Notes: generated by a model from the sequence alone, not told the origin. DNA of 64,000 nt from Terriglobia bacterium (GCA_965218585.1 CBDCLE010000004.1:128001-192000); one strand, 5' to 3'; positions 1 to 64,000 are shown, counted from the first letter of the stretch. Made by a program: numbers and translations.

Positions 1-336
1 CATCAGGAGAGTGCAGATTGGGATAGACCTCCATTCACCGTCACGACCGAGAAAGGCAGTGAGGAGCTGGAGGATCGGCAGGAGCTGCTTGATTATGTCC
101 TCGTGCTGGGAAGGAAAGCGTTTCAGATCCAGCGGTACAAGGGTCTGGGCGAGATGAACCCGGACCAGCTGTGGGAAACAACGATGGACCCGGAAAAGCG
201 ACGATTGCTACAGGTCCAACTCAGTGACGCTGTAGGAACCGACGAGATATTCAGCATTTTGATGGGTGATGCCGTCGAGCCACGCCGGCAGTTCATCGAA
301 GACAATGCTCTCGACGTGAAGAACCTCGACGTATAG
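1..336 (+). CDS. gyrB: DNA gyrase subunit B, C-terminal part (runs off the window start)
   Basis: Frame open from base 1; [22 protein letters not shown]...[14 protein letters not shown] is the conserved GyrB C-terminus; directly upstream of gyrA. Confidence 0.97.
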
Positions 337-392
337 ATCAATGCGGCATCTGCGTAATCAACTTCAATCCGTGACGTCGGTGTAACAAAACG

Positions 393-2873
393 ATGGCAGA
401 CGAGAACACACCCTCAGGGCAGAATCACGTCCCGGTAAATATCGAAGACGAGATGCGTCGGTCGTATCTCGATTACGCGATGAGCGTGATCATTGGCCGC
501 GCGTTGCCGGACGTGCGCGATGGCCTGAAGCCGGTACACCGCAGGATTCTGTACGGCATGCGCGGCATGGGCCTGGCATCGAACCGACCTTACAGAAAGT
601 GCGCCAAGATCGTTGGCGAGGTCATGGGGAACTACCACCCCCACGGCGACAGCGCCATATACGACTCAGTTGTTCGAATGGCGCAGCACTTTTCCTGCCG
701 CTATCCGCTGGTGGACGGACAGGGCAATTTCGGTTCGGTTGACGGCGACCCTCCGGCCGCAATGCGTTACACCGAGGCGCGGATGGAAGCGCTATCCGAG
801 GCACTGCTCGAGGACATCGATAATGACACCGTCGACTTTGTTCCGACCTATGATGAGTCTTCCGAGGAGCCGTCCTTTCTCCCCGCCAGGGTTCCCGGAC
901 TGCTGGTTAACGGATCGGGCGGAATTGCGGTCGGCATGGCCACAAACATGCCCCCGCACAACCTGACGGAAATCTGCAGCGCCGTCATTCACATGATCAA
1001 CAAGAAGAGCGCGACCTATGAAGAGATTGCCGCGCTTGTTCCCGGCCCCGACTTTCCCACAGCGGGATTTATCTACGGACGGAGTGGCATCCAGAGAGCA
1101 TACCGCGAAGGGCGTGGACAGATCACAATGCGGGCGCGAGCGACGATCGAACCCATGGTAGGGAAGGAGCGCCACGCGATCCTCATTACGGAGATTCCAT
1201 ACCAGGTCAACAAGGCGCGGCTCATCGAAAAGATTGCGGAACTGGTGCAGAGCAAGCGGGTGGAGGGGATATCGGATATTCGCGATGAAAGCGATCGCGA
1301 CGGCGTTCGCGTTGTTGTTGAGCTCAAGCGTGGCGAACAGCCGACGATCATCCTGAACAAGTTGTACAAATTGACGCCGATGCAAACGACTTTCGGCGTG
1401 ATCAATCTGGCGATCGTCAACGGGCAACCGCGCGTCCTGACCTTGATGCAGCTGTTGCGGCATTTCATCGACCACAGGATCGACGTCGTTCGCCGCCGGA
1501 CACAGTTCCTTCTGCGCCAGGCCGAAGAGCGGGCCCATCTGCTGGAAGGTCTTCAGACAGCGCTGGACCACATTGACGAGGTCATCAAGCTAATCCGTGC
1601 GGCAAAGACGCCTCCCGAGGCGAAAGACAGATTGATGGCGCAATTTGAATTCAGCGACCGTCAGGCGAAAGCGATTCTGGAGATGCAGCTTCAACGCCTC
1701 ACGAACCTGGAGCGGCAGAAGATTGAAGATGAGCTGAAAGACCTCATGGAAAAGATCGCGGATTACAACGAGATCCTTGCCAACGAGAACCGGTTACGCC
1801 AGGTGATTGTTAAGGAGTTGCGCGAAGTACAGAAGAAGTTTGGGGACGAACGCCGGACCGAGATCATCGACGAAGAAGCCGAGCTGAGCATCGAGGATCT
1901 CATCGCCGACGAAGACGTCGTGATCACGCTGAGCCACACCGGCTATATCAAACGCACGCAGCTTGCGATCTACAGAAACCAGGGCCGTGGCGGCAAGGGG
2001 CGAATTGGAATGAAAACCCGCGAAGAAGACGTCGTCACCAACATGTATGTGGCCAGCACGCACAGCTACATGTTGGTGTTCACGAATCGCGGGAAACTGC
2101 ATTGGCTGAAGGTCTATGAGATTCCTGATGTGGGTGCCAACGGAAGAGGAAAAGCAATCGTCAACCTCGTCAACATAGCGCCCGGCGATAAAGTTGCTGC
2201 CGTTGTTTCAGTGAAGGGATTCGAAGACGCAGCTTCCGTCGTGATGGCGACACGGCAGGGCCAGGTCAAGAAAACGGCACTGGCGGCGTTCAGCAATCCG
2301 TCTTCGCGCGGCATCATCGCGATGAACCTGCCAGACGAGGATGAACTGATAGCGGCCCAACTCATCACGGACAATGAGAGCATCGTTATCGGAACGCACA
2401 AGGGGCTCTCGATACGGTTCGGCAAGGACGACGTCCGCCAGATGGGCCGTACCGCATACGGTGTTCGTGGCATCCGACTGGTCAAAGACGACTATGTCGT
2501 CGGTATGATTGCCGCAGACGAGGAAGGCATGATCCTGAGTGTCACCGAACGCGGCTTCGGTAAGCGGACCAAGATCGCTGAATACCGGACGCAGACCCGG
2601 GGCGGGAAAGGGATCATCAACGTGAAAACGACGAAGCGAAACGGGAAGGTTGTCGCGATCATGCAGGTCACGGATGATTCGGGCCTGCTGATCATTACCG
2701 CGCAAGGAAAACTCATCCGCGTCAAGGCCTCCGGCATCCGACGGGTGGGCCGCAGCTCTCAAGGCGTGAAGCTTATCGATATACCCACCGAAGACCGCGT
2801 GGCAGCGGCGACCCTGGTCGAGAGTGAGAAGGTAGAAGATTTACCGTTGGAGCCGGAAGAGACGATCCACTAA
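393..2873 (+). CDS. gyrA: DNA gyrase subunit A
   Basis: 826 aa; [33 protein letters not shown] (catalytic Tyr), GyrA-box-like QGRGGKG, beta-pinwheel repeats. Confidence 0.98.
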
Positions 2874-2898
2874 ATCAGTCCCTTTCGCGGGGCCTTTC

Positions 2899-3780
2899 GT
2901 GCCCCCAGCCGTGACTGCTACAATAGCCGCCGCCGTGGCTAAGACTAAGATCTCAGTTGTTCAGTACCTTAACTCGGCCCCCCTTGCATGGGGCATTCTC
3001 GAAGGTCCGCAGAAAGAGGAGTTCGACGCCGTTTTCTCGACTCCTGCTGAATGCGCGGCCCAGCTGGCCTCGGGCGAGGTCGATCTGGGACTGATCCCAT
3101 CGATCGAGTACCAGCGAATTCCGGGAGCTCGAATCGTTGCGGGTCCCGCGATCGCATCGCACAGTCGGGCCCTCAGCGTGATCCTGCTGAGCCTGGTTCC
3201 CTTGTTCCGTATTCGGTCGGTGGCCCACGACAGTGCTTCGCGGGCCTCGGTCGCCCTGACGCAGGTGATCCTGAACGAATTTTATGGAAATAAACCCGAG
3301 TTCAAGCCTGGGGACCCGGACGCGGCCTCTCTGCTCGCCGACAGCGATGCCGCGCTCCTGATTGGGGATGCCGCGCTCCGTTATCGGTTCGAAAACCAGC
3401 TCCCGAGCGCCGAAGGCCAGAAGGGGTTGATACGGCAGGGTGCCGAGCCCGTGCAGACGTTCGACCTCATGGAACGCTGGCACAACTTGACAGGGTTGCC
3501 GTTCGTTTTTGCATGCTGGGCAGCGAGAAAGGGATTCACTGATTCGACGGTTGGGGAGAAGCTTGTCGCCTCGCGGAGTTTCGGGCTGGAAAACCTTGAC
3601 ACGATAGCGGAGCGCTATACCGAGAAGCTTGGCATGGACAAGGCGTTCCTCCTTGAGTACCTGCACAAGAACATGGACTATCATATGGGTTCGGACGCTG
3701 TTGCCGCGCTGGGCCTGTTTTATGAGATGGCGTCCCGTGCGGGAGCGCTCAAGACAACTCGGGGCATTGAATTCCTGTGA
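2899..3780 (+). CDS. mqnA: Chorismate dehydratase MqnA (futalosine menaquinone pathway)
   Basis: SVVQYLNSAPL, SRASVAL, LLIGDAAL, WHNLTGLPFVFACW motifs of the MqnA/MqnD family; overlaps the start of mqnC. Confidence 0.88.
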   Translation: MPPAVTATIAAAVAKTKISVVQYLNSAPLAWGILEGPQKEEFDAVFSTPAECAAQLASGEVDLGLIPSIEYQRIPGARIVAGPAIASHSRALSVILLSLVPLFRIRSVAHDSASRASVALTQVILNEFYGNKPEFKPGDPDAASLLADSDAALLIGDAALRYRFENQLPSAEGQKGLIRQGAEPVQTFDLMERWHNLTGLPFVFACWAARKGFTDSTVGEKLVASRSFGLENLDTIAERYTEKLGMDKAFLLEYLHKNMDYHMGSDAVAALGLFYEMASRAGALKTTRGIEFL

Positions 3781-4850
3781 AAGCCTGTTCAGAAATATTG
3801 AAATCGGCTGTTGGTGGAAACCGTGTTTCAGACAGCGAAGCCACCCAGCTTTTCCTCGAGGCCGATCTTCTGGAACTGGGAGAAGCCGCGGATTCGATTC
3901 GTCGCCAACGCGACCGGGAAGTGATCAGCTACATCATCGACCGGAATATCAATTACACGAATGTATGTAACGAATACTGTTCCTTCTGTGCGTTCTATCG
4001 CCCGGAGGGGCACCCGGAAGCGTATGTTCTGGCCAATGAAGATATTTACCAGAAGATTCAGGAGACTGTAGACCGTGGCGGGACGGGCATCCTCATGCAG
4101 GGCGGGGTTCATCCCGACTTGAAAATCGAATACTACGAAGAACTGCTCAGCGGGATGCGCGAACGCTTCCCCGAGATCCAACGCCATTGTTTCTCGCCCC
4201 CCGAGATTCTCAATATCGCTCGTGTTTCCAACTTGACAGTCTCGGAAACGTTTCGGCGCCTGATCGCGGCCGGGCTTGACTCGATGCCTGGCGGAGGCGG
4301 GGAGATTCTCGACGACGAGATTCGACAGCGCATCAGCCCGCTCAAATGCACCACTGAGGACTGGCTGCTGGTGCACCGTCTGGCTCACAAGCAGGGATTG
4401 CGGACGACAGCCACCATGATGGTCGGCGTCGGGGAAACGATCGAGCACCGTATCCGTCACCTTCGAAGGCTGAGGGACCTTCAGGATGAAACCGGCGGGT
4501 TCACCGCCTTCATTCCCTGGACGTTTCAGAAGGACAATACGCCTCTCGGCGAACGAAATATGCCTGAGGTTACGCCCGCCGAGTACTTGCGATTGCTGGC
4601 GTTGTGCCGAATCTACTTCGATAACATAGACAACCTTCAGGTGTCCTGGCTCACGGTCGGTTTGAAGCTGGGCTCGATCGCGCTGAGGTTCGGGGTGAAC
4701 GACATGGGCAGCATCATGATCGAGGAAAACGTCATCAGTGCTGCCGGTGCGAATCACTGGGCTACCGACGAAGAACTCCGCCGCATCATCACGGACGCAG
4801 GATTTACCCCCCGACAGCGAACAACGCTGTACGAACGCTACGTGAACTAG
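3777..4850 (+). CDS. mqnC: Cyclic dehypoxanthinyl futalosine synthase (radical SAM)
   Basis: IDRNINYTNVCNEYCSFCAFYR (CxxxCxxC), SMPGGGGEIL, TGGFTAFIPW, DMGSIMIEENV. Confidence 0.9.
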   Translation: MKACSEILKSAVGGNRVSDSEATQLFLEADLLELGEAADSIRRQRDREVISYIIDRNINYTNVCNEYCSFCAFYRPEGHPEAYVLANEDIYQKIQETVDRGGTGILMQGGVHPDLKIEYYEELLSGMRERFPEIQRHCFSPPEILNIARVSNLTVSETFRRLIAAGLDSMPGGGGEILDDEIRQRISPLKCTTEDWLLVHRLAHKQGLRTTATMMVGVGETIEHRIRHLRRLRDLQDETGGFTAFIPWTFQKDNTPLGERNMPEVTPAEYLRLLALCRIYFDNIDNLQVSWLTVGLKLGSIALRFGVNDMGSIMIEENVISAAGANHWATDEELRRIITDAGFTPRQRTTLYERYVN

Positions 4851-4939
4851 TAATCAGTTTTCGGCAATCAGCTTCCTCGGATGGGATGATTGTCCCGTTT
4901 CCGAAGGCCGATGCCCGGCGGCCTCTTAAGGAGAGTCAG

Positions 4940-5549
4940 TTGGAATACGTCAACCTGGGAACGACAGGGCTCAAAGTCTCCCGGTTATGCCTGGGGACAA
5001 TGACCTATGGTTCTCGAAACTGGAGAGAGTGGGTTCTGGAAGAGGAAGAGAGCCAGCCCTTCATCCAGAAGGCTCTGGAGTTGGGGATCAACTTCATCGA
5101 TACAGCCGACATGTACTCCGACGGTCGCAGCGAGGAAATTCTCGGGCGTGCGCTGAAGGACTTCGGCCCCTCCCGCGATCGTGTTGTCATAGGGACGAAG
5201 GTGTACCTGCCGATGGGGAGCGACCCCAACCAGCGCGGCCTATCGCGCAAACACATCATTCATTCCATCGACGACAGCCTTCGGCGTCTGGGAACTGACT
5301 ATATCGACCTCTACCAGATTCACCGGTTTGACGAGCAGACGCCGGTAGAGGAAACGATTCGCGTCCTGGAAGACCTTGTAAGAGCCGGGAAAGTTCTCTA
5401 TCTGGGAGCCTCGAGCATGATGGCCTGGCAGTTCGCGAAGATGCTCTACGTCGCCGACAAAATGGGCGCTCCCCGCTTTGTGGCTATGCAGAACCATTAC
5501 AACGTTGTTTACAGGGAAGAGGAGCGGGAAATGATGCCCCTCTGCGTAG
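4940..5549 (+). pseudogene. Aldo/keto reductase, 3'-truncated by an IS701-family element
   Basis: RBS AAGGAG before TTG at 4940; LCLGTM, FIDTADMY, YIDLYQIHR, MQNHYN motifs; sequence switches to the IS end right after EEEREMMPLCV; the C-terminal half is not found in the window. Confidence 0.9.
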
Positions 5550-6451
5550 TACTACTGTGTTACAAACGGCCTATTTATATGTTAGCATCCGGTCATGAGC
5601 GCCAAATCGAAGGCGCCAGGCACTCAGGAAAAACGTTTTGCGGCCTATTTGGAACGCCTGGCGTCGGCCGCAGGACACGCCGATCGTCATGAACCGTTGA
5701 AGTCGTACTGCACCGGGTTGTTGCTGCCGATCAAACGTAAGAGTGTGGAGCCGATGGCTGCACGATTGGCTCCGGATAATGTACGCTGCGGACGGACACC
5801 GATCCGCATGCAGCGCAACAAGAAACATCAACCGGTTTCGGTCAAGCAACTGGCCCTCTCGTTGTCTCCCCAGCGTTGGAAGAACGTCTCCTGGCGCGAA
5901 GGCACCTCCGAGACCCTGCGTTCCCGTTTCGCCGCAGTTCGCATTCGTCCCGCTCATCTGGATCACGAGCGCCACTCGCCGCATCCGAAAGAGTGGTTGT
6001 TGGTCGAGTGGCCCAAGACCGCATCCGAACCGATCCGGTACTGGCTCTCCACTCTTGGGGCCCATACCTCGCTTTCCGATCTGGCCGGTCAGGCCAAACA
6101 GCGCTGGATCATCGAACGCGACTATCAGGAACTCAAGCAGGAACTCGGTCTGGGACACTACGAAGGTCGCGGCTGGCGTGGATTTCACCATCATGGCACC
6201 TTATGTATTGCCTCTTATGGGTTCCTGGTCGCCGAGCGGAGCCGTTTTTCCCCCTCTGCATTTGTCGAGCATGTTGGACTATCCGTCCCCAAACTCCCCA
6301 AACACTTCAAACCCCGCGGAACCCCGGATCCGGCCCGAACGACATAACCCCTGCTCGATTGCCACGCTTCGCATTCGCATCGCCCGCTTCCTGATTCAGC
6401 AGCTTCCTCGTTGTCCGTTCTGTGGACCGCTTCGTTTGTAACACAGTAGTA
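5550..6451 (+). mobile_element. IS701-family element, internally deleted derivative
   Basis: 19-bp terminal IR TACTACTGTGTTACAAACG; GTAG on both flanks; 250-aa ORF (5595-6347) equals the 439-aa transposase at 46898-48217 minus 189 codons, including the IVDDTG catalytic motif. Confidence 0.9.
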
Positions 6452-6455
6452 GTAG

Positions 6456-6664
6456 GCGGCCGAGGACAGATAGAGCCGGAGTTGATTGGCGCGCATGGTT
6501 GCCGCGCTGGTCCGGTCGGCGAATAGATCCAACTGCTGTTCCTTGATGCGATTTTCCATATCGCCCCGCGCACAGTAAAAGTCTTCATAGAGGGCGCGGG
6601 CGTCCAGGCGTTCCGGCGACAGTGAGGTCACAACGAATCGAGGATTGGCGCCTTTCTCCAGGTG
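6456..6664 (-). pseudogene. IS1380-family transposase fragment
   Basis: KGANPRFVVTSL...YCARGDMENRIKEQQLDLFADRTSAATMRANQLRL is typical of IS1380 transposases. Confidence 0.85.
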
Positions 6665-7050
6665 AGCCGGTGTTGTGGGAGAGCACCGTTGAGTTGGGTC
6701 TGGACTTCTTCAACGAGATCATCCAACATCCGGTGCCGGTTGACATGAACATTCTCTACACTCTCAAGCGGTCGCCATTGGGTCTTGACCTGTACATGTG
6801 GCTCGTGTATCGAGTTTTTTCGTTGCGGGGTCCGCTGCGGCTGTCCTGGCGGGCACTTTATCGGCAGTTCGGGGCCGAGCCGACTAAGGCGGATGACAAC
6901 GTTACCGTTCAGAGATTTCGGAAGGACTGCCTGCGCGAGTTGAAGAAAATCAAAATTGCTTGGCCCGGGCTGGATTATAGAACTGCAAAGGGTGTGCTGA
7001 TCCTCTCGCCGTCCGAACCGTTGGTTCCACGCCTCACGCGCCTCAAGTAG
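6665..7050 (+). pseudogene. repA: Plasmid replication initiator RepA (RepA_C-type), C-terminal fragment
   Basis: EPVLWESTVELGLDFFNEIIQHPVPVDM..LKRSPLGLDLYMWLVYR..LSWRALYRQFG matches the RepA_C pattern; followed by iterons. Confidence 0.82.
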
Positions 7051-7119
7051 CGTCCTCTTTTGATTGAGGGTTATAGCCCTCCTGTCCCTGTGGACCTCTC
7101 AAGCTGCAATTGGTTCTTT

Positions 7120-7290
7120 CAACAATAGCCGTCGCTCTTCACTACTTGCTAGAAATTATTTGCTCTTATTACTTGTAGGGTGACGTGTTTCAGCGGAGAT
7201 TTTCAGTCTGTTGTGACGTGTTTCAGCGGAAAATAAGTGACGTGTTTCAGCGTGGAAAACCCCACGAAATCACAGGATTCTGTGGAAAAA
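7120..7290. repeat. Putative plasmid oriV: AT-rich tract, three 16-bp iterons and a DnaA-box-like motif
   Basis: GTGACGTGTTTCAGCG exact at 7180, 7213 and 7237; AT-rich ~7140-7175; TGTGGAAAA at ~7281 (reverse complement TTTTCCACA). Confidence 0.8.
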
Positions 7291-7545
7291 GGGCCGATAG
7301 GGCAGAGTCGGCGCAGATGCTCAAGGACAAGGACTTGTAGCGGCTTTGGAGGTGCTGGGGGGCGAAGTCTGGGAGCCGTTTGCGCGCAACAATCAGATCG
7401 CTCCCTCCGCGCCCGGTCTGGGCCTATGAGATCGGCCAGGCCGATCCTCGACTCGTCCGCTGGCCAATGCGATCGAACAGTCCCCTTGACCTCGCTGTGG
7501 CTCGCGGTCGCTGCTGTCCAAACAAGTGTCTATGGTTTCGAATTC

Positions 7546-8858
<1,313 letters not shown>

Positions 8859-8911
8859 TTCCGCGAAGTCGGTGCTCCGGACGGCGAGCAGATCGTTCAG
8901 CCGTGCAATCT

Positions 8912-8942
8912 GTTTCAATCCACGCCCCGCACGCGGGACGAC
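8912..8942 (-). CRISPR. Solitary type I-C-like CRISPR repeat (no array)
   Basis: Minus strand reads GTCGTCCCGCGTGCGGGGCGTGGATTGAAAC: GTCG 5' end, internal hairpin and ATTGAAAC 3' handle; no second copy and no cas genes in the window. Confidence 0.6.
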
Positions 8943-9285
8943 ATCAGGTGGGCCAAACCGTGACACTCACACAATCGAAGTCCCGGCCGCCGATCAGCCA
9001 CACGCCCAACTGCTCATCGATGTGGACAGCCTCAAAACAGCACACCACGCCTTGCTCGATTCCCAATAGGCACACGATCCCATTCGGCGCTTCCATTCCC
9101 AATTGCTACCCGCGCCACCCCCGCCGGCCAACCGCATCCACAGTCTGCAAAAAACCCGATCTGCCGCTGCGGTGCCACGCCGTTGCCATGGTACTGGCTA
9201 CGCCCCCCCACCAACGCATAAGTCAGGCGATCCTGGAACAGGAAAAGACCCCGGAAAAGTTTCAAGAGCCTTCTCTTGCAGGAGT

Positions 9286-9573
9286 TCATTTTGGGAGTAG
9301 TCCTAACAGTTCCCGGTCTTCGGGCTTCGACAGGAAGCCATCGAGATCCTGCAGCATGGCCTCTTTCGCTTCAGGGTCAGAACTGAATTTCCGCATCATG
9401 CAATGACCTAGAAGTTCCGCTCGGCGTTGATCCAGCTTGCGGTGTTCCTCCCGGAGCTGTTTCTTAACGGTACGGAGTTTTTTCTTGAGCGCATCCTACT
9501 CGTTTTTTTGCCGCTCGAGCAGCTTCCTTTCCTCCGCCAAAAGTTCGGCGAGTTGCTTATCGGTATTCGACAT
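9286..9573 (-). pseudogene. MobC/MobS-like plasmid mobilisation accessory protein with a premature stop
   Basis: Not in the ORF track; RBS AAGGAG; MSNTDKQLAELLAEERKLLERQKNE*DALKKKL...RKLDQRRAELLG...LDGFLSKPEDRELLGLLPK; coiled coil plus LD.FL..P.DR.L.GL tail typical of MobC-like proteins; in-frame TAG at 9496-9498. Confidence 0.65.
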
Positions 9574-10283
9574 TTCTTCTCCTTGAATGTGTTCCAGGAC
9601 AGGAGGCCGGAATCACTACACTCCAACCTTGATTGACTGCCGCTTCCCTTCCGTTAATCAGCCTATCCCCATCATCGCCCAGTTTGGATTCGGACAATGA
9701 CCGGGTTGTCCGGAAGCCTCATTCCGGCCCGCCCGGCAGCCAAGGAATCCGCCGTCCCACTGGCGCCCGCTCAAGACTCTTCGCCCGCGTCTCTCGCAGC
9801 CGACTCCACACTCAGCCAGTCGTTGGTACCCACTTGAACTTCCGGCGTTCGGCCACCGACGGCCGCGAGTCCAGCGTGACCGCTTCAGTTCCCTCTCGCT
9901 ATGATTCCCTGTCCACGGATCGACTAATTCTCCAGAAACATAGAGGCAGAATCAAAACCCGTCCGCGAGTCCTGTTCGATCCCCCAGCTGATTGCAACCG
10001 CCGTGCTTCGGATGGATTAGAGATGATAGTACGGACCCAGGAATCGGCGCAGGAATCCAGCGGCTACTGGCGGCCCTATTCCCTGCCGCGCAGCCATCCC
10101 GGCCATCGCCACGAGTACATCCGCACCCACGGTCCCTGGATTGCCGGTTCGGGCAGTTCGTGGTGCCGGCAAGCGGCCGGTGAGATCCCCCGGTTTTCCG
10201 TTGTTCGCTTTGACGGGCCGGCGATCCACCGCGCCTAATGTTATCTCGCCATTTTCCCGTAGCCGGGGCTTGTTACGGCGGGG

Positions 10284-10358
10284 ACCGGCGCAGGGGCCGC
10301 AGCCAGACCGCCACACTCGCCCTGGGGGCGTCTGTCACGGCCCCTGCTCTTGGCCGGT
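10284..10358. promoter_or_regulatory. Long GC-rich hairpin upstream of a small plasmid gene (ssi/Frpo-like candidate)
   Basis: GCAGGGGCCG (10290-10299) pairs with CGGCCCCTGC (10338-10347); inner CAGAC/GTCTG and outer ACCGG/CCGGT stems. Confidence 0.45.
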
Positions 10359-10470
10359 TATTCCCCACCTTCCTGCACTCGGCGATGTACCTCCTGGGCG
10401 GGTTTGTCCGGTGCCGCCTGTTCAGTGAGCGACATACGCTCCAAACCCTTAAACCAGGAGGATTCAATCA

Positions 10471-10740
10471 ATGGCTACCCACAACAACTCAAAACCCGCA
10501 GCGGAGCTCAGGATCGGAACCGTCAAGGCGACCGTTTGGGAAAACGAGGTCGGCGGGATCACCCATCACAATGTCAGCTTTTCGCGGATCTACCCCGAGG
10601 GGGGCCAGTGGAAGACCACGCAGAGCTTCCGTTTCGTCAACCTGCTCTCCGTTGCCAAACTCGCCGATCAGGCGCACACGCTCATCGCCGAGCGCAAGGC
10701 CGAGGCGGCCCAGGCGGCTGGCGATAACGAAGCCAGCTAA
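10471..10740 (+). CDS. Small conserved plasmid protein, possible PC4/SpoVG-like nucleic-acid-binding fold
   Basis: Strong RBS AGGAGG; KP..ELRIG.VKATVWEN...HNVSFSRIY..GGQWK.TQSF pattern; followed by a terminator. Confidence 0.65.
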   Translation: MATHNNSKPAAELRIGTVKATVWENEVGGITHHNVSFSRIYPEGGQWKTTQSFRFVNLLSVAKLADQAHTLIAERKAEAAQAAGDNEAS

Positions 10741-10754
10741 GCGCCGCACCTTCC

Positions 10755-10784
10755 GGCGGCGGGTTAAACCCCGTCGCCTTTTTT
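10755..10784 (+). terminator. Rho-independent terminator
   Basis: GGCGGCGGG-loop-CCCGTCGCC followed by TTTTTT, just after the stop at 10740. Confidence 0.75.
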
Positions 10785-11612
10785 CGTGGACGCCGTGCCA
10801 GCCCGAGGACGGCACGCGCTTTCAGAAACGATCACGGCGCAGGATCCTTCAGAAGACTCTGCCATGGAGTGCGTCGCGAAAGGGCGGCACAGCGCAATCT
10901 GAGGCGGGGTTTTTCGCTCGATCCCCGGTAATGTCCCGACGCGCGCGCGGATCGGCGCACCAAATCCGTTTGTTTCCATTGGTATCCCAACGGCCGATCA
11001 TCGTTTCTATCCGGCTGCGCCGGTTGTACCGTTTCAGGGCAATACCGGATCGGGAATCGGCCTTGCAGGAGGCCTCGGCCGCGGACTCGATGAAGATGAT
11101 GGGTGTGGCGTTGGGGCGGATCCGGATGGCTGGAGCACCTGCGGAGCAACTCTCCTGTCAACACCTCTGAGGAGTTTGTGGAGGTGGGGTAATCGGATAC
11201 GGTACGGATAATGGGAAACTATGCAGCTTGAAGGTGTGATAGTACGGACGATTGAAGGCAAGAGTGAGCTGCGGCACCGGGAATACGTTGGTGTGGATGC
11301 TATCGAGAATGATAGTCCGGTGCGGAGACGTCTTTCACGAAGTGACTTCGCGACGGAGCGTGCTTACACGGAGCGGAAAGAGCGAGCCCAAACCTACACC
11401 TATTGTGGCGGGATCATCTCCACCGAAGGGTAAGCGACAGCGCCTAAGCGTTTCGGGGACGCACCCAGTGAGGCGATAATTCCTGCTGAGAGACGATTCT
11501 GAAGCTGGATAAGACTTTTCAAAGGCGAAAACCGGGGATTTAAGCGACTGGGGAGGGTGACCCGTCCGGTCTGGACGCCAAAGGCGGGAAGAACTACAGG
11601 GGGAAGGAGAGC

Positions 11613-12086
11613 ATGGCGAAGCGATCCATCAGTGATTGTCGACGGGCAATTCAAATTGCGCGTGGCCGGGACATGACAACTCTGGGCATGACCGTGACAC
11701 TGGGTGGCGAGCAGATGCTCATCACCGACCTTAGAGTCATAGATAAACAATGGGTCAGCGGAGATCGGCGCTTTACGCCCAAGGAGAAGGAACTTCTGAC
11801 GACGCAGGCGCGGGTCCTCATTGCGGAAGACGAAGCGTTCAGAGCCCGCTTTCGTACCCCGCCAGCGATCTCCATCAAAGAGTGCCAGGAGGCGATTGCG
11901 ATTGCTGGTGGCATTCCCATCACACTCCGTGGTGAGAAGATGTTCATCACCGAACTCAAAACCTATCGGATGAGCAAGTGGGTGAGCGGAGATAGACGCT
12001 TTACGCCCAAGGAGAAAGAGCTTCTAACGAAGCAGGCGAGAGCCATCATTGCGGAACACGCCCCCCTGCCTGCCCCACCAAAATAG
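11613..12086 (+). CDS. Hypothetical protein made of two tandem ~70-aa repeats
   Basis: RBS AAGGAG; WVSGDRRFTPKEKELLT.QAR..IAE occurs twice with mostly synonymous DNA differences. Confidence 0.75.
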   Translation: MAKRSISDCRRAIQIARGRDMTTLGMTVTLGGEQMLITDLRVIDKQWVSGDRRFTPKEKELLTTQARVLIAEDEAFRARFRTPPAISIKECQEAIAIAGGIPITLRGEKMFITELKTYRMSKWVSGDRRFTPKEKELLTKQARAIIAEHAPLPAPPK

Positions 12087-12105
12087 ACCCTGATGGCAGT
12101 AATGG

Positions 12106-12175
12106 TAAAGTTTGAGATATAGTTAGAGTTAACTATAACGTTAAAGTTGACGGCATTTTTTAATGTACGTATGCT
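12106..12175 (+). promoter_or_regulatory. parS-like TAnnGTT repeats overlapping a sigma70 promoter of parA
   Basis: TAAAGTT, TATAGTT, TAGAGTT, TAACGTT, TAAAGTT in 12106-12148; TTGACG (12147)-17 nt-TATGCT (12170), 6 nt before the ATG. Confidence 0.65.
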
Positions 12176-12181
12176 ATTGCC

Positions 12182-12910
12182 ATGTACGTGATTGCGTTTG
12201 CCAATCCAAAAGGCGGTTCGGGAAAAACCACCTCCGCCATGCTTCTGGCCGAGCAGATTTCCGTTGCCGGTGGACGTGTGGCTATTCTGGACCTTGACCC
12301 GAACGCCAATATACTGGCTTGGTCACAATTGCGCCAAAAAGAGGGCAGGGAGGTTCCCTTCTCTGTTCATGCTCGCCCACCGGCCGAAGAAATCATTGCT
12401 CTGATCGACGGGCTGACCGATGAAGCCGAGTACCTAGTCATAGATCTTGAAGGCTCGAAAGATCAGATCGTGACTTTCGCTCTATCCCGCACTGATCTTT
12501 GCATCATCCCGCTTGATGGTTCACCCATGGAGGCGCGTCAGGCAGCACAGGCTGTCAGGCTTGTGCAGACGACATCAAGTATGATCCGAAGCCCTATTGG
12601 ATACGCGCTTCTATTTACGCGTTCCAATGCCGCATTTCAGACTACGGACGAACGCGAGGTCCGACAGGAAATGGAGATGAATAGTATCTCCTTGCTGCCG
12701 GTTCGACTTGCCAAGCGGGCACCTTACACCAGGATATTCAGGGACAACCTTCTTCTGTCGGAGTTACCTGATCTTGCGAGGACAGAAATGAAAGGTAAGG
12801 CCGCATCCACAACTGCTAAAGCATTGAAACAAGTCACTAGCGCCATCGACAACGCCCGCGACTATGCTCAGGCCGTTATTGACAGCCTTACCGAAAAGAG
12901 GGTCGCATGA
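12182..12910 (+). CDS. parA: ParA-family plasmid partition ATPase (type Ib, no N-terminal HTH)
   Basis: Deviant Walker A NPKGGSGKTT at the very N-terminus; ILDLDPN; LVIDLEG. Confidence 0.92.
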   Translation: MYVIAFANPKGGSGKTTSAMLLAEQISVAGGRVAILDLDPNANILAWSQLRQKEGREVPFSVHARPPAEEIIALIDGLTDEAEYLVIDLEGSKDQIVTFALSRTDLCIIPLDGSPMEARQAAQAVRLVQTTSSMIRSPIGYALLFTRSNAAFQTTDEREVRQEMEMNSISLLPVRLAKRAPYTRIFRDNLLLSELPDLARTEMKGKAASTTAKALKQVTSAIDNARDYAQAVIDSLTEKRVA

Positions 12911-13215
12911 GTGGTAAATATGGATTTAACAGCGGCATAGAACTGCCGTCACAAAGTAGGACTGCGGAGCGCGATCCACTTGATCTTGCTGCCTTGAAAG
13001 AGGCCGTCAGGGCGGGCAATGAATTAGGTTTTGTGGACCGCGACCCACCCGCTAGACGAAAGCCAGGGCCGAAGCGCACAGAACCGCAAGACAAAGTTTC
13101 GATTCCAGGGCCGAAGCGTGTTATTGACCGGTATCGTGATTTCTGTATTGTGCAGGATGTCACTCTTTGGCGGGGCTTGGAGATTCTTCTGAGTGAGAAG
13201 GAGAGTAGAGGCTAA
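12907..13215 (+). CDS. Small type Ib partition centromere-binding protein (ParB/ParG-like, probable RHH)
   Basis: ATGA overlap with parA; 102 aa; C-terminal beta-alpha-alpha pattern (KVSIPGPKRVIDRYRDFC...TLWRGLEILL). Confidence 0.65.
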   Translation: MSGKYGFNSGIELPSQSRTAERDPLDLAALKEAVRAGNELGFVDRDPPARRKPGPKRTEPQDKVSIPGPKRVIDRYRDFCIVQDVTLWRGLEILLSEKESRG

Positions 13216-13974
13216 GCTGGAGTCACCTCACTCTCTCCCAGTTATCGCCAAGGGTTGGCTCTCAGGGGCAGTGTATTCATTGAGACCAGCCCATCCAGCG
13301 ACTTCCCATTCCCGATCCTGAGTGGGCAGTACTGACACACGAATTCGTCGAGTTTACCCCGGATGATCTCAAACCCGGCGTCATCTAAGTGTGTGCAGTA
13401 TGCGATCGCGACAGGAAATGCGGCTGCGGCCGGGGGAGGGAAGTCGCCGCGTTGCTCAGCTAGACCGACTAGAAGCTCACTTCGACGGTTGAAGAAGCAC
13501 TCTCTATGGCTTTTTCGATCACGCTGAGCCGCGTCCAAGCGTAAAGATGAGGTCTAATCGAGAACTCCGTTCTCTACGCGAGATCGTTAGCACCCTCGAA
13601 GTTGCAACATCTCCCGATCCAGCGCGGCGGCGGCACCGGCAGATCCCCGGAGCGAACATCGCCCATATCATATGAATGATAAGGTCCTTTGAACTAAGCC
13701 GCGGGCGCTCGGATGCTACATGTGTGATATCGTGCAGTTGATTCGAGGATGAAAGTGCTTGCCACTCACGGAAATGTTGCCGGACTGATGGGGCGCGCTT
13801 TGAAGGCAACTTCTCATTACAAAAGGGTTAAAATTGAAAACCCATAGGGGTTGGCCCGCATCCTCCTAAACCCGCCCGCGCCTCGCTTCAAAGCGTTCTA
13901 TCCGACATGCCCCGGATCATTTCTGTCACTGTCGGTCCCGGAGCATCTCCGTATCTGGACTCGCCTGTCAAGTA

Positions 13975-14253
13975 GACGCAGCTCTCCTGTGTTCGATCTC
14001 CGAAGATTTCATTCAGCATGACTGAGGAGACTGTTCGAGGTGAACGGCAGATCGACTGCATCCGTATCTCCGGCCTCTCAAGTGGAACGCTCGGGTTCCG
14101 GGCCATGATGGAATTCGCGCGCGGGGAGCCAACCGATAGAGCGGCCTCGAAAGGGCCAGGAGATGCGTCGACATTTCCCCGCGCCGGTCTGACCGGTACG
14201 CCATCAACTCAACACGTCATCGCAGGTCGCTGAACAGATTTTTCGACTCTGGG
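13975..14253 (-). ncRNA. Predicted seekRNA/bridge RNA region in the 3' non-coding end of the IS1111-type element
   Basis: Contains matches to both flanks and both element ends (see findings). Confidence 0.75.
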
Positions 14254-14631
14254 TCAGGCCGCCCGATACTGGCCCTGATAATCGCAGTCTCGTTTCCAGA
14301 CCGCCCATACTCTGCGGGCCAGCTTGTTGGCCAAGGCGACGGCCGCCTTGTTATGTCCTCGAAGTTCGTGAATTCGAACACCCCATTGCTGTAACTCCGA
14401 TGGAGCCTCTGCCTTGTGTGCCCTCCACAACACGGAACGGCCTCCGTGGATGAGCAGCGTTCTTAGATAGCGGTCACCCCGTTTACTGATCCGACCTAAC
14501 CGACGCTGATTGCCACTGGAACGCTCCCGGGGTGTGAGTCCCAGATAACTCGCAAACTGGCGCGATGATCGAAATCGTTGGATATCGCCGACAAAACCCA
14601 CCAGGGCTGTGGCGGTTAACAACCCGACTCC

Positions 14632-16234
14632 CCCTCTGTGCCAACACGGGTGAGACACCTGCCTGATCCATAATTAGTGAGCAGGGCGGGAAGGAAGATA
14701 ACCTGTGTTGGTGACGAAATCCGAACACGAGCAGGAAGAATCGCGCGGAACGGAAGGAGCCCGTAGGGCGACTGGAGTTGCGCGCGAAGCGGCCGCACCG
14801 GATGGGGATGGACCGGATCCGGAGGTTGTGGATAAGGCGACGCGGCGGCGGTTCACCGCGGCGTATAAGCGGCGGATCGTGCGGGAAGCCGACAAGTGCA
14901 CGAAGCCGGGCGAGGTGGGAGCGTTGCTGCGGCGGGAGGGCGTGTATTCGTCGAGCCTGAGTGCCTGGCGGCGGCAGCACGATGCTGGCGAGCTCAACGG
15001 AACGGGCGTGAAACGGGGGCGCAAGGCGCAGCCGAAGGATCCCCGAGATAAGCGCATTGCCCAACTGGAACTGGAGAGGCGGCGGCTGGCAAGGAAGCTG
15101 GAGCAAGCCGAGACGGTGATCGAAATCCAAAAAAAAGTCTCCACGCTACTGGGGATCCCCCTGAAGAACCCCGACGAGGAGGAGAACGGCTGATGGAAGT
15201 GGCGGAAAAGTTCGCTCCGCAGTTGGGGACGGCGCCGGCATGTCGGGCCTTCGGTGTTCCCCGTGCGTCGCTCTATCGCCGTCGGCAACAGGAGGACGCT
15301 CCCCGGGCTCCACGGCGCCGGCCACCGTCCCATCGCGCCTTGACCGAGGTCGAGCGCCTGGAGGTCCTCGATGTGTTGCATAGCGAACGCTTCCTGGACC
15401 AGGCGCCGGCGCAGGTCGCTGCGGCACTGCTGGACGAGGACCGCTACCTGTGTTCGGTGCGCACGATGTACCGAATCCTGGATGCGAATCAGGAAGTGCG
15501 CGAACGGCGGAACCAGCGGCGGCATCCCGTCTACGAGAAGCCGGAACTGTTGGCGACAGGGCCGAATCGGGTGTGGAGCTGGGACATCACGAAGCTGAAA
15601 GGACCCCGAAAGTGGACCTACTACTACCTGTACGTGATCCTGGACATCTTCAGCCGCCAGGTGGTGGGATGGATGGTGGCCGATTGCGAATCCTCGAGTC
15701 TGGCGAAAAAGCTGATTCGTGAAAGCAGTGACAAGCATGGGATCGAACCGGATCAACTCACTCTGCACGCGGATCGCGGATCGTCGATGAAATCCAAGGC
15801 GGTGGCTTTATTGCTCGCCGACCTGGGGGTGACCAAGACCCACTCCCGGCCGCATGTTTTCGATGACAACCCGTTTTCCGAGGCCCAGTTCAAAACGCTG
15901 AAGTACCGGCCGGGTTTCCCCGAACGTTTCGGCTGTATCCAGGATGCCAAGGCGTTCTGCCGCAACTTCTTCGGCTGGTACAACAACGTTCACTATCATT
16001 CGGGCCTGAACTGGCTGACGCCGGCGACGGTCCATTACGGCCGCGCCGACCATGTCGTCCAACGACGGCAGCATGCCCTGGATCGCGGACGTCGCGAGCA
16101 TCCCGAACGTTTCGTCAACGCACCACGAACAATCGCCGGACCGCCCGAGGAGGTCTGGATCAACCCTCCTGCAAAGGTGCAGGTGGGAGCTTAAACTCTC
16201 AACGCAGGTGTCTCACACTTGTTGACATTTACCG
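14632..16234 (+). mobile_element. IS3-family element nested in the IS110 recombinase gene; orfA 14705-15193, orfB 15193-16194
   Basis: 3-bp TSD TCC, and removing the element restores IPG|VGLL; IR core CAACA..GTGAGACACCTGC; A8G frameshift motif at ~15129; WSWDITKL, LHADRGSSM, DDNPFSEAQFKT. Confidence 0.93.
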
Positions 16235-17282
16235 TCCAGGAATCGAGCGGAGACGCTCCACCACCGGTGTTTGCTCGGCCAGAGCTTTCAGCTCACCGTC
16301 CACGGTGCGCAAGTGAGACTCCAGTTCGCCAATTTCGCCGCAGACCTGGTCCAACATCTCCCGAACCACACTGGGGATCTCGACCTCGGCATCCTCGATC
16401 AGTTCCATCACTCCCGGTACCAGATGTCGTGCGCCTACAGGAATCACAAAACCAAACTCACGTAACAGTCCCCGCACCATGTTGATCCGGGTGACTCGTG
16501 TCCGCATCCATGTCGAGCGGATTCGATGTAGCGCTGTCAGTTGCTGTTGGGCCAATGTCTTGATCGGGACCGGACGGATATCGCTGTTGCGGTAGGCCTC
16601 AAATAATCCCTTCACATCCGCACGGTCCGTCTTGTCGCGTGGCACGTACGGCCTCACCTACTGCGGCGAGATCAGAACGACCTCGTGCCCCAGCTCCCGT
16701 ATCTGCCGTCCCCAGTGATGTGCCGAACCGCAGGCTTCCATCACCACTGTCGCCGGTTCCCGATTCACGAAAAACCGAAGAAACTTCACACGACTTAAAC
16801 GATAGGTTTCCTCGACATGTCCAGGTCGATCCGATACCCCAATCTCGAAAACATTCTTTGCCAGATCCACTGCAATCGTCTTATCCTGCACTTGGACTCC
16901 TCCTTACACACTGTGTTTAGACCGCAACATTGCGAGTCTCTTTATGACTTTGGCACTTTTGATGCCGACTAAGTCAAAGGGGGAGTCCATCCCATCAATA
17001 GAAACATGGCGTTTATCGTTCATATTGGGCCGGGACGCACCCATTGCCGGGAAAGCTCATAATGCCGGTTCGCTCCCTGACGTTGAGCAATAAGAGAGCT
17101 TCATGGTAACTGTCCAAGCCGCGTGATGTCATTGATTTCCCCAAATCCTCAACACCCGGTGGGGGCATGGATAGCTATCAGTTGGACCGTCAGGTGAATG
17201 ACCGGACTCGGACGGTCTGTGTTCGAACGCATCGCCTGACGCTACAGATTGGGAAAAGGTCAATTTTATCTCCGTTCCGTCC

Positions 17283-18152
17283 ATGCAACAAAGATTCAGA
17301 AGGAGGGCCCTGAATGCGTTCACGGGCGTCACTCCTGCCCAGCTGTCGCTGGAAATGCGGCAGATTCGTGAGCGCATCTCTAGCAAAGGGAAGTGGGATC
17401 TTTCAGATTACCTTCAGTCGCCAGCGCTCTACGTGGCGCTGCGGGCGTGGGTCCGCTCTGAAAGTCAGAACGTCCGTGACCGCGTTCAGGACTGGTGCGC
17501 AAATCCACAAAACTACCGTGGCCAAAGAAAACTCCTGTATTGCGAGTTGGTTGAGAAGCTGCGGGCAGCCTTCCGAGATCCGCGCCGCGAATGGCAGTTT
17601 TATGCAGACGACGTGTTTGCGTTTCACACCAGCGGACACCGCCAGGCGTGGGACGCTCTAACTGACTTTCACGTGTTGGCACGGGCAGCCGGTCTCCGGG
17701 GGTTCGTGCTGCTTTTCGACGAGTTTGAGGACGTAATCCAGAACCTCAATCGCCGAAATATGCAGGAGGCAGCGTTCCTGAATCTGTTTCGGTTCTTCGA
17801 CGGCGACCGCTTTCCAGGCATGAGCTATTTTGCCGTGACTCCAGACTTCGTCGAGAAGTGCAAGACCGAGTTGACTAAGCGTGGAGTATACGATTTCGAC
17901 TATCGGCGGTTCGATCATCTGCCCTTCTTCGAAATGGAACCGATCGAGTTCGCGGAGTTCGCGGACTTGGCAACTCGCATTCTTAGTGTTTATGGGGTTG
18001 CGTACGATTGCGATGCAGGTCGCTTGTTTCTGGCCGGCGAAATGGATCGGGTCGTAGAGGAACTGTGGACCGTGCGTTCACCGGACAGGGTGCGACGGGC
18101 TATTCAAGGCATCGTCAAGGAACTCGACGATCGTCTGGAACAGGGGATCTGA
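17283..18152 (+). pseudogene. DUF2791/BrxD-like P-loop ATPase (Shango SngB/BREX-like), N-terminus with Walker A missing
   Basis: GLRGFVLLFDEFE Walker B, YFAVTP; no GxxGxGK in the ORF; coupled to the downstream Lhr-like helicase. Confidence 0.7.
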
Positions 18153-20144
18153 TGGCGACGGCGCTCACGGTCGAGCTAGGACGTGCCTTCTACGGCAGGT
18201 TCTCAGTGCTTCGGCCAGCACAGCGGGAGTCAATCGAGCCGGTGATCGCGGGCCGAGACGTGCTGGTGCTTTCCGGAACGGGCAGCGGAAAAACGGAAGC
18301 GGTGCTTGCCCCGCTCGTCCAGCGCTGCCTGCCAGCCATGCGCCGAGATCCCGGCTGTTCGATCATCTATGTCACACCGACGCGCGCCTTGGCGAACGAC
18401 CTCCTGCGCCGTATCGAAGTACCAATGCAGTCGCTGGGGCTGCGCGTTGGAGTTCGGCATGGCGAGCGGAATGACCTTAGCCGCACAGAGAAACCTCATC
18501 TACAACACGCAACGCGGTTTTCAACTCGGTGTCCTGCTGCAGCGCCTTAAGGCCTTCACGGGGACCGCGTGCCAAGTCGTTGGCTTGTCAGCCACTATCG
18601 CTGCGCCAACGCACATCTGGCAGTTTTTCCGCCCAGGGCGACATGTTGTCACTGTGCGCGACGAGCAGACCAAACCGTTAGACGCCGTCATCCGTGAGGT
18701 CCCGTCTGACCAGGCACTGGTCGATCTGATCGACGGCCTTTCGAGCGGTGCCCGTGTGAAGATCCTACTGTTCGCCAACGCTCGCCGTGAGTGCGATCGA
18801 CTTGGTGCAGTTCTGCAGAGGAGCGCGAGGTTCGGCGCCAGTGTTTACGTCCACCACTCATCCTTGGATCGCCAAGTGCGACTCGACGCCGAACGGAGCT
18901 TCCAACTGGCCCCGAAGGCGATTTGCGTTGCAACGAGCACCCTCGAGCTGGGTATTGACATTGGAGATATCGATCTTGTCGCCCTCTACGGCCATCCAGG
19001 TGGGTGGGAGTCCTTCCTCCAGCGAGTGGGCAGAGGCAACCGACGTTCGGCCAAGACCAATGTGGCATGCCTTGTGTCACCTGATCATGGTTCTCGATTT
19101 CAGAGCATTCTTGCTTTTGAAGCACTTCTTTCGCAGATCCGATCGGGCCGCCTGGAACGTGAGCGACCCCTCGACATTTACGGGGCTGCGGCGCAACAGA
19201 TCCTCTCACTAATTCTGGCGAGTAACGGAGCGTATTTGCGGACTTCGGATCTCGCCGAGCAATTCGTGGGCTGGCCTCACATGGACGTTGGCGTGGTTGA
19301 GAGCATCCTTGGGGAACTTGCCGAATCAGGGCATCTCATCCGCCATGGCTTCCAGAATCGATTTGGTGCAGGTGAAGAGCTACACCGTCTTCGCGATCGT
19401 CGCTTGATCTGGGGGAACTTTCCTCTAAGAAGCTGTGATGTGCGATTGATGGCAAGCGGTCGCCAAGTCGGCAACGTGCCTGTGATAAACCTCATGCGGT
19501 TATCTGTTGGTGGTGTTGTTCGATTTGCAGGCCGGCACTGGCGTGTCCGCCGCATTCGTCCGGAGCACATCGACATTGAACCCTGTCGAAGCACGAAGGG
19601 AGTGGAGATCAGCTACGGGGGCACGGAAGTACGGATGGATCCGACGATCGTGGAGGAAATGCTGCGGTTGATCGATGCGGGGATCGAATCCTCTGCGATG
19701 ACTGAAGAAGCTAGTCTGGAGTTCCTCGCGTCCGCCGAGCGCATGCGTCGCTACATTGGTTGGGACCGCTTACCGGTGGCGAACGATCGGCAAGGACACT
19801 ATCACTACTTCACCTTCGGTGGCCGCCTGTTCAACGGCGTAATCGCCAAGTGGGCGGGTCTCGATACCTTCGACGCAGGCGAAATTGTGCTACGCACCAA
19901 CCAGCCGCTTGATCTCTCGGCCCTTTCCGGGAAACTGCGAGCCCTGGAGGACGCTGCTGCTCTGTCCCTCCAAGTGCCGGGCGACTTGACCGCTTTCCAG
20001 AGCCTACTTCCGCACAAGATGCTCCTGCGCGAACTGGGTGACGTTTGGCTGAAGACCGCGGTCCATGAGCGGTCGCTGGACCGGCTGAGGAATTCCCAAC
20101 TCATGCCTGCTCCGCTGGAGGCTCTGGCACCGCTGTGTGTTTAA
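18152..20144 (+). pseudogene. Lhr-like DEAD/DEAH helicase (SngC/BrxHI-like) with an internal deletion and frameshift at ~18500
   Basis: SGTGSGKTEA and YVTPTRALAND in one frame; GLSATI, HHSSL, ATSTLELGIDIG, QRVGRGNR in another; motif Ib and DExH Walker B absent at the junction. Confidence 0.85.
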
Positions 20145-20399
20145 CTAATCCGCTTGGCGACAGTACCTGAAACATCGTTCTCTTAGGAAGTGAAATTGAG
20201 CGACAAGATCGAACAAACACGACGATGTGAATGTCGAAACAATCGTTGTGAGCATCCGCGCATCAATGTTGAGTCGGGGCCTCGAGAAGTGTTGTCTAGA
20301 GAGCTTTCACGATGTACGACCATACTGACCGAAACCGAGGACACACTCTGTTCACTTTGCTCCGAACAGGCGTCAAATCCTGGTTGAGGAAGGGAAGAC

Positions 20400-20594
20400 A
20401 TGCAGCGTGAACGAGACGGGATGGTTCCCAGCGGGAAAGCCTTGGCCGATCTGGACGGGCCGGTGAAGGCGATCAGCGAAGGCGCGCACCAAGCGGTCCA
20501 CCACTTCACCCGCGCCGATCAGGTGCACCAGCTTGTCTCGGCCAGTGAAGTGGGCCCTGACATGGGTTTCATGGCGCGATTGATGGCGCTGTGT
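20400..20594 (+). pseudogene. repA: RepA N-terminal fragment
   Basis: HHFTRADQVHQLVSASE..PDMGFMARLMALC resembles the N-terminus of the RepA_C-type initiator family; similarity stops abruptly after LC. Confidence 0.65.
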
Positions 20595-20774
20595 GTGCGG
20601 CCCGTCCGAATTAACTTCAGGTTACAGATGCCAGCTATGTGCCGACCTTGGCAAGGATTAATTTATGTCACGTTCGCGATGACGTGTTGTCCCGGGGGAT
20701 CATCGGCCAGCGAGTCACCAATTCGCTGAAGACCGATATTGCCCTCTATTATTAGAATCAGCCGTCGGCCTCAT

Positions 20775-20823
20775 TGAGACCAGACTTAACTAAAACCGTC
20801 TCTGGAGGACCCGGGGTGGTTTA
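20775..20823 (+). repeat. Degenerate right end of an IS629-like IS3 element
   Basis: GACTTAACTAAAACCGTCTCTGGAGGACCCGGGGTGGTTTA aligns with the IS3 end at 8818-8858. Confidence 0.7.
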
Positions 20824-20845
20824 CCTATGTCTGCGGGGAGTTGCT

Positions 20846-22813
20846 GTGAAGCTCAAAAGCGTTCAAGTCACCAAATACAAATGTGTTGAAGATTCTACTC
20901 CTTGGAAGGTTGATCAGGTTACCACGCTTGTCGGAAAGAATGAGGCCGGAAAATCCACAATACTTGAAGCGCTATATAAACTCAACCCAGTAGATGCCGA
21001 CGCAGCGGATTTTCAGACGACAGACTATCCGCGCAGGTATGCATTGACCGATGAAGGCAAAGAAGATTCAAGAGTCGCAAACGTACTAACTACGGACTGG
21101 TCTCTGGATGAATCTGACTTAGAGCTTTTGCGCGGAGAATTGCCGGAACTTGAAGTAAAAGATGATGCGATTGTCACTATTCGCAAGGGCTACAGCAACG
21201 CACAATGCTGGGCGGTACCGGCTGACGAGGCTGCAACTGTCAAAAACCTCATTGACTCTGCTCGCTTTAATGCCGCCGAGCGAGCATCTGTCACAGGAAA
21301 TCCGTTAACGATTCAAGCCTTACATGAGGTGCTAGCTGGGATCGAGGGGCCGACCAAGAAGCACCGTGAACTACAGCAAAGACTTAGTGAGAAGTATCCA
21401 AAGAAATCAATTTCCTCGGCGACTGAAATGGTATTGCTGCCCAATCTTCCAAAGTTCGTTTACTTCAAAGAATACGAGCGGTTGCCGGGCAAGGTCTCCA
21501 TCAATCAGCTAGTTCACCTGGAGCAAAATAACCAACTCACCTTTGAATTGAAAATATTTCAGGCCCTTCTCGCTTTGGTCAATAGCAGTGCACGGGGAAT
21601 TACGAAAACGGGGCGCTCAGAAGACCTCATCATGAATCTTGAGGCCATTGGGAATCGTTTGACAGACGAGATTTTCGAATATTGGAGCCAGAACAGGCAC
21701 CTCAAGGTCGATTTCCGGTGTGACATGGGAGCACCCAATGACCCGGCGCCGTTCAATGCTGGTTACGTATTTAGCACCCGAATCAGAAATGAACGTCACC
21801 GCGCGTCGGTCAACTTCGATGAGCGAAGCACCGGCTTTATATGGTTTTTCTCATTCCTAATCTGGTTCTCCCAGATGAAAGCTAACTATGCCTACAAGTT
21901 GATTGTGTTGCTCGATGAGCCCGGTCTGACGCTTCACGGGAAGGCACAACAAGATCTACTCAGATATATTCGGGAAAAACTCCAACCTGACTACCAAGTC
22001 ATCTATACGACGCATTCCCCATTCATGCTCGACATCAAGAATGTTTTTTCCATGCGTACTGTAGAGGATGTGGTGAATCGAAAGATTGACGGTGTCGGCC
22101 GCGAAGAAGAGATCTTGGGCACAAAAGTTGGCGCCAGAATACTCAGCAGAGACCGCGACACGATCCTGCCGCTACAGGGGTTACTTGGATATGACATCAC
22201 GCAGACTCTCTTCGTCGGTCCGTATGTGTTCGTTGTCGAGGGATCTTCCGAGTGGGCTTATATCAATTGGTTCACTCGCAAACTGGTTGCAGATGGACGC
22301 ACAGGGCTGGACATACGTTGGGCGATTGCCCCTGCCGAGGGTGCGCCCAAAGTGACGAGTTTCATTACCTTGTTTAAAGGTCGGGGCCTGAAGATCGCTG
22401 CGCTGCTCGACTATCACAACGGCCAAAAGAAAGCGGTCGAAAAGTTAGAAACGTCAAAACTCCTAGAAGATGGCCATCTTCTCAAAACGACCGACTTCGT
22501 AGGTCAGGATGAGGCGGATGTTGAGGATCTGATTGGCTGGGACCTATATGTGGCCCTGGTGAATGGCGCGCTTTCAATCCCCGAGGCCAACAAACTGCCA
22601 GCCGCCAGACCAGACGATTGTGAAATGAGAATCGTCAAAGAGGTCGAGAAACGGGCCAAATTGCTCCCGCCTGGAGTGCCGCACTTCGATCACTTTGCGC
22701 CTGCACAATATCTCAACCAGCTGAGCTCTGACAAAATTGCCGCGTTACCAGGACTAAGCGCAGCACTGGATTGTTTTGAGGCTCTTTTCGGTAGGCTGAA
22801 CAGGCTCATTTAG
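20846..22813 (+). CDS. OLD-family-like ATP-dependent nuclease (ABC ATPase + TOPRIM)
   Basis: GKNEAGKST Walker A, ERSTG signature, LLDEP Walker B, YTTHSPFM, TOPRIM VVEG..E and downstream LLD; lower GC than the host genes. Confidence 0.82.
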   Translation: MKLKSVQVTKYKCVEDSTPWKVDQVTTLVGKNEAGKSTILEALYKLNPVDADAADFQTTDYPRRYALTDEGKEDSRVANVLTTDWSLDESDLELLRGELPELEVKDDAIVTIRKGYSNAQCWAVPADEAATVKNLIDSARFNAAERASVTGNPLTIQALHEVLAGIEGPTKKHRELQQRLSEKYPKKSISSATEMVLLPNLPKFVYFKEYERLPGKVSINQLVHLEQNNQLTFELKIFQALLALVNSSARGITKTGRSEDLIMNLEAIGNRLTDEIFEYWSQNRHLKVDFRCDMGAPNDPAPFNAGYVFSTRIRNERHRASVNFDERSTGFIWFFSFLIWFSQMKANYAYKLIVLLDEPGLTLHGKAQQDLLRYIREKLQPDYQVIYTTHSPFMLDIKNVFSMRTVEDVVNRKIDGVGREEEILGTKVGARILSRDRDTILPLQGLLGYDITQTLFVGPYVFVVEGSSEWAYINWFTRKLVADGRTGLDIRWAIAPAEGAPKVTSFITLFKGRGLKIAALLDYHNGQKKAVEKLETSKLLEDGHLLKTTDFVGQDEADVEDLIGWDLYVALVNGALSIPEANKLPAARPDDCEMRIVKEVEKRAKLLPPGVPHFDHFAPAQYLNQLSSDKIAALPGLSAALDCFEALFGRLNRLI

Positions 22814-23052
22814 GGGTCATCTCACATCTCGCCAAGCCCTTTCATCGCCTGGCGCTTCCATATGCTCACCTGGTTCGGATGAACCTGGTGCTTCGAGGCA
22901 ATCTCCTGCAGCGTCCGTTCGCCCCGAAGCGCTTCCAGCGCGACCTTCGCTTTCAACTCCCCAGAAAACCTGTGTCTCTTCGTCATCGCGTATCCCTCCT
23001 CAGTCGGTGGAATACACCTTAAACAACTGCCCGATTTTCCGGGGCCACCTCA
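22810..23052 (-). mobile_element. IS3-family left end and truncated orfA
   Basis: End TGAGGTGGCCCCGG; MTKRHRFSGELKAKVALEALRGERTLQEIASKHQVHPNQVSIWKRQ. Confidence 0.8.
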
Positions 23053-23247
23053 AAGAACCTGGGCGATCCATGCCTGCAGGTCGAATTGCGTCATAGAGTT
23101 GTGCCAACTTACGAAGCAAATCGAGAGTGATATTTCAACCCGTTGGAATCGATGCGGCCCTGGACAAACCCACGAGCCCACAAGAACAGCATAAACTCCA
23201 GGATTGGCCTGAATCGAGAATGCTAGCGAGTGGACCGGATCAATCAC
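23053..23247 (-). pseudogene. SIR2-like (NADase) defence protein, N-terminal fragment
   Basis: MIDPVHSLAFSIQANPGVYAVLVGS then frameshift to GLSRAASIPTG*NITLDLLRKLA (SIR2 GxGxS..xIPT motif); cut by the IS3 end. Confidence 0.7.
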
Positions 23248-23299
23248 GGCGTTTATCCTTATTGTTTACCAACGATTCTCTCGAAATGAGAATCGGCTG

Positions 23300-23479
23300 A
23301 TTTCGATAACGTAAAAAGGACCCACCAAACGGGGTTCTGATCGAGGAAACGGGACCCACTCCTGATGGCCTCCCTCGGCGAGTGCCTGGATGAACCGGCA
23401 CGGCGGAGGGAGGATAAGGAGTTGTTAGGGATGGATCAGTACGAATGGGTCAGGACCGCACATCGAGTTTACAAGAAAC
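23300..23479 (+). mobile_element. IS21-family left end with IstA N-terminal stub
   Basis: Repeated GGACCCAC boxes; MDQYEWVRTAHRVYKK resembles IstA N-termini; interrupted by IS110. Confidence 0.6.
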
Positions 23480-24510
23480 CGTCGGGCGTGCGGGAACACC
23501 ACCTGTGGACGAGAAACTCCGGTGCGTGTAGGCTCACGGGAACCCGGGAGGCGCGACCGGAATCGTATTGGTGCCCTAGAGAGCCCGCCAAGAAACATGG
23601 TCCGGGGGTGGCTGCGGACTTGTCATTGGTGACGCCCATTGGGCGATCCCGTATAGGAAAGTGATCGTTACCGCCCATCCCTGCTCCCGGGAATTAGACA
23701 TACCCGGAGGAACGATGAGCAGAGACAGTAACAAGCAGGGGAAGCGAAGGGGAAAGAAGTTATCGACTGTGAATCCTACGGCAGCGGGATTGGATGTGGG
23801 CTCGACCTTTCACGTCGTTGCGGTTCCACCGGAGCTGGACGATGAACCGGTGCGTACGTTTCAGAGCTTTACGTCGGATCTGCACGCTCTGGCCGACTGG
23901 CTCCATGAGGTTGGGATTACCACGGTCGCGATGGAGTCGACCGGCGTGTACTGGATTCCGGTGTTCGAGATTCTCGAGCAATCCGGTTTCGAGGTGTCGC
24001 TGGTCAACGCCCGGCATGTGAAGAACGTGCCCGGGCGCAAGACCGACGTGAATGATGCCCAGTGGCTCCAGCAGCTGCACTCCTACGGGTTGCTGCGGGC
24101 GAGCTTTTGTCCCCGGGATGCGATCGTCGGGCTCCGGGCCTACCTGCGGCACCGGGAGCGTCTGGTGGATTATGCGGCATCGCACATCCAGCACATGCAG
24201 AAGGCGCTGATGCAGATGAACGCGCAACTGCACCATGTGGTCACCCATATTACGGGTGTGACTGGCATGAAGATCATCCGGGCGATTGTCGGGGGAAATC
24301 AGGACCCCGCGGCTCTGGCCGAATTCCGGGATTCCCGCTGCAAGGCTTCCAAAAATACGATCCGTGAAGCGCTCACCGGAAACTACCGTGAAGAGCATGT
24401 CTTCGCTCTGGCCCAGTCTCTCGATATCTATGAGTTCCACCAAGCCAAGATCGCCGAGTGCGACGAACAAATCGAGGCCGTCCTCGACACACTCAACGCC
24501 GACCGGCAGG
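23480..24510 (+). mobile_element. IS110-family element (5' non-coding end plus truncated recombinase from 23715)
   Basis: AGLDVGS, VAMESTGVYWIP, PGRKTDVNDAQW; C-terminal catalytic Ser domain lost; fused in frame to an IS1182 tail. Confidence 0.88.
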
Positions 24511-24912
24511 CGCCGGCCAGGCATCCGGCGAAGGCCCGCATGGCCAGGAAGCTGGCGACCTCGCCGGGACGGGCGCAGTACGCCCGACGCAAATGGCTGT
24601 CGGAGGCGCCCAACGGGTGGATCAAGGAAGTGCTCGGCTTCCGCCGATTCAGCCTGCGCGGCCTGCACAAGGTCCAGGGCGAGTGGGACTTGGTGTGTCT
24701 GGCATTGAACGTCAAGCGGTTGCGGGGGCTTCAGGCAGCCTGATGACAGGCATACCGCCCGCAAATCAGGCCGAACGAGGGCCGATTCAAGCACCTGTGG
24801 CGCACCCAGCGGCGCGTCGTCGTCCAAAACGCCCATTCCCCGGTCACCGATGCCGATTGATCGCCATCTCGCGTAATCCGCCGAGTCGAAAATCCTCCTA
24901 CGGCGCAGACTC
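24511..24912 (+). mobile_element. IS1182-family 3' fragment with right end
   Basis: Near-identical to ~41597-41997; ends CTACGGCGCAGACTC followed by CTAG. Confidence 0.9.
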
Positions 24913-25140
24913 CTAGGTCCCTGGTAAACGATGTTCCCAGGCAGGTCACGTGCTGACGCTGTAAGCCACTGCAGCTGAGTGTTGCTGGTATTGTTTTATT
25001 TGCTTTAGCCAACTCACACACTCTCCATCGTTTACGACACCAGCTATTTCTCACGCACCGGGACACTACAGGGAACGATGCTCTGGCAACATATTTAGTT
25101 TAGAATAGCCGCCATCCGCATCATAGAGTATAATTATAGT

Positions 25141-25371
25141 ATGAAAATGAAGACATCTATCACACTTGAGAAGGAAGTGGTGACAGCCGTTGAAGAGGCG
25201 GCGCGCGAAGGAGAAAGCCGATCCCAAGTGATTGAACGGTTGCTTCGTCAAAGTTTAGCCACGCGAGAACGAGCAGCGATCGACAAGCGCGACCGCGCCG
25301 CCATTAACGCGCACGCCGATGAACTCAATGAAGAAGCGATCGATGTTCTCGGTTATCAGGTGAAAGCGTGA
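25141..25371 (+). CDS. RHH/CopG antitoxin (MazE-type partner), probably leaderless
   Basis: [14 protein letters not shown]...[11 protein letters not shown]; TATAAT at 25129 within the palindrome TATAATTATA, 6 nt before the ATG; GTGA overlap with the toxin. Confidence 0.85.
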
Positions 25372-25730
25372 GACGGGGTGAACTCTACCGGGTTGCGAGG
25401 CCGCGATCTCATGATCCGAAGCGCTTTCGCGTGTTCGTCATAGTTAGCCGGCAGGCGCTAATCGATTCGCGGTTCTCGACAGTCATCTGTGCACCGGTGT
25501 ACTCGGCTCGCCACGGACTCGCCACGCAAGTCGATATCGGACTGAACGAAGGACTCCGTCATGAAAGTAGCGTGCATTGCGACGAGCTTGTCAGTTTGCG
25601 TAAATCGCAGTTGACTCAGTTTGTCGGGAGCCTCGATGCCACCAAGCTCCAGCGCCTCGACAATGCACTGATGGTTGCCCTCGGACTGCTCCGCGAGACT
25701 CCTTTGCACGAGCGTGATCTTCACAGTTGA
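25368..25730 (+). CDS. mazF: PemK/MazF-family endoribonuclease toxin
   Basis: [43 protein letters not shown]...VGSL. Confidence 0.88.
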
Positions 25731-26167
25731 GTCAAGTGTTGGGTCAAGCGTCAGTAGGGTAGTTCAGTTATCTTGGTCAGCGGTTACGCGGCTGGGGCGA
25801 CGCGTCCGGCGCTGGATCGCGCCGGACAATCTCAAGATGCGGTCGGCTGTGTCTCGCTGCATGGAACTAATTAGGCGCACAACGTAACTTTCCGGATCAG
25901 CTAAACCGCGATACTGATTCTGATCCTTGCCGCAGCGATAATCCCGGTCGTTGCAGTTCGCATTTTGTTGAGAAAATAGGGTATTGGGCAGATCGGTTCG
26001 ATTTTGCACGATAAGCGTAGCGTTTCCGACGAGCGTTGAGGTGCCGATAGAGCGTCGAGAGTCGCCCCGGCTAAGCCGGGGCTTACCAATTGAGTTGTCC
26101 ATTTGCTGCGTCAAGCGCCCTTAGCGCCGCACCGTGCAATGTTTGCCAATGGAGGAGAGACCCCTGT

Positions 26168-29794
<3,627 letters not shown>

Positions 29795-29795
<1 letters not shown>

Positions 29796-32506
29796 TGGCG
29801 CTCCATCCCAACTTCCCCGAATCGCCTTATGCCATCCTCGACCCGTCTATCCGTTGGTTTCCGGCGGATGAAGCCCTGCGGGAATCCAGCTCCGAGAAGC
29901 TGATGCCGCCGCTGGTGCCGCAACTGCGCAAGAAAGTGAAGGAATGGCGGGACAGCGGCTACGTGGGGGCGACCGACACCAGCAAGAGCCTGCTCAACTG
30001 GTGGTTCAACACGCCACACATGCTCCCCCAAACCGACGGCACCATGACCGAGTTCCAGTATTACTTTGCGCAGCGCGAGGCGCTGGAGACTATCGTCTAT
30101 CTTTATGACGTGGTGGGCGTGCAGGACAAGTACGACCTGATGCGTTTCGACAGTAGCGGAGCGGTCTCCACGGGCATGTTTGACGAGACCTGGCGACGCT
30201 TTGTAGTGAAAATGGCGACCGGCACAGGCAAGACCAAGCTGCTAAGCCTGGCGCTGGCCTGGAGTTTCTTCCACAAGCTGTATGAGCCGGAGTCGGAGCT
30301 GTCCCGCAACTTCCTGGTGATTGCGCCCAACATCATTGTGCTGGATCGCATCTACAAAGATTTCAGTGGTCTGCGCATCTTCTTCGCGGACCCGGTGCTG
30401 CCGGACAACGGCGTGGACGGGCGCAACTGGCGCGACGATTTTCAGCTGACCCTGCACCGGCAGGACGAGGTTCGCATCACACGGCCCACCGGCAACATCT
30501 TTTTGACCAACATCCACCGCGTCTATGCCGGGGACGATACTCCCGCAGCGCCCGATGATGAAGACACGATGGATTACTTTCTGGGCAAGCGGCCCACTGG
30601 CGCAACCATCGACTCCAAAGTGGATTTGGGCATGATCGTGCGCGACATTGATGAACTGATGGTATTGAACGACGAGGCCCACCATATTCACGACCCGCGC
30701 ATGGCTTGGTTCAAATCCATCGAAGACATCCACAACCGCTTGAATCAAAAAGGGTCGGCCCTTTCCCTGCAAGTGGACGTGACCGCTACGCCCAAGCACA
30801 ACAACGGCGCGATTTTCGTGCAGACCATCGCCGATTACCCGCTGGTGGAAGCTATCTCGCAAAACGTGGTCAAGCATCCGGTGCTGCCCGACGCCGCCAG
30901 TCGCGCCAAGTTGACGGAACAGAAGAGCGCAAAGTACACCGAGAAATACGCCGACTACATTCACCTGGGCGTAATCGAGTGGCGCAAAGCGTATGCCGAG
31001 CACGAAAAACTGGGCAAGAAAACCATCTTGTTCGTGATGACCGATGACACTCGCAACTGCGACGACGTAGCCAAATACCTAGAAGGCCACTACCCCGATC
31101 TGAAAGACGCTGTGCTGGTCATCCATACAAAGAGAAACGGCGAGATCTCCGAATCAACGTCAGGCAAGAACAAAGAAGATTTGGAGAAGCTGCGCGATCA
31201 AGCCAACTCGATTGACGGGCTGGACAGCCCCTACAAGGCGATCATCTCGGTGATGGTGCTGAAAGAAGGTTGGGACGTGCGGAACGTCACCACCATAGTG
31301 GGGCTACGAGCGTATTCGGCCCCCAGCAACATCCTGCCTGAACAGACTCTAGGGCGCGGCCTGCGGAAAATGTACCCCGGAGGCCCGGAGGAATATGTCA
31401 GCGTGGTGGGCACGGATGCCTTCATGGATTTCGTAGAATCCATTCAGGCGGAAGGAGTGGTGCTGGAACACAAGCCGATGGGCGAGGGCACCGGGGCAAA
31501 GACCCCGCTGGTGGTGGAGATTGACAAGGAAAACGACAAAAAAGACATTGGCGCGCTGGATATTGAAATCCCCGTGCTTACGCCGCGCGCCTATCGGGAA
31601 TACAAGAACCTGGGCGAGCTGAACGCGAGCGCCTTGGGGCATCAGCGCGTGGCCTACCAATATTTCAGCGAGGAAGAACAACGGGAGATCGTCTTCAAGG
31701 ACATCACTACCGGCGAGATGGCGCATACCACTATTCTCGACACGGCGGGCATTGCCGATTACCGCAGTGTGATCGGCTACTTCGCGCAGACCCTGATGAA
31801 GGACTTGCGGCTGGTCAGCGGTTACGACGTGCTGTATGGAAAGGTCAAAGCGTTTGTGCAAGAACAGTTGTTTGACCGTCCTGTGAATCTAGAGACCGCC
31901 AACACCCTGCGCAACTTGTCGGAACTGGCCGCGACCAAAACCCTGATAGAAACATTCAAGAAGGCGATCAACGCGCTCACCGTGCGGGACAAAGGCGACG
32001 CCGAAATTCGGGGCACCATCAAACTGCGGCAGACACGCCCCTTCGTAGCCAAAGATCAGGGCTACCTTATTCCGAAAAAGAGCGTCTTTAACAAGATCAT
32101 TGGGGACAGCCGTTTTGAACTGCTGTTTGCCCGCTTCCTGGAAGATTGCAGTGACGTGGTTTCCTACGCCAAAAATTATCTGGCGGTACGCTTCAAACTG
32201 GATTACGTGAACGCTGATGGTGACATCTCCAACTACTACCCGGATTTTCTGGTCAAGCTGTCCTCCAAGCGGATTTTCATTGTGGAAACCAAAGGCCAGG
32301 AAGAAATTGACGTTCCGCTGAAGATGCAACGGCTACAGCAATGGTGCGAAGACATTAACCGAGCACAGGCGGCCACGGAATACGACTTTGCTTACGTGGA
32401 CGAGGAGAGCTTTGAGAAATACAAGCCTGCCTCATTCAAACAATTGGTCGCAGGCTTCAGAGAATACAAAGGGGAAGTTCTCCCTGCACGGTCCGGTACT
32501 GATTGA
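29795..32506 (+). CDS. res: Type III restriction endonuclease subunit Res
   Basis: KMATGTGKT, LNDEAHH, VLKEGWDV, EQTLGRGLR, C-terminal YYPDFLV...IVETKG PD-(D/E)xK nuclease. Confidence 0.92.
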
Positions 32507-32828
32507 TGGAGTGAACTTGGGAAAGTTTCGAGCCAAGCGGAGATTGGAGGAATTGGAATTTGATCTCGTCCGTGATCTCACGCAGTAGTGCCTCAGCGGT
32601 TCGGGCCATGCTCCTTCTCAGGTCCGCGCTTCCGGCCCGGCTGGCGCATCAGTTCCAGCACCCGCGCAACGTCGCCGCCAGCTTGTCAGAACGGTTCTCC
32701 GAGCCATTCTCATTCGTTCGACGTATGCAAGACATAGAATCAGACATGGGATAAGACACACGGAGGCGCTCGCAGGAAGGCGCCATCCCCATCTGGCGCT
32801 GAGAGAGGATTCTGAAGCCGGGAGAAAG

Positions 32829-33521
32829 ATGCAACCCATGAAGGCAAAGGAGGCTGCCGATCGGATCCTTGACCACGTCTACGGGAATGTAGACGCATTC
32901 AGGGCAAGACCGCTGCGGAAAGCGGAACAATTCGCTGCGGCAGGACTCATGCGGTGCTGCGGGTTGCTGAAGGGCATTCTAGTACTCGACGAGGCCAGAA
33001 TGCCAGCGCTGGCAGGCATGCTCGTTCGGCAGCACTGGGAAGCCTGGCTCGTATCGCTCTACGTTCTCTTGGGTGGAGACAAAGCTCTGGAAGAAATCCG
33101 TGATGACCACATTCAACGGAGCCACCAGCTATGCGAGTCGCTCCGGATGGAAGGAGATCACCATCATCCGGACTCTGTTAAGAATCAGAAGAAATTGAAC
33201 TACTGGGAAATGCACAAACGCGTGATCGAGCTACTCCGCGAACAAGGAGAATCGGTCGATGGTCCAGCAGGAGTCACTGGTTATGATGTGATCTACCGCT
33301 CCGAGTCGCTTTTTTCGACCCATGCGAACGTGTTTACGATCGGCAGACATCTGGTTTGCGGAGACGATGAGTGGGCAGTCTCTGTGGACTCATCGGAAAC
33401 ACGGGGAGACGATGTCGCATCTGCGCCGGTGATTTACACAAGGGATCTGGCTCAGCGTGTCTTCAAGGAGTTCGGCCTGGATGGCAATGCGATGGCTTCT
33501 TTCGTCGCTGATTTCGCGTAG
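32829..33521 (+). CDS. DUF5677/HEPN-like alpha-helical protein
   Basis: A..LVRQHWEA and Y..IYR.ES..STHAN patterns; flanked by 25-bp direct repeats. Confidence 0.5.
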   Translation: MQPMKAKEAADRILDHVYGNVDAFRARPLRKAEQFAAAGLMRCCGLLKGILVLDEARMPALAGMLVRQHWEAWLVSLYVLLGGDKALEEIRDDHIQRSHQLCESLRMEGDHHHPDSVKNQKKLNYWEMHKRVIELLREQGESVDGPAGVTGYDVIYRSESLFSTHANVFTIGRHLVCGDDEWAVSVDSSETRGDDVASAPVIYTRDLAQRVFKEFGLDGNAMASFVADFA

Positions 33522-33586
33522 TGCTGGCACGTGCTCAGTCCGCGAATGGCGCTGAGAGACGATTCTGAAGCTGGGGAAAACCCCTT

Positions 33587-33817
33587 TTACGGTGAAAACC
33601 GGAGGAGTTCGCTGACGACCAAACGGTCGCCGCGCTGGAGGACGTTTATCAGCGCGTCGAGGCGGCGGCGCTTTTCGGAAGCCTGTCCAGAGGCGGTCGC
33701 CTCGATGAAATCGTCGATGCGGAAGTCGTGTTTGTGTGCGTACTCGAGGATGGCGAGACGCTGGCTGCGCACGTCCTGCTGCGCGGTCGAGACCCTCAAA
33801 TAGGCAACGGTTTTCAC
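33587..33817 (-). pseudogene. Serine recombinase (resolvase), C-terminally truncated, with an upstream res-like region
   Basis: VAYLRVSTAQQD...GDRLVVSEL then abrupt stop; palindrome CATGGAA..TTCCATG at ~33868-33890. Confidence 0.85.
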
Positions 33818-34357
33818 GGCCTGACCAAGGAATACGTCTTCTGGTGTTTTATCTAACAGATACGAAACATGGAATGCGTTACGTTCCATGCTACTAAACT
33901 GTTAGGTCGAGACGGGCGTTTGTTCCTGACAGAACCCTGCCGGTCTCCGACCCCGACGCCTCTCGCCTCCGTCTGATTCGTGATGCCAGCTTTCTGGAAG
34001 CCGATCGACGCGAGATCGCCCTGCGGCGGGGCCGCCACAATCGATTGGTCGGCCACATTCACGAGCACCAGGTCGTGTACCGCCGCTGATTTCATGGCGA
34101 GAGTGAACCCACCATAATCAGACCGCTGCGGCGACAGCAAGGTGTTGTCGCGCCTGAACCGGGGATTGAAATCCGAGGCGCAGGATCAGCGCGTGCATGG
34201 AAGGGGCAGATTCAGAAGCAGAGAATGCCCACAGCAAGGGGATACCGTCCCCGGAATATCCGTCACATGCTGTCCGAAGCTGCGGGTGGGAACTTGCGCC
34301 TGGCGCACAAAGAAGCGGTTTTGCGACGATCTGGCAAAGGATATAATCCTCGAATCT

Positions 34358-35713
34358 ATGGAACAGGCTAACGGACAATCCGAACCGGCCAGTGCCGGCG
34401 ACCTGACGCTACGGCGCAGCATCGGCCTATGGCAGATGACGCTCTACGCGGCCGGCAGCATGCTGGGCGCCGGCATTTACGGCCTGATTGGGCAAGTTGC
34501 AGGCGAGATGGGTTCGGCGATCTGGCTTGCCTTTTTGCTATCGCTGGTAGCGGCAGGGTTGACAGGATTATCGTATGCCTCGCTCGGGTCACGCTATCCG
34601 CGCGCGGGTGGCGCCGCCTATATCACGCAGCGCGCCTATCGTCGTCGCCTGCTCACCCATGTCGTCGGTCTCACTTTAGCCTGCTCGGGCTTCACCTCGA
34701 TTGCCGCCGGCGCACGCGTGGTGGGCGAGAATCTGCAAGCCCTGCCCGGCCTTGAGGGCCTGCCCACCGGCATGCTGGCGTTCATCTATCTCGCCATCGT
34801 CGGCGGGATTGTCTATCGCGGCATTCGCGAATCGATGTGGGTCAATGTCGGCTGTACGCTGGTGGAAGCGGGGGGATTGCTGTTTGTGATCGCGGTCGGC
34901 CTGCGCTTCTGGGGTTCGGCGAATTTGTTGGAATTCCCGGTGGGCTCGGAAACCGAAGCTGGCCTTCCCCTGGTGCTGCTGGTGCAGGGCGTCGTGCTCA
35001 CCTTCTACGCCTTCCTTGGCTTCGAGGATTCGATCAACATTGCCGAGGAGTTGAAGAATCCACGGCGCGACCTGCCGTTCGGTCTGGTGATGGCGCTGGT
35101 GCTGACCGTCATCATCTATATGAGTGTGGCAATCACCGCCGTCTCGGTGGTGCCCTGGCAGCAATTGGCCGAAGCCAATGCGCCGCTGGCCGAAGTCATG
35201 ACGCGCGCCGCGCCCTGGCTTCCGGCCTGGGTGTTCATCGCTATTACCATCTTTGCGGTCGCCAATACCGGGCTGATCAATTACGTCACCGCTTCGCGCC
35301 TCTTATACGGCATGGCCCGCGACAGGCATCTGCCGCTCTCTCTCTCCCGCATCCATCCGGTGCGGCGCACGCCCTATGTCGCCATTGGGCTGATCTTCGT
35401 GGTGATCGTGATTCTGATCCTGTCGGGCGACATCTCACAATTGGCCTCGGCCACGGTATTACTGCTGCTTTTGGTGTTCTCCGTGGTGAACAGCGCACTC
35501 GTCATCCTCAAGCTGCGCCCCGGCGAACCTGAGGGCGCATTCGAGCTACCCCTTGCGGTGCCTGCGCTCGGCGCCGTGGTCTGTGTTGCGCTGTTCCTGG
35601 CGCGGGCCGGGGCCGGCGACTGGCGCGCGCCGGCCATTGCCGGCGTACTGCTGCTGGGAGTCGCCGCGCTCTATCTCTGGATCAGACCGAGGCTCGCCGC
35701 AGAAGAGGGGTAG
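34358..35713 (+). CDS. APC-family amino acid permease
   Basis: GSMLGAGIY, SYASLGSRYPRAGG, FYAFLGFE, AEELKNP.RDLP, SRLLYGMARD; about 12 TM segments. Confidence 0.92.
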   Translation: MEQANGQSEPASAGDLTLRRSIGLWQMTLYAAGSMLGAGIYGLIGQVAGEMGSAIWLAFLLSLVAAGLTGLSYASLGSRYPRAGGAAYITQRAYRRRLLTHVVGLTLACSGFTSIAAGARVVGENLQALPGLEGLPTGMLAFIYLAIVGGIVYRGIRESMWVNVGCTLVEAGGLLFVIAVGLRFWGSANLLEFPVGSETEAGLPLVLLVQGVVLTFYAFLGFEDSINIAEELKNPRRDLPFGLVMALVLTVIIYMSVAITAVSVVPWQQLAEANAPLAEVMTRAAPWLPAWVFIAITIFAVANTGLINYVTASRLLYGMARDRHLPLSLSRIHPVRRTPYVAIGLIFVVIVILILSGDISQLASATVLLLLLVFSVVNSALVILKLRPGEPEGAFELPLAVPALGAVVCVALFLARAGAGDWRAPAIAGVLLLGVAALYLWIRPRLAAEEG

Positions 35714-36195
35714 CGTCGGGAGTTTGCGCCCCGGTCGCTACGAGGACCCGCCGCCGATCGAAACGGCCCGAGCTGGAGCCCTGAGGAGCGTACCCCCGGC
35801 TGCGGGCGTCACGAAGACCCGTCGGCGGTAGTCTTCGCTCTCAGACGCACCGCTCCACCCGGTCGTTGCATCAGACGATGACAGTTCCGGCCTTGCGTGC
35901 TCCTGAATCCACCTGCTCTTATCGCTCCGCCAATCCTATCTGCACCAGAACCCGTCCGTCGTCGCCCGTCGAAGGGACTGACCATGAAGCTGCACTGGGC
36001 CGTCAGATTGTCGAATCCGTAGACGGAGGGCCTGCTGCACTGCATGACTCTCGATCCGTGGTAACCTGATGCTTCAAAACACGTCGACTGACATCGCCGA
36101 TGCGTTTTCGCGCAACGCCGTCGCACAGTTGACGCGTGTGCCCGGGCGACTGACCCGGCCGGCCTGGATGTGCCCGCCCAGTCCTACGTCAAATC

Positions 36196-37128
36196 ATGTC
36201 GAGCGTCGCCAGAAAACACCATTTCGTTCCACAAGGTTACCTCGCCGGGTTTACCGACGAGGGTACGATCGACGGCCGACTCACTGTCTTCGACCTGGTA
36301 TCGCGCAAGACGTTTCGGACGCGGCCACGGAACGTGGCGGCCCAACGCGACTTCAACCGAGTTGACCTCGAAGGCCGTACGGCAGACGTGTTGGAACGAT
36401 CTCTAGGTGAATTCGAGGGGATGGCGATTTCCGCCATCCGTCGCGTTCAGGAGAGCGTAGAGCCGCTCACGGACGATGAACGATCCGAGATCGTCAGTTT
36501 CATGACGCTTCTCATTGCTCGCAATCCGAAGCGTCGTCGAGCGATAAACACCGCCCGGCAACATCAGCGTCGAGTCATCCTGGACATCCTTGCCTCAGAC
36601 AGGGACATGTACGAATACCACCTCGCGATGGCCAAGAGAGACGGGTTCGTTCGTGACGAGGCGGACGTGCCCTTCGAGGAAGCGGAGGCGTTCATCAAGT
36701 CCGGCCGATGCGAAATCGGGATCAGCTCGACTGAGAGCCTGTCGTTGGAACTAGATGGCATTGACAGCATCTTCGAAATGCTGGCGTCGCGTTCATGGTC
36801 GCTGGTGAGAACCGACCCGGAAGGCCCAGACTTGGTAACCTGTGATCACCCTGTGGCGGTGGTGTTCAAGGACCAGAGCGGGTGTGGCCCCATCGGATAT
36901 GGCCTGCCGGGTACTGAGGTGTCGTTCCCACTGGGTCCGAGGTGCGCCGTCATCGGTGTTCTCGAAGATCCCCTTCAGCCGCTGTTCACAGCCAGCGCGG
37001 AGCAAGTGGCGGATCTGAACAGTCGTACGGTGTACTATGCAGATCGTCAGGTCTATTCGAAGACGCCGCGCGCCTTGATTCTCGAACGAGGAGGCGTTGC
37101 GGAGTTCAACCTCGAGCCTCATGGCTGA
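36196..37128 (+). CDS. DUF4238-domain protein
   Basis: RKHHFVPQGYL, LVTCDHPV, FPLGP motifs. Confidence 0.8.
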   Translation: MSSVARKHHFVPQGYLAGFTDEGTIDGRLTVFDLVSRKTFRTRPRNVAAQRDFNRVDLEGRTADVLERSLGEFEGMAISAIRRVQESVEPLTDDERSEIVSFMTLLIARNPKRRRAINTARQHQRRVILDILASDRDMYEYHLAMAKRDGFVRDEADVPFEEAEAFIKSGRCEIGISSTESLSLELDGIDSIFEMLASRSWSLVRTDPEGPDLVTCDHPVAVVFKDQSGCGPIGYGLPGTEVSFPLGPRCAVIGVLEDPLQPLFTASAEQVADLNSRTVYYADRQVYSKTPRALILERGGVAEFNLEPHG

Positions 37129-37654
37129 TTTCGGTAGCGAGCCGCCGACGTTGGGCGGAAACGGCCGTGAACGAGCCTTCTCGGGGAACGGGCACGTTGG
37201 ATCTATGTCGGCTGCGGTGTCGATGTAGACTGCCTGCCATGTCTTCAGCTACTTGAGACGTGTCGAACTCCTCCAGAGCGACGTAAACAGTGAAGTTGCG
37301 TTGCCCTACATCTTAACAGCGGGAGGAGTAGCCGCTGCGGTCCGCGAGTTGGCGAGTCGGCCAATCCAGGTCTTGCCCTGAACCGACATCCAAACGGTCG
37401 ACCCGACATCGTTCCGCTCGCGGCGCCCGAAGTAGCTGCCCAGGAACTCGTTGGGCACCTACCTGAGGAAGCTCCGCATGTGGTAGCCGAGACGATACTC
37501 CCTGTCGGCTCCGGAGAAGGCCTCGAAGGCTGAATCGGTGCGCTAATTTCAGGGCGGACTGTCGGATAATTACTAAACGGCTACAGATGGAGGGGTCATC
37601 GCAAGGTTTGTACCTGAAATTACTCTAAGGAAGAAAAACGGCCGCACATGGGGT

Positions 37655-38305
37655 TCAGTACAGTGCTCTAGCGATCCTGTAAGCCGTTGCCCTGCCAATC
37701 CCGAGCCGTTTGGCAGCCTCGCCGGGCGTCAATCCGGCTTCAATGAGTTTTTGGGCGGCCGAAACGGTGTCCGGGTGAAGCGGGGGGCGACCGGGTCTTT
37801 TACCGCGTCTTTTGGTGGCGGCAATGCCGTCGCGGGTGCGCTCGGAAATCAGACGGCGCTCGAAATGCGCAATGGCGCCGAAGACGTGGAAAACCAGTTC
37901 GCCCGCGGCCGATGTGGTGTCGATTCGTTCTTCGAGGCTGACCAGGTGAATGCGGGCATACAACGCGATGATCTTGTCGTCGAATCCCGGAAATCGCCGT
38001 TGATACTTCCGGATCAGGGCGGGATCGAATCGGCCGTGCCGGTCTCGAGGAATCGACAACATCAGCTCGCCGTCGTCGCTGAGCACCGTCTTCCGGCTTG
38101 AGCCGTTCCGATGGTTGCCAGCTTCTTGCTCGCTCTCCCCACCGAGATGCATATCCATCTCGGCGTTCAGCATCCGCTCGGCCAACGCCTTCTTCAGATC
38201 TCCGACAAGGCCGTCTGAGCGCAAGACCGTTGCAGGATCTTGCCCTTCCAAAAGTTCATCCAGCACCTCGGCGCTGAACCTGGTCTCTTGCTTCTCCTTC
38301 GCCAT
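37655..38305 (-). pseudogene. In-frame chimera: IS256 transposase N-terminus fused to a serine resolvase C-terminus
   Basis: NHRNGSSRK..IPRDRHGRFDP..DDKIIALYAR (IS256) joined at ~37952 to IHLVSLEERIDTTSAAGELVFHVFGAIAHFER..GRPP-HTH; IS256 IR GAGCCTGTCAGGAATTATG ends at 38367. Confidence 0.88.
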
Positions 38306-38514
38306 ACCTGCTCCTTTCCCTTCCGGGAGTCAGTATGGCTCACACATACATAATTCCTGACAGGCTCCGGCGCCCTGTCCCAATTGAACCCCCTCGGCTC
38401 CGCGGTCGGTAACCGACTGATTTTGCTTGTGCAATATTTGTCCATAACAGACTAGTGTTCAACAGGGACAACATCGGATGCCAAGACGCCACATTCTCAC
38501 CGCCGGTGCCTTAG

Positions 38515-40149
38515 ACACCATGGATTGACCTGCCCTGGCCTCGTACGCGTGGGTTATGTTGCGGGGCGAGGAACCTTCGACACAGAGCCACAACGAGGAG
38601 GGCAGGTCATGAACAAGTGTAGTGCATACGTTGGACTGGACGTTCACAAGGACACGATCGCGGTGGCGGTAGCGCTGCCCGGACGTGAGGCGCCGGTGTA
38701 CCGGGGCGAGATCAAGAATCAACGCAAATCGCTGCTGCGACTCATTCGCAGCCTGAGTCCGCACGCAGAGGTGTTGAGCTTCTGCTACGAGGCGGGACCG
38801 TGCGGGTATGGGGTGTATCGAGAGATCATCGACACCGGCCACTATTGCGAGGTGGTCGCGCCGAGCCTGATCCCGCGGCGCGCGGGGGAGCGAGTGAAGA
38901 CGGATCGGCGCGACGCGGTGAAGCTGGCGCGGCTGCATCGGTCGGGGGAGCTGACGGCGGTGTGGGTGCCCGACGAGGAGCAGGAGGCGATGCGCGACCT
39001 GACGCGGGCGCGCGAGGACATGAAGGCGATCGAGGCCAAGGCTCGGCAGCGACTGGGGGTGTTTCTGCTGCGTCATGATCGAGTGTATCGGGAAGGCAAG
39101 AGCCGGTGGACGCAACGGCACTTTCGGTGGCTGGAGGAGCAGCGGTTCGAGCATCCGGTACAGCAGGTGGTGTTTCAGGAATACGTCGATACGGTGATGG
39201 AGGCGCGCCGCCGCGTGGCGGGCCTGGAAGGGCAGATGCGCGAGGTGTTGGAGCAGTGGTCGCTGCGTCCGATGGTCGAGGCGCTGATCGCGTTGCGCGG
39301 GGTGGATGTGGTCACGGCCATGACGGTGCTGGCCGAACTCGGGGACCTGACGCGTTTTGATTCGCCGCGCGAGCTGATGAGCTTTCTGGGGCTGGTGCCG
39401 AGCGAGCACTCCTCGGGGCCGCGGCGGCGCCAAGGAGCCATCACGAAAACAGGCAATGGACACGTGCGCCGCGTGCTGGTTGAATCGGCCTGGAGCTACC
39501 GGTTCCCTGCGCGCAAAACCAGGCACTTGAGATGCAAGGCGAGTGCGGCGCCGCCAGCAGTGCAGGCCATCGCCTGGGCAGCCCAGAAGCGGCTGTGTGC
39601 GCGGTACCGGCATCTGTATAGCGCGGGCAAGGCGAAGTGCGTGGTCACCACCGCGGTGGCCCGCGAGCTGGTGGGGTTCATCTGGGCGATTGCTTGCGAG
39701 GTGATGGGCCGAGCCCATGCAACGCGGGCGCGGAGCTGAGAGATGGGCCGGAGTTCTCCACACCTTGCCACTGCTCCGCCGTGTATTCGAAGCACGCGGT
39801 GCCATGGACAAGGTGTGGGAAACTCCTCTGACGCCTCCCCGGGCGCAATGCCATCATGCGCTTCCGGAGCAAGGCTGGACCCAAAAAACGTAATGTGTTG
39901 GATTCAGGGCGTGGCAGGCCGGTGAGGAGAATCCTCGTGCACGCTATGAGAGGCTTGGCTCAGCCAGACCGACCCACGTCCTTAGACCGAGGCAGCTCCG
40001 CGACGAAGTGATGTCAGGTGGTAGCCAACCCACGAATATCAGAGTGATCCACCGTCGCGAATCATGCCGGCCGCGCCCTGAATCCAGCACATTGAAGGAG
40101 GCGCATTCGAGAAACGTAACGGAAGCTTGACAGGGTCAATCCATATCAG
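38515..40149 (+). mobile_element. IS110-family element, intact; recombinase 38609-39739 and long 3' non-coding end
   Basis: YVGLDVHKD, CYEAGPCG, VKTDRRDA, LGLVPSEHSSG; sub-terminal IRs ATGGATTGACC / GGTCAATCCAT; AG core at both junctions. Confidence 0.93.
39900..40090 (+). ncRNA. Predicted bridge RNA region of the IS110 element (boundaries approximate)
   Basis: CCTTAG (39980) equals left flank plus core; ATATCAG (40036) equals element right end plus core. Confidence 0.65.
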
Positions 40150-40217
40150 CGTAGGATTTGGCCCCCTACCGGACTCGACCCCAAATAGATTTCAGAAGAG
40201 CATGCCCATTATCTACA

Positions 40218-40469
40218 ATGCTGGCGAACATGACCGAAGACGAACGACAGGACCTGCTCAGAACGGTCGCCGAGAGCCACGCGAGCCTGTCCGAGGTCGC
40301 CCTCAAGTTACGGTTGGAACTGCCGCCGAAAGCTCCGGCGCTCAAGACAGCGATAAAGGCTGAACGGGAAGCCTTTCATCTCAAGCGTGCACTTCAACAA
40401 ATCGTCGTGGAGGATCTTGAACACGCCGACGAGGACCACTCGTTGCCCGAAGTGCGCCGTAGGAAGTGA
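40218..40469 (+). CDS. Small hypothetical helical protein, 3' end clipped by IS1182
   Basis: Open frame with plausible composition; last codons merge into the IS end sequence TGCGCCGTAGGA. Confidence 0.5.
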   Translation: MLANMTEDERQDLLRTVAESHASLSEVALKLRLELPPKAPALKTAIKAEREAFHLKRALQQIVVEDLEHADEDHSLPEVRRRK

Positions 40470-41997
40470 ATGAGATAATAGTGTCGCAGTTAGGAGGAGA
40501 ATGCGATGCCGACGACGTTTCGCCCGTACCAGCCGGAGCAGGGGTTGCTGCTGGCGCCGGATATACGGGATTGGTTGCCGGAGGGGCACTTGGCACACCA
40601 TGTGAGCGATCTGGTGGACGGATTGGACTTGACGGCGTTTTACGCGCCTTACGAGGGGGACGGTCGTCGCAAGTCGCCGTATGAGCCGCGGATGATGGCG
40701 AAGGTGCTGATCTACGGGTACGCGACGGGGGTGTTTTCGTCCCGAGGGCTGGCGCGGAAGCTGGAGGAGGACGTGGCATTTCGGGTGTTGGCGGCGGGGA
40801 ATTTTCCGAGCCATCGGACGATTTGCGAGTTTCGCCGGCGTCATTTGTCGGATTTCAAGGCGCTGTTTGTGGAGGTGGTCGGTCTGGCGCGCGAGACCGG
40901 GGTTGGGAACTTCGGCAAGTTGTCGATCGACGGGACGAAGGTTCGAGCCAATGCCAGCAAGCGCAAGGCGATGAGTTACGGTCGGATGCAGGAGGAGGAG
41001 CGGCGCCTGGAGGGCGAGATCGAAGCGTTGCTGTCGCGCGCGCGGGAGACCGATGCGGCGGAGGACGCGCGTTTCGGGGAGGCGCATCGCGGCGATGAGT
41101 TACCCGAGGAGTTGCGCCGCCGGGAGGATCGGCTGGCGGCGATCCGGGCGGCCAGGGCGCGATTGGAGGCCAGGCAACGGGAGGCCGACGAGGCGCGGGG
41201 ACGCGAGCCCGGTTCGAAGCGCAACCGGAAGAGCGGGCGGCCCTACAAGCGGGAATACGGCGAGCCGGACGAGAAGGCGCAGGACAACTTCACCGATCCC
41301 GAAAGCCGGATCATGAAGACCTCATCGGAGGGTTTTCAGCAGTGCTACAACGCGCAGGTGGCGGTGGAGGGAGAGAAGCAGTTGATCGTCGCCACCGAGG
41401 TGTCGTCGAACGCCAGCGACCAGGGTCGGCTGGTCCCGTTGGTGGACGAGGTGGAGGCCACCCATGGGGAACGGCCCGAGACGGTGCTGGCGGATGCGGG
41501 CTACTGCAACGAGGACGACCTGGAGGCGCTGGAGGCGCGCGGCGTGGACGGCTATGTGGCCTTGGGCCGGGAGGGCCGGCGCGCGGTCGCGGTAGACGCC
41601 GCCAGGCATCCGGCGAAGGCCCGCATGGCCGAGAAGCTGTCGATGGAGGCGGGACGGGTGCAGTACGCCCAGCGCAAATGGCTGTCGGAGGCGCCCAACG
41701 GGTGGATCAAGGAGGTGCTCGGCTTCCGCCGATTCAGCCTGCGCGGCCTGAACAAGGTCCAGGGCGAGTGGAACTTGGTGTGTCTGGCATTGAACGTCAA
41801 GCGGATGCAGGGGCTTCAGGCAGCCTGATGACAGGGATACCGCCCGCAAATCAGGCCGAACGAGGGTCGATTCAAGCACCCGTGGCGCACCCATCGGCGC
41901 CTCGTCGTCCAAAACGCCCATTCCCCGGTCACCGATACCGATCAATCGCCATATCGCGAAATTCGCCGAGTCGAAAATCGTCCTACGGCGCAGGCTC
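40453..41997 (+). mobile_element. IS1182-family element (transposase 40506-41828); outer bases of the left IR missing
   Basis: YGYATGVFSSR, SIDGTKVRANAS, NFTDPESRIMK, LADAGY; right end CTACGGCGCAGGCTC plus CTAG; left end retains only TGCGCCGTAG. Confidence 0.92.
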
Positions 41998-42048
41998 CTA
42001 GCACCATCTTGATCTCTCATCTCTCGACAAATGGAGGTCTTATCCACA

Positions 42049-42360
42049 ATGAGCATGCGAGACAAAATGCGCGCCTTCGGTTACAGCAAGGAAGACGCGT
42101 ACTTCTTGAAGAAGGATCAAGACCTGATCGATAAAATGCGAAAGGAGGCGGCTCGACGGAAACGTGAGCTCGCCGAGAAGCACAAGGGAGCGCCCTACTG
42201 GATGAAGTGCCCGAAGTGCGGCTCGGACTTGGATGAAGAGCGCTACTCCGACCTGGTCAACATCGATCGATGCACCGGATGCTCGGGTTTGTACCTGGAC
42301 AAAGGGGAGTTGGCAATCATCCTCAAGGCCCAGTCGAGCCGATCCCTTGGAGAGGGCTGA
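42049..42360 (+). CDS. zf-TFIIB zinc-ribbon domain protein
   Basis: MKCPKCG...IDRCTGCSGLYLDKGEL. Confidence 0.85.
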   Translation: MSMRDKMRAFGYSKEDAYFLKKDQDLIDKMRKEAARRKRELAEKHKGAPYWMKCPKCGSDLDEERYSDLVNIDRCTGCSGLYLDKGELAIILKAQSSRSLGEG

Positions 42361-42619
42361 TACGGACCTGGCGTTGCCGGGGTTCGTCGTATACGTCGAG
42401 CGAAAGAGAATGGCTCGGAGAACCGTCCTGACAAGCCGGCAGAGGTCGGCCCTGTTTTCCCCTTCCGCAACGCGAGGTGGGTGAGCGGTTCCGATGTTCG
42501 GCAACAGATTCAGTTCATCAACCAGCTGTTCGAGGTCGCTGCATGAGACGGAGCCTGGTCGATCCAACCAGTCACTCTCTTGCTGATTTTCGAAAGTTGC
42601 AACACATCCTGAAAGCTCG

Positions 42620-42853
42620 AGCATGTAGTCGGTGAGTGCGTCGAACACTACAATCATCACCGGCACCATGAATCACTCAACAATGTGACCCCAGCCGATG
42701 TCTTCTTCGGACGTCATCAGGACATGCTCTCCCGAAGCAAGCAGCGGACCCTGGCTCAACGCAGAATCGCGAATCTTAGGACTGGAGTGGTGTAACGTGA
42801 AAACCGTCTCTTAGCAAAACGGCATTTTTGTCCAAAATGTTCTGACGACATAC
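42620..42853 (+). pseudogene. IS3/IS481-like transposase 3' fragment with right end
   Basis: VEHYNHHRHHESLNNVTPADVFFGR; ends TGTCCAAAATGTTCTGACGACATACA. Confidence 0.7.
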
Positions 42854-42968
42854 ACGCGCGCATGAAGTGCATGATTCCTTCATGTCGTCACTGGGCTGGG
42901 CGTATGCTAAGACACTTTCGACGGGCGATTTTCTGAACGACTGAAGTCTTAATCCGAGGAGCCCAACG

Positions 42969-43685
42969 GTGCAAAATGCGATTGTCATTGGGGCATCTTC
43001 GGGAATTGGAAGAGCGCTAGCCAAGACACTCGCCCGGGAAGGCTACGCACTGGGTCTTGCAGCGCGCCGAACGGATCTTCTGGACTTCCTAGCCCGCGAA
43101 CTGCCCACCCCGACTTTCGTGGCGACGCTGGACGTCTCCCAACCCGAAGGTGGAATGAGCGCTCTCGGTGAGCTCATAGCCCGCATGGAGGATGTGGAAC
43201 TCTTCGTCTTGAACGCAGGAACCGGCTTCATCAATCATGCGCTGGACTGGGAACCCGAGAACGAAACGGTCGCTGTCAATGTCGTCGGCTTCACGGCCAT
43301 GGCCAATGTTGCACTGAAACACCTCGAACAGCGGGGCGGGGGCCAGTTGGTGGGAATTTCTTCGATCGCGGCTCTCCGGGGCAATCGTGAAGCTCCCGCT
43401 TACGGAGCTTCGAAGGCGTTCATGTCCAATTACTTGGACGGCTTGCGACACAAATACGCGAAACAACGCCTCCCGATCTATATCACCGAAATATTGCCGG
43501 GATTCGTGGATACGGCGATGGCGAAGGGGGACGGGAAATTCTGGGTGGCCTCGCCTGAGAAAGCCGCCCGGCAGATCAACGCCGCGATCCGCAAACGGAA
43601 GAAAAAGTCCTATATCACCCGGCGGTGGAGACTGATCGCCTGGATCGTCAAAACTCTGCCTGACTGGATCGCCCATCGCATCTGA
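42969..43685 (+). CDS. Short-chain dehydrogenase/reductase
   Basis: GASSGIG, LNAG, YGASK, PGFVDT. Confidence 0.93.
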   Translation: MQNAIVIGASSGIGRALAKTLAREGYALGLAARRTDLLDFLARELPTPTFVATLDVSQPEGGMSALGELIARMEDVELFVLNAGTGFINHALDWEPENETVAVNVVGFTAMANVALKHLEQRGGGQLVGISSIAALRGNREAPAYGASKAFMSNYLDGLRHKYAKQRLPIYITEILPGFVDTAMAKGDGKFWVASPEKAARQINAAIRKRKKKSYITRRWRLIAWIVKTLPDWIAHRI

Positions 43686-43794
43686 GTGCTCTTGCAGGCT
43701 GTCGGACTTGAAAGCACCGATTGAGCGTCTACGAATCGACGATTGAACGTTTGCAGAGCGATTCGGTGAAGAAGTGTCAAGAAAGACTGTGATT

Positions 43795-44133
43795 CGGCAT
43801 TGTATCGCCGAGATACCAAACTACAATGCTCTTTACGCGGAACAGGACAGCAACCAGTTTTCAGTTCTCGGAATCACCCTCCAATCTGGATCATTCGAGG
43901 ACGTGGCGCCCCACATTACGGAGTTGGGAATCGAATACCCCGTCGTCATGGGAAACGAACAAGTAGTTCAAGGCTTCGGCGGATTGATTGGCTGGCCGAC
44001 GACCTTCATAGTCAGCTCCGACTGACAGATCTACAAGAAATATCTAGGCCAAACGGAAGGCAAGAAACAAGCTATCGAACAGGACATTCTGGACCTCACC
44101 GGAGCTGTAGACGCGGCGACGCTGTCGTTCTAA
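43795..44133 (+). pseudogene. TlpA/thioredoxin-like disulfide reductase remnant
   Basis: CIAEIP..YPVVMG..GGLIGWPTTFIV; first Cys of CxxC and N-terminus missing; in-frame TGA at 44023-44025. Confidence 0.7.
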
Positions 44134-44451
44134 GTGGTTCTGCTCGATTCGTCGGCGCGGGTTCCGCCATCGGTCCCCAAAATCAGGCAGTATCTACGCT
44201 GGCTCCTCAATTCCAAGCACGTGGACTCCAGTGAAGCCGGCCTCGGCGACTCAATGCCGCATTTCAATTTTCGTTGACAGGCCGGCGAAGTCCAGCAAGA
44301 CTTGGATGGCAGATTAATCCCATGCCCGCTTCGCGACAACTCATCGTTTGCTTGTGCATCGTGCTCTTGGCGTGTTGTGGTTTTGTATCCATTGGGCCGC
44401 CAGAGATTGTTTGGGTCGTTCCTCTCTTTGCTACTTTCTCGTTTGTCCTAG

Positions 44452-45993
44452 GAGTCTGCGCGGCAGAGCGGAAAGAACCTGGATTTATTGGGATTTGATC
44501 GTGTTGTCGGAGGCGACCGGACCGATTCTGCCGTTATGATGAACTCAGACCGGTGCGGACTCCAGTAGTAAGCCGTGTGATAAGGGTGGCGGTCCCGGTT
44601 TTCCGGATTAGGCCCATTCGATCTTCCCGTTCATCCGTCGTAAGTTCACTGCTAGAGTCACCAGGTTCCACTCACAGGTCACCTTGTCCAAACCTCGCAG
44701 ACTGAACTGTCGGAATCCGAGCACCGATTTGATCCACCCGAAGGGCGGTTCACCAATGTGCTTTCTGGCCCGGTAGCGATCACGCCCAGACGGGGATTTC
44801 ATTTTTCTCGTCATCCGACCAAGCGCGGTATCTTGTGGCGGGAGGGGGGCATCGTCCAGGTCCTTCTCCCGCCCCATGGCGACATACCCATCAATTTGGC
44901 GTTGTTCTAACATCCCCAGATTCGACTCGGATCGATACCCCGCATCAGCGAGCACGCGGCCTGGAGACTCTCCCAGGTTGTTGTTCACCGCATCCAGAGT
45001 CGGCTCCAACTGCCCCACATCCGACGCATTGTCGCTCACCGTGGTCGCCACGATGATCCGGGCCTCGGAATCCACCATCGCCTGCGCGTTGTAACATTGC
45101 TGGAACCCTTCCGTGGAGGTCTTCATGATCCGGCTTTCTGGATCGGTGAAGTTCTCCTGGGCCTTGGGCTTGGGCTCGCCCATGGGGCGTTTGAATGGCT
45201 TGCCCTTCTTTCCGCTTCCCGGTTCGTCGTCTCCCGGTTTCCGTCCGGCTTCCTGGTCCGCAGCCATCTGACGTTCCTCGAGTCGCTTCATCGCCGCCTG
45301 GATCGTGGCCAGACGCTTCTTACGGGTCGCCAACCCGTCGGGTAGTTCGTCTCCGCGCCGGTCCTTGCCGTAACGCTGGTCTTCGTCCTCATCGGTCGCG
45401 GTCGCCCGGTTCAACAGATCCCGAATCTGCTCACCCAACTCGGTCTCCTGCTTCTTCATGCGTTGATAGCTCATCGCTTTGCGTTTGCTCGCATTCGCCC
45501 GCATCTTGGTTCCGTCCACCGCTACCGTCCCCATCTTCACCAAACCCGCTTCTCGCGCCATCATCACCACTTGCACAAACAGCTTCCCGAACTCCTCAAG
45601 ATGCAGTTTGCGAAAATCCGAGATCGTTCGGTGCGCGGGAAAGTTCTCGGCTCCCAACATCCGGAACGCCACATCTTCTCTCAACTTCGCTGCGATCTTC
45701 CTGGATGAAAACACTCCGGTCCCGTACCCATAGATCATCACCTTCACCATCATCCGCGGATCGAAGGCCTGATTGCCAGGCCCGTCAGTTCCATGCCTCT
45801 GTTCGAACCCGCTCAAATCCATCGCGTCCACAGCATCCGATATGAAGTACGACAGGTGATCTTCGGCCAGCCAATCGCTCAGCGACGGTGGCATCAGCAG
45901 GCTCTGTTCTGGAATATAGGCTCGGTAAGTTCGTGGCATGCCCTATCTTCCATCCATTCCCGCCCAATTTCGGTCCTTCTGCCGCGCAGACTC
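44452..45993 (-). mobile_element. IS1182-family element (transposase 44608-45939)
   Basis: 16-bp IR GAGTCTGCGCGGCAGA; CTAG on both flanks; AVDGTKMRANAS, LADAGY. Confidence 0.95.
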
Positions 45994-45997
45994 CTAG

Positions 45998-46781
45998 CAT
46001 CGCGGCGATCGCTTGTGCTGAACGTTGCAGATGTACTCCCCCACGCGAACTCGCGCCCAGGGTAACCCCGGGGTGGTTACGGGTCGCTACGAGGATTCTG
46101 GCGAGGTACTCCCTGACGGGTCGGGCGATTTCCACGTCTCTGACCTGTGCCTGCATTTCGCGTATAGTCTGACCATCCAGAACGGGTTCTACAAGTGGGT
46201 CACCACGCTGGTTGCGCTCCAGTATTTCTACCTGTTCAGCCTCGTTCGGGTTACCTATGGTCAGGGACATTGTGAAGCGGTCGAGTTGGGCGTGGGGTAG
46301 TGGGAAAGTTCCGTAGCTGTCGATATCGTTCTGAGTGGCGACCAGCCAGAACGGGCTGGGCAAAGAATAACTTTTGCCGTCGGCCGTAACCTGTCCTTCG
46401 GCCATCGCCTCCAGTAGTGCAGATTGAGTTCGCGTACTGGTCCGGTTGATTTCGTCTGCCAAGACTACGTTCGCAAAAATTGGTCCCTCTACGAACTCGA
46501 AACGATTGTCCGCCTGATTAAATACAGATGACCCGGTAATGTCAGTGGGAAGAAGGTCGGGGTTGAATTGGATGCGCTTGAAGCTTGATCCCAGGGATCG
46601 GGCAAGGGAACGGGCTAAAAGCGTCTTCCCGGAACCCGGAAGATCGTTGAGCAGAAGATGTCCTCCCGCAAGCAGACTCGCGACACTCAGACGGATAACC
46701 TCCGGCGGAGCGACAACCGCCTCGGAGACGTTCCGTACTAGGCTATCCGAGTTCTGGACAAATGAATTTGTGAGAATCCAC
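45998..46781 (-). pseudogene. MoxR-family AAA+ ATPase, 3'-truncated by IS1182, start out of frame
   Basis: GGHLLLNDLPGSGKT, RIQFNPDLLPTDITG, LADEINR, ATQN..GTFPLP.AQLDRF. Confidence 0.9.
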
Positions 46782-46793
46782 TTACTCCTATAG

Positions 46794-48261
46794 TACTACT
46801 ATGTTACAAACGAAGCGGTCCACAGAACGGACAACGAGGAAGCTGCTGAATCAGGAAGCGGGCGATGCGAATGCGAAGCGTGGCAATCGAGCAGGGGTTA
46901 TGTCGTTCGGGCCGGATCCGGGGTTCCGCGGGGTTTGAAGTGTTTGGGGAGTTTGGGGACGGATAGTCCAACATGCTCGACAAATGCAGAGGGGGAAAAA
47001 CGGCTCCGCTCGGCGACCAGGAACCCATAAGAGGCAATACATAAGGTGCCATGATGGTGAAATCCACGCCAGCCGCGACCTTCGTAGTGTCCCAGACCGA
47101 GTTCCTGCTTGAGTTCCTGATAGTCGCGTTCGATGATCCAGCGCTGTTTGGCCTGACCGGCCAGATCGGAAAGCGAGGTATGGGCCCCAAGAGTGGAGAG
47201 CCAGTACCGGATCGGTTCGGATGCGGTCTTGGGCCACTCGACCAACAACCACTCTTTCGGATGCGGCGAGTGGCGCTCGTGATCCAGATGAGCGGGACGA
47301 ATGCGAACTGCGGCGAAACGGGAACGCAGGGTCTCGGAGGTGCCTTCGCGCCAGGAGACGTTCTTCCAACGCTGGGGAGACAACGAGAGGGCCAGTTGCT
47401 TGACCGAAACCGGTTGATGTTTCTTGTTGCGCTGCATGCGGGTCGGTGTCCGTCCGCGGCCGGTCAAGGATTTCGGCGGCAAGGGACCCTGGCCCGGTTT
47501 CCACACGGTCGTGGTGCCTTGCACCCCTAGGACGTAGCTAAGTCCGAGTTCGGTGATGCCGTGCCGGAACTTGTAGTTGTTGCCGTAGGCCGTATCGCCC
47601 AGAACCGGTGCCGGAGCAATGCCGTCATCGACGGCCTGCCGGATTTGTTCCAAAGCAATTTGAGGTTTAGTTTGAAATCGAACGTCTTCGGGAATAGCGG
47701 CTTTGCTTCGACGTTCCGGATCCTTCGCCCAGGTCTCGGGGAGGTAGAGTCGCCATGCCACCGGCAAGCTGGATTTCGCTGTCGCCACCGACAGGCTCAC
47801 CGCCACCCGGCAGTTCTCAGGTTTGCCGACCTGTCCACAGTATTGCCGGGCCACACCCACCGAGTGGGTCCCCTTTTTCACGAATCCGGTGTCGTCGACA
47901 ATCCAGGCTTCAATCGGACCGTTGGCTTCCATCGCCCCCAGCGCGTACTGTCGAACTTCTGCCAACAGAGCCGCATCGTCCCAGGGCGCATCCGCGACCA
48001 GATGATGTAGCGACTGGTGCATTCGGCGTACATTATCCGGAGCCAATCGTGCAGCCATCGGCTCCACACTCTTACGTTTGATCGGCAGCAACAACCCGGT
48101 GCAGTACGACTTCAACGGTTCATGACGATCGGCGTGTCCTGCGGCCGACGCCAGGCGTTCCAAATAGGCCGCAAAACGTTTTTCCTGAGTGCCTGGCGCC
48201 TTCGATTTGGCGCTCATGACCGGATGCTAACATAAAATAGGCCGTTTGTAACATAGTAGTA
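46794..48261 (-). mobile_element. IS701-family element, full length (transposase 46898-48217)
   Basis: 19-bp IR TACTACTATGTTACAAACG; IVDDTGFVKKG.HSVGVARQYCG, GDTAYG, RWIIERDYQELKQELGL; flanks are not duplicated. Confidence 0.95.
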
Positions 48262-49110
48262 GTCTACCCCCATGGGAAAAGGCGGCGCGAGAGTCCACAC
48301 GAATCCGTTTGCCGGATGGGAAGCTGAGGCGGCGGTTGGTTAAACCGCAACTGATTGGCTCCATAGTCGGAACCGTTGAAGGCGTTATCCCCGGAGCGGG
48401 GGGCACGATCGCTTCATTTCTCTCCTACAACGAAGCCCATCGCTGGTCGAAGACTAAAGAAGAATTCGGCAAGGGGTCCCCGGAAGGAGTGGCAGCGCCG
48501 GAAACAGCAAACAACACAGTTGCTGCGACCGCGCTCGTTCCGTTGCTGAGTTTCGGAATCCCCGGATCGAACTCCGCGGCAATCCTGCTGGGTGGATTGC
48601 TCATACACGGTCTCGTTCCGGGACCACGATTGTTTGAAGAAAACGCCGACGCCGTTGTCGGCCTTTATACCGGGCTCTTTGTCGCAAACCTGTCGTTGCT
48701 CCTGATCGGCAGCGCTATCCTGCCGGTATGCCTCTGGCTGGTCAACCGGTCCAAGGCGGTACTGATGGCTTTCATATACGCGCTGATCTTCTCGGGCGTC
48801 TATACGATCAACTTCAGCTTGTTCGACGTGGGTCTGGTACTGGCTGCCGGTACTGCTGGCCTCGTGATGCGGATTTTGGGATTGCCCTTGCTGCCGGCCG
48901 TTCTCGGTGTTGTCCTGGGCTTTCTGGTGGAGTCGAACTATCGCCGGTCTCTTGTGCTCTCAGGGGGTGAACATTCGATTTTCCTGGAAGATCCCATCGC
49001 CATAGTTCTTCTCTCGGTCGCTGGCCTGTTTATCATGGGTTCGGTCGGTACGAGAATCTGGTCGAGCATTCGGACCAACGGAGGCAGCCGAGGAGCAGGT
49101 ATACGGATGA
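48262..49110 (+). pseudogene. tctA: TctA tripartite tricarboxylate transporter permease, 5'-truncated by IS701
   Basis: GVIPGAGGTIASFLSY, FGKGSPEGVAAPETANN, LSFGIPGS, GLVPGP. Confidence 0.88.
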
Positions 49111-50477
49111 ATAAAGAACCGCGCCAACCCGTCGCCGTGACTCTGGCTGAGTGGATCGCGGGATTTTCTTCCGAAGAGTTGCCCGAAGCCGTCACAAAGG
49201 CCACGGCCCACACCCTGATCGACACGATCGGTCTCGCCTTTGCCGCCCGCAATACCGATTACGTCGAAGCACTCGGGCAGTCGTGGACGGAGACCGGTGC
49301 ATGCACGGTCATCGGTTCCAAAGACTCTCTGTCCCCGGAAGCCGCGGCAATGATCAACGGAGCGGCGGCACATGGTGAAGACTTCGACAACACGTTCGAA
49401 GGATGTCCGGTGCATCCGGGAGCGGTCATCGTACCTGCTGTGTTTGCGATTGCCGAAGCCAAAGGGCTCAATGGTGCCGATGTGTTGCGAGGTATCACAG
49501 TAGGTCAGGAAGTGATGTGCCGGATAGGCCTGGTCGTCGAGAAGGGGACGCACGCGGCGGGCTTTCACCCAACTGGTGTAATCGGCTCAATGGGAGCCAC
49601 CGCAGCCATCGCGGCGGCTACAGGGGCAGCTCCGACGGCAACCACCAATGCTCTCGGGATTGCCGGAAGCATGGCGTCGGGCATCATCGAATACCTGTCC
49701 GACGGTTCATCGACTAAGAGGATGCATGCGGGTTGGGCAGCCCAATCCGGACTGCGCGCCCTGGCAATGGGCCGCGCGGGCTTCAAGGGCCCCGCCACCG
49801 TGTTCGAAGGCGAACACGGATTCTTTCACGCCTTCGCCCCTTCAGTGTCTCCTGACCTCCGCCTGTTGACAGAGGAACTCGGAAGCCGATGGGAAGCCGC
49901 GAGGTTGGCGTTCAAGCCGTTCGCTTGTGGGACCATGGTCCAACCCTTCGTGGATTGCGCAATTCGTCTTGGCAAACGCGGCATCGGCATCGAAGATATC
50001 TCAGAACTCACATGCTCGGTTGGAGAAGGAACGGTGCATCGTCTCTGGGAACCTCTGGAGCTCAAGCGCAACCCGCCGACCGGATACGCCGCTAAGTTCA
50101 GCACACCCTACTGCATTGCCGTTTCTTTCCTTAGGGGAAAAGCAGGATTGGCCGAGTTCGATGAAACGTTGGTTCAAGACCCTGAGATTCGTGCTCTTTC
50201 CAACAAGGTCGGATACAGGATCGACCCCGACGACGAGTACCCACAGAACTACACCGGTCACGTCCGGGCAATCCTGACCGACGGCTCAGTGGTCGAGGAA
50301 CGCCAACCCTATCTTCGGGGCGGAGTGCGGGAACCACTGGACCGGGAAGAACTGATCGACAAATGTGCGGCCAACCTCGGCTATGGCGGCGGGGACCCAG
50401 GACTGGCAAGTGCAATCGCTGAATGGGCGGACCGATTGCGAGAAAACACGACGGTAATCCCCCGACTGCCCGTATAA
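49107..50477 (+). CDS. MmgE/PrpD-family protein
   Basis: RBS GAGGAG before ATG 49107; NGAAAHGEDFD, HPGAVIVPA, GFHPTG, KRMHAGWAA, KPFACG. Confidence 0.9.
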   Translation: MNKEPRQPVAVTLAEWIAGFSSEELPEAVTKATAHTLIDTIGLAFAARNTDYVEALGQSWTETGACTVIGSKDSLSPEAAAMINGAAAHGEDFDNTFEGCPVHPGAVIVPAVFAIAEAKGLNGADVLRGITVGQEVMCRIGLVVEKGTHAAGFHPTGVIGSMGATAAIAAATGAAPTATTNALGIAGSMASGIIEYLSDGSSTKRMHAGWAAQSGLRALAMGRAGFKGPATVFEGEHGFFHAFAPSVSPDLRLLTEELGSRWEAARLAFKPFACGTMVQPFVDCAIRLGKRGIGIEDISELTCSVGEGTVHRLWEPLELKRNPPTGYAAKFSTPYCIAVSFLRGKAGLAEFDETLVQDPEIRALSNKVGYRIDPDDEYPQNYTGHVRAILTDGSVVEERQPYLRGGVREPLDREELIDKCAANLGYGGGDPGLASAIAEWADRLRENTTVIPRLPV

Positions 50478-51470
50478 ACGATGCGGTAAACTCTCCTCGG
50501 CATGAAAGACAAGGACGCGCTCGATGCCCTGCGCCAGGGCGACTACGAAACGGCTTCCCACCTACTGGCAGATGTCGTCCGAGACAACGGATACAGTTCC
50601 GATGTCCTGAATCACGCCTACACGATTGCTCTCGATTCAGCGGACAAGAAGGACGACCTGGCCGAAGCCGCGTTCGAGATCGGGAAGCATTATCAGGACG
50701 CGAAACCGAGCCTCGCACTGGATTATTTTCAGAGGTCTATCTTCTCTGGGCTGGATCCGGACCGAGTTCGAGGGGTTTGCGAATACCAAGCCCGTTTAAC
50801 CGCGGGTCTTCGGAAGAACCCTCCAGCCGCAATCCGCACCGAACATGTTGCGCACGTGATCGGCTGCTTTCTCCCCGGTCACGCACCCAGCCTCTACATT
50901 CAATTGATGTCGAAGGCCTTGAAGCAGCAGGGTATACGGTCAACCGTATTCACGACCGAGTGGGCATCGGACTGGTTCTTCAACCCACCGGGTCAACAGT
51001 CGCAAGCATTCGAGGTTGATGGGGAAACCATTGTCGGCCCTCGAAGCGGTGGCTTTCTCGAACGTGCAGAGATAGTCGCGACGGCCATTCGGGACAAGGA
51101 CATCGATATCGCTTTCTACCATTGCGGACCGACCGAACAGATCACCGTTCGGGTCGCGGCGCTCGGATCCACACCTGTTCAGATCAACGTCAACCATGCC
51201 ACCGAAGTGGACGCCGACATCTTCGACGGATTCGCCCATCTGTTTCAGAACGGCCTTGAACGTAACCGCTTTCCGCACCGTCCCTCCCGGTGGATCCCCC
51301 TGATCTCTGATATCGAAGAACGGCTCACCTCGTGTGTGCCTCGACGACGGGAGGAACTCGATCTCGAACGAGCCGAAACTGTTTCGGGCACTTACGGCAA
51401 CCTTTTCAAGGTCAGTCCCGAGTACGTGCAGACGCTGGTCCGAATCATGGAAAGATTCCCCGGGCATTAC

Positions 51471-53027
51471 GCTATAAGGAAGGACGCCCCTTTGTCGGCT
51501 GTTGCCAGGAGGAAAATCTCCCGACAACAACCCATTCAACGTAGCTGCGTTGAATTCAAAGACAAAGGAGCACGTAAATGAAACAGGCCAAGTATATCGG
51601 CATGGATGTGCACCAGGCAACGACGGTGGTGATGGTCTTAAACGCAGACGGCAAACTGGTCTGGGAAAAGATCGTAGAGACCCAGGCCGGGCCAATCATT
51701 GATTTGCTGGAGAGTCTGAGTGGTGAGCTGCACGTGACGTTTGAAGAAACCACGCAGGCCGAATGGCTCTACAACGTGGTCCGGGGATATGTGAGCGAAG
51801 TGATCGTGTGTGATCCCAGACGGAACAAACTGCTCAGTGACGGGTCCAAGACCGACCGGGTGGATGCCCTGAAACTGGCCGAGCTGCTCCGGGCCGGATG
51901 GCTGCGGTCGGTCTACCACGGGCACGATGCGACGCGGACGTTGAAAGAACTGGTCCGCGGATATGAGACCTTGACCCTGGATACGCAGCGGACGATGGTT
52001 CGGATCAAGGCAATGTATCGAGGACGTGGGATCCGGACGCCGGGCCACGGCGTCTACCTCCCATCGCAGCGGGAACACTGGATCGAACAGCTCGCCAATA
52101 CCGGTGCACGGCGGCGTACCGGATGGTTGTATGAGGAGCTGGATCATCTGAGAGGGTTAAGAAAAAAAGCGAAGCTGGCGATGTTAACCGAGAGCCGCAA
52201 GCATCGTGCGGTGGGGATATTGCAGACGATTCCCCAGTTGGGACCGATACGTTGCGCCTTGATTGTAGCGACGGGGGACACCCCGCATCGATTTCGAACC
52301 AAACGCCAGCTCTGGAACTACAGCGGTCTGGCCGTGGCAATGCACATGAGTGCGGAGTATGAGCAGGAAGGGAGTCGTGTGGTACGTCGTCGAAAGCCGA
52401 TCGCCACGCGGGGACTGAACCGCAACGGCAACCGACGTTTGAAAGATGTGTTCATCGGGGCGGCGACCGGAGGCATGGGGGCCGAACCTTGGAAAAGCTA
52501 CCTGGAGGGGCTCCAGAAAGACGGCAAGCGTAAGGAGATGGCTCGGCTGACACTGGCGAGGAAGATTGCAGCGACCGCACTGAAGATGTGGAAGAAAGGA
52601 GACACGTTTAACGCAAAGAAACTGAACTTGGCGACATAGCCGTTTCCAGACTTCTGCCGACAGCGCGAGGCATTCGACCGCTCGTCGTCGGTGAGGCGTC
52701 GGAACGGTAGGGTCGAGGGTGAGGATCCGATACGCGGTTGGCACACAGCGCTTGCTGAAGGCCCATGTAATACTCTATCCCCCCTCGCACGACCTGGAAA
52801 AGCGATAGCCCTCGAGGCTCAGATAGAACCGTGGTCGGCAATCACGACCCCTTTGCGCTTTTCAGTTTCTCGAAACCACACCACGTTGTGATGAGTGATC
52901 GACTTCTCTGCGATGCCGGATCAACAGTTCGTCTCAACGGAGACAGGGGCTGGCTGCCACGACAGTGTTGGGTCCGGTGGTCCGCTCGGCGGGGACGTGT
53001 TTCTCTTGACAGCCCCTTCCATAGAAC
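51471..53027 (+). mobile_element. IS110-family (IS1111-like) element, intact; recombinase 51578-52639
   Basis: YIGMDVHQ, TFEE, KTDRVDA, WNYSGLAV..MSA, LARK; AC core at both junctions; no TSD. Confidence 0.92.
52660..52870 (+). ncRNA. Predicted seekRNA region (boundaries approximate)
   Basis: ATACGCGGT (52730) approximates the reverse complement of the right flank; ATAGAAC (52823) equals the element right end. Confidence 0.7.
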
Positions 53028-53662
53028 CACGTATTCGCTGGAGCGGGGGACGAAGCGCCAATCCGGGAACCTCTCGAAGCTGCCGGACTGCTATCCCGCG
53101 TTCGTTTCCTTGGATACATGAACGACATCGCCGACGTTCTGGAGATGACTGACGTGTACCTCAACACGTTCCCTGTGTCCGGGGGGCAGTCCGTGCTCGA
53201 GCCTATGGCCGCTGCAAAACCCGTAGTCATCTTGCGCCACAGGGAGGCGACTCACTTCAATGCGGGAGCTGAACTGGCGGGACTCGAGGAAGTATTGGCC
53301 GATAGCGAAGACGGCTACCTAGAACTGGCAACCAGGTTCATCAAAGATGCCGCACTTCGACAAAAGCTCGGAGAGAAACTTCAGAAAAGATTTCGGGATA
53401 ATTTCCGACCCACCGATCTGGGACCCAAGTACGTCGACTTTATGCGCGAGGTCGTCGAGACAACGACGGCTTAGACAAGTATGTACACGGCCGAAGTCGA
53501 ACCGAGGCCTGGCCAAAGATCGACTTCCGCTCTTTGTGGATAATGTGTTCGACCGGAATGGCAGATGAGTATTCCTGGCGAAAAGAAACGCGAAAAGCAT
53601 TCTTGATTTAGCTTGTTCCAGATCTCATAGCACGCTAGCAGTAGACGATAAGGAGGGGTCGC

Positions 53663-54076
53663 ATGAAGCGCTTGACACTGACTCTATGTCTCTCAGTTTT
53701 TCTTGGTGGAACCCAAGCCCAAGCCCACCATTCTTTTGCTGCCGTATACTCAGAGGAAGAGACAGTCTCTATTGAAGGGGAAATCGTTCGTTTCGACTAC
53801 AGCAACCCTCATGCCTGGTTATACGTGAGTGCTCCCGATGCGCAAGGGACGGTGCAGCGATTCGGCGCAGAGTGGTCTAACCCTAATCGCCTAAGCAGGC
53901 AAGGGATCACGGCAACGACGCTACAAGTGGGAGACTACGTCATCGTTTCCGGAAGTCCGGCACGAGATTCCACCAAACTTGACATTCACCTGAAAGGAAT
54001 CGAACGTCCGTCGGACGGATGGCAATGGGAAGAGAACCGCAACCGCCGGCGAGGCCGGGGGCGTGGGCGGCGTTAA
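53663..54076 (+). CDS. DUF6152-family secreted protein
   Basis: Signal peptide, AHHSFAA, NPHAWL, L.RQG, GD.V.V.G.PAR. Confidence 0.85.
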   Translation: MKRLTLTLCLSVFLGGTQAQAHHSFAAVYSEEETVSIEGEIVRFDYSNPHAWLYVSAPDAQGTVQRFGAEWSNPNRLSRQGITATTLQVGDYVIVSGSPARDSTKLDIHLKGIERPSDGWQWEENRNRRRGRGRGRR

Positions 54077-54369
54077 GTCGGTCCTTCATTTCAGGAGACA
54101 CTTCTGAGCGTTGCAGATCCTCGATCCCCTCTAGATCCTTGCGGCTACGTTCAGCGACGTCCCTGCAACGTCTTCATCCATCACCGGATGTCCCTACAAC
54201 ATAGTTGAACGCTCTTCGGGCAAACTAGGAACGGTTCCTAAACGCTCTGTGACTGGTGACAGTCGGGGCACCGTTAATCGTCCATTGAGTTACATGATTC
54301 AGCAGCAGCGTAACCAGTGATATCCTCGACGCGCCGAACGGATCCAGGAACGGAACAAAGGAGCCAGTC

Positions 54370-55284
54370 ATGGAACAAAGGAGAATTCCCGCGGAAGCGG
54401 TAGAACTGTACACACGTTACATTCACGGTGAGGTCAGTCGTCGTGACTTTTTCGCTGGGGTGAAGCGTTTTGCCGTCGCCGGCCTTACTGCCGCGGCGAT
54501 TGTCGAAGCGTTGATGCCGAACTATGCGCTGGGGCAGCAGGTTTCCAAGGATGACGAGCGGATCAAGGCGACGTATGAAACTATCCCCTCACCAAATGGA
54601 AATGGATTCATCCGGGGCTATCTTGTCCGACCATTCAGCGCCGATTCACGCAGCGAGACTCCATCACGACTGCCCGGAGTCATTGTCGTGCACGAAAATC
54701 GGGGACTGAATCCGCATACCGAGGACGTTGCGCGGCGCTTCGCCCTCGAAAACTTCATGGCGTTTGCGCCGGACGCGCTGACGTCGGTCGGTGGTTATCC
54801 GAGCGACGACTACAGAGGGGGACAGTTATTCAGGATGGTCGATCGCGCCAAGATGACTGAGGATTTCGTCGCCTCCTCAAGCTGGTTGAAATCGCGTCCG
54901 GACTGTACAGGGAACATCTGCGCCACCGGTTTTTGCTTCGGAGGTGGTATGTCCAATACCTTGGCTGTTCTGCTGGGGACGGATTTGGCAGCGGCAGCCC
55001 CGTTTTATGGCGGCGCGCCCATGCCCGAAGACGTCCCGAAAATCACAGCGGCTATGCTCATACACCACGGCGCACTCGATGAACGGCTGGTCAACGCATA
55101 TCCCGCGTATGAGGCGGAACTTCAGAGAAATAACATCACGCACGAAGGCCACATTTATCCGGAATCTGTTCACGGTTTCTTCAATGACGCCACGCCGGAA
55201 CGCTACAACAAGGCCGCAGCCCAGGAGGCATGGACGCACACCATTAATTGGTTCAAGCAGTACGCGGGCGGAGCCTCAGCCTAA
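54370..55284 (+). CDS. Dienelactone hydrolase family protein (YghX-like)
   Basis: SRRDFF, VVHENRGLNPH, GFCFGG nucleophile, HGFFND. Confidence 0.92.
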   Translation: MEQRRIPAEAVELYTRYIHGEVSRRDFFAGVKRFAVAGLTAAAIVEALMPNYALGQQVSKDDERIKATYETIPSPNGNGFIRGYLVRPFSADSRSETPSRLPGVIVVHENRGLNPHTEDVARRFALENFMAFAPDALTSVGGYPSDDYRGGQLFRMVDRAKMTEDFVASSSWLKSRPDCTGNICATGFCFGGGMSNTLAVLLGTDLAAAAPFYGGAPMPEDVPKITAAMLIHHGALDERLVNAYPAYEAELQRNNITHEGHIYPESVHGFFNDATPERYNKAAAQEAWTHTINWFKQYAGGASA

Positions 55285-55362
55285 CTAGGAGGGATAGCAT
55301 ATAGGGCTGGAGTGGTCCCGAAGCGCGGTCTATGAGCTGTGCTGGGCCACAATCCACTCCGT

Positions 55363-55450
55363 GTCCTCGGAAACGACATTCTCGGGCGTTGAACAAGGGC
55401 CCGAAAACAGGGTTTTCAATGTCCGAGAAGGGGTATCAGGCACCGAGATC
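55363..55450. repeat. Two divergent degenerate copies of the lox/dif-like site
   Basis: Minus strand 55392-55363 TCAACGCCCGAGAA-TGTCGT-TTCCGAGGAC; plus strand 55416 TCAATGTCCGAGAA-GGGGTA-TCAGGCACCGAGATC. Confidence 0.65.
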
Positions 55451-55653
55451 GAATTTCAGCGGCGAGCAGCGTGAAACCGCATTTACGAAATCGGCATTTT
55501 TCTTTGTCGACGCACCCGGTCAGTATATGCTGCCTGAAAAATCATGATATTTGAAGTCCCCGTCATGGTGGTCTGTCATGGCTCGTGGACGAATCCGGTA
55601 GATCGGGAGTAGATTGTGACCTGCTGCTATTCTTCTCGGATTGTCGGAGGCAG

Positions 55654-56046
55654 ATGATAAAAACGAAACTTGCCGGAATCATACTGGTTGGGATACTTGC
55701 CGGTAGCCTCCCCGTCTATGGACACCACTCCTTCGCTGCCATATTTGATGCCAATGATCGGATCGATCTGACCGGGACCGTGACCAAGGTCGAGTGGATG
55801 AGCCCCCACACCTGGTTTTACATTGACGTCGAGAACGAGCGTGGCGAGGTCGAAAACTGGGGTTTCGAGATGAGTGGCCCCAACATGTTGCTACGTCGCG
55901 GTTGGACTCGCAACTCGCTTCAGGTGGGAGATGTGGTAACCGTCGTCGGCTCCCGCGCAAGGAATGGCAGCCTCAACGGGGCTGGCCAGACCGTCACGCT
56001 TTCGACAGGTCAAAGGCTATTTGCCGGTCAGAACCCGACCAACTAA
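55654..56046 (+). CDS. DUF6152-family secreted protein
   Basis: GHHSFAA.FD, W.SPHTW, L.RRGW....LQVGD.V.V.G..AR. Confidence 0.85.
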   Translation: MIKTKLAGIILVGILAGSLPVYGHHSFAAIFDANDRIDLTGTVTKVEWMSPHTWFYIDVENERGEVENWGFEMSGPNMLLRRGWTRNSLQVGDVVTVVGSRARNGSLNGAGQTVTLSTGQRLFAGQNPTN

Positions 56047-56251
56047 TGGATTCGGCGCCAGCCGTTTCCTAAGAACGCACTCCGCCCGTTTGGTGTTCGG
56101 ACGCACGGTTCCAGGTTCCTCTCAATATCGACCGTCATCATCCGGTCGCCTTCACGATTGAACGGTTCACCCCCGGTTGAGCGACGGGACAGGTTGCGTT
56201 CCGCCGACTCTGAAAAGGGGCTGAAAATCACCACCGTCCGGAAATACCCGG

Positions 56252-57013
56252 TTAATTCGGAATCAGTTCGAGGTACTTGTTGTTCGTGCATACCCAATCC
56301 AGCAGTTCCGTGTCCGGCAAGAACTCCCAGTCGAGGGAAACCGTCCACTCCTCGGCGTACGTCTTCGGATCATCGATCGTGATCTCGACCTCCATGTGTC
56401 CAAAGTCGACCCGGTGGAATCGTTCGATGAGGTGGAGGGCATCGCTGTGCGGATGGCCGTTGTCGTCGAGCCATGTCCCCTCGTGGACTCCGACGGTGTC
56501 CACGACCAGCGTATCGCCCTCCCACCTCCCGACGGAATACCCGAACCAGGCCGGCTCGCGCTCGTCCGGCAGGGGGCGGCCGTCGGTCAAGATCTGACGG
56601 TAGGAGTGGTAAGCCTCAAACAGCATCACGATCTGGTCGGGAGTCTGGATGACTTTCCTCGGGGTGGGGTGCGAATCGAAATCGGTCACGCTGTGCGGGA
56701 GGCATCCAGCGCTGGGGCGGTCCCGGCCCTCGTTTGAGAGACGCTCCCGGTACAACTCGTCGGCCCACGGTTCCATGCGTACTTCGGTGTCCGCCGCGAG
56801 GTTGAAGAGATACCTCGGAGAGGGCGTGATCCAGATTCCGGAGAGATCCGGTGTCCCATCCGCGGTCCGCGGCACGGGCGCCTCGAGATCGGGCGAGCCG
56901 TCGGGCAGGCGCGGGATTCCCGGTGACGGATAGTTGAGCCATTGCGCCTCGGCCGTCGAGAAACCCAGCAACAAGGCCACCATTCCCGCTGCAATAGCCA
57001 GCTTGGTCTTCAT
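56252..57013 (-). CDS. Conserved secreted beta-rich hypothetical protein (common DUF6152 neighbour)
   Basis: Signal peptide; PRTADG.PDLSGIW, GYSVGRWEGDTLVVDT, GHPHSD.LHL.ERF. Confidence 0.8.
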   Translation of the reverse strand: MKTKLAIAAGMVALLLGFSTAEAQWLNYPSPGIPRLPDGSPDLEAPVPRTADGTPDLSGIWITPSPRYLFNLAADTEVRMEPWADELYRERLSNEGRDRPSAGCLPHSVTDFDSHPTPRKVIQTPDQIVMLFEAYHSYRQILTDGRPLPDEREPAWFGYSVGRWEGDTLVVDTVGVHEGTWLDDNGHPHSDALHLIERFHRVDFGHMEVEITIDDPKTYAEEWTVSLDWEFLPDTELLDWVCTNNKYLELIPN

Positions 57014-57089
57014 GCGTCCCTCCTAGTCAATGATCCGATCCGTTCGCGCTCAAACGATGCGCACATGCCTGTGGAACGCCAGATTACTT

Positions 57090-58472
57090 TCATCTCTCTG
57101 GCGCGACGCGAAACTCCTCGTTGCGCGCAGGGACCACCGCGGTCTCGATGGGGCGCTCAAGCTGGGGCACCCAGTCGTATGGTACACGGTATGCCCGGTA
57201 GAAATTATTGATGTCGCCACGGTAGTAGGGATTGATGTACTCCCAGACGATCTCGTTGTCCATGGTTACCTCGAAGATCCGGCCTGTAGCTCCCTCGGCA
57301 ACCATCGTGTTGCCGTTAGGCAGTCGCTGGGCTGAGCTGACGTTCCGACTGAAGAACTTTACCCGTCCCTGGCCGGGAACCGAGTACTCCCAGACCTTTT
57401 CAAATGTCACTGGATCAATCTCGAGGACGCGAGACCAAAAGCGGCCTACCGAGGACCGACCCGTGGGCGCAGTCGGGGACGGTGCTCCGTAGCCGGCCGC
57501 CCCGCCGTTGTCAAAAACCAGCAAGTTGCCAGCGCCGGGCAACCCCTCCGGGATAAGGTGCGGGTGATGCTGGCCCACGATTTGGCCCAACTCTGCCAAG
57601 GCCGGTACGTCCCGGTAGTCGGGTCCCATTTTCCAAACAATCGTGCCTGTGCGATCGATGATGCCGATGATGTTGGCTTGACGGCTGCTAAAGATGACGT
57701 TCTCCGGGTGGAACCGTTCGTCTCCTTCGTCGTACCAACGGTTCGATCCGAGATATGTCGCACTGTTGATGTGCAGCCAGTCAGCGCTGCCCCGGTTTTC
57801 ATTCCAGCCGGGATAGCGATAGATCGTGTTGCGTGCATCGCCGCTGAAGCCGAACTCCTCGACATGGTCGCTGGCCAGCCACTCCCACACGACGTCCCCC
57901 TCCCAAGTAACCTCCAGGATGTAATCGTCTTCGAGTAGCTTGTCGGAAATCTCAGGCTTCAGGACGTTACGGTGCGCAAGAATCAGCGTTCGTCCCCCAT
58001 CCACCATCGGCTCGGCGTTTGGTGCATAATAACCCACGGGGCTGCCCTCACGTTGCCAGTCGTGGTGCTGCCGGGCCATCCACCCGGGGTCTTCGCCTTC
58101 TTCTTCCACTTGCTCGGTCCGATCGAACTTCCAGACGACCTCGCCATCCCAGTTCAATTGCAGCAGCTCCAGCCCCTCCTGGTGACCCTGCCGCGACCTG
58201 CTGCCACCAACGACGTAACCGCCCGGCAAAATACGAAACGGACTCGGCGAAGCCCCCACTTCTGTCCAGTGCCTCAGCAGGTTGCCGTTCATGTCAATGA
58301 GAGCAGCCCCCGCCGTAGTGTTATCCCCCTCTCGAATATCGAAGACGGTATAGCCACTCCAGGTCTTATCTGGATCAAACACAGTTGTCCCAGTCGGGAA
58401 GATCGATTGATAGGTGAATAGTAATGACGGCGTCAGAACAAGTATCGCGGTCCCGAGAACGAATCGTCTCAT
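57090..58472 (-). CDS. Aryl-sulfate sulfotransferase (ASST) family beta-propeller protein
   Basis: ARQHHDWQREG, DWLHINS, SSRQAN, GQHH, LVFDNG, SSAQRLPNGNT. Confidence 0.85.
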   Translation of the reverse strand: MRRFVLGTAILVLTPSLLFTYQSIFPTGTTVFDPDKTWSGYTVFDIREGDNTTAGAALIDMNGNLLRHWTEVGASPSPFRILPGGYVVGGSRSRQGHQEGLELLQLNWDGEVVWKFDRTEQVEEEGEDPGWMARQHHDWQREGSPVGYYAPNAEPMVDGGRTLILAHRNVLKPEISDKLLEDDYILEVTWEGDVVWEWLASDHVEEFGFSGDARNTIYRYPGWNENRGSADWLHINSATYLGSNRWYDEGDERFHPENVIFSSRQANIIGIIDRTGTIVWKMGPDYRDVPALAELGQIVGQHHPHLIPEGLPGAGNLLVFDNGGAAGYGAPSPTAPTGRSSVGRFWSRVLEIDPVTFEKVWEYSVPGQGRVKFFSRNVSSAQRLPNGNTMVAEGATGRIFEVTMDNEIVWEYINPYYRGDINNFYRAYRVPYDWVPQLERPIETAVVPARNEEFRVAPER

Positions 58473-58619
58473 GTCTTGTTTCCTCTCCTGCAACTCGGCA
58501 CACCGGGGTTGCTCACGACCCAACTGAGTGGCGGAGCCCCTGCTTGTCGCTCGTATTAACGAAATCTGAGAAAGCTGAAGGCAGTCTATAGAAGCAGTCA
58601 GTAGCGAAGCAACGAAATC

Positions 58620-58653
58620 TCAACGTCCGAGAAGATGATTTCTCAGGACTTGA
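58620..58653 (+). repeat. 34-bp lox/dif-like quasi-palindromic site
   Basis: TCAACGTCCGAGAA-GATGAT-TTCTCAGGACTTGA; first 30 nt identical to the copy at 60805. Confidence 0.8.
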
Positions 58654-58757
58654 CCTCGCAAATCTAGGGAACCGGCACTCGTTCCTTAAGTTCCCCAGAA
58701 CCAGTTCAGGAGTGATATGGAGAGGTTCCTTCCTGCAACGAGCGAGTCCTCCGTCGA

Positions 58758-60422
58758 TCAGTCCTGATCGCCGGAGGCGTCGTAGACGATCCTTCCTCCT
58801 ACGATCGTCATCAGAGGTTGGATGTCCTTGATCTCGCCGGCTGGAATCGTCAGGTAATCGCGGTCCAGAACTAGCAGATCCGCCAACTTGCCCGGTTGAA
58901 TTGAACCCAGATTGTTTTCCTGAAACACGAGGTAGGCATTTTCGCGCGTGTGGGCGATCAAGGCTTCCTCGCGGCCGATCGCCTGCCTGAGGACCTCGGT
59001 GCCGCCTACCATCTTCCCGGTCACGGCCCACCAGAGGGTCGTGAATGGCCGGTACTGATTCACCTCGAACGTGTCGCTTCCCAGGCCCCACACGATGCCG
59101 CTGTCCTCGATGAGCGCCAGCGGCGGCATATCGTAGGAACGGTCGCCGTGCGCGCGGTTGAAGATCTGGCCCATGACGGTGGGCCGCGTATGTACCGCGA
59201 GGTACATCCCGAGATCCTTCATGCGCTCGATGTGTGAGGCGTTCACCTGGTCGACATGAGCCAATGCCCAGCGCAGATTCCGGATGGGGTACTCCTCGTT
59301 AATCAGCTCGATCTGGTCGAGGAACCCAGTAATCGTGTTCTCGATTGTGGCGTGCACATGCAGCGGTAATCCAGCACGGGCAACCTCAGTCGCGACGCGT
59401 CGCCACTGGAAAAGCTGCTCTGGTGTTGGACTGGTTGTGCGTGCCAGCATGCTGTCGTGCAGCGGGCGGTATACGCTTTCTCCGTAGGCGGTCAGATCTA
59501 CCCAGTTGTCGCCCTGAAACGGTTTCAACTCGGCGATCTGCGGCAGAAGGCGATCCACTTGGGCTGGGGTGCCGGATGCTCCCGCCGGCAGAAAACAGAA
59601 GAAGCGCATATTGAGCCGACCCTCAGCTGCAAATTGCCGGAACCTGTCCACGAGGTTCGCCGGGCAGGGACCGCCGGCCGTGGTAAGACCCGCTCGGTTC
59701 ATATCGCGGATCATTGCCAGACTGCTGGATTCGAACAATTCTTCTGGCGGTGCGGGACGCGCTCGCCCAACTTGGTTGATGCCTTCAGCTTCGATCACGC
59801 CTGTCGGTCTTCCGCCATCATCGCGCACGATCCACGGAGCGTTCATCTCATTCAAGCCGATGGCCTCGATAGCGCGGCTGTTGAGATAGGTGTGGGAGCG
59901 TGTGTACTGCAACAGTACCGGGTTGTTGGGAGCAACCCGGTCCAACTCGTCGCGTGTGAAATGACTCACGTCGTCTGTGAATTGATCCGTCGCCCAACCG
60001 CCCAGCGTGAAAACCCATTCGCCCGGACCCAGATCGATTGCCCGCTGGCGTATCATCTCGAGCGCCTCGGTCCGCAATTCCACCCCATCCAGACGCAGTT
60101 CCAACTGCCAGATTGGACCTTCTTCCATGATGTGAGCATGGTTATCGATCAGGCCGGGAATAACAGTACGTCCTCCGAGGTCGATCGTTCTGGTATTGGG
60201 CCCGGCCAGTCGCGCAACTTCCTCGGTCGTGCCGACTCCCACGATACGTTCGCCCAGGACAGCCACCGCTTCTGCGATCGTGAAGCGGTCATCTACAGTA
60301 ACGATCTTTCCGTTGGACAGAACCAGATCCGGAGCCTGATCCTGTGCATGAGCCATCGATGCAGCAACGGAACTTGCTAACAGCACAAGAGCCACTGTCG
60401 TTTTCCAGTTCAAATGTTTCAC
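58758..60422 (-). CDS. Amidohydrolase 3 (YtcJ-like), secreted
   Basis: DLGGRTVIPGLIDNHAH, HVHA, LAH, GSD, GSIQPGKLADLLVLD. Confidence 0.9.
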   Translation of the reverse strand: MKHLNWKTTVALVLLASSVAASMAHAQDQAPDLVLSNGKIVTVDDRFTIAEAVAVLGERIVGVGTTEEVARLAGPNTRTIDLGGRTVIPGLIDNHAHIMEEGPIWQLELRLDGVELRTEALEMIRQRAIDLGPGEWVFTLGGWATDQFTDDVSHFTRDELDRVAPNNPVLLQYTRSHTYLNSRAIEAIGLNEMNAPWIVRDDGGRPTGVIEAEGINQVGRARPAPPEELFESSSLAMIRDMNRAGLTTAGGPCPANLVDRFRQFAAEGRLNMRFFCFLPAGASGTPAQVDRLLPQIAELKPFQGDNWVDLTAYGESVYRPLHDSMLARTTSPTPEQLFQWRRVATEVARAGLPLHVHATIENTITGFLDQIELINEEYPIRNLRWALAHVDQVNASHIERMKDLGMYLAVHTRPTVMGQIFNRAHGDRSYDMPPLALIEDSGIVWGLGSDTFEVNQYRPFTTLWWAVTGKMVGGTEVLRQAIGREEALIAHTRENAYLVFQENNLGSIQPGKLADLLVLDRDYLTIPAGEIKDIQPLMTIVGGRIVYDASGDQD

Positions 60423-60434
60423 AGCACCTCTCCC

Positions 60435-60773
60435 TTAAAAAATTCTCCTGTTGCTCGATTCCCGCACCAAGACACGATGCCACACTCCTCTGGGTACTAC
60501 GACTGCTTGTCCGGGAGCGACCTCAATGATGTTCTCGTCGCCGTCTTCTTCCAAGATGACATCCACACGCCCTGAGATTAGGAAAAGAATTTCGTCGGCG
60601 TCTGGGTGCATCTCTCCGCCGTGTCGCTGAGGCGGATTCAACATTACCAATGGGGCCCCAATGACGAAGCCATCTACTCGTGGCGGAGGGCTTGATTCCC
60701 ACGGTACGAGACTCGCGCTGCCGTTGCGCTTCAGTCCGATAAGGGACCGCGATAGATCCAATGTCCTAGCCAT
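60435..60773 (-). CDS. Cupin-domain protein (C-terminus possibly clipped)
   Basis: GEMHPDADEILFLISG and PGQAVVVPRGVWH cupin motifs. Confidence 0.85.
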   Translation of the reverse strand: MARTLDLSRSLIGLKRNGSASLVPWESSPPPRVDGFVIGAPLVMLNPPQRHGGEMHPDADEILFLISGRVDVILEEDGDENIIEVAPGQAVVVPRGVWHRVLVRESSNRRIF

Positions 60774-60804
60774 GAGAACTCGATAACAGCCTGACGCCTC
60801 AAGG

Positions 60805-60838
60805 TCAACGTCCGAGAAGATGATTTCTCAGGACCTGA
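60805..60838 (+). repeat. 34-bp lox/dif-like site
   Basis: TCAACGTCCGAGAA-GATGAT-TTCTCAGGACCTGA. Confidence 0.8.
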
Positions 60839-60851
60839 GAATCACGTTCTC

Positions 60852-61199
60852 CTAACCGAAGAAACACGCGTACTCATCAGTGCCAACGATTTGTAGAACT
60901 TCCTCTAGGTTGTCAGCTTCCGGGACGGGATCATAGCGGTGCCACCGGAGATCGGCTCTCTGCCAATAGATCTTCCACACGCCCTTGGCCTTGACATAGG
61001 TCGCCTTTGCGACCCCCGCCTCGATTTTGCTTCCGGGCTCATTCGGCGACGGATGGATCTCGAATATTTCGACGCTCTGTCCGCTCACCCTACTACTGAG
61101 ATCGATCTTATTGCGATGTTGAGCCTGTGGCCGGAGGCGTTCGACAAACCGACGCGCCACCATCTCATACTTCTTCGATTCAAATTCACTGAAGGCCAT
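60852..61199 (-). CDS. DUF3024-domain protein
   Basis: MAFSEFE..QSVEIFEI.P..VAKATYVK....WKIYWQRADLRWHRYDP..DEYACFFG. Confidence 0.85.
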   Translation of the reverse strand: MAFSEFESKKYEMVARRFVERLRPQAQHRNKIDLSSRVSGQSVEIFEIHPSPNEPGSKIEAGVAKATYVKAKGVWKIYWQRADLRWHRYDPVPEADNLEEVLQIVGTDEYACFFG

Positions 61200-61268
61200 A
61201 CTTTAGATTACAGATTAACGTGAAGTTTACTTCTCTTGTGTCGCTATGGAACACGGTGCATCCGCATG

Positions 61269-61302
61269 TCAACGTCCGAGAAGGTGATTTAATAGGCGTT
61301 GA
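61269..61302 (+). repeat. 34-bp lox/dif-like site
   Basis: TCAACGTCCGAGAA-GGTGAT-TTAATAGGCGTTGA followed by GAATCATTTTCA. Confidence 0.8.
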
Positions 61303-61465
61303 GAATCATTTTCAAGGTCGTCCGCTGGTCCGGAACACTATACCTCGCTAGCGGGGAAAACTGCCGAGGCTGGTAAGCCTCGGCAGTGACATCCGGCCTT
61401 CGCCGGGGTGACTACGCTATAATCCGGCCTGACCATTTTTTCACATCACACAGAGGGACTGTGCC

Positions 61466-61651
61466 ATGAAGCGCCTCGTCGCTGTACTCGGATCCCTTCG
61501 TGGAAGAGCGCAAGATTCTGTTGCGTACCACAACACGCAGAACGACGCCAACAACATCCGCAGCGTGTGGCGCGACTTCAACGGCGATTTCGGCGAGGAC
61601 CTGCTGGCCTCCCAATACCGGGCGCACCCGCATCTCGCGCCGGAGGAATAG
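61466..61651 (+). pseudogene. DUF3500-like gene collapsed by a large internal deletion
   Basis: Signal-peptide-like start joined to NTQNDANNIRSVWRDFNGDFGEDLL, which resembles the DUF3500 C-terminal motif. Confidence 0.65.
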
Positions 61652-61666
61652 AGGAGGAATACAGCT

Positions 61667-62938
61667 ATGTCGATTCGATTCCCAGCACTCGTGATCACGC
61701 TACTCGCGCTCGTGCCCTCGACCTTGTGGTCGCAGGCGGCAGACGGCCCCGAGGCGCGCTGGACGATCCTGCACGCCGGCACGGTGCTCCCCGTTCCTGG
61801 AGAGCCACCGCTGACCCGGCAGTCGGTCGTCATCCGTGGCGATCGGGTCGACCGGCTCCTCCCCGGCTATGCGACCGCCGAGTCCCTCGGCCTCGATCCG
61901 GCCGGGGTCGACGTGATCGACCTGACGGAGTATTTCGTCCTGCCGGGCCTCATGGACATGCACGTGCACCTCACCGGCGGAGCGCCCAGCGGGGTTCCGT
62001 CCGAGGCCGCCGACCTGTACCGCCTCACGGGGGGCATCGTCAACGCCCGCCTGACGCTGCGGGCCGGCTACACGACAGTGCGCGACCTCGGCTCGACGGG
62101 ATGGTCGATCTTCGCGCTGCGCGACGGCGTCGAGGCCGGCGATCTCGAGGGCCCGAGGATGTTCGTCGCGGGGCACACGATCCGCAGCTCCGCCAGCGAC
62201 GGCTCGGGATCCTGCTACAGCGTGGAGAGCTGCCGTGAGGCGGTGCGGCGCCAGATTCAGATGGGCGCCGATCTGATCAAGGTCTACGTAACCTGCAGCG
62301 GTACCCAGCCCTGCGCCCACCCGGACGCGCCGGCCCTCTTCCTCAAGGACGAGCTGGTCGCCGCCGTGGAGACGGCCCGGACGCGCGAGCTGAAGGTGGC
62401 GGCACACGCCCATACGACCGCCGGCATCAACCTGGCGCTGGAGGCCGGGGTCGACTCGATCGAGCACGGCTCCTGGCTCGACGAGCGCTCCTACGAGCTC
62501 CTGGGTCAGACCGGCGCCTACCTGGTGCCGACGCTAGCGGTAAAGGAATTCATGCGGCAGAGGCTCGACCAACGATCGCCGGAAGAGCGCGCACGGCTCG
62601 AGGCCTCCATGGTTGAGCACCCGCGGCGGGTCTTCGAAGCCTTCCAGGCCGGCGGCAAGATCGCGTCGGGCAGCGACGCCGGGGGCTCGCGGAATGGCGA
62701 GAATGCGCGCGAGCTCGAAACCTACGTCGACATCGGCCTGACCGAGATGGAAGCGATCGTCACCGCGACGGTCAACGCGGCGGCGCTGTTGGGCGAAGCC
62801 GACCTGGGCACGCTCGAGGCCGGCAAGTTTGCGGACGTCATCGCCGTATCGGAGAACCCGCTCGAGAACATCTCGGCGTTGACCGACGTCGACTTCGTCA
62901 TGAAGGGCGGCACCGTCTACGCGACCCTTCGCGACTGA
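61667..62938 (+). CDS. Secreted metal-dependent amidohydrolase (Xaa-Pro dipeptidase-like)
   Basis: PGLMDMHVH, GYTTVRDLG, GADLIK, VAAHAH, SIEHG, GSDAG, GKFADVIAV; visibly higher GC than its neighbours. Confidence 0.92.
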   Translation: MSIRFPALVITLLALVPSTLWSQAADGPEARWTILHAGTVLPVPGEPPLTRQSVVIRGDRVDRLLPGYATAESLGLDPAGVDVIDLTEYFVLPGLMDMHVHLTGGAPSGVPSEAADLYRLTGGIVNARLTLRAGYTTVRDLGSTGWSIFALRDGVEAGDLEGPRMFVAGHTIRSSASDGSGSCYSVESCREAVRRQIQMGADLIKVYVTCSGTQPCAHPDAPALFLKDELVAAVETARTRELKVAAHAHTTAGINLALEAGVDSIEHGSWLDERSYELLGQTGAYLVPTLAVKEFMRQRLDQRSPEERARLEASMVEHPRRVFEAFQAGGKIASGSDAGGSRNGENARELETYVDIGLTEMEAIVTATVNAAALLGEADLGTLEAGKFADVIAVSENPLENISALTDVDFVMKGGTVYATLRD

Positions 62939-63104
62939 AGGTCAGGCATCGCGTCGGCGAGCAGCTGCGCGTACCCGAAGTACCAGACGAGCACGCCGGC
63001 CGATCATACGCTCGGGGCCGTGTCTCTGATGTTGCTAAACCTGAAAAAGCTGGAGAACTATAGAACGAGCGGGTTGGAAGCGATGATTTGAATCAGCAGG
63101 GTTC

Positions 63105-63138
63105 TCAAGGTCCGAGAAGATGCTTTAACAGGCGTTGA
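63105..63138 (+). repeat. 34-bp lox/dif-like site
   Basis: TCAAGGTCCGAGAA-GATGCT-TTAACAGGCGTTGA followed by GAATCATTTTCA. Confidence 0.8.
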
Positions 63139-63388
63139 GAATCATTTTCACGGTTATTTAAGGTGCTGGTACGCACTCGCCCAGCTCTTGGAACCAGTTC
63201 ACTGACCTGAAGGCGTATCCTATTCACCTCCGCTAGCCTAGCACCGATCCCGCTTCGCGGACGGAGCCCAAATTTCTGCGCGGCTCGGCCATAACAGTTG
63301 TTGTGGAATCCTTCGCTTGAGGGTTCGGGGCTTCGTGGGTCCGCTATGTGGAGCTAGCGTCCTGTAGTTAAAACTCAGTTCGGAGCTC

Positions 63389-63790
63389 TCAGAAATCAGC
63401 CGGTGGAGGTGCGTTGTTGCCGTCCCAATCTTTGACGGTTCCGTCCTGGGCCTTTAGAAATCCCAGAAGACAGCCGTTGGAGCCGTCCCTGTGACGATGG
63501 CAGCGCGCTTTGACAGTGTCACCCGGTTTCACGTATTCGGGCGTGACTCCTATTCTTTCGAGCGCTGGGCGACCGGTTGCTTCCAGCGCCCACATTTGCG
63601 GGTCGCCATTGGTGTCCCTGACTTCCAGGTAGATCCAGGAGTGCGGGACGATCAAGTGAAGTTCCCTGACCACACCTTCAACATCGATAAACGTGTCGAC
63701 GTAGTTGCCGTGGGAGTGGTGTGCCCACACCGGCAGGGCGAGGGCAACGCCACAAATCGCCGCAACGACAAGACCTGGGTTGAACCGCAT
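63389..63790 (-). CDS. DUF6152-family secreted protein
   Basis: AHHSHGNY, PHSWIYL, WALEA, L.RIG, PGD.V. Confidence 0.8.
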   Translation of the reverse strand: MRFNPGLVVAAICGVALALPVWAHHSHGNYVDTFIDVEGVVRELHLIVPHSWIYLEVRDTNGDPQMWALEATGRPALERIGVTPEYVKPGDTVKARCHRHRDGSNGCLLGFLKAQDGTVKDWDGNNAPPPADF

Positions 63791-64000
63791 GCTTACCCTC
63801 CTCGCAATCGATACAGAAAAAGGTTTCACGATTAGCGCTCCGGGCGCCCTTGATCTGCCCGAGGAGTGTCGATCTGACCTTGACCAGGCTGAACCACCGG
63901 GTCGCCCGCACCAGCGATCGGTGGTACCGGGTACACGCCCATACCGTGGTAGGAATTGGAATAAATCATTTGATAGCGAATCCTTTGTCCGTTTCGGTCA

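Follow-up and report, generated by a model that had tools for sequence, protein, structure and literature searches.

The window, a 64,000-nt stretch of DNA from a Terriglobia bacterium, carries towards its end a series of short repeated motifs lying between unrelated genes, which raises the question of whether these motifs delimit gene cassettes moved by site-specific recombination, as the original prediction held. A search with the pattern TCAACGTCCGAGAANNNNNNTT, allowing at most 3 mismatches, recovered all six predicted copies, at 55371-55392 on the minus strand and from 55416, 58620, 60805, 61269 and 63105 on the plus strand; dinucleotide shuffles (n=100) gave a mean of 0.74 matches and a maximum of 4, and six was reached in 0/100. 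The six motifs are confirmed as members of a roughly 100-copy, genome-wide family of 34-base near-palindromes found in a few uncultured Terriglobia genomes, and the sites mark the borders of gene-sized modules in fast-changing (hyper-plastic) islands. Their status as true recombination sites is unproven.

Two subtypes are present, T1 with the spacer GATGAT and T2 with (G/T)(A/G)TCGT. The leftmost pair in the window is degenerate: a T2 site at 55359..55392 (minus strand; spacer TGTCGT, 1 mismatch in the 22-mer) and a T1 site at 55416..55449 (plus strand; 2 mismatches, right arm decayed, 13.3 bits by nhmmer) form a head-to-head composite in which the left arms face each other across a 23-nt linker. 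Such T2/T1 composites recur elsewhere with a spacing of 23-25 nt, a regularity that the original prediction had not included. Module 1 (55585..58523) comprises a DUF6152 gene (55585-56046, plus), a 253-aa ORF with no Pfam family (56252-57013, minus) and an arylsulfotransferase gene (57090-58523, minus). These map to separate places in congeners; in G003 the DUF6152 and 253-aa genes remain together and the sulfotransferase lies about 100 kb off. The full T1 site at 58620..58653 (plus; TCAACGTCCGAGAA-GATGAT-TTCTCAGGACTTGA, 0 mismatches, 53.9 bits) is followed at 58654..58712 by a 'class A' extension, a minus-strand relic of the final codons of a PD40 Ser/Thr-kinase gene, interrupted in this copy by a stop. 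Module 2 (58758..60773, minus) consists of an Amidohydro_3 gene (58758-60422) and a cupin gene (60435-60773). The full T1 site at 60805..60838 (plus), also matching TCAACGTCCGAGAANNNNNNTT, has the right-arm variant ...GGACCTGA, which accompanies the DUF3024 gene in G001 and G003 with a different left arm (s110, s130, s284). DUF3024 alone makes up Module 3 (60852..61199, minus; stop codon 13 nt from the site), and its counterparts in those two genomes are 92-95% identical and likewise site-bounded, with different neighbours in each genome. A T1 site with spacer GGTGAT at 61269..61302 (plus) continues into a 'class B' extension to about 61322. Module 4 (61667..62938, plus) is a GC-rich Amidohydro_1 gene on the opposite strand to Modules 2 and 3, with a GC3 of 0.89 and no nucleotide match in four congeners. 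The last T1 site of the window, at 63105..63138 (plus; TCAAGG..., spacer GATGCT, 1 mismatch), also leads into a class B extension, and the array runs on past the window on the same contig, with 7-8 further listed sites up to C4:202366. Pfam searches thus agree with the module contents first described (DUF6152, arylsulfotransferase, Amidohydro_3 plus cupin, DUF3024 and a second amidohydrolase).

A profile of the 34-bp site (nhmmer) gave 108 hits in this genome, of which 98 (~90%) lie between genes according to crude ORF calls; 773 kb retrieved from two congeners yielded a further 253. In a class-wide sample the site was found in 10/401 genomes, all from one family; amplification was seen in three species of that family, and a second genus holds only 1-3 copies per genome. 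No Rfam family corresponds to it. Genome-wide scatter had been named beforehand as evidence against cassettes, and the hits do spread over 21/26 contigs, but they are strongly clustered: half of 88 sites fall within 9/240 bins of 20 kb, and 8 bins hold at least four sites where 0.135 would be expected.

The unit measures 34-40 bp and consists of inverted arms, each with a conserved part of 14 bp, around a 6-bp spacer. In a set of 200 non-redundant copies drawn from three genomes, positions 1-4, 7-10 and 13-22, including the spacer GATGAT, are at least 97% invariant, as are the AA/TT flanking the 6-bp centre, and the variable positions are 5, 11, 12, 23, 24, 26 and 29-31; the near-invariant left arm, varied right arm and asymmetric spacer first noticed in the window are therefore general. 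Conservation carries on for 5-6 nt beyond the left arm (cAATTC); class B copies have a longer dyad, with AAC...GTT at its outer ends. The variable positions are themselves dyad-symmetric (5/30, 11/24, 12/23), a pattern that, together with the conserved asymmetric centre, is what a recombinase core typically shows. No covariation links positions 12 and 23 (G at 12 is accompanied by C at 23 in 62/120 copies, C at 12 by G at 23 in 12/77), so that a stem kept by compensatory changes, as expected of a REP, was rejected, and single-strand hairpins are weak (z-scores -0.55 to -2.05). An invariant centre and arms without hairpin covariation fit a DNA site recognised by a protein. Identity over the 24 conserved positions is 0.942 whether copies are compared within a species or between species, although syntenic core DNA is only 76-82% identical; the site shows no species-specific drift.

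Sites are arranged with a marked polarity. Among 205 pairs of neighbouring sites separated by at most 8 kb in three genomes, 164 have the same orientation and 41 are opposed, and T2 is part of 18/24 (+,-) neighbour pairs. The variable right arm points towards a stop codon and the invariant left arm towards a start codon: for T1 sites with a gene called within 600 nt on each side, the right arm faces a stop in 103/147 and the left arm a start in 99/147 (three genomes), and tandem gene contexts divide 70 vs 15. This genome alone gives 45/57, 40/57 and 29 vs 1, respectively, and core-only copies retain the bias (22 vs 6). Intergenic T2 copies turn their right side towards a start codon in 16/23. 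An intrinsic terminator, with a G+C-rich stem and a T run, was rejected as the identity of the site: no T run follows the dyad, and in a simple scan none of the 4 terminator-like calls in 55000-64000 overlapped a site. A simple scan likewise called no sigma-70 promoter at sites.

Insertion sequences of the IS30, IS110 and IS91 types insert within or beside the 34-bp site. An IS30-family element lies at the centre of the spacer, exactly in the middle of the junction, with an ATG target duplication; two IS110-family elements are inserted immediately 3' of GATGAT or GATGATTT; and an IS91 element with an integrase lies 22-26 nt from TTGAGA in 5/6 G001 copies. IS elements have been reported to insert at pdif/dif sites (PMC10132070), and REPs have been reported as targets of IS110-type and other IS elements (PMC1525189). 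The IS30-family enzyme is abundant in this genome.

Blocks flanking the sites are 87-97% identical between species and have been reshuffled between them. When flank sharing was defined by minimum thresholds of 85% identity and 220 nt, 23 site pairs shared the left flank only and 22 the right flank only, and pairs sharing both were assembly duplicates or self-overlaps, plus one cross-genome case. Right-arm positions 29-31 follow the right flank (0/7 pairs differ, vs 40% of random pairs); neither flank shows linkage to positions 11-12 or 23-24 (n=14 and n=7). In s066/s090 the left flanks are 99% identical and the left arms already differ, in s010/s076 the right flanks are 99.6% identical and right-arm positions 23-24 differ, and in several pairs homology starts only 20-50 nt into the extension. 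Homology breakpoints thus do not converge on one point, and the predicted fixed crossover in the spacer was not found; some module junctions lie inside kinase gene remnants and not at sites. Module order does vary among relatives, as the neighbours of DUF3024 in three genomes illustrate, but adjacency was kept at 1/54 sites vs 6/54 informative non-site intergenic control points in the same islands, and control points nearly as scrambled as the sites count against a proven cassette system. No circles joined at a site, empty sites or target duplications flanking modules were seen. Cargo formed 635 crude ORF clusters, 534 of them singletons, and Pfam searches on representatives of 10 of the 16 largest clusters identified a kinase and transposases as the recurrent families, so the proposed accumulation of secreted catabolic genes was not upheld.

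No PF00589 hit lies on the contig of the window, which therefore lacks a tyrosine recombinase gene as predicted; other contigs account for all 12 hits in the genome. The only Xer-size tyrosine recombinases are XerD (378 bits, NCBIfam cut-off 329.6) and XerC (343.5 bits, cut-off 335.15), and no dedicated recombinase was found in or near the arrays of this genome. The IS91-linked integrase is absent from this genome, and its abundance is out of step with that of the sites, G002 having 22 copies of a related integrase and 8 sites. Chromosomal dif was rejected as the identity of the 34-bp site, as had been predicted, since a separate canonical dif candidate, TGTCGCATAA-TGAGTA-TTATGTCAAGT, was located at G000:C10:37495-37521 and occurs in 10/35 family genomes of 4 genera, one copy each except for two in G003. 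Compared by eye, 13/22 arm positions agree between the site and this dif candidate, and both have the 6-bp spacing. In dif and pdif, two inverse 11-bp arms for XerC and XerD are described around a 6-bp spacer (PMC10132070).

The cassette idea is thus supported by direct-repeat arrays, polarity and blocks relocated in congeners, and weakened by the lack of a cognate recombinase, a fixed crossover or circles. On balance, the 34-bp sites are tentatively read as Xer-type recombination and boundary sites with a recombinase supplied in trans, an interpretation that is quite possible without being probable. T1 and T2 would be double-stranded DNA sites read by a sequence-specific protein and would serve as cores for a conservative Xer-type tyrosine recombinase acting in trans. 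The two candidates are XerC/XerD of the host and the Xer-like integrase carried by IS91-type elements beside sites in sister genomes. Recombination of direct-repeat sites would excise a module as a circle with one site, and re-entry of the circle at any other site would generate arrays whose units all point the same way and read start - gene - stop - site. A PD40 Ser/Thr-kinase gene would have been the first module and would be the most frequent one; its T2 site lies about 100 nt before the ATG and its T1 site 9 nt past the stop codon. The analysis demonstrates the family, its confinement to a few genomes, its clustering, polarity and conservation pattern, its targeting by IS elements and the reshuffling of adjacent blocks between species; that a recombinase binds or cuts the site, which enzyme this would be and where strands would be exchanged are inferred.

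The sites could also be explained, without their moving any genes, as conserved flanks of this kinase family after its amplification and decay, if T2 is its 5' control site and T1 its 3' boundary (an operator, insulator or terminator-like element) and the arrays arose by tandem duplication followed by pseudogenisation, foreign genes and IS insertion into a mosaic. Co-orientation would then need no recombinase. Intact members of the family have Pkinase and PD40 domains (Pfam), and 125/236 good sites adjoin at their right arm a remnant of the last kinase codons (classes A, B and B2); the class A consensus, on the reverse strand, encodes ...VLNWFEELKERVPVP* with its stop 9 nt from the right arm. 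T2 lies upstream of a kinase-family leader and ATG in most copies, besides facing start codons as noted above; 17/23 copies of the kinase 5' motif in this genome are followed by an open frame of <100 aa, and 31/38 copies of the 3' motif are preceded by one of <100 codons. In G001 a 94%-identical copy of the Module 2 amidohydrolase, without the cupin, replaces the kinase interior in a 'shell' between two sites, leaving about 15 N-terminal codons and the C-terminal remnant, and in the second genus 4/5 loci examined adjoin a kinase remnant, a kinase start or an IS91-type ORF. Kinase remnants beside sites differ in length (about 27 to 100 nt) in the way that random erosion would produce, which counts against the Xer-type reading. 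These longer extensions, being kinase coding remnants, also led to rejection of a MITE (~80-500 bp, terminal inverted repeats, target-site duplications). Such an origin is nevertheless unlikely, given that 92/236 good copies have no kinase remnant and conservation there stops at the core, that unrelated genes end within 13-30 nt of the arm, that the core holds 0.94 identity while adjacent remnants decay, even beside dead genes, and that the simple scan calls neither a terminator nor a sigma-70 promoter at the sites and Rfam has no family for them. The kinase units, with an invariant arm at both outer ends (T2 ... T1 inverted), could instead be non-autonomous units whose terminal inverted repeat is the arm, mobilised by a DDE transposase such as that of the IS30 family, the palindrome being an end-to-end junction. 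The T2-containing (+,-) pairs, the cAATTC beyond the left arm, the longer class B dyad and the IS30-family insertion at the exact centre agree with abutted ends, but solo half-sites are rare, modules lack flanking target duplications, most arrays are whole palindromes in direct repeat and the ends of the IS30-family element itself differ in sequence from the site, which together make this very unlikely.

A rather unlikely but more substantial competitor is that the sites are lineage-specific near-palindromes of the REP/BIME kind, spread and homogenised by an unspecified route with no dedicated site-specific recombination, the repeats coinciding with block borders only because homologous or illegitimate recombination uses them and IS elements land in them. 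A short imperfect extragenic palindrome of 34-40 bp in high copy number (108 hits, 98 intergenic) is what was found, with a preference for gene 3' ends, confinement to one family and amplification in three species; the head-to-head subtypes across a conserved 23-25-nt linker resemble BIMEs, IS110-type and other IS targeting is as reported for REPs (PMC1525189), breakpoints are distributed across the repeat, and variable positions shuffle independently of flanks, as short-patch gene conversion would predict. Conversely, the stem does not covary, hairpins are weak and conservation is highest in the 'loop'; the sites are strongly clustered and not dispersed, and they form long direct-repeat runs without alternating in orientation; and no RAYT link was found, as neither of the two PF01797 (Y1_Tnp) hits is flanked by site copies (nearest ~2 kb) and no inverted repeats of at least 11 nt surround these genes. 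Scarcely credible is a miniature integron attC in CALIN-type clusters served by the IntI of sister genomes. Membership of that class rests on an IntI with its extra domain in the genome, usually beside the array. At least two same-strand sites each follow a cassette ORF in co-oriented arrays, class B copies carry AAC...GTT at their outer ends, in one metagenome contig the DUF3024 block is fused to a different block within ...GGACG/TTGA, and IntI exceeds the TIGR02249 cut-off (265) in G001, G002 and G003 (440-458 bits). However, IntI above the cut-off is absent from this genome, where the best match (83.7 bits) is XerD, and from G004; the three intI genes have no site nearer than about 15 kb, and their loci instead carry ordinary attC-like hairpins of 94-102 nt; and the site is only 34-40 bp, with bulges on opposite arms, weak hairpins and conservation of sequence instead of structure. 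An attC identity was accordingly rejected, in agreement with the original prediction. Integrons have been reported in Acidobacteriota (PMC8618304), and attC sites are described as folded single strands with R and L boxes, extrahelical bases and a variable terminal loop, structure being kept over sequence (PMC4889954).

To return to Xer-type boundary sites, it is possible, if somewhat doubtful, that they constitute a third chromosomal gene-cassette system apart from integrons and plasmid dif modules, with a 34-bp asymmetric core, seeded by a kinase gene and parasitised by IS elements. If so, a trans-acting recombinase, Xer-type or still unrecognised, would assemble and exchange single-gene modules among related Terriglobia, and the system would be parasitised by at least three IS families homing to the site.

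Each known system shares some of these features. Like REP/BIME elements of proteobacteria, the sites are short imperfect palindromes, extragenic, near gene 3' ends and lineage-specific, with two subtypes inverted across a linker and IS110-type elements targeting them (PMC1525189); unlike them, they are not associated with a RAYT, lack stem covariation and lie in islands with long direct-repeat runs. Chromosomal integron arrays and CALINs, which can sit far from any integrase (PMC4889954; PMC8618304), likewise line up units in one orientation, most of them single genes, with a similar palindromic site behind each; their cargo is highly diverse, their content varies between related genomes and their sites are IS targets. 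They differ from the present arrays in that the site here is 34-40 bp, conserved in sequence instead of structure, and the genome has no IntI. Around each plasmid dif module, pdif sites alternate in orientation, whereas the 34-bp sites are chromosomal, number about 100 per genome and are mostly direct repeats, with arms of 14 bp vs 11 bp in Acinetobacter pdif. The pdif sites of Acinetobacter dif modules are acted on by XerC/XerD, the genes for which are also present here. Furthermore, the Acinetobacter modules are gene modules bounded by two inverted arms around a 6-bp spacer, with one arm better conserved, no recombinase described within the modules in that account and dedicated IS elements inserted beside the sites (PMC10132070), in all of which they resemble the arrays of this genome.

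The 34-bp near-palindromic sites form a real, lineage-restricted family that is protein-site-like, polar and array-forming, and they bound blocks that are reshuffled among species. All six motif copies of the original prediction were confirmed at their positions in the window, and the Pfam content of the modules between them (DUF3024 alone, amidohydrolase with cupin and a GC-rich amidohydrolase among them) agreed with the description given there. Shuffled sequence gave a mean of 0.74 pattern matches, and none of 100 shuffles reached six. A search profile made from 57 site copies returned 108 matches on 21 contigs of the studied Terriglobia genome (G000; 4.55 Mb, 26 contigs), 98 of which are intergenic by crude ORF calls. 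With at most one mismatch, a 22-mer was found 43 times in G000 and 111, 68, 4 and 1 times in the congeners G001, G003, G002 and G004, respectively, while its reversed control pattern gave zero matches in the same five genomes. Matches occurred in 10 of 401 genomes of a class-wide sample, all ten in one family (5/5 genomes of genus g1, G000 counted, 4/5 of g4 and 1/2 of g10), and 253 further matches were collected from 773 kb of site-rich DNA from G001 and G003. A wider contig scan produced at least eight stretches; among the matches listed, four are chance matches in unrelated taxa and the other four are Terriglobia MAGs, three with one match and one with three. Searches for the site in IMG/VR and in the PLSDB plasmids returned 0 matches each.

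The conserved unit consists of cAATTC followed by the 34-bp core. Conservation ends at the core in 92 of 236 good copies, and extensions beyond the right arm, which are remnants of the last codons of PD40 Ser/Thr-kinase genes, fall into classes A (68 copies), B (47) and B2 (10). Beside the T1 sites with spacer GATGAT there is a subtype, T2 (19/236), with spacer (G/T)(A/G)TCGT and right arm TTGCGAGGACTTGA. Invariance is at least 97% at positions 1-4, 7-10 and 13-22 across 200 T1 copies. Variation occurs at positions 5, 11, 12, 23, 24, 26 and 29-31 in a roughly dyad-symmetric layout, without covariation between positions 12 and 23. The site is read as duplex DNA recognised by a putative protein, since single-strand folds of the window copies are weak (-3.5 to -7.7 kcal/mol, z-scores -0.55 to -2.05), an Rfam search at E up to 1 gave no match and no terminator or sigma-70 promoter was called on the sites; together with the absent covariation, these results led to the rejection of a hairpin or RNA role. 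The 24 conserved positions have an identity of 0.942, the same within and between species, against only 76-82% for syntenic core DNA between species, so the site core must be under constraint or else undergo constant renewal.

Nine of the 240 20-kb bins contain half of 88 sites, and eight bins hold at least four sites where 0.135 would be expected. Neighbouring pairs are usually direct repeats (164/205); T2 is included in 18 of the 24 (+,-) pairs (24/205), and the (-,+) pairs (17/205) are mostly 23-25 nt apart, forming a head-to-head T1/T2 composite such as that at window 55359-55449. T1 is also oriented with respect to genes, as judged from crude gene calls (long ORFs filtered by GC3): in G000, 45 of 57 right arms point toward a stop codon and 40 of 57 left arms toward a start, with tandem contexts at 29 versus 1, and in three genomes the corresponding counts are 103/147, 99/147 and 70 versus 15 (22 versus 6 for core-only copies).

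Window blocks map to scattered places across the four congeners. DUF3024 is 92-95% identical and site-bounded in both G001 and G003 with different neighbours, its neighbour in G001 being a block that two sites enclose on contig C2 of G000. A metagenome scan with DUF3024 gave 45 loci with a single close relative, the sole site carrier among them, on a contig of 1043 nt (L091; 91% identity across residues 1-88). There, part of a module located on C1 in G000 comes before the gene, a kinase-family leader and start follow it directly, and the block junction falls inside the left arm of the site, of which only GGACGTTGA is kept. When all site pairs were compared, with a shared flank set at 85% identity or more over 220 nt or more, both flanks were common to 12 pairs, which are assembly duplicates or self-overlaps with one cross-genome exception; after filtering, 23 pairs shared the left flank only and 22 the right only, the latter rising to 30 when a looser limit on gaps was applied, with IS insertions counted in. 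The amidohydrolase gene at window 61667-62938 runs opposite to the other genes of the array, shows a GC3 of 0.89 beside neighbours at about 0.6-0.8 and has no nucleotide match in the four congeners; it looks like a recent foreign acquisition.

Polar, arrayed, protein-site-like sites that bound reshuffled blocks are what a recombination site serviced in trans predicts, and this reading is tentatively ranked first. It falls short of proof because no cognate enzyme was found, breakpoints are loose, control points are scrambled too and some junctions lie inside kinase remnants. The cassette system of the original prediction is partly supported, by the polar arrays and reshuffled blocks, and stays unproven as regards enzyme, breakpoints and controls. 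Adjacency was kept at 1/54 sites and at 6/54 non-site intergenic control points (informative cases from the same islands), a difference too weak to call the sites special breakpoints. Homology breakpoints at sites are not fixed, and from about 5.5 kb onward the window is mostly without long-range synteny to G001 and G003 and is crowded with IS copies. In small samples, positions 11-12 and 23-24 are linked to neither flank, and only positions 29-31 track the right flank (0/7 pairs differ, versus 40% of random pairs). Joints between site copies in Logan contigs have short sides (23-38 nt) and resemble repeat cross-mapping. Three isolated sites (on C19, C25 and C10) are flanked by IS elements or non-syntenic DNA, and about 115-125 nt separate one of them from a core syntenic block. 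An 820-nt element at L138:2931-3763 (G000:C25:186931-187763) adjoins a site and has 29 listed copies in G003 at 97-98% identity.

The original prediction placed no tyrosine recombinase in the window and took the system to be neither integron nor canonical dif, and each of these points was borne out. The whole of contig C4, on which the window spans 128001-192000, lacks a tyrosine recombinase; resolvase (PF00239) fragments at 33593-33808 and 37799-37954, probably remnants of serine-recombinase genes, are the only recombinase-type sequences in the window. XerD (G000 C10:73395-74285) and XerC (G000 C3:185265-186182) score above their NCBIfam cut-offs, and a candidate chromosomal dif, TGTCGCATAA-TGAGTA-TTATGTCAAGT, lies outside the window at G000:C10:37495-37521. 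This candidate is present in 10 of 35 family genomes from 4 genera at up to 3 mismatches, its arms being conserved and its spacer variable, and is single-copy in the carrying genomes, G003 excepted; by eye, the site arms match it at 13/22 positions. As a separate canonical dif exists, the sites are not that of the family, which is also ruled out by low-copy genomes of a second genus that hold the site in the same kinase/IS91 context. Integrons are on record for Acidobacteriota (in part of PMC8618304), and integron integrases scoring 440-458 bits, over the TIGR02249 cut-off, were found at G001:C9:714608-715549, G002:C41:5422451-5423395 and G003:C2:3040327-3041268, with none in G000 or G004; G003 has an additional broken copy at C2:200258-202639. 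These genes have no 34-bp site closer than about 15 kb, and attC-like hairpins of 94-102 nt lie a few kb from them in G001 and G002, so IntI is ruled out as a neighbour of the sites. A Xer-like integrase of about 300 aa, paired with an IS91-family transposase, adjoins sites in G001 and G003; it is absent from G000, where a relic of the end of the IS91-type element is present.

The same four weaknesses leave three rivals in play. The sites may be REP/BIME-like passive repeats, which is possible if on the unlikely side. IS homing is described both for REPs (in part of PMC1525189) and for pdif/dif sites (in part of PMC10132070), and thus does not discriminate between the readings; a RAYT link was rejected, as the two Y1_Tnp genes of G000 show no connection to the repeat. 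Several IS families do use the site. One IS30-family element (NCBIfam 290.6 bits) sits in the exact spacer centre with an ATG duplication, and at least seven site matches in G000 carry the end of this element. In G001 and G003, two IS110-family elements start immediately behind GATGAT or GATGATTT; their relatives occupy window 51461-53027 and 13948-17000, and the latter is interrupted at 14632-16235 by a different IS whose rve-type transposase is ORF 15193-16194. The end of an IS91-type element lies 22-26 nt from TTGAGA in 5/6 copies. That the sites are themselves transposon-end junctions is very improbable. Two further multi-copy IS elements lie in the window: one of 1.55 kb (44448-46000), which has many counterparts at 86-87% identity in G001 and G003, and one of 1.47 kb (46791-48261), of the IS256/Mutator family, with more than 25 copies in G000.

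It is rather unlikely that the sites are conserved flanks of a kinase family that was amplified and then decayed. The class A and B extensions translate, on the gene strand, to ...VLNWFEELKERVPVP*, and 9 nt separate this stop codon from the right arm. T2 precedes the kinase-family ATG by about 100 nt, with a conserved leader in between. Class A/B kinase ORFs are mostly short remnants with a few full genes (403 to 905 aa), the full-length protein having Pkinase and PD40 domains. In G000, the open frame is shorter than 100 aa after 17/23 copies of the kinase 5' motif and shorter than 100 codons before 31/38 copies of the 3' motif; the PD40 Ser/Thr-kinase paralogue family is almost wholly fragmented across this genome. 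A kinase shell in G001 encloses a 94%-identical counterpart of a window amidohydrolase, its 5' part comprising T1, a linker, T2, the kinase leader and about 15 kinase codons, followed by the amidohydrolase gene with a ribosome-binding site of its own, a kinase 3' remnant and T1. In a test for a fixed cis-required end, kinase remnants beside sites reach about 27-100 nt without a sharp edge, in nucleotide alignments where erosion and paralogue divergence are inseparable.

Even as passive repeats, the sites mark the hyper-variable islands of these genomes, account for local breaks in assembly and in synteny, and are a record of REP-like biology in Acidobacteriota, IS homing included. As true recombination sites, they would constitute a natural 34-bp target hit by three to four IS families and a concrete handle on accessory-gene gain and shuffling in such genomes. 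Compared with known systems, the sites belong neither to attC nor to chromosomal dif, and would in that case represent a cassette platform that departs from the integron paradigm, in a major phylum that is mostly uncultured.
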